Part shown: positions 1-64,000 of the stretch, piece by piece
Position numbering within the stretch: position 1 is the stretch's first letter
How the letters are laid out: the number at the start of each line of letters is the position of its first letter
Source of the DNA: a virus
Virus record (IMG/VR): IMGVR_UViG_3300047548_001261
Span: 17,896 to 81,895 of that record
Strand: one strand, 5' to 3'
DNA length: 64,000 nt
Translations under genes and position numbers: made by a program
Notes under the pieces: model-generated
Told to the model about the DNA's origin: nothing
Seen by the model: only the letters and a program-made list of their open reading frames with translations
Databases searched by the model: none

Positions 1-1
1 A

Positions 2-184
2 ACTGGTGAAGTGAACCGCTGGCCCGATGAGGGTGGCGAAACAATTAACTCTCAGACATGGAATCCTGAGACTGAATCATTCGATTCTCAAAGCATATTT
101 GTCGCTGATGGGGATATTATTGTGTGCGAGTCGTGGTTGAATATTGAAACGGGAGAGACTTTCTCTACTGTCCGCTTGCCGTAG
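2..184 (+). CDS. 3' end of a hypothetical protein (partial, runs off window start)
   Basis: Open frame TGEVNRWPDEGG...TFSTVRLP ending TAG at 182-184. Confidence 0.5.
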   Translation, partial: TGEVNRWPDEGGETINSQTWNPETESFDSQSIFVADGDIIVCESWLNIETGETFSTVRLP

Positions 185-267
185 GCTTTTTTTGTCGCAA
201 CTTAAGTTGTTTTTATCGCAATTTAAGTGTGCGCGTACAAACTAACCAATTATTTAGTGGTGATTTT

Positions 268-430
268 ATGGTAGTGAAGTCGCCACTCAGGTGGATGGGC
301 GGGAAATCAAAGCTTGCTGATTCTATCATTTCTAAGATGCCCCCTCACCGTTGTTATGTTGAGCCGTTTTGCGGCGGCGGTGCTGTTTTTTTAAAAAAAA
401 TCGTTCTAAATCAGAGGTCGTAATATATAA
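268..430 (+). pseudogene. Truncated, frameshifted Dam/D12-class DNA adenine methyltransferase remnant
   Basis: MVVKSPLRWMGGKSKLA...YVEPFCGGGAVF matches motifs X and I; frame shifts at T7A8 (386-400) into FKKNRSKSEVVIYN; similarity then ends at a tandem repeat; no DPPY catalytic motif. Confidence 0.8.
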
Positions 431-476
431 CCCTGATGAGTATAACCCTGATGAGTATAACCCTGATGAGTATAAC
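426..476 (+). repeat. 15-bp tandem repeat TATAACCCTGATGAG x3.4 (YNPDE)
   Basis: Three exact copies at 426, 441, 456 plus a partial copy. Confidence 0.95.
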
Positions 477-957
477 ATCCTTGTCAATGGCCCGTTACTT
501 GTAAAGAACGTCAACGTGGCGGCCTTGACTATAACTAACGGGGTGTGGAGAAGATTAGACGGTATTTCTTTGGTTGCACCAACGTCCAACACCATTCATT
601 GGCTACCTGACGGTAGGGTTTATACTGCATCGGATATTAAAGGTGACATTACTAAAATAAAAAGTAATACGGACATAATCCCAACCCTTTTATAAAATGC
701 GCCTCATGTGCATTCCGACAACCCTCTTGTGCACTCTGTTTGGGTGGATTAAGTCTGTCTGAGACGCCAAATCTTCTATAATTTCAATTTTTTTTTTTTT
801 TTTGCAGTTTGCTTGCGGTTTATTTTCAGTTGAAGCGCACGGCAACATGTAATACCGTCAAACCCTAATAGCGCGGGCCAAGAAATTGCGCGCGGGGTTG
901 GCACTAACGTATTGAGGCATTAAACCAAAAATAACCCATTTTTAACCCATCAAAATA

Positions 958-989
958 ATCGTAAGCCAGAAAAGTTCCTGGCTTACGAT
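958..989. terminator. Inverted repeat, probable terminator downstream of the 996-1571 gene
   Basis: ATCGTAAGCCAG-aaaagttc-CTGGCTTACGAT, 12-bp perfect stem just past the stop codon. Confidence 0.6.
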
Positions 990-995
990 CAGCAC

Positions 996-1571
996 TCAAA
1001 AGCCTAGGCGTCTAAGGGCAGCAACTCCTTCCGGTGTCCGAAGGTCGTGCGCGTTGGCACTATCGAAAGCTTTGCCCCTACCTTTGTCTTCAGAATAAGA
1101 ATTACCGAACCCGTACATCGTAGACTCCAGCAGCATCAACCCCTCTTGCATCAGGCCAGAAGTGTAGTCGCGAACCAGCTTCATTGTGTCAGACCGGTCC
1201 AGGTCGCAGTATAACTTTTTGGCTGCGTCGAAATCATACCCGACCATACGGAGGATCACACTGTCCAGGGACATTTTTTGCAGGAATTCCACATAGCTTG
1301 ACCCCCACCCTTTTTTGGCGCCTTTCCTCGCACTGTCCGGCCCCGACGTTATCTCTTCCTGAATTTCCTGTAGTCGCCCCACGAAGTAATGAATATCCTC
1401 TGTAGTCGGGTTGGTTACCCCACAAATTTCGGTGACGATGCTAACGAATAGGTCGAACAGCTCGTCGTCGGTCACAGCACCCCCGACATGGATAGCATAG
1501 GTTTCTACGGCTAACAAAGAGATAGGAAAGCGTCTACCTGACCCCATTAAGTAAAAAATTGAGTGAGACAT
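996..1571 (-). CDS. Hypothetical protein (possible tail assembly chaperone, inferred from position only)
   Basis: 191-aa ORF divergent from the tail tube gene, followed by a hairpin. Confidence 0.6.
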   Translation of the reverse strand: MSHSIFYLMGSGRRFPISLLAVETYAIHVGGAVTDDELFDLFVSIVTEICGVTNPTTEDIHYFVGRLQEIQEEITSGPDSARKGAKKGWGSSYVEFLQKMSLDSVILRMVGYDFDAAKKLYCDLDRSDTMKLVRDYTSGLMQEGLMLLESTMYGFGNSYSEDKGRGKAFDSANAHDLRTPEGVAALRRLGF

Positions 1572-1590
1572 TAGGGCCTCTCGGAATCTA

Positions 1591-1619
1591 TTGTAATTTA
1601 TATGAATTGTTATTATACT
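1591..1619 (+). promoter_or_regulatory. Putative sigma70 promoter of the tail operon
   Basis: TTGTAA-17 bp-TATACT upstream of the tail tube gene. Confidence 0.4.
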
Positions 1620-1666
1620 CTCTCAAGATATATCAACTCATCAATCTTTGCAAAGAGGAAAGTACC

Positions 1667-2467
1667 ATGGCCCAATTAGGTGCACCAGTCACTTCAGCAT
1701 TCCAGATCGGAACAGCAGAACTTCGCATTGGGCCAATGTCCAGTGCTGGAAAATTATCTCAAGCCCACTCCATTGGTTTGGTGGACAGCGTAGGGGTTAC
1801 GATCTCGCAAGAGACCAAAGAACTCGAAGGGGGGTTTCCAAAGAACCTCATAGCCTCCGCAGTTACCAAACAGTTGGGGTCTATCAGCGCAACTTTCAGG
1901 GAATATTCCAGAAGAAACTTATCTGTGCTGCTCGGCGCGGGCATCGTTGCCGCAGCCACACCCGTCGCCACCACAATCGCCGCCGACTTGGCTTTGAACG
2001 CTGCCGGTGCGACGCTGGCATCCGGGGTAGGCTTCACTGCCGGCGATATTTGCGTCATTTACCAGACAGGTAAACCCGAGACTGTCTCTATTGTTAAGCT
2101 GCTAACAGTCAGCAGCAACGCAGTTACCTGGACAGCAAACAGTTTGGCTAACGCTTTTACTGCCGCGCAGGGTGCCATTAATTTTTACAAAGCCAATGAA
2201 GTGCCACTGGGCGCTGTAACATCGGTGAACTATTTCTCAGCGACTGCGGTCTGGACTTCGGCTTCAGGTAAACCAGATTTCTTCAACTTTTGGAAAGTTT
2301 CCGTCGGGGGAAACATGAATTTCAAAACTAGTGCAGACGACTTCGCGTCTTCTGACATGGAGTTGAAGGTCCTGTTACCGTCAGCCGCAGACATTGCCGG
2401 CGACTTGGCCCCTGTTGCGTCGATCATCGCTACCAACCCAATGGGGTTGTTGATCCAGTCATCATAA
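1667..2467 (+). CDS. Major tail (tube) protein
   Basis: GAGGA RBS then MAQLGAPVTSAFQIGTAELRIG; Ala/Gly/Thr-rich beta protein upstream of the tape measure gene. Confidence 0.7.
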   Translation: MAQLGAPVTSAFQIGTAELRIGPMSSAGKLSQAHSIGLVDSVGVTISQETKELEGGFPKNLIASAVTKQLGSISATFREYSRRNLSVLLGAGIVAAATPVATTIAADLALNAAGATLASGVGFTAGDICVIYQTGKPETVSIVKLLTVSSNAVTWTANSLANAFTAAQGAINFYKANEVPLGAVTSVNYFSATAVWTSASGKPDFFNFWKVSVGGNMNFKTSADDFASSDMELKVLLPSAADIAGDLAPVASIIATNPMGLLIQSS

Positions 2468-2483
2468 ACGTTCAAATAATGGT

Positions 2484-2512
2484 GTATAACGCCAAAATTA
2501 AACAGCCCGCCA
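2484..2512 (-). other. Possible half attC relic (L' and R' boxes)
   Basis: Minus strand reads GGGCT-GTTTAAT-tttggc-GTTATAC, resembling the right arms of the attC sites at 19-22 kb. Confidence 0.35.
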
Positions 2513-2541
2513 GAAACTGAACTTAAATTAGGTACAATGAG

Positions 2542-2694
2542 ATGAAAAAGCTACGAATTATCTGGTGGAACATCAAGTCAACCGCCGCATTAAAACTATA
2601 CGACTTTCTGTCATTTATCGGCTTGTGTGAGGGCGACTTTGGCAAGTATGCGGTTGGTGTGTTGGCGAAGCTTGAGGTCGAAGACCCCAGATGA
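2542..2694 (+). CDS. Small hypothetical protein (50 aa)
   Basis: MKKLRIIWWNIKSTAALKLYDFLSFIGLCEGDFGKYAVGVLAKLEVEDPR, followed by a terminator. Confidence 0.4.
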   Translation: MKKLRIIWWNIKSTAALKLYDFLSFIGLCEGDFGKYAVGVLAKLEVEDPR

Positions 2695-2750
2695 TAGCCA
2701 CATGATCCAAGCGACGTAAAAAATTTAAAACTCCTCCTGTTGGACCTCTT

Positions 2751-2783
2751 GGCCCGGTTGTTCCCCTCAACCGGGCCTTTTTT
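2751..2783 (+). terminator. Rho-independent terminator
   Basis: GGCCCGGTTG-ttcccct-CAACCGGGCC followed by a T run. Confidence 0.8.
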
Positions 2784-2856
2784 ATGCCTGTTGAAAAATA
2801 CGCTGAAAGGTTTAAACTGCATCAGACACCCCTCCCCAAATTAATTGAGCAAATCA

Positions 2857-5800
2857 ATGGCCAACGAAGCACAAATAGATTTAGCCGTCGACGTAAATGT
2901 CCAGATAAAAGAACTGAAACTGGACACAGAGAAGCTAACCAGCAAAATCAAAGCCGCAGTCGGTAGTTTAAAAGATATCCCGATAAGCCCTAAGCTGGCT
3001 ACAGATTTCAAAGAGTTGGATAAAGACGCCGCGAACCTTAGTAAAAAAGTCCAGGATGCGTTTGCGAAAATATCTAAACAAACCCCAGTCGCCCTTAACC
3101 TTGCGGAAAAACTTCGGAAAGAATTTCTATCCGGCGCAAATGCGGTGGACAAAGACGGTAATATTATCGGTAAGCAGCTACGAAGATTCATGTTGCAACA
3201 GCTGGAGTCGGTGCACGCATACGCGAATCTAGATAAGAAAAAGACATTGTGGGGGCAATTTGTCGATATAGAGGGGCAAAACATAGCTACTGCTAAGAAG
3301 ATGCTGACGGACATGTCTACCAAGATGTCTGCGGAGGCGTCTAAGGTTACTGTCGCCCAGACACAAATGGCGCGGAGCCTGAATCAAGCTAGCGAATCAC
3401 TAAAGCTGGGTATCGGTGCCGCAACAAACGGCATTTCTTCACAAGTATCCAAAACCATTTCCGATGTTAACTCGTTGGCGGAGGCTTTCAAATTCCTTGG
3501 GTTAAAGAATAAAGACAGGCAACTCCTCCTCGACCCTACGCCAACAGCGGAAAACTATGGTCGGTTGGTAAAAGTCCTGGAAGCGGCCAGAGAAAGGTAC
3601 TTCATTCTTGCTGCACAAGTCCATAACAATAAGAAGGCAGAAGAAGAGTTGGGGGTGTCCTCCGAGCAGGTTGCTGTTCACTTGGCAAAGGTTCGGGACG
3701 AGATCGACCGACAGCTCCCCAAGTACCGTGCCTTGGCGGAGGAGCAGGCACGGAAGGTAAAGTTGGACAAGGAGTTAGCGAACCAACAAGCAAGGCTACA
3801 GAAAGCCTTGTCAACAGTTACCGACTCCGGCACCAAGCCTTTGCGAGACCAGATCGAAGCCTATAACGAACTTCTCAGGATTCAAAGGGCGATCCGGGCA
3901 AACTCCGGCACCGACCTGGGGGTTAAATCTACCAGGGACACTCTTGCCCAGCTGAAACTTCAACTCAAGGCTACCGAGCAGATCGCCACCGCACAATCCT
4001 TAGTGGATAGAAGTGCCGACCTTGGGACTAGGGAACAAGCCGCTGCCAGAAGTAAACTCAACAACTTGTTGATCCAGTACAAGGACTTGTTGGCTGGGGA
4101 CACTTCTGCGGAAGTCTCCGCGAGTAAGCAGGCTTTAGCAAGACTTGAAGAAAGATTGGCCAAGGAAAAGCAAATCGCGGCTGCGGAAGAACGTTTGGTT
4201 CAACTCACCGCCGCTAGAGCGAAAAGCAGCCTGTCAGACACCCAAACCCTCTTGCGGCTGAAGAAGGAAGAGTTCGACGTCACCCTTGCCTTGGAGAAAG
4301 CAAAAGGGCTTGGTAGGGACGGCTCCGCACAGGTTCTTAGAGAAGTCGAAGCGCTCAAGCAAAGACTGGCTACTGAGGAAAAAGAACTATCCACCCTGAC
4401 CAAGCTGAAAGAAGCCAACAAAGAGCTTTACTTTAGGAGGAGCGCTACCGCCCCTTCAGCCTTAAATACCCAAAGGCTTGGGTCGGGTGCTCCAGCGCAG
4501 GCAATGGGCGCACAGGAGTTTGCCAAGCTGAAATCATCTGTAGAAGCGTATTCTAAGGCAATTCAGCAAGCCCAGGACGGCGTGGCTCAGATGTCAGCGC
4601 GCGGACTTCATTACGCCCTCGCGCTGACGGCTGCGTGGGAAAAGGACCGGGAGACTTTACTCGGAGTTATTGCCGTTCAAGAGCAACTTCAAAAAGCACA
4701 GGCCGCCACTCAACGAGTAGGCACTGCAAAAGGCAACGATGCCGCTAAGCTTATCGCCATGCGGGAAGAGGTTACTGCCCACCAAAGAATCGTTGATATT
4801 TTAGGTGTACAAGGTAGGGCACAGTCTGCCGTTGACCAAGCGACACTTGCCCACTCTCGTGCTAGGGTGTCTGCCTTACAAGGCGACATCGCAATGATTC
4901 GGCAACAAGTCAATGAGACAAACAGGCTGGGGGAGTCATACACCTCCCTGTCGTCTGCTTTCAGGTCGTTCTTGCGGTATGCCGTGGAGATGGCAGCCTT
5001 CTATCAAGGGTTGTCTGCCTTCCAGGCTGCGGCTAAATCAGTTGTGGACCTTGAAGACGCCCTAAAAGGTGTCCAAGCCGTCGCCCGCGCAACTGACACG
5101 GAAATGGAGAAGGTTGCTGCATCGGTAAAACGTGTCGCCATTGATACCGAGTTCTCGACCAACGACATAGCCGGTGCGGCCCAAACCTTATCCCAGGCGG
5201 GTGTTGGTATCGGCGAGATCGGGGAAGCCTTAGATGCAACCAGCTTGGCTGCATCTGCTACTGCGACATCGCTAGCAGTCACAGCGGACGTCTTGACAAC
5301 GATGCACAACGTCTTTAAAGACATGAGCTTCACAGAGATCGCTGATCAGATGACGTCAACGATCAACTTGTCAAAACTGACGGGGGCAGAGCTAAGCACG
5401 ATCCTGAGCAGGGCTGTGGAGGTCTCAGATTCATTCCACATCATTCCGGCACAGATGAACGCAGCCTTTGCTGTGCTGAGAAACGCAGGTATCAAGGCAA
5501 GTACGATCTCCACAGGGTATAGGGAATCCTTGCTGGAACTGTTCGCGCCTGACGCCAAGACACTTAGCTTCCTTGAGAAGAGGTATGCAGAGCTTGGGCA
5601 AACCTTATCGCAAGGAGCAATCGCGGAGTTGTTCCAAGGGTTTGCAAACTCCGCTGACCCTATTAGCGCAGTTACAGCAGAGTTGGATAAGCTTGGGTTC
5701 GCCACATCCGCCTCATCAGACTTTGCTCGTGTCTACAGTGTTCGGGCAAAGAACGTCCTGGACGTTTTAGTTAAGCAACGTGGTGAGTACGTAAATTTAA

Positions 5801-8800
5801 CTACTCAAGTCGGGGCGCACGGCGCGGCAGCCAAAGGCTCTGCCACACAAATGGAAGCGTTAGGGAAGACCTGGGACAACCTTGGGTCTGTCATAACCGC
5901 AGTCGCTGCTAATGCTTTTGGCCCCGCTTTAGACCACCTACAAAAGTTAACGAAAGGGTTGTCGGATTTCATTGAACGTGGCGGTGAAGCTGCGGACACA
6001 ATGAAGAAGGTCTCAGGGTCGTCAGGCACAGCTGTTGCCGGTTTGTCTGGACTTGCCTCACTAATGGCTACCATTCGAGGGGGAGGGGGTGCTCTTCGTG
6101 GGACCACAGTCGGGCTAGGTGTCGCAGCCCTTGCACAAGGTGTGCAGGTGTTCGCTTCCGAATATATGGAAAAAATTCACACAGGCCTAGGAGAAGTGAC
6201 AGCGAAAGCTGCTGAAGCTGCTGGACTTTTCTTTGCAGTACGGTCGGTCATACTGCGAAGAGACTTGTTGACGAGCTTAACAGGTATCTACACACAGTTA
6301 AGCACAAGAATTCTTGCCGCAGGAGCTGTGGCGCAGTCGGCAAGAATTCTAGCCGGCGTGGACCCTGCTGCATCCGCAAGAGCAGGGGTAGCGAAAGGAT
6401 CCGCAGCTGCGGCTTCCGCACAGGTGTTTATACAGTCCACATTCCTGGGGAGATTGGTAACTTTTTTCGACAAGGTAAAGGTAGCAATATTAAGCAACGG
6501 AGTGGTTCGGGCTTTAACCTTTACACCTTATGGCCGAATCATATCCGCTTCTGTCGCGGCTGTAGGCGCTTCCCTACTGTTCTTTAGAAAGGACGTTAAC
6601 GAGCAGCTTAACGCGATCAATAATCAAATCGCAACCGCCGAAAACGCCCTCAAAAAGGCGACGACCATCCAGACAGACTTGGCTGCGGAAAAGGCTCAGA
6701 ACCAAGACTTAAAGGCGGGTCTGGATGCTGTCCAAAAATCTGCTAAGGAGTATTTTGACCGCACCATTGATAACGCCAAAGGCAGGGCTCTAAATATCTC
6801 CGGCATGCTGTCCAAGCTGCAAGGCGTGTCTACCGACCTCCAAGGCAGCCAGTTAGCCGGAGCCATTGACGAACTCCAAACAGAGTTTGGCGTACTATTC
6901 AACAGCACCTACAACATTGACCAGTTAATCGGAGAGATGAATGGTGCCAACGCAATCATGGCGAAAGCCGAAGGCGGTCGGCAAGCTTATTACCAAAAAC
7001 TGATCGAGGCTTTCGAGGCGTATAACCCAGCCGACAAAACCAAAATCAACGAGAATGCACTTGTCGACGCTTTCCAAAAGTTAAGCGAGGCTCAGAAGGC
7101 GGTAATCCTGAACGAGGTTAACACCCTTGACGAGGCTATCTTATTTCAACAAGCGTCAGAAACATTTGGGGAGCGGTTAAAGAAGGAAGTATTCGATAAG
7201 ATTGAAGATGCCAAGGCTGACCTTGCCGCGAGAGAGGGCGAGGCTGTTAAGGTTATTTTGGACAAAGCTATTCAGGATAAATCTTTTGCCGGCGTCTATG
7301 CCAAACTTCTCCAGGCGGTAAAGGAAGGAAACCGAGACTTGATTGACGTTTATATCGAGCAATTGCAACGGGTTAATGAGGAAAGTAAGAATAAGCTTGG
7401 GGACAATGCGGAAGGGTGGTTGGCCGAGGTTTCAAGTTTCGGTTCACTGATAAAAGAAGACTTGGGTCTTGGGCTGTCTGCAATTGCGGAAGGATTTAAA
7501 AACGCCTTCAACAACCCTTTGGACGAGTTTTTTGCGGAATTAAAAAAACTCACAACAAACGAGTTAGGGAATATTATTCAGAGACAAGCGGACAAGATTT
7601 TGAACGACCCTGTTGCGTTTTTTGCTGACCCCGCCAAGGCTATTGCCAAAAGCACCCTCTACAAAAAACCTGACACCAAAGGAGAAGTCCCTCAAGAAGC
7701 TTTCGACGCTGCAAATCTGTACAAAGAACAGGCACTTGCCAATGCCATAAGTAAAGCGAAATCCACGACTACTTCCCAGGCCGCAATTGCAGGGGATCAA
7801 GCCGGCAGGTTAGCGCGATCTCTAACCCCGGAAAGAAGAAAAGAGCTGGAGATTCTTGACGAAACCATTGCTGTACAAGCCAAATCAATCGAGGAACAGC
7901 TTAAGAACGTCGATAAGGAGTGGACGACATTCTATGAGGAAACTTTCAAGACCAATAAGTCTGCAAAGGATATCCAAGACATACTGAAAAGAACCGTTGC
8001 AGCTAAAAAAGATACCCCAGAACTATTCATCAAGGAACTGGCGTCTATCGAGGAGCGAGTCAAGATTGAGGCTGCAGCGCAAGTTGCGGCAAAGGAGTCC
8101 GCGCAACTGGCCGATGACCACTTACAAGCGTCCAGAGCGCTGGTAGATTCCACGCAAAGGATGTACGAAGAAAAGAAAACCGCTGACCCTGCCAGAGCCG
8201 CAATCCTGCAGGAGAGGATAGACGCCCAGCTTGCTAAACAAGGTTTGGAGCAGGAAGAAGTAGCGAAGGCTATCGAGACCAACAAGGTTGACCTAACAAA
8301 GTTAAACATCCATGTAGCCAGCACTGCGGTCTCAGCGGAGGAGATGGAGAAAGAGTACAAAGAGCTTAAACAAAAGAGTTCGGCGACAACCTCCGCTATG
8401 GACAAACTGACCAGAGCTCGGGAAGCAGCCTTTGCGTCGGGCAATGCCCAGTATATTTTGGATAACGACGTTGACCAAAATATTTACAACTTAAAAGTTA
8501 AGTCTTTGGAGCCTTTACGGGCAGCTTCCAAGACTGCTCTGTTTCGTATGGAGCGTATCCCTGAATCCCTTCGTGCGGTTGAAGAGTCTTATGAAGGTAT
8601 CTCCCAATTTTTTGAAACAGGAGAAGGGGCAAAGTTTCTACAAGACCATGCTGACGCCGGCAAACGCCTAGAGGTTTTAAACGAGGTTAACAAAACTTTA
8701 GCCGACGCTGGGTTGGATTTGGCGGAGAAACAATCAACCCTGGCGAACGTTCTCGCTGAACAATCGCTTAAAAATTCTACGGAAAAGGCTTTAGCGAACA

Positions 8801-10671
8801 AGGCGGTTTTAGATCGGGAACAGGCACTGGCTAATATAAACGACCCTGTTAAGGCGGAGATCGCTAAAGACACGACTGAGATCGAGACTGCCAAAGAACT
8901 GGTGGCTTTGCAGGATATAGCCAACAAAGCTCGCGTTGCCGGGTATGAGGCTGCGATCGCTAAAGCTGAGAAGTTAAAAGGAGTGGAAGCATCCACAGTT
9001 AAACTCTCTGTAACCAAGCAGCAAATCACGGATTTAGAAACCCTACGGACTGCCCACCGGCAGACGTACGAGCAAATGCGCGACGTTGAGCTGAAGCATG
9101 CCCAGGCTGCGGAAGCGATCGAGACACAACTTTTCTCTCAGAAGCGTGGGCAGTTGGAGTTCTTGAGGGGGATTGAGTCCCAAGGTCTCAGCGAGTATCA
9201 GCAGCTACAGAAGGCAAAATCCAATGCAGCTAAAGACGCTTCAGAGGCAAGAACTCTACTTGCAAAAGGAGAGTATGTTCAAGGTAAACAGCTTCTCGAA
9301 TCGGCGATCAAGGAACAAGAAACTATTGTACAAACTACTGCCCAAGCCAAGGGCGAGGGTTTATCTGGGCAAAAGTCCCGGCTTAAAGGTTTGTACCAGG
9401 AGAACAACAAACTTCTCGAAGGCGAGATCGCTCTCCACAAACAGGCCGAAGCCGCTGCCAAGCAAGCAGCTGATCAACAGTTGTCGGCCATTCAAGGGTT
9501 AACGACAGCTATCGAAACGCTCAACACAACTCTTGCCGGGATTAAGGTTGGCGCCCAAAATGCCGCCAAAGAGGTTACTGGGCTGGATCAGGCAGCCCAA
9601 GGTTTGGCTGAGAACGCAGACATCAAGCTAAACTTCAATGTCGAGTCTGCCAGACAAGGTTTAGCTGCGATTCTGGAAGGTGTCCGCCAAGTTGCCAAAG
9701 AATCCCAGACCCCTGAAGAATTACAGTTGTCTGTAGGGAGAGCCAGAGAAAGCATTGCGGCTTTGCGCGAGCAGTTCCTGGCTTATGCAAGAGACGCCAA
9801 TACACCTATTGCCGCACAGGAAACTGTCGGGAAGGCCCTGGGCCAGCTTACTGACCTTGATACATCGGTGGCGGCTGCCGGGGAAGGGCAACCTTCTAAA
9901 CAAGCCCTTGCTGGTTTTGGCTCTCAACTGGCGGCGATCAAAGGGTACATCGAAGAAATCGAGACCTCCCTTCAAAGCTTGCCACAAGACGTGGCCCCGG
10001 CTGTTCAGGTAGACCCAACCCAGGCGGTCCAAGCCACCGACGAAATTCAGGCAGCCATCGACGGCATAACCGGTAAAGAAGTTGAAGTTATTGTCAACAA
10101 AGTTGTTAAAGGGGGTAACGCTTACAGCAACGTGCCCGAAGAGCCTTTGCCAGAATTTGCCCAAGGCGGCCTAGTCTCCGCAAAGGTCTCCAACAACGAG
10201 TACCAAATGCCTCCTGAGACCGTCAAAGCGGTCGGCACCGGCTACTTATCCAGCTTAGGGGAAATCTCGCAGCCAGGGTTGATTAAGGGGCCAGGATCGG
10301 GCACTTCCGACTCAATCCACAGGAGCATCCCAGAGAACTCTTTCATCATCCCTGCGAAGGTTGTAGATAAGTTGGGGGTGCCTTTCCTGGACAAAATAAG
10401 GCAAGGGCATAGACCAATCTTGCGGGCAGCAGGGGGGCTGATTTCTGACATGCGCGGAATAAATTTTGACCCGTCTATCGTAGCGCAAGTGCCCCCCATA
10501 GACCTGAAGATGCCACCCTTGCCGCAAGCAAAGTCAACGGCTCCGCTACAACATGTGACGTTTAATGTGGGGGGCGCAACCATCGCCGCCCAAGCCCCTG
10601 CAGATGCGGTTGCAGATTTCCAATCGGCACTCAGATTACAAGCTTTGAAGGCTGGGCGTAAAGTAGTATGA
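2857..10671 (+). CDS. Tail tape measure protein
   Basis: About 2,600-aa Ala/Leu/Glu/Lys-rich helical protein with TP901-type core (LEDALKGVQAVARAT...TEFSTNDIAGAAQTLSQAG) and C-terminal FAQGG...GPGSGTSDSI motif. Confidence 0.93.
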   Translation: MANEAQIDLAVDVNVQIKELKLDTEKLTSKIKAAVGSLKDIPISPKLATDFKELDKDAANLSKKVQDAFAKISKQTPVALNLAEKLRKEFLSGANAVDKDGNIIGKQLRRFMLQQLESVHAYANLDKKKTLWGQFVDIEGQNIATAKKMLTDMSTKMSAEASKVTVAQTQMARSLNQASESLKLGIGAATNGISSQVSKTISDVNSLAEAFKFLGLKNKDRQLLLDPTPTAENYGRLVKVLEAARERYFILAAQVHNNKKAEEELGVSSEQVAVHLAKVRDEIDRQLPKYRALAEEQARKVKLDKELANQQARLQKALSTVTDSGTKPLRDQIEAYNELLRIQRAIRANSGTDLGVKSTRDTLAQLKLQLKATEQIATAQSLVDRSADLGTREQAAARSKLNNLLIQYKDLLAGDTSAEVSASKQALARLEERLAKEKQIAAAEERLVQLTAARAKSSLSDTQTLLRLKKEEFDVTLALEKAKGLGRDGSAQVLREVEALKQRLATEEKELSTLTKLKEANKELYFRRSATAPSALNTQRLGSGAPAQAMGAQEFAKLKSSVEAYSKAIQQAQDGVAQMSARGLHYALALTAAWEKDRETLLGVIAVQEQLQKAQAATQRVGTAKGNDAAKLIAMREEVTAHQRIVDILGVQGRAQSAVDQATLAHSRARVSALQGDIAMIRQQVNETNRLGESYTSLSSAFRSFLRYAVEMAAFYQGLSAFQAAAKSVVDLEDALKGVQAVARATDTEMEKVAASVKRVAIDTEFSTNDIAGAAQTLSQAGVGIGEIGEALDATSLAASATATSLAVTADVLTTMHNVFKDMSFTEIADQMTSTINLSKLTGAELSTILSRAVEVSDSFHIIPAQMNAAFAVLRNAGIKASTISTGYRESLLELFAPDAKTLSFLEKRYAELGQTLSQGAIAELFQGFANSADPISAVTAELDKLGFATSASSDFARVYSVRAKNVLDVLVKQRGEYVNLTTQVGAHGAAAKGSATQMEALGKTWDNLGSVITAVAANAFGPALDHLQKLTKGLSDFIERGGEAADTMKKVSGSSGTAVAGLSGLASLMATIRGGGGALRGTTVGLGVAALAQGVQVFASEYMEKIHTGLGEVTAKAAEAAGLFFAVRSVILRRDLLTSLTGIYTQLSTRILAAGAVAQSARILAGVDPAASARAGVAKGSAAAASAQVFIQSTFLGRLVTFFDKVKVAILSNGVVRALTFTPYGRIISASVAAVGASLLFFRKDVNEQLNAINNQIATAENALKKATTIQTDLAAEKAQNQDLKAGLDAVQKSAKEYFDRTIDNAKGRALNISGMLSKLQGVSTDLQGSQLAGAIDELQTEFGVLFNSTYNIDQLIGEMNGANAIMAKAEGGRQAYYQKLIEAFEAYNPADKTKINENALVDAFQKLSEAQKAVILNEVNTLDEAILFQQASETFGERLKKEVFDKIEDAKADLAAREGEAVKVILDKAIQDKSFAGVYAKLLQAVKEGNRDLIDVYIEQLQRVNEESKNKLGDNAEGWLAEVSSFGSLIKEDLGLGLSAIAEGFKNAFNNPLDEFFAELKKLTTNELGNIIQRQADKILNDPVAFFADPAKAIAKSTLYKKPDTKGEVPQEAFDAANLYKEQALANAISKAKSTTTSQAAIAGDQAGRLARSLTPERRKELEILDETIAVQAKSIEEQLKNVDKEWTTFYEETFKTNKSAKDIQDILKRTVAAKKDTPELFIKELASIEERVKIEAAAQVAAKESAQLADDHLQASRALVDSTQRMYEEKKTADPARAAILQERIDAQLAKQGLEQEEVAKAIETNKVDLTKLNIHVASTAVSAEEMEKEYKELKQKSSATTSAMDKLTRAREAAFASGNAQYILDNDVDQNIYNLKVKSLEPLRAASKTALFRMERIPESLRAVEESYEGISQFFETGEGAKFLQDHADAGKRLEVLNEVNKTLADAGLDLAEKQSTLANVLAEQSLKNSTEKALANKAVLDREQALANINDPVKAEIAKDTTEIETAKELVALQDIANKARVAGYEAAIAKAEKLKGVEASTVKLSVTKQQITDLETLRTAHRQTYEQMRDVELKHAQAAEAIETQLFSQKRGQLEFLRGIESQGLSEYQQLQKAKSNAAKDASEARTLLAKGEYVQGKQLLESAIKEQETIVQTTAQAKGEGLSGQKSRLKGLYQENNKLLEGEIALHKQAEAAAKQAADQQLSAIQGLTTAIETLNTTLAGIKVGAQNAAKEVTGLDQAAQGLAENADIKLNFNVESARQGLAAILEGVRQVAKESQTPEELQLSVGRARESIAALREQFLAYARDANTPIAAQETVGKALGQLTDLDTSVAAAGEGQPSKQALAGFGSQLAAIKGYIEEIETSLQSLPQDVAPAVQVDPTQAVQATDEIQAAIDGITGKEVEVIVNKVVKGGNAYSNVPEEPLPEFAQGGLVSAKVSNNEYQMPPETVKAVGTGYLSSLGEISQPGLIKGPGSGTSDSIHRSIPENSFIIPAKVVDKLGVPFLDKIRQGHRPILRAAGGLISDMRGINFDPSIVAQVPPIDLKMPPLPQAKSTAPLQHVTFNVGGATIAAQAPADAVADFQSALRLQALKAGRKVV

Positions 10672-10696
10672 TGACAACAACTTATCTGAGAACCCT

Positions 10697-11239
10697 ATGA
10701 GCGATATTGAATACCTAACAAGGTGGATGGAACTATCGGACGGGACTTTGTCTTGTCGAACGACTCTTTACGAAGCCATGAGGTTTAACCAATCCTACGA
10801 ACCCTTCGGCGGGTCATCTGTGCATCGGATGATGAATGGCGCGGCGGCAAAGCAAACAAACTGGCAACGGCTGCGTACCACAATGTCCGGCAGCGGAGGC
10901 ATACCTTTGGGGCTTGTGGACTTGGACTATTCAAAACCCCTTCTGCTTAAGTGCGGAGTGCCCAGGATGATTACAAGGCCTGCGGCAGGGTTCAATATTA
11001 ACGTAGGCATCCCGCTACCCGCCGCCCGCAGAACCGACGGGCTTTATGCTCCGGAGTATATGCAACTGATAGGTGGGTTGTGGAGCAAAATCGTGGGCGG
11101 GGTTGTGAGCGGAAGTGCGACAAGAATCGGGGCGGTGTATTACCCTCAGTTCAATTGTTTTGCGGAGGCCCCAAAAGAAACTTATTCGTGGGATGAGGGG
11201 TTGCCTTCGTCCTGGACACTTGAAGCAGAGGAAATATAA
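10697..11239 (+). CDS. Distal tail / tail assembly protein
   Basis: Directly after the TMP; QSYEPFGGSSVHRMMNGAAAKQ...SWTLEAEEI resembles Dit-like proteins. Confidence 0.65.
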   Translation: MSDIEYLTRWMELSDGTLSCRTTLYEAMRFNQSYEPFGGSSVHRMMNGAAAKQTNWQRLRTTMSGSGGIPLGLVDLDYSKPLLLKCGVPRMITRPAAGFNINVGIPLPAARRTDGLYAPEYMQLIGGLWSKIVGGVVSGSATRIGAVYYPQFNCFAEAPKETYSWDEGLPSSWTLEAEEI

Positions 11240-11641
11240 ATGGCTGGAATATTGCCGAACGAGGGCGAAGCCCTTATCGCACAATGGTTGTGCGGGAATG
11301 TTGTAACTGATAAAGGTACAGATTTAGAGTTGGGGTTATTTACTAATTCCTCGATCTCGGAAACGACCACTCACGCTACGCTGACGGAGCCTACAGGAGG
11401 TGGGTATGCACGAATCAATCTAACCGACGCTTCCTGGACGGGCGCTGCAGATACCCGAAGTTACGCAGAACAAACTTTCACAGCTACCGGGTCGGCTATG
11501 ACTGGGGCTGTGTACGGCGCATTTGTCTGTACTAAGGGTGCAACTAAGCGCATCATTTCCATCGAACTCAACCCTGCAGGGTCGGTAACCCTTGCAATGG
11601 GCGACTCATATAAAGTAACGCCCACTATCGTCGTCGCGTAA
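11240..11641 (+). CDS. Virion structural (tail) protein
   Basis: Abuts previous gene; LGLFTN...EPTGGGYARINL motif common in siphovirus tail proteins. Confidence 0.65.
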   Translation: MAGILPNEGEALIAQWLCGNVVTDKGTDLELGLFTNSSISETTTHATLTEPTGGGYARINLTDASWTGAADTRSYAEQTFTATGSAMTGAVYGAFVCTKGATKRIISIELNPAGSVTLAMGDSYKVTPTIVVA

Positions 11642-11650
11642 GAGGTTTCG

Positions 11651-14600
11651 GTGGCAAACCAATTCCTCAACCCTGGGTTTGAGACAACAGGCTTAACGAA
11701 CTGGACGTTAGCTGGGACGAATAGCGCGACGAAGATAACCAACGTCACTACGGCTACTTTCTCCCCGGTTACCTACACTGCAAAAGTCGGATCAAGGTTT
11801 TGCAGGATGTCTGACGACGTTCAATCTAACTTGACGGGTCAGACACTGAGCCAAAGCAGGGCGCTCCTTGCAGGGGAGATTGTTACTGCTTGGTACGCTT
11901 TCATCTGGCTTTCAGCGAAGTCTAACAGCGTCTTCAGGCATGAGTACGTCACCATAACGATAAAACAAGGCAGCACAGTAATTGCAACGCCTGTTGACAT
12001 CGATAGCTACCGGGACAATATTCCTGATAACGACCGAGGGCCTTGGAAAAGGTTCATGTGGGTTGTCCCTTCTTCCGGCACTTACACAGTTGAGTTCAAG
12101 ATTTGGCACACTTCGTCTAACGCGGGTGGCGGACACCTACTTGTCGATGACCTCACAGTGCTCGATGCCGGCCAATGGTTTTTGGACTCGTCTACAAGCA
12201 TACCTGTATCTAGTAACCTTTACCCTACAAGAGAGCAGTTTTACAACAAAAGTTTTGAACTCGGTTCCGGGAGTGGGTGGGTTTTAGAATCTCCACCGTG
12301 GGCTTCAGAATCTCCATTTCGCTCGGGGGGGCCTTCCTATGGGACCCCACAGACTTCGGCAAGCATCACTGTCTACCGGTATAACACAAGCACCCCTATT
12401 GCGACCTACACACCTAAATCCGGGGCGTATTTGGGATACTTCAGCAGCGGGTGGGGCATAGACGTAGCGACGAGACGGCTTTGGCATACAGGTTATTTAA
12501 GCGCTGGACAGGTAATCTCTTGGTGGCAGGCCTTTGTCTGGCAAGGTGCCGGGGCCGCCTACGTCGAATACCTTTCAGTTAAGATTAAGCAATTAGGTGT
12601 CGTGGTCGACACAGTTCTCACTTGGGACACCCTAACTGCAGGAGTCGCGGATTATTACGCAAGCCCTTGGGAATTGTTGAGTTGGTCCGCGCCCTCCAGC
12701 GGGATGTATACAATAGAGTTTGAACTCTCCCACCCGTCGGCAGACGCAACAGGAAGTACACTCCTTGTAGACGGGTTATACATCACGGACGCTAACACGT
12801 TCCCATTACAGCCGTTTGAAGGTACAACGCTCAATGTGACGTCTTCTTTGCCTGTCGTTTACTCAAATTTTTATAACCCAGGCTTCGAGAATTCGACACC
12901 GTTCGGGTGGGAAAAGGTTTTCAGCAATACGAGCTGGTTGGGTGCATTTTCCAATGTCCAGGGGTTGCTACCAAAGTCTGGAGATTGGTTTCTCCAGCTA
13001 GGTGACCCAAATGGATCGGTGCCCGACGGTACTGTTTTTGTTAGGCAGACTGTCACAGTTCCAGTAGGGAAAGCTATCTCAGGGTGGTTTACTTGTGGAG
13101 GGTGGGTATACGCTGCTGGTACGGCGGAGATTGTGATAAAGCAAGGCTCCACAGTTGTTGCCACACTCTTCTCTTACCATTGCACCACTATTTATACAGG
13201 TGACTTCCAGTGGTTTATCGGGCAGGTCTGGTTGCCCTTCTATTGGGTATCCCCTGCCACTGATACTTACACCCTTGAATTCAGAATAATTCGGGATGTA
13301 CCTGATAACTCTACCGGCACATATATCAGTCTTTTCGCTGACGACGTTAAGATTTCTGACCCGTTTTTTCCGGAATCCATTACAGTTGTAAAGGTCAATA
13401 GTGCGCACTCGTTTGCTGTTGTCCGGACCATACAGTTTTTAAATGGGGGTTTTGAGACCGGAACCAGCTCTGGGTGGGCTAAGTCCGGTAGCGGAACTGC
13501 AACCTATAATAATACGTCCTACGTTGGGTCACAACAAACATACTTTCCGGTTGCAGGGACATATTTTGCAAGGATAGCAGACGCTAACAACACAGGTACG
13601 ACAGGCACAACTTTAGTAACGCAAAGCAAAAGTTTGCTTGCCGGGCAGATCGTTACAGGTTGGTACGCCTTTAGGTGGGAGAATGCCTCCGTAAAAGGCG
13701 CTGTCTTAATCACGATAAAGCAAGGTTCGACGGTAATCGCAACGGTCGTCTCAGTCAACACGTCCGCAGAATTAACCTTCCCCGTAGAGTACCCTTGGAC
13801 ACAATTCTCTTGGACGGTGCCCGCCGACGGAACATACACGGTTAATTATAAACTCTCTCAGTTTTCCCCAACCACTGCAACAGGCGGCCAACTCCTAGTT
13901 GATGAGCTTGTGGTATCCCCTCCTGTGGGAACCGTTAATCTAGTAGGGACTACAATAACAGTAGGGTCAGAACTAACCCAACTCCATGTGCCTTATGTAC
14001 CTACCCTCGATATGAGTACAGTGGTGACTATCCTATCGAGTCTCACGCCGAGAGTTACAAGTCGCACAGTTTCGACGCAGATTACGGTAGTACCATCGAA
14101 CACCTTTGCTGTGGTTCCGCATCTTGCTTACACGCCAGCTATCCCCGTACAGGTTTCTGTCTTGCCGATTAACCTTCGGCCAAGCATAGACATCGTCTTT
14201 CGAGTATTTGAAACTTACTCGCTCGAAATAGGCGTGGTTTTTGACGTCACCGTCACAACTTATTCGCCAACCATCCCGGTTTCGTTCGTTGTTTATGAAA
14301 CGTACCAACCCACCATAACGACGCGTATAACAGTTTTCCCAACATTCACGGATGGCATTGGCGCACAAGGTGTCGGTGGACAAGTTGCCCTGACCACAGC
14401 CTCGGGGGGTACGGACGTTGTTCCTTACGCCCCACCGTCAGCACCGCCGATGGCCGAGCCGGAAGTCCCTTTAAGTATCGAAGGGTTGGCAATTTCCTGG
14501 AGACTTTCAGTATCCCTAAACGGCATAGACATTTCCGCAAGGTTAACCGGTGGCGTATCCATTGACCAGGAAGAGAGTGCGGCAGCTGTGGCTGTGTTCT

Positions 14601-16450
14601 CGATTCGCCCAGCTGCCGGTAGCGTTGACCCCTACACATGGATCAAGGCACCTGTTACGATCGATTACGTTGAAACGGATTCGACAGGCACACCGATCTA
14701 CACGATCCGAATGTTCTCTGGCATCGTGGACACTCCAGCATATAACGTCATGACTCGTGTTTGCCAATTCACCTGCACAGACAACCTGCAGAACGTAATC
14801 AGCAACATGAGTAGGGATACACTTGCAGCATTGACACCTTTAGCGCAGTGGTCCAAATACGTTTACACCGAGGAGTCGTCCGGGTGGGATTACTTACAGC
14901 AAAGGCTGGAAACTTACCCTTACACGGTTCATCTTGACACGAACTCCCAGGTTACGGTTAAAGATTGGCGGGCAGGGGTTATTTCACTGGAGTTCACAGA
15001 AGGTGCAATAGTCGACCAAAGCCTCTCAGTGTCCCTTGCTAATGCAAGAGATTTGACCAACCAAGTCACTGCCAGTTTAGGTTTTCAACAGGATATTTAC
15101 CGTGAGAACGTACTACGCCTTTCTTGGTTTGAAGAGATGTGGCTGAGCGCGGGTGACGGGTTTAATGAGTCGCCTAAAGCCACCCCACAAATGATCTCAG
15201 ACGCAGTGTCTGCTGCGGGCGCGGTTTTTGTAGAGGACCCTTGGTGGCAGATTCAACCAGAGAGCGGGTGGCTAACCCAAGGAAGTAAATATGTTGGGTT
15301 CCTGAATTGGGGGGATGAACTTTTAGCGCAAGGGTTCAAAGCACTGGTTGCGAAGCGACATAAACAAAGTGTCAAGAACGTGGCCCGCGTCACCGTACAA
15401 TCCTCTGCGAGCATAGAGGCGATCGGGTTCGCCAGAGACGAGAAGTCTGGAACGATTGCTGTAGAGTATACCGGATCACTTGATGAGGCTTTTTTCGCTT
15501 CAAACGAGGTGACTAGATTTGTCTGTACAGCTGGCCCTAGCATGACCCAGGGTAAAGTCACAGACATTACTTACGGCAATACCCGGAACGGGTCTTTTGG
15601 AAATGCGTACCCTAACTTGCCAGTAAAATTTCAGAAAGCTGGGGATGGGCAACAATACTTCGGAAGTCCTTTTGACCTTGCAGACTTCGGCCACCTGTTA
15701 GATAGCAACAACTCATACAACACCTTGACCGGACTTGCTTCAGGGCATTTACAACCTGGGCAGCACGTCTACGATTTTGACAGCTTCGTTGTTCGTGGCA
15801 GTAAGGTCGAACGGGCCGCTGCTTTAGCAGTTGTGATGGCCCAATCATCCAGAACGATTCTTGCGTCCCACAGGCAGAACAGGGTTGGGTTTACGACCCT
15901 TCTAAGGCCTACGTTAAACCGAGGGGACACCGTTCGTGTGGACACAGACCCAATTAAAGCCACCGGTGTGGTCTACCAAATCGTCCACAACTTCAACATA
16001 GACAACGGGTCCGCACTAACGTCGGTGACACTTGCTTTGAGTTCCGCGAAATCGGTCGGAATTCGCCCAGTGGCGTCGGTAACTTTCCGTCCGGAGATTC
16101 GGGTAACGATAAACGTTCTACCGGTTACTGCGAAGATCACAGAGGTAATTGGCCAGGTTAAGTTAGTTGGCCCGCACGGGGCGTTGGTAAACGGCGTAGT
16201 CAAGACTCCTGCAACGGAGTTCTTATCGAGCATTAACCTGGACTCTCATATTCACACTGGAACCGTCGACCCGTCGTGGACAGGTCACATAACCCCTTCC
16301 GCTTCGGGTACGTTTGAAAACAAAGAACACACCTTTGTGATAGACTTCCCAAACATCCCGATAGCGACGACGGAGAACGCAGATATCGTCGTTTACGGGG
16401 ATACAATAGAGGTCAACGTACCTCAAGACGAACTATTTCTTTTGGCATAG
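11651..16450 (+). CDS. Tail tip / hub protein with four N-terminal carbohydrate-binding-like repeats
   Basis: 1599 aa; four ~190-aa repeats starting F(L/Y)NxxFE; C-terminal hub-like region (LSVSLNGIDISARLTG...RMFSGIVD). Confidence 0.75.
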   Translation: MANQFLNPGFETTGLTNWTLAGTNSATKITNVTTATFSPVTYTAKVGSRFCRMSDDVQSNLTGQTLSQSRALLAGEIVTAWYAFIWLSAKSNSVFRHEYVTITIKQGSTVIATPVDIDSYRDNIPDNDRGPWKRFMWVVPSSGTYTVEFKIWHTSSNAGGGHLLVDDLTVLDAGQWFLDSSTSIPVSSNLYPTREQFYNKSFELGSGSGWVLESPPWASESPFRSGGPSYGTPQTSASITVYRYNTSTPIATYTPKSGAYLGYFSSGWGIDVATRRLWHTGYLSAGQVISWWQAFVWQGAGAAYVEYLSVKIKQLGVVVDTVLTWDTLTAGVADYYASPWELLSWSAPSSGMYTIEFELSHPSADATGSTLLVDGLYITDANTFPLQPFEGTTLNVTSSLPVVYSNFYNPGFENSTPFGWEKVFSNTSWLGAFSNVQGLLPKSGDWFLQLGDPNGSVPDGTVFVRQTVTVPVGKAISGWFTCGGWVYAAGTAEIVIKQGSTVVATLFSYHCTTIYTGDFQWFIGQVWLPFYWVSPATDTYTLEFRIIRDVPDNSTGTYISLFADDVKISDPFFPESITVVKVNSAHSFAVVRTIQFLNGGFETGTSSGWAKSGSGTATYNNTSYVGSQQTYFPVAGTYFARIADANNTGTTGTTLVTQSKSLLAGQIVTGWYAFRWENASVKGAVLITIKQGSTVIATVVSVNTSAELTFPVEYPWTQFSWTVPADGTYTVNYKLSQFSPTTATGGQLLVDELVVSPPVGTVNLVGTTITVGSELTQLHVPYVPTLDMSTVVTILSSLTPRVTSRTVSTQITVVPSNTFAVVPHLAYTPAIPVQVSVLPINLRPSIDIVFRVFETYSLEIGVVFDVTVTTYSPTIPVSFVVYETYQPTITTRITVFPTFTDGIGAQGVGGQVALTTASGGTDVVPYAPPSAPPMAEPEVPLSIEGLAISWRLSVSLNGIDISARLTGGVSIDQEESAAAVAVFSIRPAAGSVDPYTWIKAPVTIDYVETDSTGTPIYTIRMFSGIVDTPAYNVMTRVCQFTCTDNLQNVISNMSRDTLAALTPLAQWSKYVYTEESSGWDYLQQRLETYPYTVHLDTNSQVTVKDWRAGVISLEFTEGAIVDQSLSVSLANARDLTNQVTASLGFQQDIYRENVLRLSWFEEMWLSAGDGFNESPKATPQMISDAVSAAGAVFVEDPWWQIQPESGWLTQGSKYVGFLNWGDELLAQGFKALVAKRHKQSVKNVARVTVQSSASIEAIGFARDEKSGTIAVEYTGSLDEAFFASNEVTRFVCTAGPSMTQGKVTDITYGNTRNGSFGNAYPNLPVKFQKAGDGQQYFGSPFDLADFGHLLDSNNSYNTLTGLASGHLQPGQHVYDFDSFVVRGSKVERAAALAVVMAQSSRTILASHRQNRVGFTTLLRPTLNRGDTVRVDTDPIKATGVVYQIVHNFNIDNGSALTSVTLALSSAKSVGIRPVASVTFRPEIRVTINVLPVTAKITEVIGQVKLVGPHGALVNGVVKTPATEFLSSINLDSHIHTGTVDPSWTGHITPSASGTFENKEHTFVIDFPNIPIATTENADIVVYGDTIEVNVPQDELFLLA

Positions 16451-16458
16451 GATCAAAC

Positions 16459-16878
16459 ATGGCCGCAACCTTTAACTTTTACTTGGACGCAGGTTTGACA
16501 GTACCTTTAACCAGCGACCTCTTAACAACTCAAAATGCTGACGGGTCTACCGGCCCCCAGGATTTTCAAATTTGGTTTGGGTCGAACGCCGTTGGAAGAA
16601 CCCTACGAGCAGACTCTAGCCCCGGAGTAGACCAACTCACACTATCCATTGTGGACTCGGCTTCAGGGACGGGACAGCCAGCAGCAGCCGTAAAATTGGC
16701 AAGTACACAAGGCGGGCTAGCCTCTGCCACAGGTGGTGCACCACTGAACTTAGGGACCACGATCTTATCAACAGTCGGTCTGGCTGTCTCTTTCTGGGTG
16801 AGGGTTACTGATGCCACATTTACCGTAGGAACCTACACCGATTTATCCCTGACAATGAATTTGGCCCGCGAGGATTAA
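16459..16878 (+). CDS. Virion structural (tail) protein
   Basis: AGGA RBS, beta-rich 139 aa, in the tail operon. Confidence 0.65.
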   Translation: MAATFNFYLDAGLTVPLTSDLLTTQNADGSTGPQDFQIWFGSNAVGRTLRADSSPGVDQLTLSIVDSASGTGQPAAAVKLASTQGGLASATGGAPLNLGTTILSTVGLAVSFWVRVTDATFTVGTYTDLSLTMNLARED

Positions 16879-16881
16879 TAA

Positions 16882-17394
16882 GTGGCCGACCAATCCATAA
16901 AGAAGGACCTGCACAGGCTAACTTTAAGCCCAGCCTTGGCAACGCCAGGGCTGCCAGAAAGGGTTGCAGCCCTGGAGATCGGTTTAAAGCGGGGCATCGG
17001 TTTACCAAATTACGTGTCTCGGGCGCCAAGCTCCTCGACTCATGTTGAGGTTATTTCCGTTTACTCACATATTCTGGTGACAGAAGCAGGGGCGTGGGAG
17101 GTGCCGCAAGGGTTCCCTGACTCTGGGGATTACATCAACGGATCGACATTCGATTTGCTAGAGCCACATTATATGCAAAGGCGGGTGCACGCTGTTTGGT
17201 ACGACACTGGCGGTGCAAACTTGTTGGAGACTCGGTTTATGGTTAGGTTGGAACAGCCTTACAGCGCACTGATAAACACGTTGGAAGAGGGGGGTATTCT
17301 CGGGGAAGTTCTGTACGGTATTGATTTCATTGATTCAGGGAAACCGCTGATCTTGAATAAAGTTGAGCAGCTGAGGAGTTTGTTGGGGATATGA
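16882..17394 (+). CDS. Hypothetical tail-module protein
   Basis: 170 aa, ATGA overlap with the next gene. Confidence 0.6.
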   Translation: MADQSIKKDLHRLTLSPALATPGLPERVAALEIGLKRGIGLPNYVSRAPSSSTHVEVISVYSHILVTEAGAWEVPQGFPDSGDYINGSTFDLLEPHYMQRRVHAVWYDTGGANLLETRFMVRLEQPYSALINTLEEGGILGEVLYGIDFIDSGKPLILNKVEQLRSLLGI

Positions 17395-19268
17395 ATCGGT
17401 CTTGGACGCATAAGAATATTGCGAGGAGTATTCAGTTTAGTTCGAAAGGGGTCCTTCTTTGGCCCACAAGTGACGACGCACCGAACGGGTGGGGAGAACC
17501 TTTTGATACGATTACTGGTACGATAGGGGGGCCGAACCCAAACGTCTTACTGACATACACAGGGCCTACGGTAGGTATTAAACGAGGAGTCAAAAGGTCG
17601 CAGGCTGGTAACTGTTACTGGCGCGGCCCGCAAGGCAGAGTTATCTCTTGGCAAGGCCCTTGGGGCTTTCAAGTCGAATCCCCTGCACACTACTTCGGTA
17701 CACCGTCGTACTCGTCCTCGTACGAAATAGCTCTGGCTGCAAGGGCTGGCGCTGCTCTATCCTCCATCGGGTACACTCAGACTACATCTTATATCCCGAT
17801 AAACCCTTCTAACCCAACAGGCCCAGGTACATGGCTTATCCACGGGTCTCGGTTTTCCACAAAAATTTTCAAAACTGGTAAATTATTTGCCACCGCGCCA
17901 AATAAAATTCTAGGGGCTGCGGAATTAAATGGGGGGATTATAGCCATCTTAGTCGACCAGACGATCCGGTATAAAAAAGGTCCGGCGGATTGGGTAACTA
18001 TAGGGACTTTAACAGACCCAACTGTCACCGATCCGGCTAAAACACTTTTGCCCTACTTAGGTATATTCTCCTTTGATGCCGACGGGTTGCACGCTATCGC
18101 TATCCGATCTGTCCTTTGCCGGGACAACCTTAACCCGAATTACGCAACGAACCACATAGAGAAAGTCCTGACTAGGGTGTCGGTGTCCCTTGATGCAAAT
18201 GGAAACCTAAGCACTTCCGTTTCACACACTGCCACAGGGGCTTTAGCGCTTATATCGACATTTCACTCGGTCAGTACTTATACCCCACCACCGCCCCCGT
18301 ATACAGACGGTGGATCAGGGAGTTATTCAGACACAACAACGTACTCGTCAGAGGGCGAAACTGTTGTTGCAGCAGGATTTTACGGCAATACAGAGGTCGT
18401 CTTGTCGGCTAAGGCTCACGAAACTTCCCAAATATGGTCCACCTCATCTTCTGGGTACCGTTATGGGGATGGAGGGGAGAACGGGGAAGGGTTATTATCG
18501 CACTCATACACTGAATCGGGGAGTAATAAAGTCGGATTGTATAACGGCGAGGACTTATTGGTTGATTTGTTTGTCAGCACTAAAACTACGTCTTCTTCTA
18601 GCAGTGAGCAATCACATTGGGGTGAGCGTAGGGGCAGCGATTCTGCGTCTGGTGGTTCAACGTCTTCAACTACTTCTTCTACAGAGTCATCTTCTTTACT
18701 ATTCGCAGATGTTTCTGTAAGTCTTCCGGAACTCTGTCTTGTTAAGGAAGTTTCGTACTCCTCGTCAGAAAATTCAGGCTCCTTCGAGGTCTCCGTCGTG
18801 GTTAATACCACCGAAAGTACCTCTTCCTCCACAGCGTCTCATACAAATTCCGTCATTAACCCTAATGTATCCTTCCCTGTAGATCAGAGAGGGCCTATCA
18901 CAACAACAAGTACTGGGCATCTCGAAACCCTTGCAAACATCGGGTTCAATTCAGCAGGTAACTATGAAACCACTAACACGAATAGAGAATACAATGTCGT
19001 AGGGGCCAATCACTTTAGGAGTTACCACCCAACGGCGGGGTATGTAGATATATTTCCCGTCTGTTACGGGGTTGTTGACCCCGTTTCCGGGTTTTGGGCT
19101 ACTGTTCACTACCTGTATACAGTGAATTCCGGAACTGCAGACCTTAGTGTTGTAGAGACGACGACTGCGCAACTACCGAATGGGTTAACCCCAGAAAGTT
19201 TTCTGGGGTTAACTGGAGACAACCAAGCACTTGGCAATCTTCCTAGCAAGGGGGTTTACTTACTTTAA
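17391..19268 (+). CDS. Putative tail / receptor-binding protein, Ser/Thr-rich C-terminal half
   Basis: 625 aa, last gene of the + strand tail operon. Confidence 0.6.
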   Translation: MNRSWTHKNIARSIQFSSKGVLLWPTSDDAPNGWGEPFDTITGTIGGPNPNVLLTYTGPTVGIKRGVKRSQAGNCYWRGPQGRVISWQGPWGFQVESPAHYFGTPSYSSSYEIALAARAGAALSSIGYTQTTSYIPINPSNPTGPGTWLIHGSRFSTKIFKTGKLFATAPNKILGAAELNGGIIAILVDQTIRYKKGPADWVTIGTLTDPTVTDPAKTLLPYLGIFSFDADGLHAIAIRSVLCRDNLNPNYATNHIEKVLTRVSVSLDANGNLSTSVSHTATGALALISTFHSVSTYTPPPPPYTDGGSGSYSDTTTYSSEGETVVAAGFYGNTEVVLSAKAHETSQIWSTSSSGYRYGDGGENGEGLLSHSYTESGSNKVGLYNGEDLLVDLFVSTKTTSSSSSEQSHWGERRGSDSASGGSTSSTTSSTESSSLLFADVSVSLPELCLVKEVSYSSSENSGSFEVSVVVNTTESTSSSTASHTNSVINPNVSFPVDQRGPITTTSTGHLETLANIGFNSAGNYETTNTNREYNVVGANHFRSYHPTAGYVDIFPVCYGVVDPVSGFWATVHYLYTVNSGTADLSVVETTTAQLPNGLTPESFLGLTGDNQALGNLPSKGVYLL

Positions 19269-19353
19269 GTTCCAGCGGAGCCGCGTCCGCTGGGTTGGTC
19301 GTGTTTCTGGAAGTCCAGTTCAGAGCGCACCGACCCTTAACGTGGCGTTATAC
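19269..19353 (+). other. attC site 1 (R'' missing)
   Basis: L'' GTTCCAGC at 19269 ... L' CCTTAAC-gtggc-R' GTTATAC (19347-19353). Confidence 0.7.
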
Positions 19354-19573
19354 AGCAATTTCCAGCGTCGCATTCCAAAAGTCCCGCCCCAAAGGCGCAA
19401 TCATGGCAATGCGGCTCTCCATCGTCATTAAAAATTCCGTCTTCCTCGCAATTTCCAGTTGGCTCGTCACACTTACAACAAAGTTGCCGCGTTCCAGGAT
19501 AATGCGTGGCATTCCATCGCTCATGGCTGCCCTGATCCATAGCGTGTCTTTTTCCACCAGGCCATTCGTTCAT
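19337..19573 (-). CDS. Cassette 1: Cys-rich hypothetical protein (putative Zn finger)
   Basis: MNEWPGGKRHAMDQG...CCKC...CHDC; stop lies inside the attC1 L' box. Confidence 0.7.
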   Translation of the reverse strand: MNEWPGGKRHAMDQGSHERWNATHYPGTRQLCCKCDEPTGNCEEDGIFNDDGEPHCHDCAFGAGLLECDAGNCCITPR

Positions 19574-19586
19574 TTTTTGTTCCAGT

Positions 19587-19683
19587 GCATAACTCTTAGT
19601 TCAAGCGGACAATCCGCCATTTAACGCATTTGCGTGGTTAAATTTCAGTGTGTGGCGGCTTGCCACTTAACACGGCGTTATGC
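19587..19683 (+). other. attC site 2
   Basis: GCATAAC-tctta-GTTCAAGC...ACTTAAC-acggc-GTTATGC, 97 bp. Confidence 0.9.
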
Positions 19684-19860
19684 ACCATATCCGCGTTCAA
19701 ATACTTCATATCCAAAATTCTTGCCAAATGGATTATCTTCAGCGCATTCTTTAGCCAATTCAGCCGTCTCGAATTTAGCTATTTCATCGCCGTCTTTATC
19801 CATTAGCGGTGTGTACCCGCCACTTTGTGTTGTTAGCATTACGAAAAAATCGCCTTCCAT
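19678..19860 (-). CDS. Cassette 2: small hypothetical protein
   Basis: GGAG RBS; MEGDFFVMLTTQSGG...; TAA stop is the reverse complement of TTA in R'. Confidence 0.75.
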   Translation of the reverse strand: MEGDFFVMLTTQSGGYTPLMDKDGDEIAKFETAELAKECAEDNPFGKNFGYEVFERGYGA

Positions 19861-19878
19861 TTTTTATCTCCAGTTGAC

Positions 19879-19962
19879 GTATATCCCATCATTCAAGCCG
19901 ACGCTCTAAGCATCAGCTCATTGTTTAGAATCTATCCCGCGAGGCTTAATCTTGCGTTATAC
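19879..19962 (+). other. attC site 3 (degenerate R'')
   Basis: GTATATC-ccatc-ATTCAAGC...GCTTAAT-cttgc-GTTATAC. Confidence 0.8.
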
Positions 19963-20241
19963 GCACTGGGTTTCGTCGATAGCGTAAACACTCACAGGTT
20001 TTTCTCCAAAATGCGGATGTGTGATCCGCTTTTGTGGCGGATACCCTGCCCACTTTCTGCGTATCGTTTTTGACTCATCACCACGCTTCGGGTACCCTAA
20101 TTTTATGTGGATTTCGTCGTATTCAGGCCCACGCAAGCGGCGTTCCCAATAGTCGTTTGTCGCGCGATATTCCTCTGTCTTTTCGCCTTTGGCTATCGCG
20201 TGCCAATATTCAGCCTTTAGATGCAACGTTAAAATACGCAT
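19957..20241 (-). CDS. Cassette 3: ASCH/PUA-like domain protein
   Basis: LTLHLKAEYWHAIAKGEKTEEYR (GxKxxExR ASCH motif); ATG lies inside R'' of attC4 and TAA inside R' of attC3. Confidence 0.8.
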   Translation of the reverse strand: MRILTLHLKAEYWHAIAKGEKTEEYRATNDYWERRLRGPEYDEIHIKLGYPKRGDESKTIRRKWAGYPPQKRITHPHFGEKPVSVYAIDETQCV

Positions 20242-20337
20242 AACTCATAGCTCCAAGCGACGCAGTGCCGCGCCACGGTATTTTATTAAATTTAAGATAA
20301 GTGGCGCGGCACTGCGCTCCTGAGCATGGTGTTACGC
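20238..20337 (+). other. attC site 4
   Basis: GCATAAC-tcata-GCTCCAAG...long stem CGCAGTGCCGCGCCAC / GTGGCGCGGCACTGCG...CCTGAGC-atggt-GTTACGC. Confidence 0.88.
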
Positions 20338-20627
20338 CCTTTTAAAATATGACTCAAATTCCGCTCGCCATGTATCCATGTATCCCTGTATTGCTCATAT
20401 AGCCCTAGCATCCAGTAAATTACATAAGCTTGCTCTTCTTCCGCTTTCTTTGGTATGTCGTGACCTAATTCACGCAAATTGCGCGATAGCTGTCCGCACC
20501 AAAAATTAGGGCGGCCTAGGATAAATCTTGTTTCGTTATTTAGTTCAATTGTTACTTTTTGGCACAACAATCCGGTCAACTCATGCCCACCGACCTGTGG
20601 CGGTTGTGTAGTTTTGGTTTGGTTCAT
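20292..20627 (-). CDS. Cassette 4: hypothetical protein
   Basis: Core RFILGRPNFWCGQL...AEEEQAYVIYWML; starts inside attC5 and ends inside attC4. Confidence 0.7.
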   Translation of the reverse strand: MNQTKTTQPPQVGGHELTGLLCQKVTIELNNETRFILGRPNFWCGQLSRNLRELGHDIPKKAEEEQAYVIYWMLGLYEQYRDTWIHGERNLSHILKGRNTMLRSAVPRHLS

Positions 20628-20684
20628 AGTTCATCGCTCCGTTAAGGTTTCGTGTCCGGCTGGCTGGTTAGCTTTGCGTTAGGT
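20562..20684 (+). other. attC site 5
   Basis: GCACAAC-aatcc-GGTCAACT...GGTTAGC-tttgc-GTTAGGT, 123 bp. Confidence 0.75.
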
Positions 20685-21586
20685 ATACTCCGCAAAATAT
20701 GCGCTATTACATCCACAGTCCAGCCATTTCCTAGCATTCGTTTAGCCTGATTATCAGAGACAGAATCAGTGTACCCCTCTGGCACGGTTTGGAGTCTTTC
20801 GCACTCTCTGCGGGTATAGTGCCTGTACGGCAACCTTCTACCAAATGCGTCAGGATGTCTGCCTATCGGCATTGAAGTAAGTACATTATCTTTTGCCACT
20901 GTCGTTAAACAATTCGATTTATTCCTGTTACTTTCGCGCACCTCTAGGCATTGTGTTATCGGGATAGATTTATTGCAATCATCCCTAACTCCTCTTTCGT
21001 TTAATCGTCGCCCCAGAATAGTCGCTTTGTTTAGATACCTTCCCCGTATCGCGGCCGGTGAAATAACCTCAATATCATCCAAAATATCAACTAGGTTTAT
21101 GTTTTTATTCTCCGGCCGCTCGATATTTGGTATGTTTGTCCAATATAGCCTTACTCTGTTCTGTGCGGAAAGCAGCGAAGAATTTATCTCAATGGGCAAA
21201 ACCCCAAGTTTGTCACTTATTACATCTTGCCACTCCTTTTTCATTCCGACGTTTTCAAGTAGGAAATATTTTGGCTTGCATTCTTTCATCAGCCTAACAA
21301 ATTCAAAGAATAACTTACTACGCGGGTCTTCAAAATTAAGTTGCAGCCCGCTAGATGAGAACCCTTGGCACGGTGACCCTCCTATCAGCAAATCAATCTG
21401 TGGTAAGTCTGCCGCTACGACATTGACCACATTTCCAATCCTGATAATTTCTGGATAATTTGACTCTGATACCTTGATAGCGTGTTTATCTATTTCGCTG
21501 GAATAATAGGCTTTAACTGGTATTCCTGCGCGCTCCAAAGCTATACGGCCACAGGACATTCCGTCAAAAAGCGATAGTACGTTCAT
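20642..21586 (-). CDS. Cassette 5: DNA (cytosine-5)-methyltransferase
   Basis: Motifs I (SLFDGMSCG), IV (GSPCQGFS), VI (ENV), VIII (QNRVRLYW), IX (RECERLQTVP), X (LGNGW). Confidence 0.93.
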   Translation of the reverse strand: MNVLSLFDGMSCGRIALERAGIPVKAYYSSEIDKHAIKVSESNYPEIIRIGNVVNVVAADLPQIDLLIGGSPCQGFSSSGLQLNFEDPRSKLFFEFVRLMKECKPKYFLLENVGMKKEWQDVISDKLGVLPIEINSSLLSAQNRVRLYWTNIPNIERPENKNINLVDILDDIEVISPAAIRGRYLNKATILGRRLNERGVRDDCNKSIPITQCLEVRESNRNKSNCLTTVAKDNVLTSMPIGRHPDAFGRRLPYRHYTRRECERLQTVPEGYTDSVSDNQAKRMLGNGWTVDVIAHILRSIPNAKLTSQPDTKP

Positions 21587-21618
21587 CCAATTTACCTATT
21601 CGTTGTAAGTAAAAACCA

Positions 21619-21682
21619 GCCAGACCCTGCGCTCCAGAGCGACGGCGGAAAAGCACCGCCGCGCCTGAACTATGCGTTGGGC
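21619..21682 (+). other. attC site 6 (degenerate R'')
   Basis: GCCAGAC-cctgc-GCTCCAGA...CGGCGG/CCGCCG stem...CCTGAAC-tatgc-GTTGGGC, 64 bp. Confidence 0.75.
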
Positions 21683-21683
21683 T

Positions 21684-21908
21684 TCAGCCTATATCGTCTA
21701 AGTAATCCTTGAGTGCAACATAAGCTCGCGCAAATGCCTCTTTTCTTGATGGTGAATTGTTAATTTTTATCTCTGCATCGCCCCATTTGCCAGGTTCTTT
21801 GCCTCTTCGGTCATAGACAAAAATATTCCAGTCTGTAATCCCGTTGTGACCAATTTCCAGTGCCAGCATTGATTGCTGGGCATATAAATCTAAAAAATCT
21901 TCTTCCAT
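21684..21908 (-). CDS. Cassette 6: hypothetical protein
   Basis: GAGG RBS; 74 aa filling the space between attC6 and attC7. Confidence 0.75.
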   Translation of the reverse strand: MEEDFLDLYAQQSMLALEIGHNGITDWNIFVYDRRGKEPGKWGDAEIKINNSPSRKEAFARAYVALKDYLDDIG

Positions 21909-21930
21909 ACAAGCCTCTTAATTATCTATA

Positions 21931-22052
21931 GCCCAACAAGTCAGTCAAGCTGGACGGTGCGCCTGTGGCGCGGGTTAAAGTCAGTGTTTCGGTAAGGGCC
22001 AGTGCGCTAATCAGGTTATTCCAGCGCACCGCCCCTTACCTCTGCGTTATGC
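21931..22052 (+). other. attC site 7
   Basis: GCCCAAC-aagtc-AGTCAAGC...CGGTGCGC/GCGCACCG...CCTTACC-tctgc-GTTATGC, 122 bp. Confidence 0.88.
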
Positions 22053-22054
22053 AC

Positions 22055-22228
22055 TTACATGTCCAGCAAGCTGCGCACAACATCAAGCAACGTATCAGCA
22101 ATCTTACCGTCTTTGCCGTAGTCGGCGGCAAGGCGGCGAAGGCGCTTATAGCAAGCTTCGTCAACTGCGTTGTTATCGTCTCTATCTTTCAGCAATTCTT
22201 CAATCAATTCTTCGTCTGTCATGTGCAT
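22055..22228 (-). CDS. Cassette 7: small hypothetical protein
   Basis: MHMTDEELIEELLKDRDD...; first ATG is inside R'' of attC8. Confidence 0.65.
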   Translation of the reverse strand: MHMTDEELIEELLKDRDDNNAVDEACYKRLRRLAADYGKDGKIADTLLDVVRSLLDM

Positions 22229-22321
22229 AACTCTTAGTTCAATCGGACAAGCCGCCATTTAACGCATTTGCGTGGTTAAATTTCAGTGTGTGGCGGCTTG
22301 CCGCTTAACACGGCGTTGGGC
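22225..22321 (+). other. attC site 8 (near-identical to attC2)
   Basis: GCATAAC-tctta-GTTCAATC...GCTTAAC-acggc-GTTGGGC, 97 bp. Confidence 0.9.
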
Positions 22322-22322
22322 C

Positions 22323-22622
22323 CTACCAGCGGCGGATATTCGCAAAATCCCAAAATTGTCGGCGACCCTCAGCATCGGTTGCGTCGCTCCATAGCAAAGC
22401 TATCCGCTGGCCCGTCATTGCCTCGACAACACCGTTAATTAGCCCGAGAGCTCCAACGGCGTATCCGCCGGTTACGCCTAGCTCATCAACCTGCACCGTC
22501 GGGTGATCTGCCAGCGCATGATTACACGGCACGCGGTTGCACATCAGCGCATGAATTGCGTTTCTGTCGTCGTTGTACGCGCCATTTAGTGTGTCGATGG
22601 CTTTTTGTATTTGCGTTGCCAT
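22323..22622 (-). CDS. Cassette 8: hypothetical protein
   Basis: GAGG RBS; NRVPCNHALADHPTVQV...VGALGLING. Confidence 0.75.
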   Translation of the reverse strand: MATQIQKAIDTLNGAYNDDRNAIHALMCNRVPCNHALADHPTVQVDELGVTGGYAVGALGLINGVVEAMTGQRIALLWSDATDAEGRRQFWDFANIRRW

Positions 22623-22637
22623 ATTGGCCTCAATTTT

Positions 22638-22685
22638 GCCTAACGTTACATTCGAGCGGACGCGTGGTAAGCGCCGCTCATTTAC
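22638..22685 (+). other. attC site 9 (R' missing)
   Basis: GCCTAAC-gttac-ATTCGAGC-ggacgcg...gcgcc-GCTCATT, then an HNH remnant with no correctly spaced GTTRRRY. Confidence 0.65.
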
Positions 22686-22819
22686 CCAGCCCCGTTCGCC
22701 TGCACCTGTGAATTCAGGTTAAGGGTGCCTGCTAATCTTCCAGTGAGCTTATTCGTGCCCTGGTTAGCCTTCCAAGTGAACTCGCCGGTTTCCTGCTCGT
22801 AATTTACTAAATCTTTCAT
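22682..22819 (-). pseudogene. N-terminal remnant of an HNH endonuclease
   Basis: MKDLVNYEQETGEFTWK...GRLAG resembles the N-terminus of 57125-57604 (LKELLHYDEETGIFTWK...GQIAG); stops after 45 aa. Confidence 0.65.
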
Positions 22820-24849
22820 AGTTGTATAACATTCTCAGCCACATCATCTTCCCGGTGAGTTACCGTAAGCGACTGGCCACAAAAAGAGTTTAACGCAAGC
22901 ATACATTGCAGACTCACATCCTTATCCATATCGGCGGAAACTTCGTCCAGGATCAGGCAGTCCAGGTTCGTCGTCGATAACCTAACAAGCCCAAGCTTCA
23001 TTCCAAGACCCATCAAAGTTTTCTGCGCACCCGATGCCGACGACTTACTAAACACATGGTCATTCTCTTTATAAGAGATGGCGCCATTGTGGAGCAGCAC
23101 ACTTTGAATATCTCCCTGCGTCGCTGTCTTGGCAAACTCCGAAGCTACAGAGAAGATTACGTCGTTCGCCTCGGAGACAATACTTGCCCTGTGAGTAGAA
23201 AGAACCTGTACAATTTCGGCATAAAGCTGAGCTTTGTCGGAGTTTTCCTTTTCCAGTTCTAGCGCTTTCACATGTTTGGCAAAGGCGTCTTGTGCAGTCC
23301 GTAAAGCTTCCTGGAAAGTTCTTAGCTCAGAGGATGCAGCCTCGAATGCCTTGCGGTTATCGGTAGAGTCCTGACAAACCTTATTGAGTTGCGCCGTTAA
23401 CTCGCTGAGGTTTATCAACCCGCCGGCAGGTGGAGTCAATGCTGCAAACTCCGTCGTTAGCTGGGTAAAGTCGTCGTTCTCTCTCTGGGTCTGCTTATTT
23501 TGCTGGGTTTCCTCAGCGATTTTCTTTGATAATGCACGGGCTTTCGTCGTTAAATCATCAAGATTATGCCCAGGGTTTTTACCTAATGCGTCATTCGCTG
23601 ATGCTAAATCTTTCTTCGCCCTTTCGACCTTTTCCACATAGGATTCGTAAGCGTTGACAAGTTTAGTGTTGGCACGAACCGCTTCGCTTGCTTCAGAAAG
23701 CCTTGCTTTCGCTTCCGCAACCTTGGACTCTAGCCCAGGAATGCTATTTGAAGCCTCTGCCAAAATCTTTTCAAGCGTAGGTAATTCGTGGTAGCCGTCA
23801 TAAGGTCTCTTGCACTCAGGGCAAACAGCATCGTGTACCGCAGACCGAAGCCGCTTAACCTCGTCTTGCTTATCGCGCAAAACACCGTTTGCCGCAGTCA
23901 ACAAACCCCCAAGGTGTGCGGTTTCGTCCACGATTTCTTCAACCTTTTCGACAGGCTCTCTTTCCAACCTCGCGAGGATGTCCTTATAAGTTGAAACCTT
24001 TTCAAACTCCTTATCGTACTTCCGTTGATCTTTCTCTTGTTGATACAGACTAGCAACCTCAGCCTCGTCCTCGACAGTATCGAACAAAGGCTGCAAAGCT
24101 AACCCGTCCAAAGCTTTACGTTTGGTATCGTAAGCGTCCACAGCTTTGTTATGGTTCACTGCTTCCGTCAGCTGTTTCGTCAAGGATGCTGTTTGTGTGT
24201 CACATGCCTCGCTTGCAGCCTTAAGCCCGCTTAGCGCCTTTTCTGTGTCGGATATATCGCTGGCAAAGATGGTCCTGGCGGTAACATTTTCAGCCACATC
24301 GTCGTCGCTAAGAATGTCTGAAGCATAAGCCGTCGCCAAGGTTGTAAAGTTTGCCTCCCCCTTCCTGGCCGCCTTCACAACCTTGTCCAGCACATCCACA
24401 CCAATACAAGACTCGATAAACCGCTGAAGTTCAGACCCCTCCATGTCCAGCAAATGCTGAGGGGACCCTTGCGGGCTCATATAAATTTGATTAAATTTCG
24501 CTTTGGTAATGCCCAACTCTTCAACTATTGCCGCATTGACTGCTGTGTGACCTCTGACGAACGGCTCTGCCGAACCCCTTGCGATGTTACTCTCCTTGGA
24601 CGATCTCGTCACAGTGAGCCCTGAGCTCAGCGTAAGCACGATCTTGAAGTCCTTTGTGCCCCGACGAATTAAGTCTTTGGTGTCGCAAGGGGCGACGCTG
24701 TTACCGAACAGCGCAACATGAATCGCTTGTAACACCGTGGATTTGCCTTGGTAATTCTTGCCTTTGATGAGGTTTGACCCGTCGGCGAAGTCCAAGGACA
24801 ACTCACTGAAGCGTTTAAAATTGGTCAGGTGTAAAGATTTAAGCTTCAT
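22816..24849 (-). CDS. sbcC: SbcC/Rad50-like ATPase (recombination nuclease subunit)
   Basis: LTNFKRF, Walker A GKNYQGKST, coiled coil with CPEC zinc hook, signature SASGAQ, Walker B LILDE. Confidence 0.92.
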   Translation of the reverse strand: MKLKSLHLTNFKRFSELSLDFADGSNLIKGKNYQGKSTVLQAIHVALFGNSVAPCDTKDLIRRGTKDFKIVLTLSSGLTVTRSSKESNIARGSAEPFVRGHTAVNAAIVEELGITKAKFNQIYMSPQGSPQHLLDMEGSELQRFIESCIGVDVLDKVVKAARKGEANFTTLATAYASDILSDDDVAENVTARTIFASDISDTEKALSGLKAASEACDTQTASLTKQLTEAVNHNKAVDAYDTKRKALDGLALQPLFDTVEDEAEVASLYQQEKDQRKYDKEFEKVSTYKDILARLEREPVEKVEEIVDETAHLGGLLTAANGVLRDKQDEVKRLRSAVHDAVCPECKRPYDGYHELPTLEKILAEASNSIPGLESKVAEAKARLSEASEAVRANTKLVNAYESYVEKVERAKKDLASANDALGKNPGHNLDDLTTKARALSKKIAEETQQNKQTQRENDDFTQLTTEFAALTPPAGGLINLSELTAQLNKVCQDSTDNRKAFEAASSELRTFQEALRTAQDAFAKHVKALELEKENSDKAQLYAEIVQVLSTHRASIVSEANDVIFSVASEFAKTATQGDIQSVLLHNGAISYKENDHVFSKSSASGAQKTLMGLGMKLGLVRLSTTNLDCLILDEVSADMDKDVSLQCMLALNSFCGQSLTVTHREDDVAENVIQL

Positions 24850-25867
24850 TTGATTCTTCCAGTAATTGTTTGAATACCTCTTGGGCGTCGGCACTCAAGC
24901 TATCGGCAATCTTTTCGACCCAGTGAAGTTTGGGGCCATCTTCATCCATAATCACGTCTGTCTCAGCTTTCAGGGACCGAGTATTGGGCTTGATTGCGAT
25001 CAAGGTTTCGGACGTTTTATACCACTCGGCAATCCTGGAGTTGATGGCAATGGTCTCACCGATGTCCACGGTGCCGGTTATTTCGATGAACTGTAAAGGG
25101 GCGTCCAGCGGATAGGCAAGGAAATCTTTGTAGTCGAGGGACCTGAACCGACCATCTACCGGCCACACACACTCCTTTGTCCCATCTACGGAAATAAACT
25201 TATCCGTCATCTCCCCAAACGACATCGGTAAGACGGACCCCAACATCGTTACACCTATCATTGGCTCCCGATAATTGTGCTCATGGCCGGAGATGATCGC
25301 GTCGAAATGCTTCATTGCGTGACCGCCGTGCTCGTCAGACATCAGGTGTGCTGCTACATTAGGCCTTAAATAATTTTCCGTCTCTGTCCCAGGTTGGTCG
25401 CCAAAGTTGCAGTGAAGTACCAGGATGTTGTACTTTTCAGTGTTCGGAAAGTTTTTGGCGCTTGCCAGCATCGTATCAAACTTTTCTTGGGTCAACTGGT
25501 GAGGTAGCAGGGTGTACTTTGTGGACTCAGTTTCAAAGAAGTAAGGTTGTTCCCAAGCAATTGTGCAACCGGTTTTGCGAAGTAGATTTACTGCCGATTC
25601 TTTTTCCGTGTTGTTGGATACATCGTGATTCCCTGAAAGGACGACTTCGCATGACGCGGCAAACATGTAACCTTCGACAAAGGTCTCTGAGTTGCAAGAG
25701 AAGCTGTCGAATAAATCCCCAGCCTGGATAATGCTTCCCTTGTACTCTTCGGTAAACCATATTAAAAGGTCTTTCTTGTACTGCGCCCACCGTGCCGCAG
25801 TTTTGGTTGATGTGAAAGGGAAAGGTTTTCCCAAGTGGATGTCGCCGACTATTGTTATGTTATTCAT
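24839..25867 (-). CDS. sbcD: SbcD/Mre11-like metallophosphoesterase nuclease
   Basis: GDIHLG, GDLFD, GNHD, GHEH motifs. Confidence 0.92.
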   Translation of the reverse strand: MNNITIVGDIHLGKPFPFTSTKTAARWAQYKKDLLIWFTEEYKGSIIQAGDLFDSFSCNSETFVEGYMFAASCEVVLSGNHDVSNNTEKESAVNLLRKTGCTIAWEQPYFFETESTKYTLLPHQLTQEKFDTMLASAKNFPNTEKYNILVLHCNFGDQPGTETENYLRPNVAAHLMSDEHGGHAMKHFDAIISGHEHNYREPMIGVTMLGSVLPMSFGEMTDKFISVDGTKECVWPVDGRFRSLDYKDFLAYPLDAPLQFIEITGTVDIGETIAINSRIAEWYKTSETLIAIKPNTRSLKAETDVIMDEDGPKLHWVEKIADSLSADAQEVFKQLLEESNEA

Positions 25868-25895
25868 GATATTTGTCCCCTGTTTTATTTGTAAT

Positions 25896-25914
25896 GTGAT
25901 GTATTATACATCAC
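25896..25914. promoter_or_regulatory. Palindromic operator candidate (GATGTA-N3-TACATC)
   Basis: GTGATGTAT-T-ATACATCAC upstream of the sbcD-like gene. Confidence 0.65.
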
Positions 25915-26399
25915 TTTAAAATGTCAAGTAAAGCCGAGATCACCGACGATTCTGCGTTGCCGCTACCGAACGAATCAGCAGCAAGTTTCCGGCACCTGGG
26001 GGGCGCAAGGTACGCCGCAACAATATCCCGCATGTCCCACCACTCGAAGGCCTTAGACTTGTGACTGTAAAATGCCGCTGTTGCAAGGTTGCCTGCACGC
26101 ATCCAGAGCCTTGCCCCTTTTATCTGATCTTCAGAAAATACATTCCTAAGTACAGTTTCCCTCAAGCTTTTGTGAATAATGCTTGATTTAACCTCCAACA
26201 AAGACACTTTGCCCTGATAAGTGACAATGAAATCGGCGGGCTGGGAAGGTAGAAAATTACCTCCCGTAGCTACCCCTGCCGAAGTAGAATCATAGAGCCG
26301 CACAAATGTGGCTCTATGCGTTCTCTCGAAGAGAATTAACGCGTCTTGGATTAATCCCTCCGCGCCCTTACCGTCGTTGCGCTTACCTTTTACTTCCAC
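25911..26399 (-). CDS. PD-(D/E)XK nuclease, putative Holliday junction resolvase
   Basis: GKGAE...PADFIV...LLEVKS. Confidence 0.7.
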   Translation of the reverse strand: MEVKGKRNDGKGAEGLIQDALILFERTHRATFVRLYDSTSAGVATGGNFLPSQPADFIVTYQGKVSLLEVKSSIIHKSLRETVLRNVFSEDQIKGARLWMRAGNLATAAFYSHKSKAFEWWDMRDIVAAYLAPPRCRKLAADSFGSGNAESSVISALLDILK

Positions 26400-27147
26400 A
26401 GCTCCCCCTAAAAATCTTCTCCAGTGAAGGTAGATGTTCTAATAAACCCGCACGGGAGCAACGAGATGTAAACTCATCAATAGAGTCCTCCAAGACGTGT
26501 CCACTTTGGGTCATCGTCTGGAAAACCGATAAGAGTTTATCTTTCGTACCCCCGCCGAAGCCCTCCCCCTCGTCTAAAATGTCAAGGAATCGCTGGATAA
26601 AACGCTGGTTGTATGTGTGCGAGCTCCTCCCCAGCAGAATATGCTCGACCTTTGCCAGGACTCTCCGGAGAACAACTTCGTTTTCATACTGATCCTTACC
26701 TAACGACATGATGTGCTTAATGAACTCTACTGCATACCCGCTATCGTCAAAGTCAATTAGGGTAGAGTTCGCAAGTCGGCCAGCCTTCTCTCCAGAAACC
26801 CTGTACTGCGCCCCGTGGCAACCCCTCGCCACCGCACAAGGAAACGTGGACCCGTCCTGCAGCGCAACGTAGGGGGAAAGGTCATGCGCCTCGCACATCG
26901 TCCGGTAAGCTTCCGTAAGGACCTCTGTATAGTGGGCATTGGCCATGAAAGCCTCAACCTCGTCCCCCTCTTTGGCAAGGTTATTGGGGATGTATACATA
27001 CTCATCGGATTCGCCAGAAACAGACCACGCTTTAATATCTGTCACGGCAGGTGGCTTCTTGAACACAGAGTCCCAGATAAGCTTACCGATGGGTGCCATT
27101 GCATCAAAGTCTTCTCCGTCTGTTTTCAGTGTCACTTGCAAACTCAT
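26383..27147 (-). CDS. Hypothetical protein
   Basis: 254-aa ORF overlapping both neighbours in the operon. Confidence 0.65.
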   Translation of the reverse strand: MSLQVTLKTDGEDFDAMAPIGKLIWDSVFKKPPAVTDIKAWSVSGESDEYVYIPNNLAKEGDEVEAFMANAHYTEVLTEAYRTMCEAHDLSPYVALQDGSTFPCAVARGCHGAQYRVSGEKAGRLANSTLIDFDDSGYAVEFIKHIMSLGKDQYENEVVLRRVLAKVEHILLGRSSHTYNQRFIQRFLDILDEGEGFGGGTKDKLLSVFQTMTQSGHVLEDSIDEFTSRCSRAGLLEHLPSLEKIFRGSCGSKR

Positions 27148-27371
27148 GGGGTGCTAGCCTCGTGTTGGTTGGTGTCTAAGCTGTTGTAAAGCCGTCGATC
27201 AACCGAGTAAGAAGCTGGCTTTAACCTACCCTCTTTTTCCTTGGAGTCTCGGACAGTCTCGGCACCGGCGTTACGGGCCTCGGTGTAACAGGCTTGCTCT
27301 ATGGACAGGCCTTTGAGTTTTGTACCATAACGGTTGTAGAAAGTTACTTGGTAGTTGCCCGTGGTAATCAT
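27144..27371 (-). CDS. Hypothetical protein
   Basis: 75 aa, ATGA overlaps on both sides. Confidence 0.65.
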   Translation of the reverse strand: MITTGNYQVTFYNRYGTKLKGLSIEQACYTEARNAGAETVRDSKEKEGRLKPASYSVDRRLYNSLDTNQHEASTP

Positions 27372-28393
27372 TGTACAAAGTCCCCTGTAGAACCGAACCC
27401 ATTATCACCCCTTTCGGAGTCCTCCAGACTCGCCACCCGTTCATAAAAATCTAAATTAACAGGGATAGTTAGAAGTTGTGCTATTTTTTGACCGATATTT
27501 ACCTCGTAAGCCTTATCTCCTAAGTTATATAGATGAACAAGAACCTCTCCCGTATATCCGCTATCAATACACCCGGCTCCGACCTCTATTTTATGCTTTA
27601 CAGATAACCCGCTTCTTGACCAAATTAGGCCGACGAAGCCATCTGGTACATTGATTTTTATCCCTGTCGAGATTATTTGACTACCTCCAGCCAGTATTGT
27701 TGTCTTGACGCAGGATAATATATCGAGACCCGCATCTAATCTGACATTTTTTGTTAACTGGGAACCAGTAGATTGCCCAGAATCCGCTAGCTTACCTTTT
27801 GCTGACCTAGCAGCATTATGTAAAGCTGTGTGTTCTCCCCTCGTCATAACTTCCAAATTACTTAAGGAATTGTTTAACCTGTTTTCATCGACATGGTGGA
27901 CGTCAAACTCTGGATTTAAATACCAACCCCCTTCTATTTCTTGCAGAAACCTGTATTGGTGTGTAGCCCTTAAGTAATGCTCCATAATCAACCTGTGTAG
28001 GCGTATATCATCGTCGCAAGTCCTATAGGGGTGTGTGTAGTTTTTCACTAAAACGTACCCGTTAGGCCCTACACGAATACCAGACACCCAAGAAGAGTTT
28101 TCAGGGCCTTTTACTCCGAACTGGTGGTTAAGCTCTCCCACCATTCTTTTGCTACGAGCGACCTTACCACAATCATACGAGCAAGTTATGTCACCCGGAT
28201 TTACACGCTTAGCTAAGTGGCTTGGCTTTAAGTGGAAAGGTTTTGCACAAACCGAGCACTGTACGTTGTTAGTCGCCCTGAATCTCACGCCCATACACTC
28301 CTTAGAGCAGCAATGGTGTTTATTATTCTCCATACGCTGTCTGGACAACTCAAAAGGTTTTCCGCAGACTTCGCAGTCAACTATTACTTGCAT
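27368..28393 (-). CDS. dut: Zn-finger/HNH endonuclease - dUTPase fusion
   Basis: N-terminal CxxC pairs, HRLIME and DVHHVDENRLNNSLSNL (HNH); C-terminal trimeric dUTPase motifs DAGLDI, RSGL, GCIDSGYTGE, IAQL, RGDNGFGSTG. Confidence 0.88.
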   Translation of the reverse strand: MQVIVDCEVCGKPFELSRQRMENNKHHCCSKECMGVRFRATNNVQCSVCAKPFHLKPSHLAKRVNPGDITCSYDCGKVARSKRMVGELNHQFGVKGPENSSWVSGIRVGPNGYVLVKNYTHPYRTCDDDIRLHRLIMEHYLRATHQYRFLQEIEGGWYLNPEFDVHHVDENRLNNSLSNLEVMTRGEHTALHNAARSAKGKLADSGQSTGSQLTKNVRLDAGLDILSCVKTTILAGGSQIISTGIKINVPDGFVGLIWSRSGLSVKHKIEVGAGCIDSGYTGEVLVHLYNLGDKAYEVNIGQKIAQLLTIPVNLDFYERVASLEDSERGDNGFGSTGDFVQ

Positions 28394-28895
28394 CTTTCCT
28401 CTCCAAAATTGTGTGATATTTTCTTTCAGCTTCTGCCCGAGCAGCTATTGCCGAGGCAGCATCCAAATATGACCCCAGGTAGGTCGGTTCTCCGCACGAA
28501 ACTATTGTGGCGATATACCTGCCCCTAACCTTTTTTACCCCTTTAGGTAACCCTCCCTTGCCTCCTTTCCTGTTCTGCATAACTACAGAAGAAGTTGTGT
28601 CGACCAGATTGTCAGGCAGGTTATTGTCCATATCTTTGTCTCTGTGTGTCACAAGATTTTTCGGCCACTCTCCAGTGTCCCAAAGCACTGCCAATCGGTG
28701 TGCGGCGAAAGGTACGCATCTGATACCGATAATCCGATACCCCGTCTTAGCACATTTAAACCCTGCCGGTAGCCCCGTTTTGGCTCTTCCCTTGGGGTTT
28801 ATCCAGTAAAACTTCCCGTCTTCCCTAAGTTCCAGCAACTCTTTAAGCGTGCGTTGAGTGACTAAACTCTGCTTCTTACACGAGGATGTAGACAT
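28377..28895 (-). CDS. HNH endonuclease with AP2-like domain
   Basis: AHRLAV...VTHRDKDMDNNLPDNL...KGV...YLGSY. Confidence 0.8.
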   Translation of the reverse strand: MSTSSCKKQSLVTQRTLKELLELREDGKFYWINPKGRAKTGLPAGFKCAKTGYRIIGIRCVPFAAHRLAVLWDTGEWPKNLVTHRDKDMDNNLPDNLVDTTSSVVMQNRKGGKGGLPKGVKKVRGRYIATIVSCGEPTYLGSYLDAASAIAARAEAERKYHTILERKDASNS

Positions 28896-30138
28896 TGTAT
28901 CTAGCCCTCGTCAATGCAACATAAAAAGCTCTGTCAGCTTCTGCCAGAATCCGGTTTTTGTAAATATCCTGGAAATCCAAGAAGATGTTATCGAAGGTGC
29001 TGCCCTGGGTCTTATGAGTTGTTAAAGCCCCTAGGGGACGAAGATCGCAAAAAGACTCTTTCAGCCGGTAATAAGGCCTCCAGTCATTACTCGTCTTGGC
29101 GTTTTCTGCCAATCTCAAAACCCGTTTCTTGTAGTCTTCCCCACAGGTTTGGTAATCAAGCACATCCACAGGGGTGGGTAACTCGACGCCGTCCAATGAC
29201 AAGATAACTTTCCACCCTGTTAATTCCGAATAGTTCGAGTGAACCATCGGCTCCATTTGTTTAACAGTGAACTCCTCACCGGCATTGAAAATCACTGTGT
29301 CGTCCAGGGTGTAAGCCTCATTGACGACAACAAACTCGCCCTCACTGAACGGGACAGATATGTCCTTGCCCTGTAAATTGCGGATAATCTGGTTGTATTC
29401 CCTGACGGTTTCGTTTCTCCAGGCTGTGATCCGGAAAGAGTCCGGATCGTGCTTTTCAATGTATCTTCCAAGGCGATCCAAGGCTGGGGCCCGTCTCATC
29501 TTATAAACTCCCATTCCCTCGAACTCGCCCGTGACAATAGGCGGGGCTTCTCCGAGTTTGATGGCGCCCCGGATTGCGGTCGCAGCCTTAATTATTGGAC
29601 TGTCGGCAGCTTGCCTGACGATTTGGTTCAGCTCAAACTGGTATCTGCCATAGTCAGCCGCAAACAGAGGCGGGTGAATTTCGCCGACAGGGTTTAACTG
29701 GTAAGGGTCTCCTGCGTAAATGTACTTTCTTCCCCAGTCTTCAATGTCCTTTAGGATGAAACTGCGGAGGATTGAATCTACCATACTAGCTTCGTCGAGT
29801 TCCACGGTTCTTACGTCAATGAATGCCGAAGGGTCGTAATTGTTCTTCCGGACAAGCATTTGTTTATCCTTGGACATCTTTGGCCTAAGCCCAAGGAAAC
29901 TATGGATGGTTGAGCACTCTGTTCGTGTCAGCCTTGTTTTCAAGACATCCACACTTTTGTGAGTAGGGCCAGTACCGATCAGGGAACCATCAGGAACAAG
30001 GTTTTGCGTACTGTCCAGCAAGAACGTCTTCCCGGTCCCGGCGCTGCCTTTTATAAGCAGCTCATGCGCCCGGTCATCATCAAGGAATCGCTCTACCAGG
30101 TCGAGTGCGCCTTGCTGGTCTTTGGTTAGTTCAATCAT
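28876..30138 (-). CDS. Dda/RecD-like SF1B DNA helicase
   Basis: GSAGTGKT, TIHSFL, DEASM, GDPYQL, TTHKTQGSTF, YVALTRA. Confidence 0.92.
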   Translation of the reverse strand: MIELTKDQQGALDLVERFLDDDRAHELLIKGSAGTGKTFLLDSTQNLVPDGSLIGTGPTHKSVDVLKTRLTRTECSTIHSFLGLRPKMSKDKQMLVRKNNYDPSAFIDVRTVELDEASMVDSILRSFILKDIEDWGRKYIYAGDPYQLNPVGEIHPPLFAADYGRYQFELNQIVRQAADSPIIKAATAIRGAIKLGEAPPIVTGEFEGMGVYKMRRAPALDRLGRYIEKHDPDSFRITAWRNETVREYNQIIRNLQGKDISVPFSEGEFVVVNEAYTLDDTVIFNAGEEFTVKQMEPMVHSNYSELTGWKVILSLDGVELPTPVDVLDYQTCGEDYKKRVLRLAENAKTSNDWRPYYRLKESFCDLRPLGALTTHKTQGSTFDNIFLDFQDIYKNRILAEADRAFYVALTRARYNVYILV

Positions 30139-31196
30139 TTCGGGTCTCCTATCGCCACAGCCACAGGAAATTGTGGCACGGAATTTGCAGTCTGTGTCAT
30201 TGCAAAATACCGGATAGTTGCTTGATTACCCACGCAAGCCCCGTCCATCAACGACTGCCGGTAATCCAAGGTGCCGCGTGGTCGGGCCCGGAATTCATTG
30301 CCTTGGTCTGTCAGAAGCACCAAGACCGCCCCACCTTCTTTATCTTCTTCAACCCCCACAATAATAAATTCAGCCTCTTTGAAGTTTTTGTATTTAAAAA
30401 TGCCTGTAGTCCGCTCACCGAAGGCGTACTGACTATCTAAATTGCGGATAATCAAGCCCTCGAATCCTGCCTGAACGTATTTGTTGTGCAGATCGACCAT
30501 CGAGTCTTTGGTTATTGGCTCATAATTAACGATCTGTAAGTGAGGTTGTTCGACCAGCCCGCCATCATAGAACATATTGGACATGACCCCATGTCTTGTT
30601 AGAAAGCTGCCGGAGTCGTCGGCTATATCGAAAGCATGAAATTCCAATTGATCCGTCAGAGGCCTCCACTTCCTTGCTGCACCCAGGATGTCATTTAAAG
30701 GGGCCCCCCTTAAATAGAGTTCCCCGTCTAAAGGCCGGTTAACACCTTTCATTTGCTCAAGGATGTGTTCAGGGGCGTCATAAAACGTCCCCTCACGGGA
30801 CTGGAGCTTGTGAATTTCTGGGCGATACAAGCAACGGAGGCCGTCAAGCTTCGGCTCCCCTACTACTTGCCCCCAAGGGATTCTGTGTCCGACCTTGGTT
30901 GCGTCCAACGCCAGTTCAGGTTGCAAATAAAGCGGGGGCTTGTCCAAATCCCCGGATATCGTGTAAAGCTCCCGCTCGACTTGTTTAACCCAACGGGCTT
31001 TTGCTTCAGCTACAGCTTGCTCGTGGGCGTTTGTTTCATTAGCCTTGCCAATGTTCTTGCCTTTGACTTTCGTGGTTTTGGAAATAGATTTGCCGCCCTC
31101 CTCGCCGTAAGTTACAGTGAAGGTATCGCCCTGGACAGAGACGGACCATGTGCGGAGTTTGCCGGTTGATGTCTTTTTATATAGTGTTTCAAGCAT
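30135..31196 (-). CDS. ATP-dependent DNA ligase
   Basis: EPKLDGLR (motif I), LDGELY, FDI, EGLIIR, FKYK. Confidence 0.92.
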   Translation of the reverse strand: MLETLYKKTSTGKLRTWSVSVQGDTFTVTYGEEGGKSISKTTKVKGKNIGKANETNAHEQAVAEAKARWVKQVERELYTISGDLDKPPLYLQPELALDATKVGHRIPWGQVVGEPKLDGLRCLYRPEIHKLQSREGTFYDAPEHILEQMKGVNRPLDGELYLRGAPLNDILGAARKWRPLTDQLEFHAFDIADDSGSFLTRHGVMSNMFYDGGLVEQPHLQIVNYEPITKDSMVDLHNKYVQAGFEGLIIRNLDSQYAFGERTTGIFKYKNFKEAEFIIVGVEEDKEGGAVLVLLTDQGNEFRARPRGTLDYRQSLMDGACVGNQATIRYFAMTQTANSVPQFPVAVAIGDPK

Positions 31197-31256
31197 TTGT
31201 TACCCTCTCGTTAGTTGCGAATTTATCTATCTATCTATCTATCTCTTCGATGTTCA

Positions 31257-34200
31257 TCAAAACTTCTCCAGGGCTGCATTAACGGTTTCCAAAGACGGGC
31301 GATTACCTACTTCGTACTGTTTTCCCCACGACGGCCCAAATGAACAGTCGGCCACCATCGGTATCGCCGCCCCAGGAATATCTTGCTCCATGTCGTCACA
31401 AATATCCTGCAGGAAAGCGTGCAAAGATTTCTTTGGCACATGGAACAACAACTCGTCATAGATCGCTGCGATTAACCGGGCACCATGTTTCTTCAAAGTA
31501 CCCCTCTTGTGCATGGTTGCGAACACAACCTTTAAAAGGTCGGCGGCAGTGCCTTGCATCATGAAGTTTGAGAGCTGGCGCTCCATCCGGCTAATCTCGC
31601 TACGAGAACCTTGTGACAACTTACGACCACAATGTCTGCGGCTTCCAAAGGCTGTCTTGACGTAGCCATCGATCCGAGCTTGCTTGTAAAGAGCGTTCTT
31701 CCATTTTTGAATGCCTGGATAGGTTTCATCCATTGCCTTCAAAATCAGTTCAGCGTCTTCCAAATTAATCATCAATTGCATGGAAGTTTTCTGCGCACCG
31801 ATGGTGTTAGCCACACCGAAGTTCGCAGTCTTGCCATAAGCCCTACAAGTCTTGATGAACTTTCCTAAAGGTGTGTCATCATCTTGATGCGCCTTGAACC
31901 AGTTGTACTCAGCACGTTTCGGCCCATCCAAAGTAAGCTCTGCAATTTCCATACCCAATCGTTGACAGAATAAAACAGTCAAGCCAGTACCAGTAAGGGC
32001 GTGCAAGTCCAGCGGATCGCCGTCCGCAGGGTATGCAGACATCAGCACGGGGTCTTTACACTCATTGGCCAAGATTCGTAACTCTTGTGAGGCAAAGTCC
32101 ACTGAACAGATGACATGGTCCTCATCATCAGGGATGTATACCTTTCGGACATCTCCCTTGCTTACCTGCAGCGTGTTAGGGTTAGACCCCGTCGGTCTCC
32201 TTGTGATAGTCCCACAAGAGTTAAACCCTGGATGGATTTTGTCGTTATCATCCATCCACAAGGGATACGGTTTCCAATAGTTAGACAACCTTGTATTCGC
32301 GTCCCGGTAATCAAGCAAGTCCTTCAATACTTGCGCTTTCCAAGGGTGTTCTTCACAATCGTTGGCGATGGCAAACTGCATTGCCGACTCGTCAGTAGAC
32401 GGGGAGCCCTCGAAACCGTTCTTATACCGTAAAGATTTTTTATCGGGTTCGGTGCGCACACGGATCGGCAACTCCAGCAATAAATAAAGAAGCGCTTGCA
32501 TCTGTTGTGGTGACCCGAAGTTTAACTCTGTGCCTTCCATAACCGAGGGGGTATTGGCTTCGATTACCCCGTTACAAAAGTCTTCCAGAGCTTGGTAAGT
32601 GTCACCGGCCCTTGCTTTCATTTCTGCAGCTGGCACAGGTGCCAAAATCTTTGCCAACTCAGACGGGTTGTCCTCCACCCAATTGGAGATATTTACCTTT
32701 GACAGAGTCGCTATCGGTCCCAAACCCAAAAGCGCTGCCACATCGTTAAACATTTTCGGTGTAGGTATGAACGGCTTGAAGTGTTTTACATCCTTTGGCT
32801 CCTGGTAAAAACTGAGCTGCAAGAAGTTAGACTTGAACTTGCTTAAGGCAGACTTCACGGCAGATTGGACAGCTTCGCTACTCGTGTCCGACATCTTTTT
32901 AACGTGCTCATTCTTGGCCTTAAACGCAATGTAATCCCGTTGATCGTCCAAGAGAGCTTCTACGGCGTCAAGCCTGGGCTCGGTGCAGTGTTCGTTAAGC
33001 GTGGCACGGACAGCTGCCATCTTTGCCTTGGTTGTCTCTTCGTCCTTTGCCTTTTGCTTTTCCATTTCGACACGGTCGATTTTGACTCCGTCGATGTGGG
33101 CATACATTAGCGGTGCGGTAGCCGCACACTCGTATTGGCTGACAAAATCGTAAGTCTCTTCAAGTTGGGAGAGAATCGCAAAGTACTGGAACAAATGCCC
33201 GGTTACAAGAGAGTCGTCACAACCGTAGTTGAGGACCTGCTCGCCGGTTATGTCAGCCATTACTGACACGGATGCGTCGGCAATGGCGGCTTCCTGGCTA
33301 GGGTTAAGTCGAGCGTAAAGGGTTTTCAGTACCGAGTTAACCGCAGAGTAGCTTTCCTGTTTAGACAGGGTTTTTAAGGGCTTGCTAACATCGCCGCCTG
33401 CAAATAGGGGTGGGAGAATGCTTTCTAACTGTCTTGGCAAAGTTCCTTTTAGTTTTAGTGGTCGGAGAAAATCGTTAACCCACAGTTGTATAGGGGTAAA
33501 CTCTCCCATAGGGAAAGACAACTTGGTTCCGAACTTTCCATACTCTTCATTAATGAACGCAATCCAATCTTCACCGCCTATGATACCGTCATAGTAATTA
33601 TGAAACTTCTCCTCTAAGTCTTCCCTAAACTCCTCAACCCAGGCGAGCTTCTTTTCATCCTCAGAAACAAGGATAGTGAACTCTATGCTTTTACCCGCCC
33701 TTAACAACCCCAGCAAATTTTCCTGCTCTGCGCCGGCCAAAGTATCCGTATAAGAGGCCTGAGAGTAATTCAAATAGCTTTTTGACAAAGCCTTCAGGCC
33801 ATTTTCGGTGTTCTCGTCGATGTGGTGGGCAAACAACTTAGTGTCGAACCAGGATTTCAACTCGTGCCCGAAAACATTTCTTGTAATGGTAGCCTCAAAA
33901 TTTACGTTTTGAGCGCACATGGGTTTATCCCTACGCTCAATATCCAAAATCATGGATAACACTTCGTCCTGAGAAACGTTATCAGTACCCTTGTGGTCAA
34001 CAGAGAAATAGAACACATGGTTCAAGTTGGCCCCGAAAGCAAAAGAGCACCCCGTAACCGAGGAGTCCAACATCGACACAAAATCCCTGCCATTGCACGC
34101 GGCAACGTAATTAGGGTTCTTGACCTTATCCGTCGACTCATAATCCCAGGGAACAATCGGTGTCTCAGGCAATAACTTGGCGATCTCAGCTAAACTCGTT

Positions 34201-35162
34201 TCCAGATTCCCTTGTGTAACCAAAGTCGCCCGGTAGCAAAAACCCTCGTACTTGCCAACTAAATCCAGGCATCCCGCCTCAGACAAAACCGATGTAAGCC
34301 TCTCTATTGTCGGCGCCCGCTTTACCCACTCCAAGGGGTTTTTCGGTGTCACACAGATTTCCGGCGCCAGTTTGGCGACCTTGTACATCAGGTTCCAGGT
34401 TGAGTACTCGTCGACACATTTGATGAATGGCTTGATTGCGTTATGTTTTACGGCTTCTTTCAGCGCTTTCAGATCGCTGTTGGCGATCATGCCGTCGATC
34501 TGTTCCATTCCGTCAAGGCCAAACGCATCGACCATCTTGGTCCAAGCAGATTCTCCGAGGCCTTTAACACCAATATAACCATCAGACGTGTCGCCGACAA
34601 TGGACTTGAACAGCGTAATCAGATTTGGCGGCACACCCTTCATGCTTGTCGTCAGGGCATTTTGATACATAACAAACGTATCAGGTAGCCCAGCCAACGC
34701 GAGGATGTCCTGGTCTTTCGTGTAAATAACTTTGTTGCCCTTAAGCCCTTTGGCAAGATAAGCGATGATGTCGTCGGCTTCCTGGTTTGGTAACCGAACC
34801 AGAAACGCACCTTGTGCAACCAAGAATTTTTTAACAAGCTCAAGACACTTGGCAAGTTGTTCACGCTCAATAGGGTCCTCGGTAGCTTTCTTTTTCTCAC
34901 GCCCGGACTTGTACTCGGGCAATAACGATTTGCGGTACACATTGCCGTCGTCTAGGCAGGCAATGATGTTCATTGGGGCATCAACCACCTTCAAGACTTC
35001 GTCGTAGTACATCTTCAAGAAAGTAGTGAAGCCGAAAGTGGCGGTATTAATTTTGGGTTTAACATCGCCCTGGATGGGTTCTGGGGTCATGCTTGCATGA
35101 AATGTGTGGGAGACCACGCCTTTCAGGTCGAGGATCGCCCATTTAAAATCTGGGTCTTTCAT
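31257..35162 (-). CDS. polA: Family A DNA polymerase with 5'-3' and 3'-5' exonuclease domains
   Basis: YKSGR, EADD, GDTSDGYIGVKGLG (5' exo); DYE, FDT, YGCDD (3' exo); DFASQELR, KTANFG, QGTAAD, YDE (pol). Confidence 0.93.
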   Translation of the reverse strand: MKDPDFKWAILDLKGVVSHTFHASMTPEPIQGDVKPKINTATFGFTTFLKMYYDEVLKVVDAPMNIIACLDDGNVYRKSLLPEYKSGREKKKATEDPIEREQLAKCLELVKKFLVAQGAFLVRLPNQEADDIIAYLAKGLKGNKVIYTKDQDILALAGLPDTFVMYQNALTTSMKGVPPNLITLFKSIVGDTSDGYIGVKGLGESAWTKMVDAFGLDGMEQIDGMIANSDLKALKEAVKHNAIKPFIKCVDEYSTWNLMYKVAKLAPEICVTPKNPLEWVKRAPTIERLTSVLSEAGCLDLVGKYEGFCYRATLVTQGNLETSLAEIAKLLPETPIVPWDYESTDKVKNPNYVAACNGRDFVSMLDSSVTGCSFAFGANLNHVFYFSVDHKGTDNVSQDEVLSMILDIERRDKPMCAQNVNFEATITRNVFGHELKSWFDTKLFAHHIDENTENGLKALSKSYLNYSQASYTDTLAGAEQENLLGLLRAGKSIEFTILVSEDEKKLAWVEEFREDLEEKFHNYYDGIIGGEDWIAFINEEYGKFGTKLSFPMGEFTPIQLWVNDFLRPLKLKGTLPRQLESILPPLFAGGDVSKPLKTLSKQESYSAVNSVLKTLYARLNPSQEAAIADASVSVMADITGEQVLNYGCDDSLVTGHLFQYFAILSQLEETYDFVSQYECAATAPLMYAHIDGVKIDRVEMEKQKAKDEETTKAKMAAVRATLNEHCTEPRLDAVEALLDDQRDYIAFKAKNEHVKKMSDTSSEAVQSAVKSALSKFKSNFLQLSFYQEPKDVKHFKPFIPTPKMFNDVAALLGLGPIATLSKVNISNWVEDNPSELAKILAPVPAAEMKARAGDTYQALEDFCNGVIEANTPSVMEGTELNFGSPQQMQALLYLLLELPIRVRTEPDKKSLRYKNGFEGSPSTDESAMQFAIANDCEEHPWKAQVLKDLLDYRDANTRLSNYWKPYPLWMDDNDKIHPGFNSCGTITRRPTGSNPNTLQVSKGDVRKVYIPDDEDHVICSVDFASQELRILANECKDPVLMSAYPADGDPLDLHALTGTGLTVLFCQRLGMEIAELTLDGPKRAEYNWFKAHQDDDTPLGKFIKTCRAYGKTANFGVANTIGAQKTSMQLMINLEDAELILKAMDETYPGIQKWKNALYKQARIDGYVKTAFGSRRHCGRKLSQGSRSEISRMERQLSNFMMQGTAADLLKVVFATMHKRGTLKKHGARLIAAIYDELLFHVPKKSLHAFLQDICDDMEQDIPGAAIPMVADCSFGPSWGKQYEVGNRPSLETVNAALEKF

Positions 35163-35195
35163 AATTTTCCTTTTATACCTACTTAGTTAGATTAA

Positions 35196-35226
35196 AAATT
35201 TGGGGCGAGAGTGTCGCCCCAAATTT
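35196..35226. terminator. Hairpin, probable terminator between thyX and the polymerase gene
   Basis: AAATTTGGGGCGA-gagtg-TCGCCCCAAATTT. Confidence 0.65.
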
Positions 35227-35228
35227 AT

Positions 35229-36086
35229 TTATGGGAGGAGGAAAAGCTTTTTGAAAAAGTCGGTGAATTTGTCGACAATATTTTCCAAGTGACAAAGAGG
35301 TTCTTTGTAAACCGCAGTACCTGTTGTCAACGCGGCAAAGGAGTATGGGAATAATCCCTCAACAATGTCTGCTAACTCACTGGCAAAGTATTGAGCCTCT
35401 TTTTGTGCATGACCATTAGACCGAAGGCTCAGAACCCTTGTCCAAGCAGACAACGAACCCGTCCAAACCCAAGAAACCATCATACCTTGTGAAAGCCCGA
35501 ATCTGGCCAACTCCGGAGCGGTACCTGCTGATATCAGGGCTTTGTACCGGCTTGAGCTAATTTCGTAAGTCTCCTCCAAATACCGGAGCAACGCTTGGTT
35601 CTGGTCGAAAGACTCGTCAGATGACCCTTGTTTAGCGTGGGCCGGTCGACCTCTTAAGCTATCTGGCAGGAAGCAGATAGGGTCGTCGTCAACGTACCGA
35701 CGACTTTCTTCAGACCAACCAGGATACCCGCAATCCCCGCCGCTTAGCCCAACGTGAGACCGCCAAAGCTGTCTGGCAATGCTCAAGGGGGCTTCTACCC
35801 GTATAGACAACTGTGGATGAGTGAAAGGGGCAAAGTGAGTTGGTGTGGTTTTGATTTTCCACAAGAGTTCTTGCACTTCTTCAATGGATTCGGCCCACCA
35901 AACCTCGATTGCTAACTCGTACCACTCTTTCTGGGTAAAGCCCCTGGCCAGAAAATTTAACAAGCTGACGTCAGCTTCTGTAATCGGGCCTTTACTTTCT
36001 TTGCCAAATGACGCTCTGGCTGCGTTTACTACTTGCAGGTCTGACCCCATGTGATCGAGGTAGGTGACTTTTATTTGGTTGTTCAT
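35229..36086 (-). CDS. thyX: FAD-dependent thymidylate synthase
   Basis: MGSDLQVVNAARASF, HFAPF, ARQLWRSH...SEESRRYV, PELAR, HAQKEAQ. Confidence 0.92.
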   Translation of the reverse strand: MNNQIKVTYLDHMGSDLQVVNAARASFGKESKGPITEADVSLLNFLARGFTQKEWYELAIEVWWAESIEEVQELLWKIKTTPTHFAPFTHPQLSIRVEAPLSIARQLWRSHVGLSGGDCGYPGWSEESRRYVDDDPICFLPDSLRGRPAHAKQGSSDESFDQNQALLRYLEETYEISSSRYKALISAGTAPELARFGLSQGMMVSWVWTGSLSAWTRVLSLRSNGHAQKEAQYFASELADIVEGLFPYSFAALTTGTAVYKEPLCHLENIVDKFTDFFKKLFLLP

Positions 36087-36106
36087 TTGATCCCCTAGTG
36101 GACATT

Positions 36107-36126
36107 GGCCTGGGTTTCCCCAGGCC
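36107..36126. terminator. GC-rich hairpin after the 36135 gene
   Basis: GGCCTGGG-tttc-CCCAGGCC. Confidence 0.5.
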
Positions 36127-36134
36127 GGTTGAAC

Positions 36135-36821
36135 TTACTTAACGGATGCCATATCCAGCGCGAACTCGAATGGGCAGAAAGCTTTTCTGCCTGCTCCGCG
36201 CTCAGCGCCGACAGAGACATCGGTGACAACTGTACGGGGGTCGATCCGCTTCATTGCCAGCTTGATTAAGTAACCAGAGAAAGCCCCACGAGAAGATGGG
36301 GAAACCTGGATTTGGCAGACGTCACCTTTGTGTGGTCCGTCCAATACTTCAGCGACAACGATATAATACTCACTGCGATCCCAGGGAATGTCGCGGGCCT
36401 TCCAGTCTTCGATATACTCGGAAATAAGCTTGCCCTCTTCGTCGTGAAGGGCGTCGCGGGAATAAACCAGTTCTGGCTCTTTATCCCGCCCCAGGTCGCC
36501 TTTAAACAGCCATTGAGAGTAGTGGGACAGGTAAACCATTTTAAACTTGTCACCGAAGCCTTTATTGGCCGCCGTAGAGAAGATTTCGTTGTTGAGCGTG
36601 ATCATCGGGAAGCTAGTCCAATCGATCTGGACATCATTGATGCCTAGCTCTTTCAGGAAGGCCGTAGGGTCGCCGGGTTTGACGGTTGCTTGTGCAGACA
36701 TAGCGACTTCGGTTTTGTCTTGTGCAGACATAGCGACTTCGGTTTTGGCTTGCGTCTCTTCCTCTGCCACCAAATCCATAACGCCAGTTTCTACTTGTGA
36801 ACCATTTGTATTTAAAGCCAT
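36135..36821 (-). CDS. Hypothetical replication protein (possible ssDNA-binding protein)
   Basis: 228 aa, GAGG RBS, in replication cluster; carries a 30-bp tandem duplication (KTEVAMSAQ x2, ~36689-36747). Confidence 0.6.
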   Translation of the reverse strand: MALNTNGSQVETGVMDLVAEEETQAKTEVAMSAQDKTEVAMSAQATVKPGDPTAFLKELGINDVQIDWTSFPMITLNNEIFSTAANKGFGDKFKMVYLSHYSQWLFKGDLGRDKEPELVYSRDALHDEEGKLISEYIEDWKARDIPWDRSEYYIVVAEVLDGPHKGDVCQIQVSPSSRGAFSGYLIKLAMKRIDPRTVVTDVSVGAERGAGRKAFCPFEFALDMASVK

Positions 36822-36909
36822 GATATTTACCTCGATTGTGATTGTGATTGTGATTTTTGGAACTTACGTTTCAATCCGCTCCCGGCGGTTGGGACGGGAG
36901 CGGATTGAA

Positions 36910-37188
36910 CTACAGCAAGGCACCCTTAAACGCCTTGCCCGCTGTAATCTTTGGCACCCGTTTGGCCGGGCTGTGGTAGGGCTTCCCGTTTAGCGGGTTG
37001 TTCCCACTTCTTTCTGGTTTTGTTACCGAGTCGAACTTGGCGAAACCTGGGATGAGGACTTCGCCGCCATTTTTAACTTCCTCCTGGATTGCATCGATAA
37101 ACAACCCCAGCGCGTTACCAAGGGCCCTACTTGTCAGTGGCGATTTCTCAGCCACCTTTGCTATCAACTCTGTTCTATTCATTTTCAC
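36910..37188 (-). CDS. HU-like histone-like DNA-binding protein
   Basis: MNRTELIAKVAE...GFAKF...RSGNNPLNG...PAKRVPKITAGKAFK. Confidence 0.9.
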   Translation of the reverse strand: MKMNRTELIAKVAEKSPLTSRALGNALGLFIDAIQEEVKNGGEVLIPGFAKFDSVTKPERSGNNPLNGKPYHSPAKRVPKITAGKAFKGALL

Positions 37189-37369
37189 CTACCTTAGTTA
37201 CGGCGGACCACCCGCCTTGTTTATACCGTTGCACTTGTGTAACGACCATTGCTGCAAAGATTTCGCTGATCGAGCGTTGTTCTGCCCCAGCGATCTCTTT
37301 AACTTCTTCATATACAAGCGGGTCACATCGAAACCCCGCCTGAATCTTGCTTACTTTATCCTCGGCCAT
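37175..37369 (-). CDS. Putative ribbon-helix-helix (Arc/CopG-like) regulator
   Basis: Strand AGFRCD, helix PLVYEEVKEIAGAE, then RSISEIF. Confidence 0.65.
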   Translation of the reverse strand: MAEDKVSKIQAGFRCDPLVYEEVKEIAGAEQRSISEIFAAMVVTQVQRYKQGGWSAVTKVGENE

Positions 37370-37397
37370 GACGCCCTCTTAATTGTTAATTTATTAT

Positions 37398-37432
37398 GAT
37401 GTATTATACATCGCTTTATGGTGCTGGGTCAA
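37398..37432 (-). promoter_or_regulatory. Sigma70 promoter with overlapping palindromic operator
   Basis: TTGACC-18 bp-TATAAT; GATGTATTATACATC (37398-37412) covers the -10 box. Confidence 0.7.
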
Positions 37433-37662
37433 CTCGTTGGCACAAACTCCTTAGTAGTTAAAGTTTTCAAATACGCCACATCTTTTCGAGGCAAAGTTGA
37501 CGAGGAAAGATCAAGCATTTCCTGCGGGGACAGGCACTGCCCACTGTAGTAAGGGATTTTGGTTTCCAGTTTGGCGCACCAACATTTACGGTCAACGGTG
37601 CATCGTACCGTAGGCTTCAGTTTGTTTAAAAGGATTTGCCGGTCTTCCATCAAACCTCCCAA
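37429..37662 (-). CDS. Cys-rich small protein (CWC motif)
   Basis: RCTVDRKCWCAKL...CLSP. Confidence 0.6.
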   Translation of the reverse strand: MGGLMEDRQILLNKLKPTVRCTVDRKCWCAKLETKIPYYSGQCLSPQEMLDLSSSTLPRKDVAYLKTLTTKEFVPTS

Positions 37663-37883
37663 GGCAAACCTTTATTTGCCCGGACAGCTTGCACAGTATC
37701 TTGCAAAATGGTTTCAATACTCAAAGGCCATTTACCTGCCATTTTCTGCGCAGCCTTTATCACGTCGTCAGGCTTCAAGTCGTCTCTGGCTTCGCAAACC
37801 TGCACAGCCAGTTCTTGAAATCTCTTTGCCAAATCATTAACCCTATGGTCAATCGTCTTGCGTTGAAACAATTTCAGGTACAT
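37650..37883 (-). CDS. Hypothetical protein
   Basis: 77 aa, in operon. Confidence 0.55.
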   Translation of the reverse strand: MYLKLFQRKTIDHRVNDLAKRFQELAVQVCEARDDLKPDDVIKAAQKMAGKWPLSIETILQDTVQAVRANKGLPWEV

Positions 37884-39291
37884 TGGAAAATATCTCCGTA
37901 GTTAAGTTATCCACAAAGGACGAGTTGTCCTTCATTATTTGTTTCAATTCTTTTGCTCTTGCCATAGCTTTCCCAAATAGGCGGGTACTTGATGTAAACG
38001 CAAAGCGGAATACCCATGCCACTACAGGGTGCTTCTGCCCTTGCCTTTGTACACGCCCTAAAGCTTGCTCAAAATCCCCTGGTGAGCCTGTGGGCTCGTA
38101 GAAAATCATGTGGTGACAATTTTCCTGTAGATTAAAGCCCGCCCCGCCCGACCTGTAGTTCATGATCGCCATTGTGCAAGTATCGTCGTTCAAGAACTTG
38201 TCTACGTTAGCCGGCACGTTGCTGCCTCCGTAAACTAAGGCAGGATTTCTGCCTTTGAATATTTGTGCAAGACTCTCTACGGTCTTCCGGTAATGGCAGA
38301 AAATAACCACCTTACCTTCAATAGACCCGACGATCTGCTTCAGGTTATCTAAGGGTTCATTATCGATTTTTTCAAGAGTAAATGCCCCGATGTTGGTCAC
38401 CAATTGCAGAGCCATCTGTCGCAAGGATTGCTGATTCCTTGCGACAATCAATTCCTCCCCGTATTCCAACATCCTTTCTAACAAAAGTTGCTGATACAGG
38501 TTCTGGTGGGCGTCATCCAGCAAGACATGGTGATCGATTATCGTGGGCGCTTCCAAGGATAATACATCTTCTTGCCGTCGGCGTACCGCTCTGTAATTCA
38601 GATTCTCACTTAGCAAATCAAGTTGTTTATACCCGGCAATCTGATCCTTCATGAACGGAATGTAGTCAACATGAATCCGGTCGAATTGCGCAAGGTCAAC
38701 GTAGGCTTCTCGCTTTTTCAATCGGATGTGCCCATAAGCCGACCTCAGCTCTGTGGGGCAAGGCGTGGCTGTCATAGATAGTAAGTCCATGTCCTGCATG
38801 TAGACCGCCCTATACATCTCTTGGAAAGCTTGGGAGCTAGCATTTGCCATCATGTGGGACTCGTCGGCGACGATCGATTTGTAGCGCCCGTGTTTCCTTA
38901 TTTCCGCGCCGTGCTTCACAAATAGTTGGTAGGACATCATTAACACGTCTGCCCAAACTCCCCCTAACATCAACGCCTTACGCTTGGCAGGGTCTTTATC
39001 AAGTCTTGCACAAGTAAACTCGTGCCCAACAATTTGCTGCTCAAAATTCATCATATACTGAGTCAGCAAAGGAGGGGGCATGACGACTATAACCTTCTTG
39101 CCGGAGTAGAGTTTATCCATGATCCAAAGATAAGAGATTAGGGATTTACCTGTTCCAACATCCGAGAAATTATTCGACCGGCGCCAGTCCAGGTGCTTCT
39201 GTAAATCCTCCCGTTGATAGGGTTTGGGTGTTAGGGTAACTTCCACCTCGTCGGGAATTTTAGGGTTAGATAGGATTTGATTAAGTCTCAT
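37849..39291 (-). CDS. SF2 (SNF2-like) helicase
   Basis: DVGTGKS, DESH, TATP, GGAGFNLQ, QALGRVQRQGQ. Confidence 0.9.
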   Translation of the reverse strand: MRLNQILSNPKIPDEVEVTLTPKPYQREDLQKHLDWRRSNNFSDVGTGKSLISYLWIMDKLYSGKKVIVVMPPPLLTQYMMNFEQQIVGHEFTCARLDKDPAKRKALMLGGVWADVLMMSYQLFVKHGAEIRKHGRYKSIVADESHMMANASSQAFQEMYRAVYMQDMDLLSMTATPCPTELRSAYGHIRLKKREAYVDLAQFDRIHVDYIPFMKDQIAGYKQLDLLSENLNYRAVRRRQEDVLSLEAPTIIDHHVLLDDAHQNLYQQLLLERMLEYGEELIVARNQQSLRQMALQLVTNIGAFTLEKIDNEPLDNLKQIVGSIEGKVVIFCHYRKTVESLAQIFKGRNPALVYGGSNVPANVDKFLNDDTCTMAIMNYRSGGAGFNLQENCHHMIFYEPTGSPGDFEQALGRVQRQGQKHPVVAWVFRFAFTSSTRLFGKAMARAKELKQIMKDNSSFVDNLTTEIFSNVPEIVSTQDD

Positions 39292-40487
39292 ACATTCATA
39301 AATGCTTTAATAAATTGCGCGGCCACTTGTGGGACTATGGCGTTGCCGTAACCCTTCAATCTCATAACCCGCGCTTCTTGCGTGTTTTCACAGTCAATTT
39401 CAAGTGCTTCTGTGTTTCTATCGTTGCTTGGCACCACTCGACGGGGAACCCCATCAACCAGCGGCTTAACGCCGGGTTTAATTGGCCTCCATTTGTCATC
39501 CCTGCAATAGAGCCATTCTGGATTAGTCCATTCTGTATTAATCCATTCGGATACAAGTGCGGGTGTACCTGCTCCCTTAAGTTCGCTGGAGATGTTCGCC
39601 CTGGCCTCTCTGCTGTAAATTGCCGACGCATCGCTTCCTGACCCCTCGCTGGGAGGTCGTCCATTGTGTTCGGTGTTGCCCATCCTGCTAATGTCGCCTG
39701 TTGGCTCAATGGAATCCCGGTATCCTGTGACCTCGGTAAACTCCCGCCCCTGCTGTGATCCTGCGCCATTGGGGTACACCGCCCCACTACATGAGCCACC
39801 CCCTCTAAATTGATCCCGTGATTCCCTGCCATTACTTGTGGCGAGTTGTGATTCGCCCCTCCCGTACCCGTTTTCGGTGTTGGATACCCTGCCAACTGTG
39901 CCGCTACATCCAACGTATCCCTTGACAGCTTCCCGTTCCGTATCCTGCCACCCTGATAGCCGCCCCTGTGATCCCTTGTTGTTGCTGTCGGCCACCCAGT
40001 AAAGCCTTTGTCTGATATGGGGTGCGCCCGCGCCTGCTGCTGTAAGTACAATCGACCCGACGGCGTAGTTTTCCCGCTCCATTTCAAAGCATAAATCATC
40101 GAGCCAGCCGTGTTTGATGGCGGCAGGAACTTGTTCTCCAAAAATTGTTCTGAAATTGCATTGCTTAACAAGTTCGATAAAGTGCGGCAAGAGGTGTCGT
40201 TCATCGTCTTTTCCTTTCCCTGCTCCGGCAACACTAAAAGGTTGGCAGGGGAGGCTTGCGGTGCAGACTGGCTTATCGTCTGCCCAGCCCGCAAGTCTAA
40301 GGGCATAAGACCATCCGCCAATGCCGGCAAAGAAGTGGTGCTGGGTGTACCTTCTGATGTCACTTGCCTCAACTTCTGTAATACTTCGCTCATCTACATC
40401 CCCGTCGGCAATCAAGCCGTTTTTAATTAATTGCCTAAGCCACGCTGCGGCTTTAGGGTCGTATTCATTGTAATAAGCGCTCATCAA
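39288..40487 (-). CDS. DNA (cytosine-5)-methyltransferase, large (alpha) polypeptide
   Basis: FFAGIGG (I), PCQPFS (IV), EQV (VI), HIRQRLYW (VIII), RLKGYGNAIV (X); motif IX absent from this frame. Confidence 0.9.
   Translation of the reverse strand: MMSAYYNEYDPKAAAWLRQLIKNGLIADGDVDERSITEVEASDIRRYTQHHFFAGIGGWSYALRLAGWADDKPVCTASLPCQPFSVAGAGKGKDDERHLLPHFIELVKQCNFRTIFGEQVPAAIKHGWLDDLCFEMERENYAVGSIVLTAAGAGAPHIRQRLYWVADSNNKGSQGRLSGWQDTEREAVKGYVGCSGTVGRVSNTENGYGRGESQLATSNGRESRDQFRGGGSCSGAVYPNGAGSQQGREFTEVTGYRDSIEPTGDISRMGNTEHNGRPPSEGSGSDASAIYSREARANISSELKGAGTPALVSEWINTEWTNPEWLYCRDDKWRPIKPGVKPLVDGVPRRVVPSNDRNTEALEIDCENTQEARVMRLKGYGNAIVPQVAAQFIKAFMNV
39362..40099 (-). CDS. Overlapping-frame C5-methyltransferase beta polypeptide (TRD-like repeats plus motif IX)
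   Basis: Alternative frame open 40393-39362; repeated GWPT/GYPTP/GRCTP/GWATP modules and GQLNPALSRWLMGFPVEW; start at 40099 is a guess. Confidence 0.75.
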   Translation of the reverse strand: MIYALKWSGKTTPSGRLYLQQQARAHPISDKGFTGWPTATTRDHRGGYQGGRIRNGKLSRDTLDVAAQLAGYPTPKTGTGGANHNSPQVMAGNHGINLEGVAHVVGRCTPMAQDHSRGGSLPRSQDTGIPLSQQATLAGWATPNTMDDLPARGQEAMRRQFTAERPGRTSPANLREQVHPHLYPNGLIQNGLIQNGSIAGMTNGGQLNPALSRWLMGFPVEWCQATIETQKHLKLTVKTRKKRGL

Positions 40488-40807
40488 TGCAAAACCCCTT
40501 TCTCCGGCCCTTCCATAACTGCCAACCTCGTCTGCACATACTTTAAAAATGCCTTCAATATAGGCTCACTCGGCTGGTCGTCAGCTTGTAAGGTTACCGC
40601 AGAACATTTCGGGCACGGGCAAGTTGGTACTAATCTGAACAATTGTGGCTTACCTTCTTCTAGCATACTGAAGGAAAACGCCGGCTGACCGCCAGCTAAA
40701 CTATCGGCGATCTGTAACAGAAGGGTGATGTCGGCGACGTCTACCGGCTCTTGAAGCACGCTGGAGAAATGACCTGCTAAAAATTGTTTTTCTATTTTTG
40801 GGTTCAT
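40484..40807 (-). CDS. Hypothetical protein
   Basis: 107 aa, ATGA-coupled. Confidence 0.6.
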   Translation of the reverse strand: MNPKIEKQFLAGHFSSVLQEPVDVADITLLLQIADSLAGGQPAFSFSMLEEGKPQLFRLVPTCPCPKCSAVTLQADDQPSEPILKAFLKYVQTRLAVMEGPEKGVLH

Positions 40808-41037
40808 AGTGTGGCCTTTAGGTATTTTTCAAGTTCTTCCAGAGCTTGCTCCGGGGATTCGAACCCGTTTTTATGTTTGGTAAACGTGGCAACATGGAAG
40901 TTAAAAATTCCCTTCTCCCCGGGCACGGCTATGTACCACACCCAACACTCTTTGTTATTCATCGCACGCTCGATGTAAAAATAAGCGCCAGGTTTTATGT
41001 CTTGATCAACTCTGTATTTTATAGGTATTAATTTCAT
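40804..41037 (-). CDS. Hypothetical protein
   Basis: 77 aa, ATGA-coupled. Confidence 0.6.
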   Translation of the reverse strand: MKLIPIKYRVDQDIKPGAYFYIERAMNNKECWVWYIAVPGEKGIFNFHVATFTKHKNGFESPEQALEELEKYLKATL

Positions 41038-43868
41038 AAAAACGCCTGCACAGGAATACTCTTCTCCTGCAAAATGTTGATATCTAGTGCCAGTATAGTC
41101 CGCCCAGCTGTTGGGAGCAGCCTTGACAAAGCCGTGTCGGATATGAAGTAACTCATCCCCTTAACTGCGTTTAGGAATGCCTGCTCTGTCTTTATCTTCA
41201 ACGGATCGGAGCTTCCGGATTTATATCTGCTTAACATGGGCCACGTCATCATTGTGTCGATGTACAACACACCATCCTCGGCCACGAAGTGAATACCCTT
41301 ATCAATCCCCCACTGGACGTTGTCCTTGCCAGAGTAAAGCGCCATGACCGCAAAATCTCTAACGACCTTATCGACTTCTGTGACGCTAGAGGATTTAGCA
41401 ATCTGTGCCGAGGAGCTCTCCATATAGTCATAAAACTTCTCGCGCATCTGGCACAAAGCGTTGTAATTCTCTGCGGAGAACCCGGACTCCTGCGAGCCTA
41501 AAACACTGATCGCCCAATCGTAAGCAACAAGAATGCACTTGTATCCAAACCTAAGCCGCTCATTAATGTCCCGTACATCCATAGATACCGGCATCTTCGC
41601 CCGCTGAAGCATTTCCCCGATAGCCTTGACGGGTGTTTGAAGAGCGCCGTGAACTAGCTTTGGTGCGAACTCCGCGAGTGCATCGGCTTTGGGTTCCAGT
41701 TCTGTGAAAACGTCAAACCCGTAATCGTGCCCGGCTGCTGTCATGTTTACCATGATTGCCCTGTGGTGAATCGCTGGAACATCAACCATTTCTTCAGAGA
41801 GTGTACAAATGGGGGCAGAAATTCTCCAGGATACAGTTGAGACATTTGCCCCGTTACGGTCGCCGCCACCCAACCGACCCTTAGATATAACTTGGGAATC
41901 AAATGCACCTTTCAAGATTTCTATAATATCCGTATAGTGCTTTTGGGTTGTACACGACTTCGGATTAAGCTCGTTTATAATTCGGGGGATCGTCGTAGAC
42001 TCAGAGACCCCTTGTTGAAATGGCAGCTTTGTAGAGTTAGGTGCCTCCAGTGTCGATAATGCCGCCTCCCCCTCTAACCCGGATAGGCGCATTAAAACCC
42101 CTGTCAAAGCATTTTTGCCCGTGCCGGCAACCCCAGATATACAAAGCAAGGGAAACCGCTTGGATACTTGGTAGATATGGGTCTTCAAATGCGCAGCTAA
42201 AAACCAGCCTAGCACAGGTGATATTGCCTCAACAGTGTTGCACTTGAGTAACAAGCTAAACGCATGGTTAGCCTCCGCCGAGATTGGGTTATACCAGTCT
42301 TTTTGGCTAAGCCTTGGCGCAACTACAGATTCATTGCCCTTGAATAAAAGGGTGTCGTAAACGCCAACATTGTTGACGCTAAATCCTGGCTCGATATAGG
42401 TGAGCCTGCCTGAGTGCCCTGGAGACATGACGTCTTCAGGTCCAGTTCTTTTCCTGTAGTGTATTCCTACTGATGATGCCGCTATCACGATGTTTATCTC
42501 CGATGATGCTTGTAGTTCCCCTAAAGAAATTGTGTGCCTAATCCTGGTGACATCGTCATCGGTGCCCACAAAGGCTGCCCCGTCAATTCCAGATATTTCC
42601 TTCTTGAATTGACTCTTAGACGTCCAGGCACTTTCATCAAAATCTTTTATGGTGTGTGTGCTTGCTCTGCTTGGTATCGCCAAGCTGACGGTCGATGCCA
42701 AGCATTTCCCGTCTAATTCGTCCATGATTATAGACTCTCTCTCCATGGTAAAAGTGGACACGACATGGGTGTGATCCTGGTCTGTATACCATTGCCCGCT
42801 ATGCTCAAAAAGCAACAGAGTTTCTAAGGACTGGGTCGTAGCTACCATAGCTTTTACTGGGCATCCCTCACACGGCTTAACCGAAATTGTGTTAAGAATT
42901 GACCCACAGATAAACTTATTTTTATCTAAGTTTCCTGCCGCATACCCGTGGAAGGCAAGTAATAGCGTCTTTCTTTTTTGGCTCGATACGCCCTTCCTGG
43001 AAGGGCAGGCATCTACAATGCGGGCATGTACCGACTCCAATTGGTCTTTAGGGACGTCAGCCCTGGCCGACCAACAGCCGACATTGTACGCAATCTGATT
43101 AAAAGACGCTGCCGAACCTCTCTTACCCTCCATTAGCGCAGTCACACATGCCGGCACAATCCCGCCAAAGATGCCTGTGTCAGTGACTGCTTTGGCTGTC
43201 TTGAATTTACTTTCAAGCTTGGCATGTTCCTTGTACTCTTTCTTGACTTGGTCAAAAAGGTTCGCAAGGACTTGGCTTTTGGTGTTAGGTCCAGAGAAAG
43301 TTTCCTGTCCCCTAGGGGATTTAACCATTTCCCGGTAACCGTCAACAGTCAATGCCTGGAGCTCCTCGAAGGTAACGATAACTTTGTACTTTTTGTCCGG
43401 ACGTAAGCTATCAGGTGGCCTGACCATCCGCCCCCTGCCGTTCGAGTAAACCTGCTGGTCGAGACCCGTAACATACAGCTTCAAAGCCAGCATACGGTAC
43501 AGGTCGGGCAGGTTCTTTTCAGGCTTCCCTGTTGAGAAAATATTCATGTTGATGAAAACGTGAATACCTTTTGCCCCGGATAAATGGATTTCTAAATCGT
43601 CTTCCTCAACACCAATACTTGTCAATTTCTTACAGAGCTGCACGCCGGACTCCAGTGCTACTGATAAGTCCGTGTGGTCGATATCGAAGAACAGTGGACC
43701 TTGATACGTCATCGACTCGGGCCCAGCAATCTCTGGATCGGAGTTCAGAGCCAGGATTGTTATCCTTGAAGCTTCGTGCTGTCTTGCAAAATTCCATAGG
43801 TTGTGAGGGTCTTTATCGGTAGATGTTACCCATTCCCCGAAATCGCCTCTTTGATAGCAGCGAAACAT
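41034..43868 (-). CDS. Primase-polymerase (AEP-type) fused to a P-loop helicase-like domain
   Basis: FFDID, SGAKGIH, VYSNGRGRMVR; Cys cluster; Walker A GVAGTGKN. Confidence 0.85.
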   Translation of the reverse strand: MFRCYQRGDFGEWVTSTDKDPHNLWNFARQHEASRITILALNSDPEIAGPESMTYQGPLFFDIDHTDLSVALESGVQLCKKLTSIGVEEDDLEIHLSGAKGIHVFINMNIFSTGKPEKNLPDLYRMLALKLYVTGLDQQVYSNGRGRMVRPPDSLRPDKKYKVIVTFEELQALTVDGYREMVKSPRGQETFSGPNTKSQVLANLFDQVKKEYKEHAKLESKFKTAKAVTDTGIFGGIVPACVTALMEGKRGSAASFNQIAYNVGCWSARADVPKDQLESVHARIVDACPSRKGVSSQKRKTLLLAFHGYAAGNLDKNKFICGSILNTISVKPCEGCPVKAMVATTQSLETLLLFEHSGQWYTDQDHTHVVSTFTMERESIIMDELDGKCLASTVSLAIPSRASTHTIKDFDESAWTSKSQFKKEISGIDGAAFVGTDDDVTRIRHTISLGELQASSEINIVIAASSVGIHYRKRTGPEDVMSPGHSGRLTYIEPGFSVNNVGVYDTLLFKGNESVVAPRLSQKDWYNPISAEANHAFSLLLKCNTVEAISPVLGWFLAAHLKTHIYQVSKRFPLLCISGVAGTGKNALTGVLMRLSGLEGEAALSTLEAPNSTKLPFQQGVSESTTIPRIINELNPKSCTTQKHYTDIIEILKGAFDSQVISKGRLGGGDRNGANVSTVSWRISAPICTLSEEMVDVPAIHHRAIMVNMTAAGHDYGFDVFTELEPKADALAEFAPKLVHGALQTPVKAIGEMLQRAKMPVSMDVRDINERLRFGYKCILVAYDWAISVLGSQESGFSAENYNALCQMREKFYDYMESSSAQIAKSSSVTEVDKVVRDFAVMALYSGKDNVQWGIDKGIHFVAEDGVLYIDTMMTWPMLSRYKSGSSDPLKIKTEQAFLNAVKGMSYFISDTALSRLLPTAGRTILALDINILQEKSIPVQAFL

Positions 43869-43883
43869 ACTGATTTCCTTATA

Positions 43884-44081
43884 TTATATTTTAATTGCAG
43901 TTGCTAGCTTTACCGTAGCCTTGCCCTGTCTCGCTATTCGGATGGCGGCCTCTAAGTCTGAAATAACTTCAGGGTCAGTGGCAGACTTCAGCGCCTTTTT
44001 AGCCTCGGTAACCGTTAGGCTGGCGCGCAATTTGCCGTTAAGTCTTGCTCCGCCCAGAGGGAAGGCTATAATTTCTGGCAT
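43884..44081 (-). CDS. Hypothetical protein
   Basis: 65 aa, in operon. Confidence 0.5.
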   Translation of the reverse strand: MPEIIAFPLGGARLNGKLRASLTVTEAKKALKSATDPEVISDLEAAIRIARQGKATVKLATAIKI

Positions 44082-44109
44082 GTTTGTGGCCTGTGAGTGT
44101 ACAAGTCCT

Positions 44110-44448
44110 TCATAAACCCGCCTTTAATTCCTCGATAGCCGCCTTGGCCGCTTCCGTCCGCCCCAAAATCACCTCTGCAATCGCCAATGCTTTAGTGTCA
44201 GAAAGTTTATTGGCTTCGACAAAATCTTCAATATCAATCGGCGGGTACTGAATCTCCAATAAATCCAACTCATGAAGGCACTTCTCCAAATCCTCCAATC
44301 CTTTGCCTGTCGGTTTATCGAACCGGCAAAGACGTTTAACTATGCACCCTTGCAAGAAACCTAACGCCCCGCCCTCGATAAACTCAACAGGTTGAATAGC
44401 AAACCCCTTGTAATGGCTGCCGCCAATTTGTACATTCAAAGCACTCAT
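44110..44448 (-). CDS. DUF3310-like (T7 gp1.7-like nucleotide kinase family) protein
   Basis: QIGGSHYK...IQPVEFI...GCIVKRLCR...KGLEDLEKCLH. Confidence 0.75.
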   Translation of the reverse strand: MSALNVQIGGSHYKGFAIQPVEFIEGGALGFLQGCIVKRLCRFDKPTGKGLEDLEKCLHELDLLEIQYPPIDIEDFVEANKLSDTKALAIAEVILGRTEAAKAAIEELKAGL

Positions 44449-44627
44449 AAAACCACCCTCAGATTATTATCTTTCAACACATTACCGGAAATAATTCCGG
44501 ACTTAATTTTTTCTTCTAACTCAGATTGTTTAACCACAACCCCCAATCCATAAGGGTGAACCTCATAAATCAGCGTCGCTGCGTCTAAGATGTAGCCCTC
44601 CGCTATAAATAAGCTTGCGTCGTTCAT
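44445..44627 (-). CDS. Hypothetical protein
   Basis: 60 aa, ATGA-coupled. Confidence 0.5.
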   Translation of the reverse strand: MNDASLFIAEGYILDAATLIYEVHPYGLGVVVKQSELEEKIKSGIISGNVLKDNNLRVVL

Positions 44628-44868
44628 ATTCTTCTCTCACTTGTTTTGATGGGACCCACAGGGTGTGCCCACGCCGGTATTTCCGGGCATATGTCGGATT
44701 ATGGGCAATAGCAAACCCTACCCCTGGAGGGGTGTCCACCTCGTTAATAAACACTTTGAAAACAAGCCAATCAATATTGGCGTTTTTCATAAAATCTTTG
44801 GAATTTATAAGAATTTCCCAAGCAATTTTGGCGCTCAGGACGACGTCGTTAGGGCTGTTCTCCACCAT
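44563..44868 (-). CDS. Hypothetical protein
   Basis: 101 aa, in operon. Confidence 0.5.
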   Translation of the reverse strand: MVENSPNDVVLSAKIAWEILINSKDFMKNANIDWLVFKVFINEVDTPPGVGFAIAHNPTYARKYRRGHTLWVPSKQVREEYERRKLIYSGGLHLRRSDADL

Positions 44869-45373
44869 CGATTACTCCCACGACTTCGACATAATACCCT
44901 TGGACAACTTCCCTTGTCGCCGTGTTGATAAGGGAAATTTGCTGGCGAGCGCACCGTAGATTATTCTTGGCAGTTATGTTACAAAGTACGCCTTTTATAA
45001 CACTGTGTATTTCTCCGTCGTTGGCCCCGCAAGAAAATATCCAACCTTGGCCAACTCCAAGTTGCCTGAAAATATTTGCGGACCGGTGTTGCCAACCACT
45101 TGGGTTACGCCTTCCACCTTTTTGTATACCGCCTGGGGTAGAAGGCAAAAAGGGTGCTGGTAAGTCAGGGTTTCTTTTCTCCAATGTGACTTTACAAATG
45201 TCCCAATTAACCCGCGAACCCTTGGGTTCACAAGAGACTGCGATAAAGTTTTGTACTGATAAGCGCTCGTAGGTGTTGACAAATTTCTGAGCCATGTCGC
45301 CAGGGCAGAAAAAGCTGTCCCCTTCTTTAAAAACCTCGCTGGGGTCGATCACCCCTAAATTTTTTAAATCCAC
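44849..45373 (-). CDS. Hypothetical protein
   Basis: 174 aa, abuts upstream gene. Confidence 0.6.
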   Translation of the reverse strand: MDLKNLGVIDPSEVFKEGDSFFCPGDMAQKFVNTYERLSVQNFIAVSCEPKGSRVNWDICKVTLEKRNPDLPAPFLPSTPGGIQKGGRRNPSGWQHRSANIFRQLGVGQGWIFSCGANDGEIHSVIKGVLCNITAKNNLRCARQQISLINTATREVVQGYYVEVVGVIDGGEQP

Positions 45374-45955
45374 TCACACCACCTTAAATACTTCAAAATT
45401 ATAGATTCGGTCGGGGACTCTTACGAGGTCCCCGACCGCTGGAAAAAGCTTTTTAAATAGCTCGTCTTCGTTATTAATGTCTTCGCAGGCAGTAATGTCA
45501 GCTTTGACTGCCGCAACCTTCATTGCCTCTATTGCAGATAAGAACGGGGGAGATTTAATCTCTACTGTACCAGACCCTTGGCTGCCTCCACCTACATCCC
45601 AAAACCTAACGGTAGTAATTAACTTCCTTGTGGTTACCCGCTTCCGATAGTAAATATTCTTTGGGGGTCGCTCCTGAATCTTCAGGTCGAAAACCTTTAC
45701 CAAGTTACCATCAAAGTTGGCGATGCCGACGTAATGGTCGAGGGTTATCAGCCCTGGGGTATCCTTTCCGTTCTCAACAGCCTTTTTACTGCTGAATTTA
45801 AGGTGAACCCTCTGGGACTGCTCTGCATCTGTAAATCCGTCGAACCACTGCAAAGCTTGCTTTGCCCCCTCCGGGTAGGGGTTGTCCCAAGAGTGTGCCC
45901 TGCCTTCCTTACATGCCAATTGGCCTTGTAGGTAGTATTGCCCACGGTTTCGCAT
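45374..45955 (-). CDS. Hypothetical protein with Rmf/CrpP-like N-terminus
   Basis: GGGGG RBS then MRNRGQYYLQGQLACKEG...NPYPEG...QWFDGF. Confidence 0.55.
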   Translation of the reverse strand: MRNRGQYYLQGQLACKEGRAHSWDNPYPEGAKQALQWFDGFTDAEQSQRVHLKFSSKKAVENGKDTPGLITLDHYVGIANFDGNLVKVFDLKIQERPPKNIYYRKRVTTRKLITTVRFWDVGGGSQGSGTVEIKSPPFLSAIEAMKVAAVKADITACEDINNEDELFKKLFPAVGDLVRVPDRIYNFEVFKVV

Positions 45956-45990
45956 TACACCCCCTAAAATGTGCATGTTACATATATTTT

Positions 45991-46005
45991 GATGTAATGT
46001 ACATC
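45991..46005. promoter_or_regulatory. Third GATGTA-N3-TACATC operator candidate
   Basis: tGATGTA-atg-TACATCa in the intergenic gap. Confidence 0.55.
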
Positions 46006-46504
46006 ATTTCTCACTGTCCGGCCAGCCCGCCTCAATCAAGTGCTGGATCACGTTGACAGCCGGAGGGTTTTCAGCAGCTTCCCAAGGGTCTTTGGGTAGG
46101 TATTTAACCAGTTCCGGAAATTGCTTGCTTATTTGCTGTGTAGAGCGGCATTTTGAAATGGCGCCAAGCAATTCTGCTTTTAGTGCTCTTGTTTTATCAA
46201 TTTGTGCGTTTAGAAGTTTCTGGATTTCGATCAGTTCTTTCTCGCATTCATCGGAAGGCTTTATATTGTAGGCGCCTTTTACTTGGATACCACAGAACAT
46301 ACCAACAGCCGTGCTCCGGACATAGAAGTTTCCGATGTACGGTTCGGTAAGGGGGTCGGAAATAAGTTCTTTGATGGTTTTCGGTATCTGCGCTTCAGCG
46401 TCTTTGCGTAGGAGGTCATCCGAGATGCTGTAATAGTTCACCTGCGCTGTATCTGCAAGGACTTTGTTTACAAAGTCCTCCTTCATTTGTTCTGTTAGTC
46501 TCAT
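46004..46504 (-). CDS. Nmad5-like protein
   Basis: MRLTEQMKEDFV...CRSTQQISKQFPELVKYLP pattern; AGGAG RBS. Confidence 0.6.
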   Translation of the reverse strand: MRLTEQMKEDFVNKVLADTAQVNYYSISDDLLRKDAEAQIPKTIKELISDPLTEPYIGNFYVRSTAVGMFCGIQVKGAYNIKPSDECEKELIEIQKLLNAQIDKTRALKAELLGAISKCRSTQQISKQFPELVKYLPKDPWEAAENPPAVNVIQHLIEAGWPDSEK

Positions 46505-46514
46505 TGTTGTTCTC

Positions 46515-47243
46515 CTAGTGGATGTTATTTATCAATACTGCTGCCATATCGCCTCCTAGTGGCAGAGTACTCCGCCACTTCTGATATTTGTCTATCTTAT
46601 GCTTAAACCCATGCACCTCTATTGAAACATTCTTTTGTCTCCCGTTGCAAAGGCCGCATTGATCACACGTTATCCCTTTATGTGACGGGCAGTCGATCTC
46701 TCCTGGCAATAGTGCTTCACCTTTATTACGAACACGGTAGGTTTTCCACCCTTGGCCTTGGTAAGCAATCGCTTCTTCCGGGGTGTCCGCTGACGCTTGG
46801 ACTAACCCTTTCAAGTCTGGGCGGGTTGCCGCTAAATGGGTATAACCGACCCACATCCTGGCTCTACTAACCAAATCATGAATGACCCCGGAATCAAATG
46901 TCATGTCCCCGTAAGCGCCAAGACGGATGCTTCGGTTATATCCCACTTTCTTTGGGTTCTCTGGAAGGTATTTACCTTCTTTGTAAGCTTTATACACGGC
47001 AGTCGGGCCTTGGGCGACATTGACGTAGCATGTGGAGCCTCTGTGGATACATGTGCCACAAATACTTTGATCCTCGCCTGATTTAACCGCTTCTATGGGT
47101 GGCGTATCTCTAAGTAAAGTGTAAACCTGTGCCATAGGGCCGGTCTTGCTGTTTCTGGACGGGTTCGTAAGCCCTGTGACGATTACGACCACGGGTTTAC
47201 CGTCGAATGTCGAGGGGCCTTCGTAGATTATTGAATTTAACAT
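46515..47243 (-). CDS. Cys-rich phage protein (possible metal / Fe-S binding)
   Basis: IYEGPS...NSKTG...CGTCIHR...CYV...RLGAYGD...CP...CDQCGLC. Confidence 0.7.
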   Translation of the reverse strand: MLNSIIYEGPSTFDGKPVVVIVTGLTNPSRNSKTGPMAQVYTLLRDTPPIEAVKSGEDQSICGTCIHRGSTCYVNVAQGPTAVYKAYKEGKYLPENPKKVGYNRSIRLGAYGDMTFDSGVIHDLVSRARMWVGYTHLAATRPDLKGLVQASADTPEEAIAYQGQGWKTYRVRNKGEALLPGEIDCPSHKGITCDQCGLCNGRQKNVSIEVHGFKHKIDKYQKWRSTLPLGGDMAAVLINNIH

Positions 47244-47244
47244 A

Positions 47245-47445
47245 TTATCTTCCTGTATTAACCACAAATTCGCCTAAACAAGCGTGGTCGTCGTTCTCCT
47301 CCCCAACTGCGTAAGCCGATACCACAAATTCCCTGTCGTGCCTTCTGATATAAATGGCTTCCCCATCGACTTCGATCCAAACACTTGTCTCGCCCTCTGC
47401 AAGCACATATTCGTTGCCGCCTTTATGTATTAAGGGTTGTTCCAT
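47245..47445 (-). CDS. Hypothetical protein
   Basis: 66 aa, GGGAG RBS. Confidence 0.6.
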   Translation of the reverse strand: MEQPLIHKGGNEYVLAEGETSVWIEVDGEAIYIRRHDREFVVSAYAVGEENDDHACLGEFVVNTGR

Positions 47446-47453
47446 AATCTTCC

Positions 47454-47996
47454 CTATTGGTGGTCTAAATCGAAATGGTTGATAATCACTTCCGAAGGCG
47501 CCTGTTTAAGCACACCTAAATTCGTAAAAGACCCCCAGTTTGCCGGCCCTGCGTCTTCAAAAGCCCCTTCTACAGCCTTCGCTATGGCATCGCCATTCAT
47601 CCATACTGGTAAGTTTTTGGTATCGATCTCATAGTAAAGGTCGACATTGACCTTCACCGTTACGGGTTTGCGGAGGGGTGTTTCAGGGTAGGTGTTCTCA
47701 ATACGCTTTCTCTGGGTCTCAGGGGCTTCTTTGGCAAGGTCTTCGTGGCTTGTGGCACATCCAAAACGTAAGGCATTAAACAACACCCCAACTTGCGAAG
47801 TAGCTTGCGATTTCTCGTATTGTTGAATTAAGCTGTCGAATGTTAATCCCAAATCTGCCTTGTAACACATCAAGTTCCAGACGTCATCCTCCCGATACGC
47901 ACCATCTAAAATGAAATGCTTGCGAAGGTTGTCTTGGAAAGTTCTGTAAACCCGCTCAGTGGCAAGAAATGTGTCCTTTGTTTCAAAATATTCCAT
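47454..47996 (-). CDS. Hypothetical protein
   Basis: Probable start MEYFETKD. Confidence 0.55.
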   Translation of the reverse strand: MEYFETKDTFLATERVYRTFQDNLRKHFILDGAYREDDVWNLMCYKADLGLTFDSLIQQYEKSQATSQVGVLFNALRFGCATSHEDLAKEAPETQRKRIENTYPETPLRKPVTVKVNVDLYYEIDTKNLPVWMNGDAIAKAVEGAFEDAGPANWGSFTNLGVLKQAPSEVIINHFDLDHQ

Positions 47997-48233
47997 CTCA
48001 ACCCCCTGTCGGCATGAGCCAAGCCACGCCGCCAATAAAAACCATAATGAAAAGTATCATGGTCCCAAGAACCAGCATGAAGTCGTTGAATTTGCCGAAT
48101 TTACTCATGGTTGTCCTCCTAAATCAATATACTCGCCGTCCCAACTTCTGTCAGGAGACTTCGCCTCAACATCAACATCAATCTCCCACCTTACTCTGTA
48201 CTCTGTCATAAATTTCCCCTTGAATGAACCTAT

Positions 48234-48263
48234 ATTATACTGGTTTACTGGCTAGTATGTCAA
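48234..48263 (-). promoter_or_regulatory. Consensus sigma70 early promoter
   Basis: TTGACA-18 bp-TATAAT. Confidence 0.85.
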
Positions 48264-48448
48264 GCCTGCTTAACTTTATTGGCCTTCTTGAAAAGCGGCT
48301 CCAACCCGCGCCCCCCTCTGCCCCTTGTGTCAAGGAAGGCAGGCTCACCTCGTAGCCAAGCCCCTTCGACGCAGTCCGCAGTTGTAAAGGCTGATCTGCG
48401 CCGAAGCTCGGCTAAGAGTTTTTGTTGTTTAGCTGTCAATGTCGCCAT
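48260..48448 (-). CDS. Hypothetical protein
   Basis: MATLTAKQQKLLAELRRR...; TGA stop inside the -35 box. Confidence 0.55.
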   Translation of the reverse strand: MATLTAKQQKLLAELRRRSAFTTADCVEGAWLRGEPAFLDTRGRGGRGLEPLFKKANKVKQA

Positions 48449-48450
48449 AG

Positions 48451-49086
48451 TTACCCTTCCCTCACAATCCGCATATACTTCGCCAACACCCACGATCCCC
48501 CCTGGTTCCCTGGCCTCTCGTGAACAGTAAAATCCCGATACTCGACCCTCGCCCATACCCTGGGTGCAACCTGTTTCAAGTGCGGGGCGTAGGGGCGCAA
48601 AAGGATATGCCAGCCTGGGCGGTGTGCGTACCCCTTGGTGGGGTGATCTTCGAATCGGTACTCTTCATCGAACTGAAGCCGCTGCTTTCGATTGATGAAG
48701 AGTGGACCTAGTGATCCGTCTTTACGCTGGTTGAAAAGCTTCCACCCGCACCCGAAAACCATAATGCGGGCTAAAGGGGTGTAGGATTTTTTAGTGCTTT
48801 CGTGCCAAACTCTTGGAGGCTCAAACGCCGTAATGCAATTAAGCATGTGGCAATACAATAGGACTTCATCATCGTGCCGGTTAAAAAAGTGTGTAGAGTA
48901 CAGTTCTGTGCCCCGGTTAACCAGAAGCGCCCTCGTCGCCACGGCTCCCAACTCTAAAGCGAAAGCCTCCGCTTCCTTGTAGGTTGTAGGGTTAAGAATC
49001 CCTTGGGGGACGTCATTAATTTGCATAATACCTCCAGCATCTACCGTCGTGTTTGCGGTAAAGGCGCGGGTTGCTGAACGCGCCAC
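48451..49086 (-). CDS. Hypothetical protein
   Basis: C-terminal KLFNQRKDGSLGPLFIN...HPTKGYAHRPGWH; start uncertain. Confidence 0.6.
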   Translation of the reverse strand: MARSATRAFTANTTVDAGGIMQINDVPQGILNPTTYKEAEAFALELGAVATRALLVNRGTELYSTHFFNRHDDEVLLYCHMLNCITAFEPPRVWHESTKKSYTPLARIMVFGCGWKLFNQRKDGSLGPLFINRKQRLQFDEEYRFEDHPTKGYAHRPGWHILLRPYAPHLKQVAPRVWARVEYRDFTVHERPGNQGGSWVLAKYMRIVREG

Positions 49087-49160
49087 CCCTGTAAAACTGT
49101 GTCTTTGTAATTCTCATTTCTTCGGTTCCGTAAAAACATATTCAATAGCCGAGTGTTGTT

Positions 49161-49418
49161 TCATTTGAAGCCTCCAGGACCCCACACCTTATCGATACGG
49201 TACGCGCCGATGTAAGAGCCTTCGCAACCTATCTTGGAAGACTCGTAAATATGGCAACCAAACTGATTGGATATGCCTCTTGCGGTTGCCGTCGATGTAG
49301 GCTCGTATTTGTTTATACGTACAATCGGCACATGTTCTTTGACCAACTCAAGGAACTCCTCCGGTAACTCGTCCCCGTGCTGTAAACCGTCAAGTATTTC
49401 TATCATTCGCTCTTTCAT
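49161..49418 (-). CDS. Hypothetical protein
   Basis: GAGGAGGA RBS then MKERMIEILDG. Confidence 0.6.
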   Translation of the reverse strand: MKERMIEILDGLQHGDELPEEFLELVKEHVPIVRINKYEPTSTATARGISNQFGCHIYESSKIGCEGSYIGAYRIDKVWGPGGFK

Positions 49419-49473
49419 GGATGTATCCTCCTCGAACTCACAACAACCTCGATTAAATTTTACGCATTTCACG

Positions 49474-49989
49474 TTAAGCTCCCTCAGGCCATGTTTCAAA
49501 AGTCGCCCCGGACAAATAACTGCGCCGAGCGTTAAAAGGGTTTCCGTTCCGGTCTTCACCGAGAAACCTGTCTTTTTCGTACAACCTGACAACCTTCAGG
49601 CACTTACAAACGTACCCGTCGTTAAGCCCGTAAATAACTCCTGGCTTAATCTCCAGCTTCTTTACGTTGGCGCGGTGGATGACCTCGTCGCGCCAGGGTT
49701 GGTTAACGAAATCTGTGACCATGTCGAAATACTTGAGAGGGCACGAGTAATAATACGGGCCGCAAGATTCATCCATTGACTTGTATCCCCAACCTTCCTC
49801 AAACTTTTGCAGTAGATCGCACCCGATGTACTTGAAAGGTTGCCTACCATCTTTTGGAGTCACTTGCCAAACAGCCCAGAGCACATTTCCGCGTAAACAG
49901 TGTGTAAGGCACTCTCTGTGCTCCTCGTTCTTTGTTAAACCCTTGATTAAATCTTTCCTGGTATTTCCAGGATAAACTGACCAGCCCAT
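49474..49989 (-). CDS. DUF6927-like protein
   Basis: MGW...GNVLWAV...WGYKSMDESCGPYYYSCP. Confidence 0.65.
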   Translation of the reverse strand: MGWSVYPGNTRKDLIKGLTKNEEHRECLTHCLRGNVLWAVWQVTPKDGRQPFKYIGCDLLQKFEEGWGYKSMDESCGPYYYSCPLKYFDMVTDFVNQPWRDEVIHRANVKKLEIKPGVIYGLNDGYVCKCLKVVRLYEKDRFLGEDRNGNPFNARRSYLSGATFETWPEGA

Positions 49990-50000
49990 TTTTAGTTCCC

Positions 50001-50266
50001 CTAAGAATATTGGTTATGGAGTTTTTCGAGCGCTTCTATCAGCTCTCGGTACGGCTTTGCCCTTTTCTTTAAGGGTTCACTGGCGTTCTCGAGAAGTTCA
50101 TCGATTTCCTCCAGCAACCCTTCCAGGTCCCCCCCTCTTCCTGCTCATCTTCTTCTGGTTCATCCACGCGTTCCATAAGAATCTTGCAAAGCAGCTCGGA
50201 TGGCTGCTCTCGTAGCAATTCTTCATTGGTCATGCCGCGTAAAACAGATTCGCTAAATGTGTTCAT
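50001..50266 (-). CDS. Hypothetical protein with apparent frameshift at a C7 run (50129-50135)
   Basis: MNTFSESVLR...EEG continues in another frame as DLEGLLEEIDELLENA...HNQYS*. Confidence 0.45.
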
Positions 50267-50267
50267 C

Positions 50268-50771
50268 TCAGATCAACCCGTGTTCGCTAAAAGAGTAAGT
50301 CTCCATCCCGCCGACAATAATGTGGTCGAGCACGGTCATGTCGAACATATTGCAGCACTCTTTGAGTTTGGCCGTAATTGTTTTGTCGGCTTGGCTCGGC
50401 TCCGCTGTACCAGACGGGTGGTTGTGGGCAAAGATTAAAGCCTTTGCGTTGTGTTTCAATGCTTGCTTAACCACTTCCCGTGGGTAAACGCTGGCGCCGT
50501 CTATCGTCCCGCTGAACAGGGTTTCTACTTCGATAAGCTGGTGCTTCGTGTTGAGGTACAGGGCGATGAAGTGCTCCCTATCTTCTTGGGCCAGCTTTAA
50601 AGTGAGGTAGTTTTTAACAATATCTGGTGACGTGAACGCCTCGAGATCGGTGTGAATTCGTTTTTCTTTGAGTTCGGCTTCAAGGTATTTAAGTGCGCGT
50701 TCCACTATAGTGGAAGGTTTTTTCGTTGCGGCGTAAGCTGCCTCGTCCGAGGATTTGATTGCATTTTTCAT
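50268..50771 (-). CDS. radC: RadC-like JAB-domain protein
   Basis: REHFIALYLN, GTIDGASVYPREVVK, HNHPSG, EPSQAD, LDHIIVG. Confidence 0.92.
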   Translation of the reverse strand: MKNAIKSSDEAAYAATKKPSTIVERALKYLEAELKEKRIHTDLEAFTSPDIVKNYLTLKLAQEDREHFIALYLNTKHQLIEVETLFSGTIDGASVYPREVVKQALKHNAKALIFAHNHPSGTAEPSQADKTITAKLKECCNMFDMTVLDHIIVGGMETYSFSEHGLI

Positions 50772-51064
50772 GGTTGTTCCCCTAGTGGACGGAAGTTGCG
50801 TAAATAGGCTTCGTAAAGCTTTGACTTGTAAGTCTCCGAATCCGTATCGTAGTAAGCACCCGATTGCATGAACTGCTCATAGATAAGCTCCTTTTCTTCC
50901 CAAACTTCTTGGTTGTCTGGGAGCTTATCTATCCACCTGGAGAATTGCGACCACAACATCGGGTGGCGCTTTATGTTCTTTATTAAAGCTTGCTTGGTCA
51001 CACCTTTCTTAACTAGGTCGAGGAAGGTTTCATTTATTTCGGCTATTTGTGTTGGCTTTTCCAT
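50768..51064 (-). CDS. Hypothetical protein
   Basis: GGAG RBS downstream of a promoter. Confidence 0.6.
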   Translation of the reverse strand: MEKPTQIAEINETFLDLVKKGVTKQALIKNIKRHPMLWSQFSRWIDKLPDNQEVWEEKELIYEQFMQSGAYYDTDSETYKSKLYEAYLRNFRPLGEQP

Positions 51065-51089
51065 AGTTTTCTCCAATTTGTTAGATTAC

Positions 51090-51119
51090 ATTATACTGAT
51101 TATTAAGGTTGTATGTCAA
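51090..51119 (-). promoter_or_regulatory. Consensus sigma70 early promoter
   Basis: TTGACA-18 bp-TATAAT. Confidence 0.85.
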
Positions 51120-51355
51120 GTGAGCCAATTTAATTTGGATTCGTCGCCCTCTGTCTCTAAATCTTTCTGAGGAAATTCCATAGGAATAACCCGGTAATTC
51201 ACTACGTCTTGAACTGGCCACACCACGTCTACTTTGCGCTGACAGTACGAGGATAGCTGCCAGTGTGTTCGCTTATAGTTAAGCCTACCTATGCGGATGT
51301 TGCCGTTCGCATGTTGGATAACACAATCTACGAGGGGATTTGGCAAGGGGTTCAT
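51116..51355 (-). CDS. Hypothetical protein
   Basis: 79 aa; AAGGA RBS. Confidence 0.6.
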   Translation of the reverse strand: MNPLPNPLVDCVIQHANGNIRIGRLNYKRTHWQLSSYCQRKVDVVWPVQDVVNYRVIPMEFPQKDLETEGDESKLNWLT

Positions 51356-51356
51356 T

Positions 51357-51719
51357 TCAGTTTTCCTTTAAATCTGTAAACCCAACCAGTCGGTAAATAT
51401 CCTCCCAGGTTGCGTCACAGACATTACATTTAACTTCCACCCTCCCTTGGGTTTCGCCATCGAAAGCCCCAAAAATTCCAGCTATGTCGTGATCCCCACA
51501 AGCAGGGCAACGCATGTCGGTAAGGTACTTTTCTTGTTTGGGGTCAATAGGTTGCTCCAGGAGTGTGTTGATTACTGCGCAAGCGGTAACCTGTTCGTTA
51601 CGTTGGTTCATGAGTTCTGGGTCTTCCTCGGCGAAATTCTCATCCAGGATATTGTCGTATGCCAGTTCAAGGACAACGTTTAAGGCTTTCAGGATTTCAG
51701 GTGTTAATTCAATAATCAT
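51357..51719 (-). CDS. Zn-ribbon hypothetical protein
   Basis: MIIELTPE...CPACG...CNVC. Confidence 0.6.
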   Translation of the reverse strand: MIIELTPEILKALNVVLELAYDNILDENFAEEDPELMNQRNEQVTACAVINTLLEQPIDPKQEKYLTDMRCPACGDHDIAGIFGAFDGETQGRVEVKCNVCDATWEDIYRLVGFTDLKEN

Positions 51720-51803
51720 TCTGTAATCCCCTAGTGGACGGTGTGTGTGATATTTTCTTGAGCAGCACCACAAGCAGCGCCGCTATCAAACCTAAATTAT
51801 TCT

Positions 51804-52028
51804 TCATGATTTATACCTCTTTACAACTCTATGGTTAAAAAATCGCCTGATTATGTAATTTCTCACAATCGAGATTGCCGTAAATATCAGCACGATCTGT
51901 GCGTGTTGCGAGACTGTTGCGTGGAACCCGTACATCGGGAAGACCACGGCTTGGGCGGCCATTGAAATGAGAACCGCCACGAGCGTGTTCAGTAGGGTTT
52001 CTACGAGGGATTCTATTCGGGTTTGCAT
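51804..52028 (-). CDS. Small membrane protein
   Basis: Two hydrophobic helices; GGAG RBS. Confidence 0.7.
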   Translation of the reverse strand: MQTRIESLVETLLNTLVAVLISMAAQAVVFPMYGFHATVSQHAQIVLIFTAISIVRNYIIRRFFNHRVVKRYKS

Positions 52029-52087
52029 GTTTCTCCGGCTCCAGGATGTTTTCGTTTCGTTCTAAGGTTTTCAGGGTGTTTAATAGT

Positions 52088-52489
52088 TCATGCGCCATTG
52101 AGCACCTCCTCACAAACAGTCACCCACAAATTTTCGTCGCTATGATTTGCGTCCCAAGTGAGGGTGGCGTCGTGCGCCGTAACTGTAAGGTTCGGACCCC
52201 TCCATGTAATTTCGTACTCCATAGGGTCGAAACAGTAGGGTTCCGGCTCTCCGCCTTCCTCTTCGGTGTATCTTGCAACTTCTTCCTCGCCTTCTTCGGC
52301 AGGGCTAATGAATCCCGCGCCTTCAGGCTCCCCGACATAATAAAAGGTGATGGAATGAGCACCTGCCGCAACCAGTGCTGCCCGGCCTTTGGCGATTACT
52401 TCTTTATATGCCCCCACAGCTTGTAAGTAGAGTTCGGGCGTGGGACACCATTCCGCGTTGTCGGATGCGGGTGTTACGATTTTGTTCAT
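52088..52489 (-). CDS. Hypothetical acidic protein
   Basis: 133 aa, GGAG RBS. Confidence 0.6.
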   Translation of the reverse strand: MNKIVTPASDNAEWCPTPELYLQAVGAYKEVIAKGRAALVAAGAHSITFYYVGEPEGAGFISPAEEGEEEVARYTEEEGGEPEPYCFDPMEYEITWRGPNLTVTAHDATLTWDANHSDENLWVTVCEEVLNGA

Positions 52490-52692
52490 GATAGTTCTCC
52501 GTGTTTGTAGGCGTCGGAAAAGACTTCCGCCGCTATACAGTAAAGTTTTTGCGTTTCATATTCTTCACCGCGCGGAGATGTCCAGAAAAACGAGTCGTGG
52601 ACTGATCTCACTACCCAGCCTGCTTGAATAAGCCCCTCCACAAAATCTTGAGGAGTGCGTATTTTCATACCGTCATTTGTTTCCTCTAGCAT
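52486..52692 (-). CDS. Hypothetical protein
   Basis: 68 aa, GAGGA RBS. Confidence 0.55.
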   Translation of the reverse strand: MLEETNDGMKIRTPQDFVEGLIQAGWVVRSVHDSFFWTSPRGEEYETQKLYCIAAEVFSDAYKHGELS

Positions 52693-52715
52693 GTGTAAAT
52701 CCTCTATAAAATTGA

Positions 52716-53571
52716 TTAAGAAATTTGCGCCAACTGTGCAGCCAAAGAGTCAGGGTCTTTAAGCCTTTTCATGGCTTCCGCTAAAGCCCAAAGCGCCTTA
52801 TTGATCCCTACGTTTGCCTGTATCGCGTTGATTGGGCGGGTAGTGGTGCGCTTATTTTTCTCTGTGCGACCAGAAAGCCCGCCTTTGACAAGGTGTTCCT
52901 GGACTTTGTTAAATGTTGACCACAAGGTTCCGTTATTGTCTTCCTTGCGCCGAGGGCGTAGCAGTTGCTCTGCTGTGATCGGCGCAAGGTTAGGGTTTTC
53001 GTATTTCAACGTCATCGCGCTATTGGCGAAGATCAATTGTTCTTGTGGGAGAAGTTCGATGCTGCGCATCTCTTCACGAGACTCTTTAATACGGTCAAAA
53101 TTGTGTAGCAAAGTAAAAGCACCGGCTATGTAGGACTCCACGATGTCGCCAGTGTGCCGAACCTTAATTTCTTCAAGAAGTTCCCCGGTCACAAGGCCAT
53201 TAAAACAAGCGAACTCCACCCAACCGCCAATAAGTGTGGCGGCAGAACTGCCGTCGGAGCTGCCTGTGGCTATCAATTCCGGTGCGCCACCTCTTAATGA
53301 TTGTGTGGATTCGTGGCGAAAGCGGACACAAAACCGGGCGTGCTCAAATTTTCCTTCCATTTTAGGTTGTGCTTGTGCCACCGCAAATGGGTGGAAGCCT
53401 TCTTTCCGCATCCCGTTAAGGATTTTGGTGAAGGGGGATAAATGTGTACTTGTCGGATGTGCCTTCGTAACGGTGTTCGGCAAGAATGGCGGGGCATTTT
53501 GCCCGGATTTCTTCGTCAGTGATTGGTCTGTTTGATTTGATTTGGGCTGAACCCAACTTAAAGCTTCTCAT
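52716..53571 (-). CDS. DUF932/DUF945 family protein, frameshifted at a G5 run (53433-53437)
   Basis: N-terminus RPITDEEIRAKCPAIL...SDKYTFIP in one frame; FTKILNGMRKEGFHPF...SSDGSSA...ACFNGLV...LWSTFNKVQEHLVKGG in the next. Confidence 0.8.
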
Positions 53572-53608
53572 GTTAATTCCCCTAATGGGTTGTTTTTATT
53601 TAGGTTAT

Positions 53609-53638
53609 ATTATACTGCTTTTACAGCCAGTATGTCAA
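53609..53638 (-). promoter_or_regulatory. Consensus sigma70 early promoter
   Basis: TTGACA-18 bp-TATAAT. Confidence 0.85.
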
Positions 53639-54080
53639 GTCGGCTCAATAGTCAAGCTAACTCAGTTAGCATCCATATTTAAGCCCCAAAATTTTGGTGA
53701 CGGTGATACCTATAATCAGCCCGGCGACCGCAGCGGCTGCGACAAGTTTTTTTTTGCCTTTAATTCGCCCTGTACTTTTTGGGCGTAGACAAAATCGAGT
53801 TGACTGCGCAATAGCGCGGCTTGGTTTGTTAGTTTCATAATGAGTTGGTTTGTTGGGGTTAGGTGGTCGATCATGGCGGCTCAGTTGAGTTTTCCTGATT
53901 GGGTTGTTATGGAGCGCAAATAGTCCTCTGTGGCGGGCATGTCGAGATTTTTTGTATCTATCCACACGCGGATTGCGTGCTGGACAAACTCGCCTAAGCG
54001 TTCGGCTTCGGTGTTTGGGTTTGCTGCGGTAATGGTGTCCCCCCAGCAGGGGCAGTATGAGTCCATTCTCAAATCCTCCC

Positions 54081-54377
54081 TTAGGGGAAGTTTTTGATTA
54101 TCAATTCGATTATTGGTTTGTTGGTTTTCCACCAAGCCAGAACCTTTTCATCCATCTCCGCAATACGCACATCTTCAAAAGACATCCAGTCGGCAATAGG
54201 GTGTTGTTGGTTCCCTATTGCCATTACGTCCTTCGTTAGCACAGTCAACCAAGTGCCCAACTGGACGGTTTTTATTTCTTTGTTGTTACCTATGCTTTGG
54301 CGAAGGTTGGCCCCGGAAAGGTTGGCCCCGGAAAGGTTGGCCTCGGGTTCTATTTTGTAGCCATTTATAACTTTCAT
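54081..54377 (-). CDS. Pentapeptide-repeat protein
   Basis: ANLSGANLSGANL; AGGAG RBS. Confidence 0.8.
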   Translation of the reverse strand: MKVINGYKIEPEANLSGANLSGANLRQSIGNNKEIKTVQLGTWLTVLTKDVMAIGNQQHPIADWMSFEDVRIAEMDEKVLAWWKTNKPIIELIIKNFP

Positions 54378-54400
54378 GATCTATCTCCTAGTGGAAGTTT

Positions 54401-54703
54401 TTAATAACAAGCCCGTCTATAAGCCTTTGTTTTAAAATACTTTTTAGGCTTGCGGTTTGGGTTAAGCCTGCTCTTTCTGGCCAGGTTAAATTTAGGCTTG
54501 CGGTTTGGGTTGCGGTTTGGGTTAAGCCAGTTCTTTCTGGACAGGCTAATTTCGTGCATGTAAAAATCTTTGAACGTGCCGGGGTCGATGAATTGCCGGA
54601 GTTCAAAAACCTCGTAGTCATCGTCCACCAACTTCTGGCCTTCGTCGGCAAGAAAGATGCCTACCAGGTTTTCGGGACTTGGTGGGCAGGGTGTCAGATT
54701 CAT
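54401..54703 (-). CDS. Hypothetical protein with basic repeated C-terminus
   Basis: MNLTPCPP...LNPNRNPNRKPK...LNPNRKPK, encoded by an imperfect DNA duplication at ~54444-54551. Confidence 0.5.
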   Translation of the reverse strand: MNLTPCPPSPENLVGIFLADEGQKLVDDDYEVFELRQFIDPGTFKDFYMHEISLSRKNWLNPNRNPNRKPKFNLARKSRLNPNRKPKKYFKTKAYRRACY

Positions 54704-54803
54704 GTCATACACCACAAGATGATTAAGGCCATTGCCGCGAGGCAAAGGCCGATGATTGCTTGGTGTTCTGGTTCGCGCTCTGGTCTGTTCATGGCTAAAC
54801 TCC

Positions 54804-55361
54804 TTAAAAGTCGGGGTGAAGGTATTTACGGCAAATGTCAGCCGTTTGTTTCTGGTTTTCTTTTCTTGCAGCAGCAGCAGCATCAGCTGCAGCAGCTGCA
54901 TCAGCAGCAGCGTGAGCAGCAGCATAAGCCACATGAGCAGCAGCAGCATAAGCAGCAGCAGCAGCATAAGCATAAGCATAAGCAGCATCAGTAGCATAAG
55001 CAGCAGCATAAGCATAAGCAGCATCAGTAGCATAAGCATAAGCAGCAGCATAAGCATCAGCAGCATAAGCATAAGCAGCATCTAAATCTTCTCTGGTTGC
55101 TTTACCCTCCCCGAAAGCGATAGCTATATCCACCGCTTTTAGGCTTCTTTCATCCTCCATTAAGTGCCTCACCGTGTTGGCACAGCTCCCTTTTGCCAAT
55201 GTCAGCCCTTTTACGTCGTCAGGGTGCATTTTGGCGTAGAACCAAAGCATCCAATCCCCTCTAGGACATGTTTCCCACGCTTCTTGTGGGGTCTTATCAC
55301 CTAGCCATTCAACTGCTGAACTGCAAGGTCGGTGTTGTTTTATAAGTTCGATTGCTATCAT
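54804..55361 (-). CDS. Ala-rich low-complexity phage protein
   Basis: AWETCPRGDWMLW...VRHLMEDERSLKAV followed by an A/Y/D-rich tract. Confidence 0.75.
   Translation of the reverse strand: MIAIELIKQHRPCSSAVEWLGDKTPQEAWETCPRGDWMLWFYAKMHPDDVKGLTLAKGSCANTVRHLMEDERSLKAVDIAIAFGEGKATREDLDAAYAYAADAYAAAYAYATDAAYAYAAAYATDAAYAYAYAAAAAYAAAAHVAYAAAHAAADAAAAADAAAAARKENQKQTADICRKYLHPDF
54868..55081. repeat. Low-complexity GCA/GCATAA repeat tract (poly-Ala with Tyr/Asp)
   Basis: Directly visible. Confidence 0.9.
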
Positions 55362-55819
55362 GGCATTAAGCCTTGGGTTTTCTGGGAAATCCAGTTGTTA
55401 GTAGCCATGAAGTCAACTTCCGTCCTGGTTATGAACGAAGCAAACCCGCCGAAAGATTCAGGACACATACGGGAGCAAGTATTGGCCCCTTCGATTGAGA
55501 TGAACTGGGTTCCAGCGCACTCAGGCTTATTGAGCACTTTTTGGAAAATATAATCGGCATCAACGGAATTATTTGGGTCGTCGCCAAAATAATCTGCGTA
55601 TCTAGGGTCTTGTGAGTAATCCTCTTCGGTAGAGTCGAAGAACTCAAATGCGTCCATCCCGCGAACACCGTCCTCAGCATAGAAATAAAGCAAGGATGGG
55701 TCTTCTGTCACTTCTTCTGCCGCGAAGCCACAAGCTATTAACAAGGCTTGCTCAAAATCTGTGAAGGCTGTTTTCGGTAAGAACGGGTGAACGGTGGCTT
55801 GGGTTGTGTAATCGGGCAT
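55358..55819 (-). CDS. Hypothetical acidic protein
   Basis: 153 aa, GAGG RBS after a promoter. Confidence 0.7.
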   Translation of the reverse strand: MPDYTTQATVHPFLPKTAFTDFEQALLIACGFAAEEVTEDPSLLYFYAEDGVRGMDAFEFFDSTEEDYSQDPRYADYFGDDPNNSVDADYIFQKVLNKPECAGTQFISIEGANTCSRMCPESFGGFASFITRTEVDFMATNNWISQKTQGLMP

Positions 55820-55850
55820 GGCGTTTTCCTCTTTAGTTTCAGTAGGTTAT

Positions 55851-55879
55851 ATTATAACCTTTTTCGGGTAGTATGTCAA
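55851..55879 (-). promoter_or_regulatory. Consensus sigma70 early promoter
   Basis: TTGACA-17 bp-TATAAT. Confidence 0.88.
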
Positions 55880-55987
55880 ATCGCCCTTAATCTTTCCAAT
55901 ATTTCAGGCATCAAGTTATGAACAATGGCAACGAACTCTGCGTTTGCCCTATTCAATGTAACGTTATATGATTTATGTATTTTTTGC

Positions 55988-56805
55988 TTATAAATACAAT
56001 AATTTATCACATAACTGTCTATAAATTTTGCAATCCAGTTTACTTTGTTTGTCGATGTCGGCAATGACTGATCTGTCATTTTCTGTGAGCCAGTTGTTCA
56101 TTGGTTTTGGTTTTTCGGCTTCAATGTCGCGGGGGAGGTACACAAAAACATATTGGATAATTGAGTTTTTTAACGATTTTATAATTCTCATTTCATCATG
56201 AGTCGTTTGAATTATATTGATAGAGTGCTGTAACTCATCATAATTATCTCGTTCAAAATCATAATTTGCATCAATATAGGCATTACAAATGCTCAGCCAG
56301 CGTTGCAACACGTTGCGGACTATATCAATACCGCCAGCGGCAGAAAAATAGCAAACGCGGGATATTGCAGCACCCGCTGACGGCGATACATAAACCCCCG
56401 CGTCCTCGTCATATTCGGGTGCAAATCCGGCTATAAGTTGGCTATTTACAATTGATTGTGTGTATTTTCCGGCGCGTAACAAAAAATCTAACTCGTAGGC
56501 ACTGAATGTTACCTGGCAATTTTCTATTTTTTCGCCGTTGCGCCACAACTTTCCAGCTTTAATAAATGCGGCATCTAAAACTGGAATGCCACGGAATTCT
56601 TGTTTTTTTTTTTTTTTAAATCCGACTTTCTCCATTCATCAAATTTTTGTGGCAATTCAATATTGTTAGTTGCCGCATAAATAGCCACGATGGCTTCAAT
56701 AGTCTCAATTGTTAAAGCTTGTTCAATTTGGTTTAAATACATGATTTTCTCCAGCACCTGTAGCCCGATGCGCAGCATAATATGAGTTGTTGCAATCTCG
56801 AACAT
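55988..56805 (-). CDS. Hypothetical protein split at a T15 homopolymer (56603-56617)
   Basis: ORFs 56575-56805 and 55988-56635 overlap across the run; AT-richer than neighbours. Confidence 0.5.
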
Positions 56806-56829
56806 ATTCCCCTAGGGGAGTTGTCGTAG

Positions 56830-57066
56830 TCAACTCCCCATCGGCGGTATCCATTGGCTATTGTCGTAATCAACTTCACCATCGGCGGTGATAGGGTCTA
56901 CTAGGACTTGGCGTGTTGTGTACTCGTCAGTCAGTTCTCTTGCGACTTCTGGCAAATTGTCGAAAGGCTCGTCATCCACAACTTTTTGGTGGGCTTCTTC
57001 CGGGGAGTCGGCTTCGACAAGATAAGTAATCCTTAACTCCCTGAAGGTGTGGACGTGAAATTTCAT
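56830..57066 (-). CDS. Hypothetical protein
   Basis: AGGAG RBS then MKFHVHTFRELRITYLVEADSPEEA. Confidence 0.7.
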   Translation of the reverse strand: MKFHVHTFRELRITYLVEADSPEEAHQKVVDDEPFDNLPEVARELTDEYTTRQVLVDPITADGEVDYDNSQWIPPMGS

Positions 57067-57099
57067 TTTGTTCTCCTGGTTTACTTTGAATGTAGGTAT

Positions 57100-57128
57100 A
57101 TTATAACCCTTTTGAGGTAGTATGTCAA
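57100..57128 (-). promoter_or_regulatory. Consensus sigma70 early promoter
   Basis: TTGACA-17 bp-TATAAT. Confidence 0.88.
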
Positions 57129-57604
57129 ATCGGGCGATGAGTGTGCTGCTTTTCTTGTGCCTGTTTATAGGCTTGTGCAGCAAGTTCTGGGGTGTCGAAA
57201 TTGCCAAGGAAGATTTGCTTACCTTGGACTTTGATTCTCGCTACCCATTTCTTCCAACGTTTATGAAATGTGACACCCTTATGCCCAGAAGTGTTATTTC
57301 GGTTTTTCCATCTATTTTGCCCATTCTCAGAATGGGTTACTTGTCGCAAGTTCTTTATCCAATTATGGTGTCGGACTTGATCTTCGTGATCAAGTATTCC
57401 TATCGGCCACACCCCATAAACATAAAGCCAAGCAAGTCTGTGTGCCTTATATTTCTTGCCTTTGATGCTTATGTGAATATACTTTTGCGAGGGACTTCCG
57501 GCAATTTGCCCAACTTTCGAGCGCCCCGTGCTTACCTTCCATGTAAAGATTCCGGTTTCTTCGTCATAGTGGAGCAGTTCTTTTAATTCAGCTTGAGTTA
57601 ACAT
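57125..57604 (-). CDS. HNH endonuclease with AP2 domain
   Basis: AHRLAWLY...LDHEDQVRHHNWIKNLR...SGHKGV...WVARI...LGNF. Confidence 0.9.
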   Translation of the reverse strand: MLTQAELKELLHYDEETGIFTWKVSTGRSKVGQIAGSPSQKYIHISIKGKKYKAHRLAWLYVYGVWPIGILDHEDQVRHHNWIKNLRQVTHSENGQNRWKNRNNTSGHKGVTFHKRWKKWVARIKVQGKQIFLGNFDTPELAAQAYKQAQEKQHTHRPI

Positions 57605-57786
57605 GGCTTAAGTCGTTTTCCTGTTTTCCTTGCATCAAGACATGTAACAATCCGCTGCGACGTAACAATCTCTATATCGGTCTTGCGCGGCCCGATCACA
57701 AAGAACCTGGAGGCGGCGGATGGACGTTTGGTTGGTCTGAGTTGCAAGGAACGTGCTCTTGCGTCTGCGGCGTGGTTTATTGGCAT
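57598..57786 (-). CDS. Hypothetical protein
   Basis: 62 aa, AGGAG RBS. Confidence 0.45.
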   Translation of the reverse strand: MPINHAADARARSLQLRPTKRPSAASRFFVIGPRKTDIEIVTSQRIVTCLDARKTGKRLKPC

Positions 57787-57998
57787 GATTGAAGCTCCTT
57801 AATTCTGGTTGCCCACTCCTCGCGGGTTTTAGTTTCGTAGCCCACAGACTCCATCTCGGCCTGAACCGTATCTATTGCTTGCTGCCACCTTGCCTTGGCT
57901 TCGGGGGTGGCAAGAGGGTTGGATGGTGGTGGAGGGTTGTTGTGGAGTTGTTCAAAGTGTTGGGTTAGGTCGAGCGAGTCTTTCATTGCTTTGTTCAT
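57777..57998 (-). CDS. Hypothetical protein
   Basis: 73 aa, AGGGGA RBS. Confidence 0.6.
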   Translation of the reverse strand: MNKAMKDSLDLTQHFEQLHNNPPPPSNPLATPEAKARWQQAIDTVQAEMESVGYETKTREEWATRIKELQSCQ

Positions 57999-58039
57999 TT
58001 TGTTCCCCTAGTGGAAGGTTTCGGATTTTTAGAGTCGGA

Positions 58040-58062
58040 GGCTGCTTACTTTTGCGTTATGC
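58040..58062 (+). other. Half attC relic (L'-R')
   Basis: GCTTACT-tttgc-GTTATGC; the stop of the adjacent minus-strand gene is in R'. Confidence 0.55.
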
Positions 58063-58260
58063 ACCAATAATCCGCTTAGCTTCTAAAACGGCATCGTATA
58101 ATGCACTTTCATCGCTGTTTAGCTCATGCTTCCTGATTATCGGCCGAGCAGCTTCAATCAGTGTATTTATCGCTTTCTCAAGTTGTAGTTCACGGCAGGT
58201 TCTGGCTTTCGTGATTTGCGACAATTCTAAGTAAAGTTTATCTAGTGTTTCGGTTTCCAT
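58057..58260 (-). CDS. Hypothetical protein (probable former cassette)
   Basis: AGGA RBS, METETLDKLYLELSQITKART...; R''-like GGATAAC at 58280-58286. Confidence 0.65.
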   Translation of the reverse strand: METETLDKLYLELSQITKARTCRELQLEKAINTLIEAARPIIRKHELNSDESALYDAVLEAKRIIGA

Positions 58261-58303
58261 TATGTATCCTATTTTTGACGGATAACCCGTCATCGTTGGT
58301 TGG

Positions 58304-58585
58304 TTAGTTTTTGCAGCTGTCATTAAAAGGGATAGCTGACATATCGCCGCTATATGGATACCATACTGATACACAATTTAATCTGCTTGTGCTGTTGTCG
58401 GCTTTGCAAACATAGGCTTCTTCAGTGCAAACATGAATGCCAATTGTCTTCAGATAGTCTTGCAGCTCTTTGGCAACTTCAAGATAAAAAGATAGCCTTT
58501 GGCTATATGAGTCTGTTTTAAGGCTTATGTAGTTGCCGTTTTGTGTTACGCTGCCATGTGGCAGTTGTATTCTTTGTGCGTTCAT
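58304..58585 (-). CDS. Hypothetical protein
   Basis: GAGGA RBS then MNAQRIQLPHG. Confidence 0.5.
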   Translation of the reverse strand: MNAQRIQLPHGSVTQNGNYISLKTDSYSQRLSFYLEVAKELQDYLKTIGIHVCTEEAYVCKADNSTSRLNCVSVWYPYSGDMSAIPFNDSCKN

Positions 58586-58678
58586 TGCTTTCCTCAGGTT
58601 AAGCCGCGTCTGTGCGGCAGGGGATTTTGTTGCCATAAAATAAGCCGTCATCACTTTAAGCTTGTTGGTATAAACTAC

Positions 58679-59413
58679 CTACTTAGGTAGTAAGTAACAC
58701 CAGTCTGTTATTTCACAATAGACTAAATCTTCGGCGTCCGGCACATAATTTTTATCCATGCTATAGCCGTGAGACTCTGGGATTAGATTGCACCCTTTTT
58801 CTGTAATATCCCAAACCATTGCAGTATATACGTCATTACCAAACCTATCTAAGACAGTATATCTGGTAGCAACTACTTCAACTATGTCTTTATGTTTGGG
58901 TTTACATGAATAGATCCAATAAGGAACATCTCGACCAGTCCATTTATGCAAAGCTGCTTTATCTTTTCGATAGTATTCTCTGTAACATTCTACAGGGTCA
59001 GAAGAGATTTTACAGTAGTCAGGCATAGCTAGGGCTAGTGGTGTAAAACCTTTATTAACCAACCCCTTATTAGCGTAGACTCGTAAAGCAGTTTTATAAA
59101 TGTTAAAACTGCCTAGTTCTAGTTTAGATATACTTAAATGGATTTTATCTGAATCCCATCTATGAAATCTTTCTATATCTAATTCCTTCATTAGACGATA
59201 TACATAACAGAAATTGTCAAAGCTTTCTCTTACCCACACACTACATGGATGATTAACATGCGTAGTTTTATAAGGCGCAACCTGCTCTCCAGCAAGCACA
59301 TTAACAGCAGTACATAGAAGTTGGGCGGATTCTAATATCATTTTAACTACATGTTTATCTGTGTGGTATTGTGCAGCAAGCCTAGGGTCTTTGTCTAAAT
59401 AGAATATATTCAT
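58679..59413 (-). CDS. Pyrimidine-dimer DNA glycosylase (endonuclease V-like)
   Basis: MNIFYLDKDP...DKHVVKMILESAQLL...HVNHPCSVW...AMPD...YREYY. Confidence 0.8.
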   Translation of the reverse strand: MNIFYLDKDPRLAAQYHTDKHVVKMILESAQLLCTAVNVLAGEQVAPYKTTHVNHPCSVWVRESFDNFCYVYRLMKELDIERFHRWDSDKIHLSISKLELGSFNIYKTALRVYANKGLVNKGFTPLALAMPDYCKISSDPVECYREYYRKDKAALHKWTGRDVPYWIYSCKPKHKDIVEVVATRYTVLDRFGNDVYTAMVWDITEKGCNLIPESHGYSMDKNYVPDAEDLVYCEITDWCYLLPK

Positions 59414-59553
59414 TGATGTTTTCCTACTGCGCTTCGAGTAAAAATCGTATATTATTCTATAGCACACGCAGTTGTGTACTATCAAATCGTTCTTTGTAAA
59501 TTCACTTAAGAAATGTCCACGGTTTCTATAGCGCATTGTTTAAAATATGTATT

Positions 59554-59578
59554 GGCGCGGCTTAATTACGCGTTATAC
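59554..59578 (+). other. Half attC relic (L'-R')
   Basis: ggcgcg-GCTTAAT-tacgc-GTTATAC; the stop of 59573-59785 is in R'. Confidence 0.65.
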
Positions 59579-59785
59579 GGCACTATCTGAACTCAACCAC
59601 TCGTCAATGTATTCATCTACAAGCTTAGCAAACCCTTCTGCTTCTTCTTTTGTTTTGCATTTTGTAGCCAATGCAAGCCCATGTGGGTATTGATTTGTTT
59701 CTATTGGGATTAGCCTGACATAGTGGATAAGTCCACCATCTTCTGATGTGCTATATACAGATGTATGCTTACCTTTAAACGCCAT
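59573..59785 (-). CDS. Hypothetical protein (probable former cassette)
   Basis: GGAGG RBS; 70 aa. Confidence 0.65.
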   Translation of the reverse strand: MAFKGKHTSVYSTSEDGGLIHYVRLIPIETNQYPHGLALATKCKTKEEAEGFAKLVDEYIDEWLSSDSAV

Positions 59786-59827
59786 ACTTCCTCCGAAGCT
59801 ACGTATAAATCTTCTCTCAATCTGACC

Positions 59828-60070
59828 TCAGCTTTGAGCACGATGCAGTTTAATTGCTCGTACTCTCCACGCCTCATATTGCAGCGGGTCAAGCCGCTGT
59901 GTGCCACCGTCACCGTACATCAACTGACTATTTCTACCTTCTTGCCAACGAAGGTTTGCAGTGGCAATCATCGTTTTTAGTGCGCCGATTTTCGTGTCGT
60001 GCAGCGACTCCAGAGAAAAGCCTGACTCAAAAATGCAGTCGCACCACTCAAATGCAAAAACATTGCTCAT
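59828..60070 (-). CDS. Hypothetical protein
   Basis: 80 aa, ATGA-coupled. Confidence 0.55.
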   Translation of the reverse strand: MSNVFAFEWCDCIFESGFSLESLHDTKIGALKTMIATANLRWQEGRNSQLMYGDGGTQRLDPLQYEAWRVRAIKLHRAQS

Positions 60071-60273
60071 GCTTTCACCTGTTTAAGGTTAATTTCACTG
60101 ATACCCAAGGTTTTAAGTCCGCCTTGGCTTGTTTCTACAGTGACCCATACTTCTGGAATGGCGTGTGGACTATCGCGCTTGTCAGCCATAACCGCCACGA
60201 TTTCGCATGGGTCGCTTTCAAATTTTGTATGGCTAAAACTACCAGTTTTTTTTTGTAGCATGTGTAAGTGCAT
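60067..60273 (-). CDS. Hypothetical protein
   Basis: 68 aa. Confidence 0.45.
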   Translation of the reverse strand: MHLHMLQKKTGSFSHTKFESDPCEIVAVMADKRDSPHAIPEVWVTVETSQGGLKTLGISEINLKQVKA

Positions 60274-60370
60274 GTTCGGCCCAGCAAGGCTGTTTCGATT
60301 GTTATCATTTCTAACCCCCTTCGATAGGTTATTGTCCCCTAGGGGACGTAGATTGGGTTGGTTGGGAGCT

Positions 60371-60580
60371 CTAGTATAGTAGACCTGCCTCCACTAATTG
60401 TTCAATAATAATAAGCATGTTCCGTGAATCGTTTGCAGTGTGTTCTCGTTTAGGTTGTGCTTTAATTGCAGTTAGTTTATCAAACAGCCTGCTAGCGGTA
60501 TTGTCTTCACATGAAGCAAACCCGCTCAGATGAATTAGTTCATCCAGTTCTTCTTCTGTTAATTCAACAATTCTCATCAC
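60371..60580 (-). CDS. Hypothetical protein
   Basis: 69 aa, AAGG RBS. Confidence 0.55.
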   Translation of the reverse strand: MMRIVELTEEELDELIHLSGFASCEDNTASRLFDKLTAIKAQPKREHTANDSRNMLIIIEQLVEAGLLY

Positions 60581-60611
60581 CTTATCTCACTTGTGGGTCA
60601 AATCGGTCTGT

Positions 60612-60639
60612 GGGCGGTCGCCTTACCGTGGCGTTATAT
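60612..60639 (+). other. Half attC relic (L'-R')
   Basis: CCTTACC-gtggc-GTTATAT; 17 of 18 bases match the right arm of attC1. Confidence 0.6.
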
Positions 60640-60648
60640 TTATTTTCA

Positions 60649-61257
60649 CTAACTGCTATGCCACGACATATGTCCGCCGCAATCCCGGCATTCGTAATTT
60701 ACACAGTAGCTTCCATACTCCTGACTACCGCATGAGGTGCACTGATACAACGTGTTTGACGGGCAATCTGTCCATCTGCAACCACCGCCATATTCGTTTG
60801 GCTCTCGCCCACAATAAGGGCAATTGTCGTTGTCGTAGTCAACGTCGTCGCCATCGTCGATAGGGTCGATCAGGACTTGGATGTCACGCTGATCGCTTAA
60901 CTCTCGTGATACTTCCGACAAGGATTCGGAAACCGAATCGTCAAAGACTTTTTGGTGGGCTTCTTCCGGGGAGTCGGCTTCAGCTTCCGTTCTAAAATTG
61001 TCTTCAGCATCCTGCCAAAGGTTAGGATTAATCGCTTCAGCGATCAAGACCGCCTCCTTGCGTTGTTCGTCCGTGAAAATGTCAAAACCTGACGATATTA
61101 TTTGTCCAGCATTATCTTTAATCCCGAAACAATAATGATCGGCGGAAGCGCCAAGCCAACCGCCATTGGCAACATGTGAGAGCAGCCTTTCGGCGGCAAT
61201 GGCCGCCATTAAAGAAAATTTATTTTCTATTCTGATTTGGTTAATTCGCTTTTTCAC
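60649..61257 (-). CDS. Mosaic hypothetical protein with Cys-rich C-terminus
   Basis: Middle segment paralogous to 56830-57066; CPYC, CTSC, CRDC at the C-terminus. Confidence 0.55.
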   Translation of the reverse strand: MKKRINQIRIENKFSLMAAIAAERLLSHVANGGWLGASADHYCFGIKDNAGQIISSGFDIFTDEQRKEAVLIAEAINPNLWQDAEDNFRTEAEADSPEEAHQKVFDDSVSESLSEVSRELSDQRDIQVLIDPIDDGDDVDYDNDNCPYCGREPNEYGGGCRWTDCPSNTLYQCTSCGSQEYGSYCVNYECRDCGGHMSWHSS

Positions 61258-61291
61258 TGAGGTTTCCTTGGTTTGTTTTGAATGTAGGTAT

Positions 61292-61320
61292 ATTATATCC
61301 CTTTTGAGGTAGTATGTCAA
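61292..61320 (-). promoter_or_regulatory. Consensus sigma70 early promoter
   Basis: TTGACA-17 bp-TATAAT; 61277-61329 matches 57085-57137 at 52 of 53 bases. Confidence 0.88.
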
Positions 61321-61499
61321 ATCGGGCGAGGCGTCTTCCGCAAAGCGTCATCGTAATTGGCAAGGGCGACTTTAGCAGCTTTCTTAGTGGCTGGACTCTT
61401 TGCCTCTTGGTAGGCGCGAACGGCTTCAATGAACACATCTTTTTCAAGACAATCGATCATGGTTTCTTGCAAGACTTCGGTATCTAATTTGTTAAACAT
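61317..61499 (-). CDS. Hypothetical protein
   Basis: 60 aa, TAATG-coupled to the upstream gene. Confidence 0.6.
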   Translation of the reverse strand: MFNKLDTEVLQETMIDCLEKDVFIEAVRAYQEAKSPATKKAAKVALANYDDALRKTPRPI

Positions 61500-62689
61500 T
61501 ATTCAATTCCCTTCGATAATATTTTATTGATTACAAGGTCGAATCCGACCTGCATAATTTCGTCCAGGATTCCGTGCTCACGCAGGATTGCAAGTAAGGT
61601 GACATGATTGCCTTCCTTTAACATTATCTCCCGTAAGGCGCGGCCCTCGCCGTGTGTGATGGCATACAGAAGCCCTCGGTGAAACAGTCTCGGGCTGTTC
61701 AGGCTGTTCTTATAAAAGCCTTGGCCGGCAAAGGTAACTTCGTCCTGTCGGGAGTCCGTCGGGAACCACATTCCTGATCGGTAAGATGTCATTATCGGTA
61801 GCCCGTACCGGCGATGGATTCCTTCCATGAATCGCTCCAACGCGCGGAACGCCTTCGGTAAGGCGTGCAAATCCGAATACATAGACTGTACGCCTTCGGT
61901 AAACTCTTTGGCAGTTAATGGCTTACCTATTCCAAGGTGGGCAAGGGTATCAGGGAAGATGGCCTTAGCGGCTTCGTAGCGAGTTGTTCCGACCCCTAGT
62001 GGACGATTGTAGTGCCCAAAACCTAATACGTCGTACAGACTGGTATAAACCGCCATATCGGGCAAGGATGGCTTGCCTTGTACCTCTCGCCTGCTGTTGA
62101 CTATGTCCGACTGGTGTTTCTCAAATTTAGCAAAGAGTTCCGCATCATTTGTAAAGTCCTCGAACTCTAGTAGGTAGTGGGATTCAATCCTTGAAGAAAA
62201 ATTTTCTAAGTGAGAGATGTCAGGGTACAGTTTGGACAAGTCGTATTCGGTTTCACAAAGGTAAACTCTATCTACCGTGTTCTGGGATAGTGCCTCAATT
62301 AAATCTCTGCGGTAAAGGCGTAAATAAACTAAGTACCTGGACGCTTCGCGGGCGTGTTGTCGGGCTTTATTGAAGAGGGCGACTGGTTTGGAAGACTTTA
62401 CAAAGGTTTTGCCATCGTGCCTGCCTCGTACAGTAATCGCATCGAGGCGCAGGGCTAGGGATATTTCCTCGAGAGTGTGCCCTAGGTAGTCCTCAAGGTC
62501 TTTGGGTGGGAGCCTGTACATTGGGTAAGCGTTATTTATTCCTGCACTATTCCTAAGAATATTTAGTTCCTTGGGTGTTGGCCCTGTCCTTTTAGAGGGT
62601 TTCCCTCTGGATGTGGTTTCAGGGATATCGAGGGTGCAGTAAAAATCCTCAGGGGTTGGTTTACGGAATAAGTTGGCTTGTCTGGGCAT
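61499..62689 (-). CDS. Hypothetical protein
   Basis: 396-aa ORF, AAGGA RBS, no recognised motif. Confidence 0.75.
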   Translation of the reverse strand: MPRQANLFRKPTPEDFYCTLDIPETTSRGKPSKRTGPTPKELNILRNSAGINNAYPMYRLPPKDLEDYLGHTLEEISLALRLDAITVRGRHDGKTFVKSSKPVALFNKARQHAREASRYLVYLRLYRRDLIEALSQNTVDRVYLCETEYDLSKLYPDISHLENFSSRIESHYLLEFEDFTNDAELFAKFEKHQSDIVNSRREVQGKPSLPDMAVYTSLYDVLGFGHYNRPLGVGTTRYEAAKAIFPDTLAHLGIGKPLTAKEFTEGVQSMYSDLHALPKAFRALERFMEGIHRRYGLPIMTSYRSGMWFPTDSRQDEVTFAGQGFYKNSLNSPRLFHRGLLYAITHGEGRALREIMLKEGNHVTLLAILREHGILDEIMQVGFDLVINKILSKGIE

Positions 62690-63300
62690 TTTTGTGAGTT
62701 CCTTTCGGCAGTTGTTGCCGATTGTGCTAATTTTATCTAGCGTATTGGTCAGCGGCGCGGGAGGCTAGGCGGGACGCGGGCTAGAGGAGGTTTTTGGGTG
62801 GATTTTAGGATTTTGTCGCCTGAGTGAGAAATGTATGGAGTTGAAACCATGAGTATCTTAATAGAAAAACGACCAAAAAGATAGTGAAATTCTATTAAGA
62901 TACCCATGATTAAGTTTCCACTGATGGGTAGGTAGCCCAAAAGGGCCTAAAAAACGATCCTCTTATTTATAATAAAAATATTTTCAAACATATATATATA
63001 TATGCCCTTATATAAGCCTCAATCGCACAGGATTCCTGACCTGCGGCACTCTAGCTGCAAATTTCGCACTCAGCTGCAAATAGAGAACAAACAGAGAACA
63101 TGCACCATTTTGGTGCAAAATTTTGAAAATCATTCGCAGATTTTTCCGCTTGTCAAATATCAATTTTCGTGCCAAAGAAAATAAAAACTTGGACTGGAAA
63201 TTGCTTTGGTCGCGAATTAACGTCGTGGACGAGGCCCTGCGGGAAGCATCTTTTGTCCACTAGGGGAAGATTTTGGCGGGGGCTTGGGGAATTTTGGGCA

Positions 63301-63327
63301 ATAAAAAGCCCGGACTGAGCCGGGCTT
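63301..63327 (-). terminator. Rho-independent terminator
   Basis: AAGCCCGG-ctcagt-CCGGGCTT followed by TTTAT on the minus strand. Confidence 0.75.
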
Positions 63328-63343
63328 GTGGGGTTTTAGTGGG

Positions 63344-63544
63344 TTAGTATTGTACACCGTATTTAGATTCGCAGTCAGAATCCGTTGTACAGTCTGGTTT
63401 TATGAATTTGCATTCCGTAAAATCGTCTATTTGATTATCAATATAATACTGGCAATCTTTTATTGGGGTCGAACAGCCTGTTAAAGCTATCGCTAGAATC
63501 AAAGCAACAAACAGGTAACAAATTATAACGGGTATATTTTTCAT
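63344..63544 (-). CDS. Small lipoprotein
   Basis: MKN plus hydrophobic stretch plus lipobox LTG-C; Cys-rich mature part. Confidence 0.75.
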   Translation of the reverse strand: MKNIPVIICYLFVALILAIALTGCSTPIKDCQYYIDNQIDDFTECKFIKPDCTTDSDCESKYGVQY

Positions 63545-63568
63545 TTTCTTACACCTTGATTGATAGTG

Positions 63569-63590
63569 GGGACGTGTTTAAACACGTCCC
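63569..63590. repeat. Perfect 22-bp palindrome
   Basis: GGGACGTGTTT-AAACACGTCCC, intergenic. Confidence 0.85.
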
Positions 63591-63602
63591 TAAGGGATGG
63601 AG

Positions 63603-64000
63603 TTAAGCGGCTTGAGATAACTCTGCATTAACTAAAACACTGTAAATGGTATCGAGTAAATCCGCATTGACAAAGCCGCGCGCTAATAATGCCGTGACGA
63701 TTGCCGCCTTTTCAGGTGCGCTACATTCCAACTCTATTATTGAGTTTACGACAAGATTAACATCGTGTTTTTGCTTACCGGATAGCGCCTTGTAGGTTGT
63801 ATCGGCGAGAGACTCTAAGGTGTCAATGGCAAGCTGTTTTTTGCTTATAACTTTTTCAGTGCTGGTATCAACGTCAGTGCTGGTATCAACGTCAGTGCTG
63901 GTATCAACGTCAGTGCTGGTATCAACGTCAGTGCTGGTATCAACGTCAGTGCTGGTATCAACGTCAGTGCTGGTATCAACGTCAGTGCTGGTATCAACGT
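63603..64000 (-). CDS. 3' part of a hypothetical protein with (DVDTST)n repeat (partial)
   Basis: Open frame (DVDTST)n-EKVISKKQLAIDTLE...AELSQAA*. Confidence 0.65.
   Translation of the reverse strand, partial: VDTSTDVDTSTDVDTSTDVDTSTDVDTSTDVDTSTDVDTSTDVDTSTEKVISKKQLAIDTLESLADTTYKALSGKQKHDVNLVVNSIIELECSAPEKAAIVTALLARGFVNADLLDTIYSVLVNAELSQAA
63857..64000. repeat. 18-bp tandem repeat CAGTGCTGGTATCAACGT, 8 exact copies to the window edge
   Basis: Directly visible. Confidence 0.97.

Follow-up and report, generated by a model that had tools for sequence, protein, structure and literature searches.

Probable integron-type cassette array without an integrase, with genes on the attC bottom strand, in a complete phage genome

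Short one-gene units separated by attC-like palindromes occur within a 64,000-nucleotide stretch of phage DNA (the window), raising the question of whether they constitute a genuine integron cassette array and how its genes could be exchanged in a phage that lacks an integrase. The phage genome is 81,895 bp and 100% complete (CheckV), with direct terminal repeats. The initial annotation noted no integrase near the array. Extending this search to the whole 81,895-bp genome gave the same result for tyrosine recombinases and IntI, and serine and Y1 recombinases were likewise not encoded in the complete genome. The array itself contained no attI, Pc or resistance genes. As previously proposed, the flanks are core phage modules, and the array is situated at the convergence of the late structural module with the replication module in this integrase-less phage. 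On the left, a 2608-aa tape-measure-like ORF is followed by the last ORF of the rightward module, whose stop codon falls within the spacer of the first site (S0). On the right, an SbcC/Rad50-like gene, the counterpart of which is annotated as 'DNA repair exonuclease' in distant phage relatives, is the first backbone gene of a leftward replication/recombination module. It is neighboured by an SbcD-like gene, and replication genes are also present in this flank.

Nine attC-like sites (S0 to S8), delimited from the first base of R'' through the last base of R', bound eight units of one ORF each between positions 19257 and 22700, confirming the initial count (Table 1). Site lengths are heterogeneous (63-123 nt); of the range given earlier, 64-123 bp, the upper limit was correct and the lower limit was not. 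All eight R' positions identified previously (19347, 19677, 19956, 20331, 20678, 21676, 22046 and 22315) were real and read GC or GT followed by GTTNNNN. However, the proposed GTTRRRY consensus strictly applied to only three of the eight R' boxes. The others read GTTATGC, GTTATAC or GTTACGC, forms that also occur in real Vibrio and aacA4 attC sites.

Table 1. Features of the array, its flanks and one further site. R1, R2 and R3 are home-made covariance models with rough E-values; z refers to the fold.
Feature	Coordinates	Strand	Evidence
Last ORF of rightward structural/tail module, 625 aa	17391..19268	+	no family match
S0, degenerate left-end site	19257-19353	+	R3 no match; z = -2.4, without attC shape
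Unit 1 ORF, 69 aa, GTG start	19348..19557	-	codon log-odds +0.25
S1 attC, 97 nt	19587-19683	+	R3 36.2 bits, E = 4e-7; R2 26.7 bits; z = -4.3
Unit 2 ORF, 60 aa, acidic	19678..19860	-	codon log-odds +0.33; TAA inside S1 R' box
S2 attC, 84 nt	19879-19962	+	R3 22.1 bits; z = -1.7
Unit 3 ORF, 94 aa, phrog_625	19957..20241	-	ATG inside S3 R'' box, TAA inside S2 R' box
S3 attC, 100 nt	20238-20337	+	R3 16.6 bits; z = -7.1; 16-bp perfect inner stem
Unit 4 ORF, 111 aa	20292..20627	-	codon log-odds +0.08
S4, 123 nt	20562-20684	+	R3 19.7 bits; boxes present, no stable fold (z = +1.3)
Unit 5 ORF, C5 cytosine DNA methyltransferase, 314 aa	20642..21586	-	PF00145, E = 3.9e-43; phrog_116
S5 attC, 64 nt, GCCAGAC...GTTGGGC	21619-21682	+	R3 18.9 bits; z = -2.6
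Unit 6 ORF, 74 aa	21684..21908	-	codon log-odds +0.31
S6, compound site, 122 nt	21931-22052	+	R3 30.2 bits; z = -4.9
Unit 7 ORF, 55 aa from ATG 22222	22055..22222	-	codon log-odds +0.36
S7 attC	22225-22321	+	R3 24.6 bits; z = -3.3; repeat family with S1
Unit 8 ORF, 99 aa, phrog_21281	22323..22622	-	PHROG match
S8, degenerate right-end site	22638-22700	+	R1 9.8 bits for part; R3 no match; z = 0
Small ORF, 45 aa, between array and SbcC-like gene	22682..22819	-	codon log-odds +0.34
SbcC/Rad50-like ATPase, 692 aa	22816..24894	-	Pfam AAA_23, AAA_15, SMC_N
Lone degenerate attC-like site elsewhere in genome	60584..60639	+	R1 17.9 bits, E = 0.024; R3 no match

S1 reads GCATAAC-TCTTA-GTTCAAGC...ACTTAAC-ACGGC-GTTATGC. 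S7 is a 97%-identical copy of S1 over 95 nt, from 2 nt before R'' up to the GTT of R', where the identity stops (GTTATGC in S1, GTTGGGC in S7), and this same attC is attached to unrelated ORFs. The left half of S3 is 80% identical (blastn) to the site upstream of a unit 3 ORF homolog at locus L010. In S6, an inner hairpin with the L' box in its arms comes after R'' and L'', and the S6 R'' (GCCCAAC) is perfectly complementary to the R' before it (GTTGGGC). S4 overlaps the ends of the unit 4 and methyltransferase ORFs, is mostly coding, and is probably decaying. At the left end, S0 (crossover G at 19347) has a good right half (CCTTAAC-GTGGC-GTTATAC) and a poor R'' (TACTTAC); at the right end, S8 has a good left half (GCCTAAC-GTTAC-ATTCGAGC-GGAC) and poor L' and R' boxes. 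The lone site elsewhere in the genome has the same orientation as the array, and its right half reads GCCTTACC-GTGGC-GTTATAT.

The identity of the sites was examined with three home-made covariance models: R1, built from six of the phage sites; R2, built from 16 Vibrio attC sites only; and R3, a general model trained on Vibrio chromosomal and class 1 attC sites with no phage sequence. A search of both strands with an attC model had been suggested as a check, and its outcome supported the assignment. Over 81,995 bases, the seven best R3 matches were S1, S6, S7, S2, S4, S5 and S3, all on the + strand (36.2-16.6 bits), and the next genome match had a rough E-value of 1.1; the array ends, S0 and S8, were undetected by R3 in this genome-wide search. 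Similarly, the six best R2 matches in the window were inside the array and on the + strand. In control searches, R2 recovered ten real class-1 attC sites (11.8-29.3 bits), and no match at a rough E <= 3 was false. Six of the class-1 matches were at independently defined coordinates, and dfrA27 and aphA16 were missed. In 91 kb of control DNA, the best R1 match was exactly attC-aadA1 of In2 on R100 (36.3 bits, rough E = 4.9e-7), on the aadA1 coding strand, and 14 weaker matches were tiled along the top strand of the Vibrio anguillarum chromosomal array. R3, run with default filters on 171 kb from 19 unrelated phage loci, gave zero matches.

Folding of the bottom strands, a second suggested check, supported the assignment in part. 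S1, S2 and S3 had the full attC shape, with paired R boxes, an open spacer and L boxes with a bulged G. S5, S6 and S7 were structured, but their R boxes paired poorly; S4 was unfolded, S0 lacked the attC shape, and S8 had z = 0. The bottom strands of S1/S7 and S2 contain both extrahelical bases with the spacing found in attC-aadA1, in the motif G[T]CC GCTT[G]AAC as compared with G[T]CG GCTT[G]AAC in attC-aadA1. We also compared each R'' with the preceding R' and with the R' of its own unit. Of the 4 variable positions, R'' in units 6-8 shared 4, 4 and 3 with the preceding R' but 2, 2 and 2 with its own R'. The overall difference was modest (24/32 vs 21/32, permutation p about 0.04), and units 1-2 favoured their own R'. 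Judging from these sequence comparisons, we conclude that the sites are genuine attC-type sites, seven of them recognisable and two decayed at the ends.

The most distinctive feature of the array, overlooked in the initial annotation, is that its genes are inverted: all eight unit ORFs are on the minus strand, which is the recombinogenic attC bottom strand. Coding on this strand was backed by Pfam/PHROG matches and codon log-odds in all 8 units. The canonical polarity was read directly on aadA1 and was confirmed by the position of IntI in contigs G005, G006 and G007 and in the Vibrio record. The unit 1 ORF ends in a TAA that directly precedes the crossover; an alternative overlapping frame (19337..19573) had worse codon log-odds (-0.09 vs +0.25). 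The unit 4 ORF extends 40 nt into S3 and has an alternative in-frame TTG start in the S4 R'' box (20567), and a second in-frame ATG of the unit 7 ORF (22228) is inside the S7 R'' box. A sigma-70-like promoter match (TTGACT-16-GATAAT, 21948 to 21921) lies just upstream of the unit 6 ORF and overlaps the S6 bottom strand. The C5 DNA methyltransferase, phrog_625 and phrog_21281 matches agree with the earlier view that the cargo resembles phage accessory genes, and these genes probably function in counter-defence. No restriction enzyme gene adjoins the methyltransferase gene. The unit 8 ORF is an ordinary phage gene elsewhere, with no attC matches around its homologs at 19 loci.

An independent wastewater metagenome of another study (run X3) contained a relative in which the flanks, S1, S2, S4 and S6-orf7-S7 were conserved; 637-669 nt of different DNA separated these conserved parts. 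The order of S1/S2, S4, S6 and S7 was unchanged at about 89-98% identity, the unit 7 ORF was about 98% conserved, and the right flank was 98% identical. The DNA differed on both sides of S4, of which positions 20578-20682 were conserved. The S2 match spanned exactly the R'' start (19879) to the crossover G (19956), and the matches to S4 and S6 began on the left 16 and 21 nt within the sites. Because this relative shares the flanks and attC sites but differs in the DNA that separates them, the array can be shuffled in nature, as the initial annotation had anticipated. Moreover, since the cargo differs between close relatives with a 98%-identical right flank, the turnover was recent.

Inverted cassettes were also found next to integrases. 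Phage-like contig G005 encodes IntI (TIGR02249, 347.6 bits vs a cut-off of 265) beside no fewer than 9 attC sites; this contig, too, has its cargo genes on the attC bottom strand. Homologs of the unit 3 ORF lie amid attC-model matches at loci L010, L011, L012, L015, L027 and L028; in R3 searches of the unit 3 homolog loci, every attC match was on the strand opposite the ORF. Around unit 3-type homologs, the inversion recurs on two contigs of bacterial MAGs, and one of these contigs has an adjacent IntI; in a Verrucomicrobia MAG, inverted cassettes of this type adjoin IntI. In addition, attC sites of the type seen in the phage occur in an IntI-carrying Gammaproteobacteria MAG.

We consider it fairly probable that the locus is a genuine integron-type array without an integrase (CALIN), in which bottom-strand-coded cassettes bounded at the G/TT crossover are exchanged by IntI in trans. 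Each of the eight units would be one cassette with G/TT borders, and the coding strand is the attC bottom strand, which is predicted to fold and be cut by IntI. Because the genes are coded on the bottom strand, each attC would form the intergenic region and 5' leader on the mRNA, with the R' box providing the TAA stop of the gene before, L'' and the spacer providing the Shine-Dalgarno sequence, and the R'' box (GTTATGC) providing or abutting the ATG of the next gene. We infer the direction of transcription, the promoter and the direction of replication. Transcription of the array would proceed leftward by read-through from the replication-module operon, and if genes and replication forks are co-directional, the bottom strands would be the lagging-strand template, an arrangement that promotes excision (PMC13108822) and would favour attC folding. 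IntI supplied in trans appears to be the best mechanism for cassette gain, loss and swap; its source could be a host chromosomal integron, host IntI being an assumption, or a co-infecting IntI-encoding phage. IntI1 recombines 5/6 attC sites of previously described virulent phages (PMC9892861). The orphan C5 methyltransferase and the small phage proteins of the cargo would then be an exchangeable accessory set.

A distinctly less probable explanation is that the sites derive from attC but exchange takes place by general homologous recombination, the palindromes serving as short homology patches between co-infecting phages; the phage's own machinery (SbcCD-like and others) would act without IntI, as in the PeSL proposal for T4-type phages. 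The X3 relative keeps the attC order but has replaced DNA to either side of S4, and its S4 and S6 matches start within the sites, a pattern explained at least as easily by homologous recombination between conserved attC sites as by IntI crossover. The joining of S1 = S7 to unrelated ORFs, the lack of an integrase gene and the SbcC/SbcD genes abutting the array also fit. However, S1/S7 identity terminates at the GTT crossover and the X3 match to S2 at the crossover G, R'' pairs with the preceding R' in units 6-8, the extrahelical bases are kept at the canonical spacing that is relevant only to IntI binding, and the same inverted array type is found beside a real IntI in G005.

Somewhat more doubtful still is a fossil: part of an integron array, of bacterial or phage origin, would have been acquired on one occasion, either through illegitimate recombination or when IntI acted once off target, and would now be static, its attC sites persisting merely as intergenic spacers with translation signals. 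Insertion of cassettes by IntI into non-att positions of a genome has been described (bioRxiv 10.1101/2022.09.11.507474), the phage genome lacks an integrase gene, the end sites are half-degenerate (the left end keeps the right half, and the right end the left half), and S4 is unfolded and mostly coding. The degenerate or unfolded state of S0, S4 and S8, which counts against exchange by IntI in trans, is also compatible with a decaying relic. Recent cargo turnover and the strong folds retained in S1, S3, S6 and S7 (z = -3.3 to -7.1) argue against a fossil, and the near-identity of S1 and S7 speaks against long decay. Hairpins are frequent between phage genes, and the sites match the intergenic regions exactly and supply stop, Shine-Dalgarno and start signals, as would a family of terminators, RNase sites or translational-coupling elements that has no part in recombination and merely resembles attC. 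This last explanation is highly improbable and close to refuted, as pure-attC models select the sites genome-wide and strand-specifically, the phage-derived R1 ranks attC-aadA1 first in 91 kb, terminator-like sites are not enriched (9 found, 7.2 expected) with none coinciding with a site, and homologous cassettes are present in IntI-bearing integrons.

The initial annotation regarded CALINs as mainly a feature of bacterial replicons, thereby missing those of virulent phages, whose first description dates from 2023 (Qi et al. 2023, Front Microbiol, PMC9892861). As CALINs of this kind, along with a demonstration of IntI1 recombination, were already in the literature, the category itself is not novel. 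Examples include Tetrasphaera phage TJE1, Pseudoalteromonas phage PH101 and Polaribacter phage P12002L, with at least 2 attC sites per CALIN and 3 illustrated for TJE1 (PMC9892861). As in the present phage, integrase-less attC clusters in lytic phage genomes carry orphan DNA methyltransferases in their cargo, and the three sites that R3 found in the published TJE1 array had comparable scores (26.6-32.4 bits vs 16.6-36.2 bits here). In contrast, the array described here has 7 recognisable and 2 degenerate sites with 8 cassettes, making it unusually long for a phage integron-type array; 8/8 ORFs are on the bottom strand, whereas ORFs and attC top strands are on one strand in TJE1; and natural cargo turnover was seen between related phages. 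What is new is the whole-array inversion, its recurrence in G005 and two bacterial MAG contigs, and the X3 relative with different cargo.

Class 1 cassettes (attC-aadA1, In2/Tn21 on R100) share nearly alike L boxes (GTTCAAGC / GCTTAAC), 5-nt spacers, GTTRRRY and both extrahelical bases at equal spacing with the phage array, which also has the heterogeneous site lengths of mobile-integron cassettes. The phage array differs in its lack of IntI, attI, Pc and resistance genes, in its genes being antisense to attC, and in its phage replicon. Like the sedentary chromosomal integrons of the Vibrio anguillarum and V. cholerae type, it consists of tandem small, mostly unknown genes between attC sites, with near-identical attC on unrelated genes (S1 = S7 here, VCRs there) and the right-half motif CCTTAAY-NNGGC-GTTATRY. 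However, its attC sites are heterogeneous, an adjacent intI is absent, and 0/8 genes are on the attC top strand, compared with 15/18 annotated CDS in the Vibrio array.

Inverted cassettes with their own promoters, such as toxin-antitoxin cassettes, are found in chromosomal integrons as individual exceptions; with ORFs that run antisense to the attC top strand, they do not depend on Pc. The phage units resemble them in their antisense ORFs and in the unit 6 promoter match that overlaps attC, but here and in G005 the inversion extends to the entire array, which is co-linear with the phage operon. The PeSL 'mobile regulatory cassettes' of T4-type phages, reportedly described by Arbiol and colleagues in 2010, are promoter-plus-hairpin units thought to act via homologous recombination. 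In both systems, small accessory genes lie between recurring intergenic stem-loops at which modular swaps between related phages have their borders, whereas the attC box architecture and the link to IntI distinguish the present array from PeSLs.

Eight small units, each with a single minus-strand ORF (orf1 to orf8), alternate with nine imperfect palindromes (S0 to S8, left to right) in this 81,895-bp IMG/VR virus record, which has direct terminal repeats and a CheckV completeness of 100%. The window, to which the positions below refer, corresponds to bases 17896-81895 of the record. The palindromes are 63 to 123 nt long and share the attC architecture R''(7)-spacer(5)-L''(8)...L'(7)-spacer(5)-R'(7); all eight R' positions given in the initial annotation were confirmed on reading the sequence. 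A 2608-aa tape-measure-like ORF lies upstream of the ORF that forms the left border of the array, and beyond the SbcC-like gene on the right are minus-strand genes for SbcD, an HNH-dUTPase, DNA polymerase, helicase and primase. Because the structural module runs rightward and the replication genes leftward, the array lies at the convergence point of two transcription modules.

Positions of features in and around the attC array (X1, X3 and X5 are sequencing runs)
Feature	Position	Strand	Remarks
Last ORF of rightward structural module	17391..19268	+	Left border of array
Unit 1	19337-19573	-	Two overlapping frames
Unit 1 frame A	ATG 19573	-	Cys-rich, 78 aa
Unit 1 frame B	GTG 19557	-	69 aa; better codon usage; ends at crossover TAA
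Match of X1 contigs to S1	19589-19633		Left half of S1
S1 match in X3	19604-19685		
S2 match in X3	19879-19956 exactly		First base of R'' to crossover G
S4 match in X3	20578-20682		
Match of X1, X3 and X5 contigs	20694-20738		41-45-nt stretch near methyltransferase 3' end
Sigma-70-like promoter match	21921-21948	-	TTGACT-16-GATAAT (10/12); S6 bottom strand, just upstream of orf6
SbcC/Rad50-like gene	22816..24894	-	Right border of array
SbcC-/SbcD-like genes	22816-25867	-	Directly adjoin array
HNH-dUTPase ORF	27368-28393	-	341 aa; HNH endonuclease region (residues ~5-200), dUTPase (220-337)
Lone degenerate attC-like site	60584-60639	+	Far from array

Inspection of the boxes revealed GTT in all nine sites and the AAC...GTT pair in seven, with one AAC mismatch each in S2 (GTATATC) and S5 (GCCAGAC). 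Three sites have a strict GTTRRRY, and the remainder have GTTATGC, GTTATAC or GTTACGC, forms that also occur in real Vibrio and aacA4 sites. The degenerate boxes are R'' of S0 and R' of S8, and spacers are 5 nt in every site except on the right side of S8. The asymmetric extrahelical base in L'' sets the strand polarity of an attC site. A bulged G in the minus strand, with an 8-nt L'' opposite a 7-nt L', was found in S1, S2, S3, S5 and S7. S1 and S7 (G[T]CC GCTT[G]AAC) and S2 (GCG[T]CG GCTT[G]AAT) have a second extrahelical base, a T; both bases occur in these minus strands at the same spacing as in attC-aadA1 (G[T]CG GCTT[G]AAC). There was no clear instance of the second T in S3-S6.

Folding of the bottom strand, the strand cut by IntI, differed from site to site. 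Folds with the textbook attC shape were obtained for S1 (z = -4.3), S2 (z = -1.7) and S3 (z = -7.1), and S5, S6 and S7 were structured. Fold strength was clear in S1, S3, S6 and S7 (z <= -3.3) and moderate in S5, S0 and S2, whereas a stable bottom-strand hairpin was absent from S4 (z = +1.3) and S8. The possibility that the right part of S0 and the left part of S8 constitute one split attC was ruled out, as their L boxes are not complementary. The idea that the sites are intrinsic terminators was rejected; no terminator-like sequence coincides with a site.

Three attC covariance models were constructed. R1 was built from six phage sites, R2 from 16 Vibrio sites only, defined independently through repeat finding, and R3, a general model, from Vibrio and class 1 sites. 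R2 and R3 are home-made and contain no phage input; like IntegronFinder, they apply a sequence-plus-structure model. MAFFT is unsuited to attC sites as heterogeneous as these, mis-threading S6 and the short class-1 ones, and the models were seeded on well-aligned subsets and extended via the model. The control integrons comprised In2 from plasmid R100, five other class 1 arrays, and the chromosomal array of Vibrio anguillarum (MK672802). When R1 was run over 91 kb of control DNA with filters off, its top match was exactly attC-aadA1 on the aadA1 coding strand (36.3 bits, E = 4.9e-7), and 14 weaker matches tiled the Vibrio array on the top strand. Of the class-1 attC sites, R2 retrieved ten, scoring 11.8-29.3 bits, and gave zero false positives at E <= 3; six of the ten matches were at independently defined coordinates, and dfrA27 and aphA16 were missed. 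This recovery serves as a calibration for the phage scores of 9.4-26.7 bits.

The six best matches of R2 on the window were all in the array and all on the + strand. Searching the entire phage genome with R3 gave S1 (36.2 bits), S6 (30.2), S7 (24.6), S2 (22.1), S4 (19.7), S5 (18.9) and S3 (16.6), again all on the + strand; the next-best match in the genome had E = 1.1, and S0 and S8 were undetected. R3 also found three sites (26.6-32.4 bits) in the published CALIN of phage TJE1 and had zero matches when run with default filters on 19 unrelated phage loci totaling 171 kb. The initial annotation had identified the palindromes as attC sites from their boxes; the two phage-independent models agree, picking out seven of the nine as the genome's top matches in a strand-specific manner.

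Profiles for IntI (TIGR02249) and for any tyrosine recombinase (PF00589) had no match in the complete 81.9-kb genome, which extends beyond the window the earlier observation that an integrase is missing. Serine and Y1/HUH recombinases were likewise not found in the genome. A complete integron comprises intI with an adjacent attI and Pc, and IntI is absent here; a CALIN comprises at least two clustered attC sites with intI absent nearby, and here seven model-supported sites lie within 2.8 kb. The array is therefore a CALIN in a phage genome. A 2023 paper (PMC9892861) described CALINs in virulent phages that carry methyltransferase genes and have attC sites proficient with IntI1, so that the category was already known. 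What is new is the array size (eight cassettes), the uniform inversion of the genes relative to attC polarity and the translation signals within the R and L boxes, together with cargo turnover in nature, for which the matching and non-matching stretches of a relative are direct evidence.

The sequence of attC-aadA1 on the strand that codes for aadA1 is GTCTAAC-AATTC-GTTCAAGC...GCTTAAC-TCAAGC-GTTAGAT. In the phage, this polarity is that of the + strand, opposite to the strand that codes for the array genes. The assignment of these genes to the minus strand is based on PF00145 in the 314-aa methyltransferase of unit 5, on the PHROG matches of ORF3 and ORF8 (phrog_625 and phrog_21281), and on codon log-odds that are positive in all eight units; the plus-strand alternative frames had lower values in every unit, negative in all but one. 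Thus, all eight genes are on the attC bottom strand. A top-strand ORF with a downstream attC is typical for cassettes but not obligatory. No top-strand ORF occurs among the eight, and each cassette's attC sits upstream of its ORF. In contrast, 15 of the 18 annotated CDS of the Vibrio array are on the top strand, as are the ORFs beside all three attC sites of TJE1.

Viewed as mRNA, each attC begins with the TAA of the preceding gene, within R', and ends with an ATG inside or beside R'', preceded by a Shine-Dalgarno sequence that lies in L'' or in the spacer. In units 1 (frame 19348..19557), 2 and 3, the TAA is the final triplet before the crossover point. Unit 1 holds two overlapping minus-strand frames, and a sigma-70-like promoter match within S6 could be an internal promoter carried on the cassette's own attC. 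Excision and folding are easier when the bottom strand is the lagging-strand template (PMC13108822). If replication forks follow gene direction, the minus strand would be that template, and the polarity may be relevant to cassette dynamics.

Homologs of ORF3 were taken from IMG/VR and GTDB genomes. In six loci (L010, L011, L012, L015, L027 and L028) they were surrounded by attC-model matches; those of R3 were all on the strand opposite the ORF, and R1 concurred save for two marginal same-strand matches (E ~2-5). One of these loci, L015, is part of G005 (IMGVR_UViG_3300033074_001918), a 43.5-kb phage-like contig that encodes portal-like and crAss001_48-like proteins as well as a protein of 1932 aa. 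G005 contains a complete integron (L024 10478-17203). Its 330-aa integron integrase scored 347.6 bits with TIGR02249 against a cut-off of 265, intI is immediately upstream of a 648-aa ORF and the portal-like gene, and at least nine attC sites follow intI on the canonical side and strand. By PHROG matches the cargo (PAPS-reductase-like phrog_424, phrog_986, phrog_11375 and the ORF3 homolog) is all on the bottom strand and transcribed toward intI. The contig also has a second, weak tyrosine recombinase (L023:3565-4878).

Bacterial genomes contained related arrangements. A Verrucomicrobia MAG has an inverted ORF3 homolog two to three cassettes from IntI (424.9 bits) on the same contig, and a Gammaproteobacteria MAG has an ORF3 homolog that is 81% identical and also an IntI (431.9 bits) whose array uses phage-type attC sites. 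ORF3 and the left half of S3 share 80% DNA identity with the provirus contig G001. In G001 (locus L010) an S3-like attC is apparently split into a left half (3951-4004) and a right half (1503-1557); a simple insertion was rejected, because the halves are separated not only by an ISL3-family transposase (2637-3914) but also by three small ORFs. The L010 array lies next to a tyrosine integrase other than IntI at the edge of the provirus, and may therefore belong to the flanking host DNA instead of the prophage. No attC was detected near ORF8 homologs in 19 other phages with R3 at default filters, which weak sites could escape. MK672802 (L002; positions 23843-28053), the published record of 'Vibrio phage Va_90-11-286_p16', carries thrS, infC, rpmI and rplT beside intI, as is usual around the Vibrio superintegron in the chromosome; this 'complete integron in a phage' may thus be host DNA within generous prophage borders.

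The source of the phage is a freshwater metagenome, and X3 is an independent wastewater run. Contigs from X3 match the tail gene up to 19271 with ~90% identity, and all the DNA from 21952 rightward with ~98%, including S6, orf7, S7, orf8, S8, orf9 and SbcC. Between these flanks the only matches inside the array are attC sites (S1, S2 and S4). The DNA between the X3 matches consists of 637, 669 and 637 nt of other sequence, compared to 607, 892 and 1269 nt in the window. Other DNA between conserved attC matches indicates cargo turnover between close relatives, with borders at attC sites. The initial annotation suggested comparing relatives for cassette-precise differences; the cargo does differ and the S2 match stops at the crossover G, whereas two left breakpoints fall inside sites. 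The left half of S1 is also matched by short, low-depth X1 contigs whose flanks are unrelated, indicating that further genomes in the source sample contain S1-type attC halves. The stretch shared by X1, X3 and X5 is probably a conserved methyltransferase motif. Megablast of the array region against cultured phages gave no match, searches with the SbcC-like protein (viral and metagenome contigs) and ORF8 (viral contigs) gave no usable relatives, and the exact S1 DNA pattern was absent from viral contigs.

The best reading is that the cassettes would be exchanged by IntI supplied in trans. The main rival is homologous recombination between attC sequences, which would account for the breakpoints inside sites and for the retention of S4 in X3 even though its neighbors on both sides were replaced. 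However, several features favor an IntI-type crossover and count against plain homologous recombination. Sequence identity between S1 and S7 ends at GTT, and in X3 the S2 match has its right end at the crossover G. In units 6-8, R'' resembles the preceding R' more than its own R', although the overall effect is modest (p ~0.04). Moreover, the extrahelical bases have been kept, and the same type of array is tied to IntI in G005. The array might instead be a fossil, a reading weakened by the recent cargo turnover. Off-target IntI insertion (bioRxiv 10.1101/2022.09.11.507474) is a plausible route of array formation.

The array carries an orphan methyltransferase, and its cargo differs between two natural relatives. 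Integrons are usually viewed as bacterial devices, and recent work describes their cassettes as stores of anti-phage defense genes; a long, well-preserved array in a lytic phage would mean that phages, too, have this machinery at work for them in the arms race. We consider it possible, but rather unlikely, that phages keep their own integron lineage and cassette pool, with inverted arrays, IntI encoders and integrase-less clients, and counter-defense stores. If so, whole-array inversion would align the genes with phage operons and put them on the bottom, recombinogenic strand, which would probably be the lagging-strand template, and cassette turnover would be maximal during lytic replication. 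Some phages (G005) would encode IntI, and clients such as the present phage would borrow it from the host or a co-infecting phage, so that rapidly reshuffled counter-defense stores would mirror the defense-gene stores of bacterial integrons. The uniform inversion is common to G005 and to ORF3-type cassettes beside a bacterial integron integrase, and it offers a concrete way to test how cassette dynamics are governed by transcription, replication and the orientation of the array. Annotation pipelines that assume top-strand ORFs will mis-call inverted cassettes.

The lone degenerate attC-like site has the same orientation as the array and lies between minus-strand ORFs. It scored 17.9 bits with R1 (E = 0.024) and had no R3 match; its right half, GCCTTACC-GTGGC-GTTATAT, resembles the right halves of S0 and S6. 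SbcC/SbcD is a palindrome-specific nuclease, and its genes adjoin an array of long palindromes here; this may be a coincidental module order or may be relevant to hairpin processing. Farther along the same strand, one ORF fuses an HNH endonuclease region to a dUTPase.

Follow-up and report, generated by a model that had tools for sequence, protein, structure and literature searches.

We analysed a 64,000-nucleotide stretch of DNA (the window) from a complete freshwater phage genome of about 82 kb (81,895 bp with terminal repeats). Between positions 19257 and 22724 the window holds an array of eight to nine attC sites and eight ORFs, every one of which is inverted with respect to the sites (Table 1). 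SbcC/Rad50-like and SbcD/Mre11-like genes directly adjoin the array upstream on the same minus strand, such that the array forms the distal end of a minus-strand block running from SbcD and SbcC.

Table 1. Sites and genes of the array from left to right, in window coordinates. R1 denotes the covariance model described in the text.
Feature	Coordinates	Strand	Description
attC A	19257-19353	+	Left end of array; R1 17.7 bits; fold; 3' half good (CTTAAC, GTTATAC), 5' half weak, overlapping a hairpin as well as the stop of the 625-aa tail-side gene
ORF 1	19337-19573	-	78 aa, Cys/His-rich; codon score -0.10
attC B	19587-19683	+	97 nt; GCATAAC, GTTCAAGC ... ACTTAAC, GTTATGC; R1 50.5 bits on +, 16.0 bits on -
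ORF 2	19678-19860	-	60 aa; GGAG Shine-Dalgarno motif; codon score +0.31
attC C	19879-19962	+	R1 26.2 bits; site common to a wastewater contig
ORF 3	19957-20241	-	94 aa; phrog_625 (8.3e-31); codon score +0.15
attC D	20238-20337	+	100 nt; perfect 16-bp stem; R1 21.9 bits; inverted repeat I2; fold
ORF 4	20292-20627	-	111 aa; codon score +0.07; GGAG motif
Possible remnant half-site E	20622-20687	+	GCGTTAGGT; spans Dcm stop and ORF 4 start
ORF 5	20642-21586	-	314 aa, C5 cytosine DNA methyltransferase (Dcm); PF00145 (3.9e-43), TIGR00675 (2.4e-42), phrog_116
attC F	21619-21682	+	Short; R'' box degenerate; R1 15.7 bits
ORF 6	21684-21908	-	74 aa; AAGAGG Shine-Dalgarno motif; codon score +0.30
attC G	21931-22052	+	122 nt; R1 21.2 bits
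ORF 7	22055-22222	-	55 aa from ATG at 22222; codon score +0.32
attC H	22225-22321	+	97% identical to site B (repeat D2); R1 49.8 bits
ORF 8	22323-22622	-	99 aa; phrog_21281 (1.5e-8); codon score +0.18
Site I	22638-22724	+	Right end of array; R1 only 8.8 bits; fold; 5' half good (GCCTAAC, ATTCGAGC, stem), 3' half degenerate
SbcC/Rad50-like and SbcD/Mre11-like genes	22816-25867	-	AAA_15, AAA_23 and Metallophos domains

In a complete integron intI, attI and Pc adjoin the array. The complete 81,895-bp genome gave no match to a tyrosine recombinase (PF00589 and TIGR02249 searches), such that the array does not belong to a complete integron, and no match to a serine recombinase (PF00239 search). With at least two attC sites of one polarity and an integron integrase absent nearby, the segment 19257-22724 is a CALIN, an integrase-less array, within a complete genome of virulent type. 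Among array-bearing viral records an integron integrase was absent from all nine that are at least 90% complete and was present in only 1 of 46 overall.

Identity and polarity of the sites were assessed with a covariance model, R1, trained solely on 71 bacterial attC sites in top-strand orientation. The whole window was scanned with filters off. Seven plus-strand sites were found, all within 19257-22321 and scoring between 15.7 and 50.5 bits. The best minus-strand match (16.0 bits) fell on the same place as the 50.5-bit plus-strand site (19587-19683), leaving a gap of 34 bits in favour of the plus strand at site B. Outside the array the 64 kb yielded a single match near E 0.1, at 60584-60639. 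Both inverse core boxes, R'' (RYYYAAC, 5' on the top strand) and R' (GTTRRRY, 3'), are found at sites B, C, D, G and H; only R' is good at sites A and F, and only R'' at site I. In the folds of sites B, C, D and H the L box has its extra G on the minus strand's 3' arm (GCTT-G-AAC). The bottom strand is defined by which arm of L''/L' carries extra bases (PMC5027507), and their position thus identifies the minus strand as the predicted recombining bottom strand. The minus-strand fold is at least as stable as the plus-strand fold at all sites (-21.8 versus -17.9 kcal/mol at site B). For phage TJE1 the published, assay-tested bottom strands are the strands that R1 calls bottom. The earlier note on this DNA had placed the attC top strand on plus and named a covariance model as arbiter; the R1 scores, the extra-base position, the fold energies and the TJE1 check all bear it out.

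The hairpins also carry compensatory changes: across 131 viral sites both sides were altered in 17 of 21 pairs. In the alignment of these sites, which was fitted to the model, paired cells amounted to 90.3% versus 73.5% in shuffles, and covariation was 0.431 versus at most 0.095 with partners slid. Judged by their sequence, the repeats of the array are true integron attC hairpins with the top strand on plus and the recombining bottom strand on minus.

In the canonical layout an ORF lies on the attC top strand and is followed by its attC. Here 8 of 8 ORFs lie on the bottom strand, an assignment made already in the earlier note and upheld by Dcm, the PHROG matches, the codon scores and the pattern of substitutions. 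Codon scores are positive in 7 of the 8 minus-strand ORFs, and a Shine-Dalgarno motif is found in most. ORF 4 gave no match in Pfam, PHROG and TIGR-type family searches. ORF 1 has a homologue on a 64-kb viral contig (L138:473-655, 80% amino acid identity) and ORF 2 one at L067:7387-7551 (65%), both likewise antisense to the adjoining attC. Third codon positions of the minus frame took 17 of the 23 substitutions in the ORF 1 pair and 9 of the 14 in the ORF 2 pair. Were the plus-strand ORFs the conserved genes, the assignment would fail; they gave no family matches, their codon scores are negative with one weakly positive (21965-22234), and their tblastn matches are weaker shadows of those in the minus frame (59% versus 80% and 60% versus 65%). 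All eight minus-strand ORFs are by these measures firmly predicted to be real genes.

An artefact in which the polarity of phage-type sites was mis-called, or in which the true genes lie on plus, could draw on the near-palindromic nature of attC with its 16 bits on the minus strand, on the slightly positive plus-strand ORF and on the weak tblastn matches. It is largely refuted by the score gap, with which extra bases and fold energies agree, by the TJE1 check and by the third-position substitutions. In addition, Dcm and two PHROG families here and, among Pfam domains in the cargo of viral arrays, four N6_N4_Mtase and one RNA_ligase lie on the bottom strand. We consider such an artefact highly improbable.

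With the top strand on plus and all genes on minus, each cassette is the mirror image of a classical one. Followed in gene direction, it opens with the folded attC that belongs to it and closes at the next site's G|TT core, such that the attC becomes a 5' leader. Several cassettes draw their Shine-Dalgarno motif or ATG from the attC, and the core TTA is often the stop. The stop codons of ORFs 2 and 3 are the TTA of the site B (G|TTA) and site C cores, the ATG of ORF 3 lies within the reverse complement of the site D R'' box, and further in-frame ATGs upstream of ORF 7 lie within site H. Among inverted viral cassettes the core TTA is the stop in 17 of 35, and start codons lie a median 2 nt from the attC edge. 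A Shine-Dalgarno-like motif precedes 13 of 35 inverted viral ORFs and 31 of 103 bacterial top-strand ORFs; since these rates are similar, the idea of a translation leader is not general. ORF 1 spans the G|TT of site A, which supplies its final codons and stop, and site D encodes the last 13 codons and the stop of ORF 4. Both ORFs read across the crossover, and moving them would therefore alter their C termini. The eight cassettes of the earlier note would further require an attC between ORF 4 and Dcm (about 20622-20687). Here R1 finds none and the sequence is not foldable as an attC (-3.5 kcal/mol); by the model there are consequently seven cassettes, one with two genes.

Cassette orientation was then tabulated for bacterial and IMG/VR viral arrays found by one shared detection pattern. 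The bacterial arrays held 103 top-strand and 14 bottom-strand cassettes (88% top). For the viral arrays the numbers were 9 and 32 (Fisher 1e-14 versus bacteria), with 34 of 75 viral cassettes being ambiguous, as ORF calls went by length only. By locus majority, 25 bacterial loci were top-strand and none bottom-strand, as against 4 and 15 viral contigs (1.7e-8), in a sample that is biased to one attC family, training sites and most viral loci having been gathered with one L-box pattern, and whose IMG/VR contigs may include proviruses or bacterial DNA. Terminase gpA and a tail protein are among the genes flanking the viral arrays. None of the proteins that flank the array in this window had a match in the other viral loci, and the other array-bearing phages are thus unrelated to this one. 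Inversion is not found in every phage array, that of TJE1 being canonical with genes on the attC top strand. The opposite biases support inversion as general among phage contigs and not the quirk of a single array, and with it the distinct inverted cassette class that had been proposed from this array.

Exchange of cassettes leaves traces in the boxes. R'' is closer to the R' of the preceding site than to its own in 48 of 70 viral pairs versus 11 of the opposite kind; the bacterial counterpart is 117 versus 8. In the window two successive pairs of sites have exactly complementary boxes, the site G R'' box (GCCCAAC) matching the site F R' box (GTTGGGC) and the site H R'' box (GCATAAC) the site G R' box. 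Wastewater metagenome contigs match the array flanks at 100% over 19200-19271 and about 99% over 22236-22800, and the tail-side protein is 93% identical. Between the shared flanks the DNA of this relative differs, and the breaks fall on or close to attC edges: one contig shares site C and breaks exactly after G19956, and another break lies within 4 nt of the G|TT of half-site E. ORF 7 is found in a wastewater contig at 98% identity, and the single cassettes of ORFs 1 and 2 recur on unrelated contigs with the same antisense geometry. The footprints at G|TT, the cassettes shared with unrelated contigs and the wastewater relative indicate probable integrase-type turnover. Both array ends are half-degenerate sites (A and I), which simple insertion of a circular cassette into a secondary site does not predict, and the array may be partly fossilised.

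Such ends, together with ORFs 1 and 4 crossing the crossover points and the absence of an integrase, would also suit a frozen passenger, i.e. a fragment of some ordinary integron or CALIN of bacteria, brought in once by illegitimate recombination, whose orientation carries no meaning; acquisition routes of this kind were proposed by Qi et al. However, with 88% of cassettes on the top strand in bacterial arrays a random piece would not be inverted in 8 of 8 genes. The recurrence of the inversion in unrelated phage contigs, of the ORF 1 and ORF 2 cassettes in the same geometry, and the presence of other cassettes between the same flanks in a close relative also speak against a passenger, which we regard as improbable.

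Promoter-like sites are not in excess within the array (4 found, 7.3 expected), and only one terminator-like site lies on its minus strand, inside ORF 4. Putative read-through from the leftward replication operon is consistent with this layout. GC skew, the sole indicator of replication direction here and confounded with transcription direction, has its maximum near 17.4 kb and its minimum near 60.9 kb. A putative lagging-strand advantage is sound in its logic given the published work on chromosomal integrons (PMC13108822) and consistent with the layout. The argument that the transcript would carry the bottom-strand hairpin concerns RNA, and recombination uses DNA; what matters is that the bottom strand forms the predicted non-template strand of the DNA.

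The hairpins might instead be regulatory elements (terminators, RNA-processing sites or translation leaders) that resemble attC and are shuffled via phage homologous recombination. T4-type phages shuffle small genes between promoter/stem-loop repeats, which counts for this alternative. The array adjoins SbcCD-type recombination genes, sites B and H could at 97% identity support homologous exchange, and the hairpins fall in predicted mRNA leaders. Regulatory elements would however have to account for scores of up to 50-62 bits on a model from bacterial integron sites only and for an R, L and extra-base architecture kept with compensatory changes. The G|TT-specific box-swap footprint at nearly the bacterial rate, the break point of the relative exactly after the core G and the lack of an excess of promoter-like sites argue in the same direction, making this origin unlikely.

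Phage CALINs without intI were reported for virulent and uncultured phages, and sites of that kind recombined with IntI1 (Qi et al. 2023, PMC9892861). The present array shares with them the lack of intI and DNA methyltransferases as recurrent cargo. Those arrays comprise 2-4 sites, with orientation versus attC polarity not analysed there, whereas here there are 8-9 sites with all genes inverted. One of them, Myoviridae sp. MW202573, appears inverted by R1 at low scores (12-21 bits). Phage attC arrays are thus already published (Qi et al. 2023); their systematic inversion is not described in the literature searched. With classical integrons, mobile class 1 as well as sedentary chromosomal, the array shares the attC architecture, the G|TT footprints and compact single-gene cassettes abutting R boxes. 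It differs from them in having no intI, attI or Pc, and from classical cassettes in that the gene lies on the bottom strand and the attC precedes the gene instead of following it. Reverse-oriented cassettes of chromosomal integrons are chiefly toxin-antitoxin cassettes with their own promoters that stabilise the array (PMC13108822). They have in common with the present cassettes an ORF antisense to attC polarity within a uniform array. In bacteria, reverse-oriented cassettes are a minority (14 of 117 decided), whereas the present array is inverted throughout and gave no promoter signal; its one gene of recognised function encodes a DNA methylase, and the other seven are unassigned. Isolated cassettes at genomic attG exemplify a route by which a host integrase in trans moves cassettes outside integrons (Loot et al.; bioRxiv 10.1101/2022.09.11.507474). 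By this route the left junction would lack attC structure and the right one would have a full attC, and no orientation bias is seen with it, in contrast to the half-sites at both ends and the strongly biased orientation found here.

With a probability of about 0.72 we favour the explanation that the array is a CALIN of true attC sites with mirror-image cassettes, swapped by a host integrase and expressed by read-through. A putative integron integrase of the infected host would swap the cassettes by acting on the bottom strand. Read-through of the leftward operon of SbcCD and replication genes would transcribe the cassettes, and signals within the attC would start translation. Inversion may persist because the gene is co-directional with phage transcription and because the bottom strand is then sense and non-template and probably also the lagging-strand template. 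Given Dcm in this array and DNA methylases in others, the cargo would serve to counter restriction or other defences of the host.

Integrons are regarded as devices of bacteria whose strand selectivity serves to keep genes facing the Pc promoter. More tentatively, and with doubt outweighing confidence, phages would hold their own pool of mirror-image cassettes and borrow the host integrase to move it. If so, inverted cassettes would be silent while residing in a bacterial integron, as they face Pc there, and expressed in the phage; any ordinary cassette of bacterial origin that a phage array captured would in turn be silent in it. Orientation could in this way act as an expression barrier between the bacterial and viral pools. 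The recombining strand, being at once sense, non-template and lagging-template, would allow more site folding in the single infection cycle that meets an integrase, and every cassette would come with a translation leader of its own. A recurrent phage-borne class of opposite gene polarity would mean that one recombination chemistry also supplies a second gene pool, on the side of the viruses. It would give access to phage accessory genes, as the cassettes mark mobile small genes (here Dcm and seven orphans) that likely act in phage-host conflict. Arrays of this kind would also allow the control of attC folding by the directions of replication and transcription to be studied in natural examples.

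The window stems from an 81,895-bp virus record that carries direct terminal repeats and is rated complete; sequencing runs place the habitat of the phage in a freshwater metagenome. Structural-type genes occupy the plus strand up to position 19268, among them ORFs of 2608, 1599 and 625 aa, the first two being giant ORFs. Between about 62.7 kb and 19.3 kb a long series of genes is read leftward on the minus strand; this block encodes PolA, a dUTPase, an SbcD/Mre11-like phosphoesterase and an SbcC/Rad50-like ATPase. The array of attC sites forms the distal end of this leftward block, where the plus and minus blocks converge. Site A, the leftmost attC site, has a weak 5' half that includes a GC-rich hairpin of 8 perfect base pairs (CCAGCGGA / TCCGCTGG), directly past the stop codon of the gene for the 625-aa protein; the hairpin may act as a terminator common to both converging blocks. 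Also on the minus strand, a 341-aa ORF has an HNH_3 endonuclease motif at residues 162-189 and a dUTPase domain at its C terminus, which may reflect fusion with, or insertion of, a homing endonuclease. The replication arm gave no megablast match among cultured phage genomes, and no relatives were found with SbcC in viral and metagenome collections or with the 625-aa protein in a metagenome collection.

To determine the polarity of the sites we built a covariance model, R1, from an alignment of 71 diverse bacterial attC sites, with canonical R-box, L-box and stem pairs and two bulges, so that the window's own sites were not relied on. Bacterial genomes contained at least 120 stretches with a polar attC pattern (TAAC, 5 nt, GTTCAAKC, 40-70 nt, CTTAAC, 3 nt, GCGTT), many of them long arrays in Lysobacterales, Colwellia and other Alteromonadales. 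Applied to the whole window with filters off, R1 gave seven plus-strand matches between 19257 and 22321 (50.5, 49.8, 26.2, 21.9, 21.2, 17.7 and 15.7 bits) and a weak eighth at 22638. The top minus-strand score was 16.0 bits, coinciding with the 50.5-bit plus-strand match. In single-strand folds the extra G of the L box lay on the 3' arm of the minus strand, and the minus-strand fold was at least as stable as the plus-strand fold at every site. The position of the extra G, the fold energies and the R1 scores thus identify the minus strand as the bottom, i.e. recombining, strand and bear out the assignment of the attC top strand to the plus strand in the earlier note. The purine skew of the sites was weak (GC skew of -0.03 on plus) and of no help for polarity. 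As an outside check, the bottom strands of the published phage TJE1 that were cloned and recombined by Qi et al. are those that R1 calls bottom. Among 131 viral sites compensatory changes kept the hairpin at 17 of 21 pairs, with a covariation of 0.431 compared to 0.095 or less when the partners were slid.

An isolated attC-like site (15.1 bits, E 0.11 with R1) lies where the leftward block starts, at the minimum of the cumulative GC skew. Its 3' half (CCTTACC, GTGGC, GTTATAT) resembles sites A and G. Sites B and H of the array are 97% identical over 95 nt, yet accompany unrelated genes. Their core is present in ten other IMG/VR contigs, and the B-type attC had no match in cultured phage genomes. 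B/H-type sites also occur in three short contigs binned as Gottesmanbacteria, Methylobacter and Gallionella, which are probably phage contigs put into bacterial bins.

With cassettes delimited by the top-strand convention, each starting at the TT of an R' box and closing with the G of the R' box that follows, R1 yields seven cassettes, one of which holds two genes. A further attC candidate between ORF 4 and Dcm, site E, was rejected: it was unseen by R1 and gave no fold, and only a GCGTTAGGT half-site is left. The array ends are half-degenerate, with a good 3' half in site A and a good 5' half in site I. Genes are packed tightly in the cassettes. The TTA of the core G|TTA supplies the stop codon of ORFs 2 and 3, the stops of ORFs 6, 7 and 8 lie 1-3 nt within their own cassette, and ORFs 1 and 4 extend past the crossover point into the site next to them. 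ORF 3 starts at an ATG within a reverse-complemented R'' box, and several Shine-Dalgarno motifs are supplied by an L'' box or spacer. The top promoter-like match of the region, a 10/12 match directly upstream of ORF 6, has as its -35 box the reverse complement of the L'' box of site G.

Cassettes, assigned cassette genes and further features of the window
Feature	Position	Strand	Assignment or motif
Cassette	19348-19677
Cassette	19678-19956
Cassette	19957-20331
Cassette	20332-21676
Cassette	21677-22046
Cassette	22047-22315
Cassette	22316 onward
ORF 3		-	phrog_625, 8e-31
ORF 5 (Dcm)		-	C5 cytosine methyltransferase; PF00145 at 4e-43, TIGR00675
ORF 8		-	phrog_21281
Site B (97% stretch)	19585-19679
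Site H (97% stretch)	22223-22317
Site E (rejected)	20622-20687
Solitary attC-like site	60584-60639	+
Promoter-like match	21948-21921	-	TTGACT, 16 nt, GATAAT
Hairpin	19272-19293
2608-aa ORF	2845-10671	+
1599-aa ORF	11651-16450	+
341-aa ORF	27368-28393	-	HNH_3, dUTPase

All eight cassette ORFs that had been placed on the minus strand are present there, and protein families, codon scores and third-position substitutions back them as genes. Codon scores, with phage genes of the same window as reference, were positive for seven of the eight, and a Shine-Dalgarno motif precedes most of them. ORF 1 has a homologue of 80% identity in a viral contig of 64 kb and ORF 2 one of 65% identity in contig L067, binned as Rubrivivax; each is encoded antisense to the attC beside it. 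Of the nucleotide differences, 17 of 23 in the ORF 1 pair and 9 of 14 in the ORF 2 pair are at third codon positions of the minus frame. The neighbourhood of the ORF 2 homologue encodes HTH, DUF1643 and proteins without assignment. The alternative that conserved genes lie on the plus strand, for which the earlier note had named ORFs, did not hold: these have no family match and negative codon scores, and the only matches of plus-strand ORFs are weaker shadows that coincide with those of the minus frame. Searches of the cargo against Pfam, PHROGs and NCBIfam named nothing beyond Dcm and two unannotated PHROG families, and a PDB sequence search with ORF 3, the sole ORF so searched, gave no match.

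Three lines of sequence evidence, namely box swaps, recurring cassettes and turnover in a relative, indicate that the array is mobile. If an array is built by G|TT crossovers, an R'' box is expected to fit the R' box of the site before it better than its own. This was found for 48 of 70 pairs in viral arrays, against 11 matching their own (117 against 8 in bacterial arrays); in the window the boxes agree exactly from F to G and from G to H. Single cassettes recur in unrelated contigs. Contigs from a wastewater metagenome of another study share the flanks, with identities of 100% over 19200-19271 and of about 99% over 22236-22800, and carry cassette 7 at 98%, while other DNA replaces cassettes 1-2 and Dcm plus ORF 6. 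The break points are at or near attC edges, one exactly after G19956. Two Logan contigs of 21.2 kb, which is the wastewater contig, and 53 kb encode tail-side proteins 93% and 86% identical to that of the window. Among the sequencing runs listed for the array none was of RNA; the sole run labelled RNA-Seq is probably DNA and covers only short, diverged pieces. The complete genome encodes no tyrosine recombinase, integron integrase or serine recombinase. A true integron integrase was seen in one of 46 viral records with such sites, a GC-rich fragment that is 25% complete, and in none of the nine array-bearing viral records that are at least 90% complete.

The general attC pattern was present in 44 IMG/VR contigs, and R1 finds arrays in most contigs with the pattern or the B/H core; these contigs may include proviruses. 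For a survey of gene orientation we took the longest ORF per cassette (1.3-fold margin, 50% coverage), judged by length only. Bacterial arrays contained 103 top, 14 bottom and 42 ambiguous cassettes, compared to 9 top, 32 bottom and 34 ambiguous ones in viral arrays with the window left out (Fisher 1e-14), in a sample biased to one L-box family and with many ambiguous cassettes. By locus majority the counts were 25 top and 0 bottom for bacteria and 4 top and 15 bottom for viral contigs (1.7e-8). Viral bottom-strand cargo included four N6/N4 DNA methylases and one RNA ligase. The arrays are often located where two gene blocks converge, with a gpA terminase and a tail protein among the flanking genes. 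A single ancestral inversion, read from kinship of the viral loci, was rejected: the flanking proteins of the window gave no tblastn match to any of the other viral loci, so that the phages are not close relatives, and other phage modules lie in the flanks.

Phage CALINs, i.e. attC clusters without integrase, have been published, with ORF strand versus attC polarity not analysed (PMC9892861), and our full-text literature searches found no paper analysing it for phages. One such CALIN, published by Qi et al., is MW202573 (Myoviridae sp., 2069-3738). R1 puts its four sites on the minus strand at 12-21 bits, and the annotated genes, a SAM methyltransferase included, are all on plus. By these low model scores it appears to be an inverted example that went unremarked. 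The distinct inverted class proposed in the earlier note is thus real beyond one array, given the survey counts and the apparent inversion of MW202573, but not universal among phages, since the TJE1 array is canonical. Nivina et al. state that cassettes with an attC facing the promoter have not been seen. Their statement concerns another arrangement: in the present array all attC sites share one polarity and it is the genes that are turned round.

Regarding expression, internal sigma-70 promoters and minus-strand terminators were not in excess in the array, and its sole minus-strand terminator-like site lies inside ORF 4; this supports our proposal that the genes would be transcribed by read-through from the SbcCD and replication operon. 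Translation may start from signals in the attC leader. A Shine-Dalgarno-like motif precedes 13 of 35 inverted viral ORFs, at a rate similar to that before bacterial top-strand ORFs, and the leader idea is not general. A lagging-strand template position favours attC folding (PMC13108822). The cumulative GC skew, from which alone fork direction is read here, has its maximum near 17.4 kb and its minimum near 60.9 kb; such a skew could come from transcription alone. Provided that the forks travel in the direction of the leftward genes, the bottom strand, which is the sense strand, would be the lagging-strand template; the corresponding argument of the earlier note is logically sound. The integron integrase of the host would swap the cassettes during infection.

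Follow-up and report, generated by a model that had tools for sequence, protein, structure and literature searches.

attC sites overlapping the translation signals of inverted cassettes in an integrase-less phage array

Introduction

Can a DNA recombination site also provide the start, the ribosome-binding site and the stop of the genes lying next to it? The question is raised by an 81,895-bp freshwater phage genome, complete with direct terminal repeats, in which eight small genes, all on the minus strand, are tightly packed among integron-type attC hairpins whose top strand is the plus strand. The original prediction, made on a 64-kb stretch of this genome (hereafter the window), was that the attC sites double as translation signals and that reshuffling of the cassettes would change protein termini and translational coupling. 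Expression of integron cassettes is generally held to require the promoter of the integron platform, with roughly one cassette in five also relying on upstream translation signals. In resistance cassettes, attC overlaps the stop codon in the majority of cases (PMC11511950); ORF-11 and ORF-18 in attI1, and cassettes without their own translation-initiation region, have also been described (Hanau-Bercot et al.; reviewed in PMC8876359).

Methods

A script was used to recalculate the coordinates of all boxes and codons, and all starts were assigned from homologues and Shine-Dalgarno spacing. Sites were detected with a covariance model of attC (R1) built from 10 sites, attC g being excluded from the training. 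R1 superseded two earlier attC scanners (MFE folding and arm alignment), which were too strict or too unspecific, and a regular expression for the L''-spacer-R'' half, which gave 11 matches versus about 5 by chance. The features of attC (extrahelical bases in L'', unpaired R-L spacer) were defined as in Nivina et al. 2016 (PMC5027507), after which polarity was also called, from the position of the extrahelical bases and the stability of the strands. The crossover was placed at G|TT in R', a cassette running from the TT of the previous R' to the G of its own R'. The survey of other viruses comprised 16 model-detected attC; they come from 8 different viral contigs, two further records being duplicates. 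It is not independent of the attC model since R1 was trained on sites of the same type. No RNA run containing this stretch was found; sequencing run X7, labelled as possible RNA, is probably DNA and covers short pieces of the stretch only.

Results

An integrase-less attC array with inverted genes

The array contains six intact attC (b, c, d, f, g and h) within 2.7 kb and three partial or decayed sites (a, e and i) (Table 1). The intact sites have both core boxes of an attC as inverted copies (R'' RYYYAAC, R' GTTRRRY), and a, e and i have them in part, with an R''/R' complementarity of 7/7 for b, 6/7 for c and d and 5/7 for f, g and h; GTT begins every R' box and several boxes have a T at the second R position (GTTATGC). 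The L'' arm exhibited two to three extra (extrahelical) bases in all six intact sites, making the L''/L' stem imperfect, and the R-L spacers, of 5-6 nt, are non-complementary. Folding of the bottom strand was equal to or better than that of the top strand in five of the six intact sites. At the level of sequence, the extra bases of the L'' arm confirmed the plus strand as the attC top strand, the complementarity of R''(k) with R'(k-1) in cassettes g and h being compatible with either polarity. Over both strands of the 64 kb, the matches of R1 were confined to the array and included the untrained attC g.

In a canonical cassette the gene precedes its attC and is encoded by the top strand of that site; none of the eight ORFs shows this layout. 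The integron integrase profile TIGR02249 had no match anywhere in the complete 81,895-bp genome, so that the array, with at least two attC close together and intI absent nearby, corresponds to a CALIN. Within the window, Rfam gave zero matches at gathering thresholds and no tRNA gene was found.

Table 1 Sites and genes of the array, in order along the window. Boxes are written on the plus strand; bits are scores of the attC model.
Feature	Position	Strand	Length	R''	L''	R'	Bits	Remarks
Site a	19347..19353 (R' box)	+				GTTATAC		Left-most; attC-like in L'-R' half only; missed by attC model
ORF1	19337..19573	-	78 aa					Cys-rich, no family; ATG 13 nt from R''(b)
attC b	19587..19683	+	97 nt	GCATAAC	GTTCAAGCGGAC	GTTATGC	75	
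ORF2	19678..19860	-	60 aa					
attC c	19879..19962	+	84 nt	GTATATC		GTTATAC	68	
ORF3	19957..20241	-	94 aa					ASCH-domain protein
attC d	20238..20337	+	100 nt	GCATAAC	GCTCC			Very stable hairpin
ORF4	20292..20627	-	111 aa					Unnamed phage family
Tandem duplication	20369..20384	-	8 bp x2					GATACATG x2 (minus-strand reading); shifts ORF4 frame
Site e ('attC5')	20624..20684	+				GTTAGGT (20678-20684)		Decayed; clear R', stem absent
ORF5	20642..21586	-	314 aa					C5 cytosine DNA methyltransferase; Pfam domain ends at residue 301
attC f	21619..21682	+	64 nt	GCCAGAC		GTTGGGC	46	
ORF6	21684..21908	-	74 aa					Own TGA 1 nt outside R'(f); own GAGG Shine-Dalgarno
attC g	21931..22052	+	122 nt	GCCCAAC		GTTATGC	23.6	Untrained
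ORF7	22055..22222	-	55 aa					Length from conserved M13; frame open to 22258 through attC h
attC h	22225..22321	+	97 nt	GCATAAC		GTTGGGC	72	
ORF8	22323..22622	-	99 aa					phrog_21281; own TAG 1 nt outside R'(h); own GAGG Shine-Dalgarno
Half-site i	22638..22661	+		GCCTAAC	ATTCGAGCGGAC			Matching R' arm absent; right edge of array

Stop codons within the R' boxes

We found that the TAA stops of ORF2 and ORF3 are, as predicted, the complement of the TTA of an R' box. The stop of ORF2 corresponds to TTA 19678-19680, which directly follows the G|TT crossover in R'(b) GTTATGC (19677-19683), and that of ORF3, the ASCH gene, to TTA 19957-19959 inside R'(c) GTTATAC (19956-19962). A stop inside a core box reading RYYYAAC on the mRNA is present in these two genes now and was present in ORF4 before its 8-bp duplication. 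ORF1 is out of frame with the TAA that R'(a) offers; it continues for 11 nt beyond the crossover and ends in the L'(a) box. Packing is non-random, all eight stops falling between -40 and +8 nt of a crossover. Agreement in frame was not beyond chance, neither for the box TAA in this array (3/5 ORFs, P=0.21), nor for the box when pooled with other phages (8/19, P=0.28), nor for the ATG of GTTATGC (5/10, P=0.21).

The array is probably an integrase-less row of integron-type cassettes in which the overlaps of signals follow from tight packing and from the sequences of the boxes. The spacer between gene and site is nearly gone, with the genes on the attC bottom strand, and stops and starts would overlap the sites because of this packing together with the sequences of the boxes. 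On the complementary strand R' (GTTA...) becomes ...TAAC, where an in-frame ORF lacking its own stop would end, and an out-of-frame ORF would run a few codons into the next site. The commonest R'' of the array, GCATAAC, has as complement GTTATGC, which contains an ATG. Ribosomes presumably use the sites as they are read here.

The start of the ASCH gene within attC d

R''(d) GCATAAC (20238-20244) contains the ATG of the ASCH gene, read in reverse from CAT 20239-20241, and L''(d) contains its GGAG, 9 nt upstream, read likewise from CTCC 20251-20254, in agreement with the prediction that this gene spans exactly R'' to R' with a GGAG from the reversed L'' box. These are the positions of a translation-initiation region inside a recombination site, with a predicted use by ribosomes. 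Positions 1-88 of the phrog_625 profile align with residues 1-89 of the protein, 334 phage records align to it from residue 1, and the annotated CDS of Salmonella phage AG11 begins at a Met aligned with M1; homologues outside any attC context have the same start methionine. As judged from these alignments, M1 is the native N-terminus of the family. In the packing model the R'' ATG would be this native start, and the L'' box would have become GGAGC.

As mRNA, attC d folded with -56.1 kcal/mol (z -7.1), the Shine-Dalgarno sequence and the AUG of the ASCH gene being paired, and the accessibility of this start site, 0.23, was the lowest among the eight ORFs. A static ribosome modelled on the ancestral ORF4 stop raised it from 0.23 to 0.44, and one modelled on the present ORF4 stop did not raise it. 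The model of a static terminating ribosome hints weakly at coupling, by which the attC d hairpin would make ASCH translation depend on ribosomes arriving from ORF4. Coupling through an mRNA hairpin, where one arm of the stem hides the start and ribosomes from upstream translate the other, is known for example from the operons of RNA phages. The ASCH start would be analogous, being in a stem with the other arm translated upstream, with the difference that here the stem doubles as a DNA recombination site.

In attC d the L'' box reads GCTCC (GGAGC as mRNA), in place of GTTC in its relatives b and h. The viral contig L044 has an ASCH gene of 88% identity, next to which GGAGC-TATAA-GTTATGC is preserved although the remainder of that site has decayed. 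The conserved GGAGC of these two ASCH cassettes could reflect selection for dual use rather than mere compaction. In that case, the R''-L'' half would have been shaped into a portable initiation region gated by the hairpin, and a cassette gene would be translated only once upstream ribosomes melt the 5' arm, with coupling all along the array. The stable fold of attC d and the low accessibility of the ASCH start are in line with such a selected dual use, as is the array itself, where promoter- and terminator-like sites were not above expectation.

ORF4, ORF5 and the decayed site e

Site e also bears on this point. The GGAG (complement of 20637-20640) and the ATG (20625-20627) of ORF4 do lie inside it, as predicted for 'attC5', but the site is decayed and stemless, with an RNA folding z of +0.7 and no arm pairing. 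Despite the loss of all pairing it retains GGAGC-GATGA-ACTATGA in the same register, and the ORF5 stop is 1 nt before the GGAG and 14 nt before the ATG of ORF4, both of which would suit dual use. Possible distal R''/L'' boxes were seen at 20562-20580; a long attC of 123 nt (20562-20684) was considered and rejected, its match to the model being marginal (19.5 bits, E about 0.05) and its stem absent.

Against selection for dual use, a Shine-Dalgarno sequence located outside the site serves five of the eight genes, among them ORF2 (GGAG, complement of 19869-19872, outside attC c), the boxes supply in-frame ATG and TAA at chance level, and the effect in the ribosome model is modest. We regard selected dual use as possible and somewhat doubtful.

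ORF4 and ORF5 both read into the next attC, as had been noted. ORF5 reads 12 codons past the R'(e) crossover (NAKLTSQPDTKP), a read-through that places these last codons and the stop inside the stemless site e; it is also, among the five ORFs reaching a box, the only one in which the crossover lies within an in-frame AAC. Nearly all of its homologues (n=119) end 3-6 residues after AHI[FL]xx[IM]. ORF4 reads 13 codons past the R'(d) crossover (RNTMLRSAVPRHLS), its C-terminal 27 residues being frameshifted and extending into attC d. Removal of one copy of the 8-bp repeat gave ...RDTWRAEFESYFKRA*, the same C-terminus as in the 92% homologue P0003, with the TAA in R'(d) as stop. The duplication is also in the Logan contig of the source sample (record 5), with zero differences. 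A peptide tail of ORF4 by design was rejected, the tail being the product of this frameshift.

Termini compared with families outside attC contexts

The ORF2 family ends 0-5 residues past the same conserved G-x-G, and no preference for a terminal A/V/T/I, the residues imposed by the stop-in-box frame, was seen among its members (18/98). ORF7 had been noted as able to start in R'' too; an in-frame ATG is indeed inside R''(h) (22226-22228), but conservation among homologues begins only at M13, whose ATG (22220-22222) is 2 nt away from R''. The Shine-Dalgarno sequence of ORF7 is likely AAGAG in the R''-L'' spacer of attC h, and its own TAA is 2 nt outside R'(g). The termini of the ASCH and ORF2 families are alike outside attC contexts and the conserved start of ORF7 is outside the site, which counts in part against the sites as modules that set protein ends. 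Homologues lack the C-terminal tails of ORF1 (3 residues) and ORF5 (12 residues), whose codons come from the neighbouring site.

Effect of reshuffling

Because the genes are inverted, the R''/L'' leader half and the TTA stop belong to the gene's own cassette; with the plus strand as top and the cassette counted from the TT of the previous R', the TTA giving TAA is its first 3 nt. Leader and stop being inside, most cassettes would be self-contained translation units, whose signals, as read from the sequence, would travel with them. Contrary to the original prediction, the start and ribosome-binding site of the ASCH gene and the stops of ORF2, ORF3 and ancestral ORF4 would not be altered by reshuffling. 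What stands is that stops, some Shine-Dalgarno sequences and one start, confirmed by homologues, lie physically within the sites, and that the short tails of ORF1 and ORF5, and only these, would change under a canonical G|TT crossover. Since the identity of the upstream ORF changes on reshuffling, any translational coupling would depend on context.

That the sites are expression modules through which reshuffling rewires termini, starts and ribosome-binding sites is unlikely. The tails of ORF1, ORF5 and present ORF4 do extend beyond the crossover, so that a different neighbour would alter them, and PNAxLT-type tails recur in other phages, TPNAELT (L004) and HPNAKLT (L049) repeating the PNAKLT of ORF5. 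On the other side are the position of starts, Shine-Dalgarno sequences and R' TAA stops inside the own cassette if plus is top, the match of the ASCH, ORF2 and ORF7 termini with family members elsewhere, and the frameshift origin of the ORF4 tail.

From the packing model one may tentatively go further. Phages might keep their own pool of 'backwards' integron cassettes that have turned the attC bottom strand to use as a portable 5' leader, with the Shine-Dalgarno sequence in L'' or the spacer, the start in or adjoining R'', and the stop formed by the first bases of the cassette. Such a self-contained unit would work at any position of an array on a phage transcript, its hairpin coupling translation to the upstream gene; we consider this conceivable rather than probable.

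Recurrence in other phages

The sites attC b and attC h are 97% identical and flank unrelated genes. A related phage from a different study (run X3) has the flanks and several attC in common with this phage and other DNA between them, the joints being at 19956, 19685 and 20682, at or adjoining R' boxes. No viral contig with relatives of the neighbouring SbcC-like gene was found, so that this collection provided no 'empty site' comparison. In the survey, all 16 sites were opposite in strand to the gene used for fetching the locus. The upstream ORF stopped within the R' box in 5 cases and just before it in 2, and read 25-76 nt into the site in 9; the ATG of the downstream ORF was within R'' in 4 cases, abutted it in 2 and was 15-32 nt away in 8. 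The same type of site bounds unrelated genes in these other contigs.

It is very improbable that the repeats are phage intergenic regulatory hairpins (terminators or RNA-processing sites) merely resembling attC, as the missing integrase and the location of coding-strand hairpins between genes might suggest, given the canonical box order, spacers and L''-arm bulges, the near-identical pair around unrelated genes, the exchanged cargo with joints at R', the same site type around unrelated genes elsewhere, and the absence of T-runs after the stems or of an excess of terminator-like sites.

Discussion

In this window the overlaps between attC and translation signals are real and mostly an expected by-product of packing and box sequence, and one of the 'tails' is a frameshift; the result is modest. 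Publications already describe the overlap of stop codons with attC, as the usual case, and the occurrence in phages of attC clusters without integrase (CALINs). A start codon and ribosome-binding site in the gene's own attC, in inverted phage cassettes, were not found in print.

The layout mirrors a feature known from integrons. As in canonical cassettes (R'' RYYYAAC with TAA), a box reading ...TAAC on the mRNA ends the gene with no 3' untranslated spacer. Unlike there, the genes are on the bottom strand and the stop box is the complement of the R' of the previous site instead of the gene's own R'', the three stop bases being the first bases of its own cassette. The attI1 module with ORF-11 and ORF-18 is likewise a recombination site with a Shine-Dalgarno sequence and an ATG, with a stop from positions 3-5 of the GTTRRRY core, and translational coupling has been described for it (PMC8876359); it serves only the first cassette, via a short leader peptide, whereas here L'' and R'' of the cargo gene's own attC contain its signals. 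An attC array in a phage, lacking an integrase and with a DNA methyltransferase as cargo, was reported in 2023 (PMC9892861), with cassettes oriented as in bacterial arrays and no report of starts or ribosome-binding sites inside the sites, whereas in our phage all eight genes are inverted. ORF5 and ORF4, joined by the decayed site e with stop and start 14 nt apart, look like a fused two-gene cassette of the kind produced by partial attC loss (PMC4670013), differing by their phage context, their bottom-strand position and a remnant which still holds the start signals of the downstream gene.

If inverted phage cassettes carry their own start, ribosome-binding site and stop, they would be expressible wherever they land on a phage transcript, which would help to explain how small accessory genes, the methyltransferase among them, are kept and exchanged by phages without integrase. 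For annotation, gene callers stretch such genes into the hairpins, as in homologues of ORF7 with their MLPGVALNDGLY... extensions; tails arising by read-through, for instance PNAKLT, derive from the site and are not functional domains. The closest homologues of ORF4 and ORF7 were P0002, P0003 and P0154-P0166.

Architecture and polarity of the array

The virus record is complete (81,895 bp with direct terminal repeats), the window being a part of it, and no integron integrase was found in the complete 81,895-bp genome. Structural genes occupy the + strand up to 19268 and essentially all genes lie on the - strand from 19337 onward. Between 19.3 and 22.7 kb we found eight small - strand ORFs (ORF1-ORF8), with repeats in the integron attC box order (R'', L'', L', R') between them, all boxes being located by script. 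The six intact sites all showed an inverted R''/R' core, unpaired spacers of 5-6 nt and an L''/L' stem with 2-3 extra bases in the + strand 5' arm.

attC-like sites of the phage array, from left to right
Site	Position in window	State
a		partial: L'-R' half only
b	19587-19683	intact
c	19879-19962	intact
d	20238-20337	intact
e		partial: R' clear, stem absent
f	21619-21682	intact
g	21931-22052	intact
h	22225-22321	intact
i		partial: R''-L'' half only

The covariance model R1, trained on five window sites and five sites from other viral contigs with site g left out, recovered site g and detected no further sites beyond the array on either strand of the 64-kb window. R''-like GCACAAC and L''-like GGTCAAC boxes were present at 20562-20580, within the N-terminal coding region of ORF4, and gave with R'(e), the R' box of site e, a marginal model match (19.5 bits); if they once formed one 123-nt site, the first ~20 codons of ORF4 would fall inside it.

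In attC sites the extrahelical bases lie beside L'', in the arm opposite the AAC triplet of the recombined strand (PMC5027507). By this published criterion, the structure of the sites suggests that the attC top strand is the + strand, the recombinogenic bottom strand being the - strand. In five of the six intact sites the bottom strand folded at least as well as the top; R''(g) and R''(h) are complementary to the preceding R', which is compatible with either polarity. [quoted passage not shown]

Promoter- and terminator-like sites in the array were not above expectation, and we infer that the array is the distal end of a long leftward transcription unit. The stop codon (TAA, 19266-19268) of the tail-fibre-like + strand gene is followed directly by GTT and by a GC-rich hairpin (CCAGCGGA...TCCGCTGG, 19266-19292), and this GTT was taken as the left boundary of the variable region because a related phage, from sequencing run X3, diverges from 19272 on. 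At the other end, a 45-aa ORF (22682-22819, - strand) abuts half-site i and weakly matches (E 2e-4) the N-terminal part of the HNH endonuclease phrog_99; the array may end on the right inside a truncated homing-endonuclease gene.

Stops and starts within the sites

The original prediction, that the attC sites double as translation signals, was correct in all its coordinates when these were recomputed by script. In R'(b) and R'(c), the complement of the TTA directly after the G|TT crossover gives the TAA stops of ORF2 and ORF3, respectively. The ASCH-domain gene (ORF3) starts with the ATG opposite the CAT of R''(d), with a GGAG 9 nt upstream in L''(d), and ORF4 and ORF5 run on for 13 and 12 codons once past the next site's crossover. 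ORF1, out of frame with the box TAA, ends within the L'(a) box; ORF6, ORF7 and ORF8 each have a stop of their own, 1-2 nt outside the box, and start codons lie between 4 nt inside R'' and 32 nt from it.

Five window ORFs reach the box without a stop of their own, and for three of them the frame fits, or once fitted, the TAA (P=0.21, chance rate 1/3). With other phages included, the count was 8/19 (P=0.28), and the ATG of GTTATGC was in frame with the downstream ORF in 5/10 cases (P=0.21). Frame coincidences with the box TAA or ATG are not special, and the regularity of the array is the near-absence of spacer. A 6-codon mini-ORF (MHWNKK; 19571-19593, - strand) starts from the ATG in R''(b), and its TGA overlaps the ORF1 start (ATGA), a layout typical of translational coupling that may be due to chance.

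Stops overlapping attC are the majority case in resistance cassettes (PMC11511950), in attI1 the core box supplies the stop of ORF-11 and the recombination site carries a Shine-Dalgarno sequence and ATG (PMC8876359), and phage CALINs with methyltransferase cargo are already published (PMC9892861). In the literature searched, we found no description of inverted phage cassettes with the start region of a gene in its own attC.

Comparison of gene ends with homologues

The gene ends were compared with those of homologues, the check proposed with the original prediction. Residues 1-89 of ASCH align to positions 1-88 of the phrog_625 profile, 334 phage records align from residue 1, and in Salmonella phage AG11 the annotated ASCH CDS begins at the aligned Met behind an ordinary leader and no attC; the ATG in R''(d) is therefore the family's native start, and the comparison indicates that attC d sits on an existing start and does not supply a new one. 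An 88% identical ASCH copy (contig L044) has kept GGAGC-TATAA-GTTATGC, the remainder of the site having decayed. The conserved core ends at AID(E/V), and the stop codon, like the final Val (GTA), is box-derived. For ORF2, 112 representatives align up to residue 59/60, the family ending 0-5 residues past the same G-x-G, and the box begins right after the conserved core.

The closest homologues of ORF4 end in ...FKRA or ...LKGKS. The window copy carries an 8-bp tandem duplication (GATACATG x2, - strand, 20369-20384) that shifts the frame; without one repeat copy, ORF4 would stop at the TAA in R'(d) and end ...RDTWRAEFESYFKRA*, as its 92% identical homologue P0003 does, so that the supposed attC-derived tail is a frameshift product. 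The duplication is also present in the Logan assembly of the source sample, which is not independent of the source. For the C5 methyltransferase ORF5, the Pfam domain ends at residue 301, and since nearly all of 119 homologues terminate 3-6 residues past AHI[FL]xx[IM], its NAKLTSQPDTKP is site-encoded read-through.

ORF7 does have an in-frame ATG in R'', but this adds only Met-His; conservation begins at M13 (MTD...), where 5 of 13 homologues start, 2 nt outside R''(h). An AAGAG in the R''-L'' spacer of attC h lies at a suitable distance for a candidate Shine-Dalgarno sequence. In contig L002 an attC-model match (4868-4995) overlaps a long N-terminal extension of an ORF4 homologue, and the ATG in its R'' box would give MHPLELNEET..., which agrees with the N-terminus of the family's short form; such genes are probably extended too far into the hairpin by gene callers.

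Consequences for reshuffling and coupling

With + as the top strand, a cassette would begin at the TT of the preceding R' and end at the G in its own R'. The TTA underlying a TAA stop would thus form the first three nucleotides of the cassette to which the gene belongs, and R'' and L'' would belong to the gene's own attC. The ASCH cassette (19957-20331, 375 nt) would consist entirely of ORF and attC, its Shine-Dalgarno sequence, start and stop travelling along. Neighbour-encoded parts are only the tails of ORF1 (3 residues), ORF5 (12 residues) and the present frameshifted ORF4. Reshuffling, predicted to alter protein termini and coupling, would then change these tails and the identity of the upstream ORF, but not starts, ribosome-binding sites or in-box stops, a reading that depends on the polarity suggested by site structure.

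As RNA, attC d has a predicted fold of -56.1 kcal/mol (z -7.1) in which the ASCH Shine-Dalgarno sequence and AUG pair with the arm holding the ancestral ORF4 stop. The modelled accessibility of the ASCH start, 0.23, was the lowest among the eight ORFs; in a static model it rose to 0.44 with a ribosome on the ancestral ORF4 stop and did not change with one on the present stop. It is plausible that this hairpin gates ASCH translation, which would couple it to ribosomes from the upstream gene. The ORF5 stop lies 1 nt before the GGAG of ORF4.

Recurrence in other phages

Loci were retrieved with ORF4, ASCH and ORF7 homologues, two further loci being duplicate records. Model R1 detected 16 sites in 8 distinct viral contigs, all opposite in strand to the gene used for retrieval. 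The upstream ORF stopped inside R' (5 sites), just before the box (2) or 25-76 nt into the site (9); the ATG of the downstream ORF was inside R'' (4), abutting it (2) or 15-32 nt away with its own leader (8). In contigs L045 and L050 and in AG11, members of these gene families have the same N-termini in the absence of attC sites. PNAKLT of ORF5 recurs in the tails TPNAELT (L004) and HPNAKLT (L049), such tails being the simple translation of CCTAAC-GCAAAG-CTAAC.

The X3 phage, from a wastewater metagenome of another study, matches the window in its tail-fibre end (19200-19271) and in the right flank (22236-22800). Compared over 19200-22800, it shares attC b, c and h and a part of g, with about 640-670 nt of different DNA between attC sites. 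The joints fall at 19685, at 20682 and at 19956, the last being the G of R'(c), and the differences suggest that cassettes turn over among close relatives. Similar rows, with 4-5 attC sites of this type and genes on the bottom strand in both, were also seen at L004:3053-5045 and L052:2921-3882, where several ORFs begin at the R'' box ATG (e.g. L052 site 3795-3882, L004 site 3053-3143).
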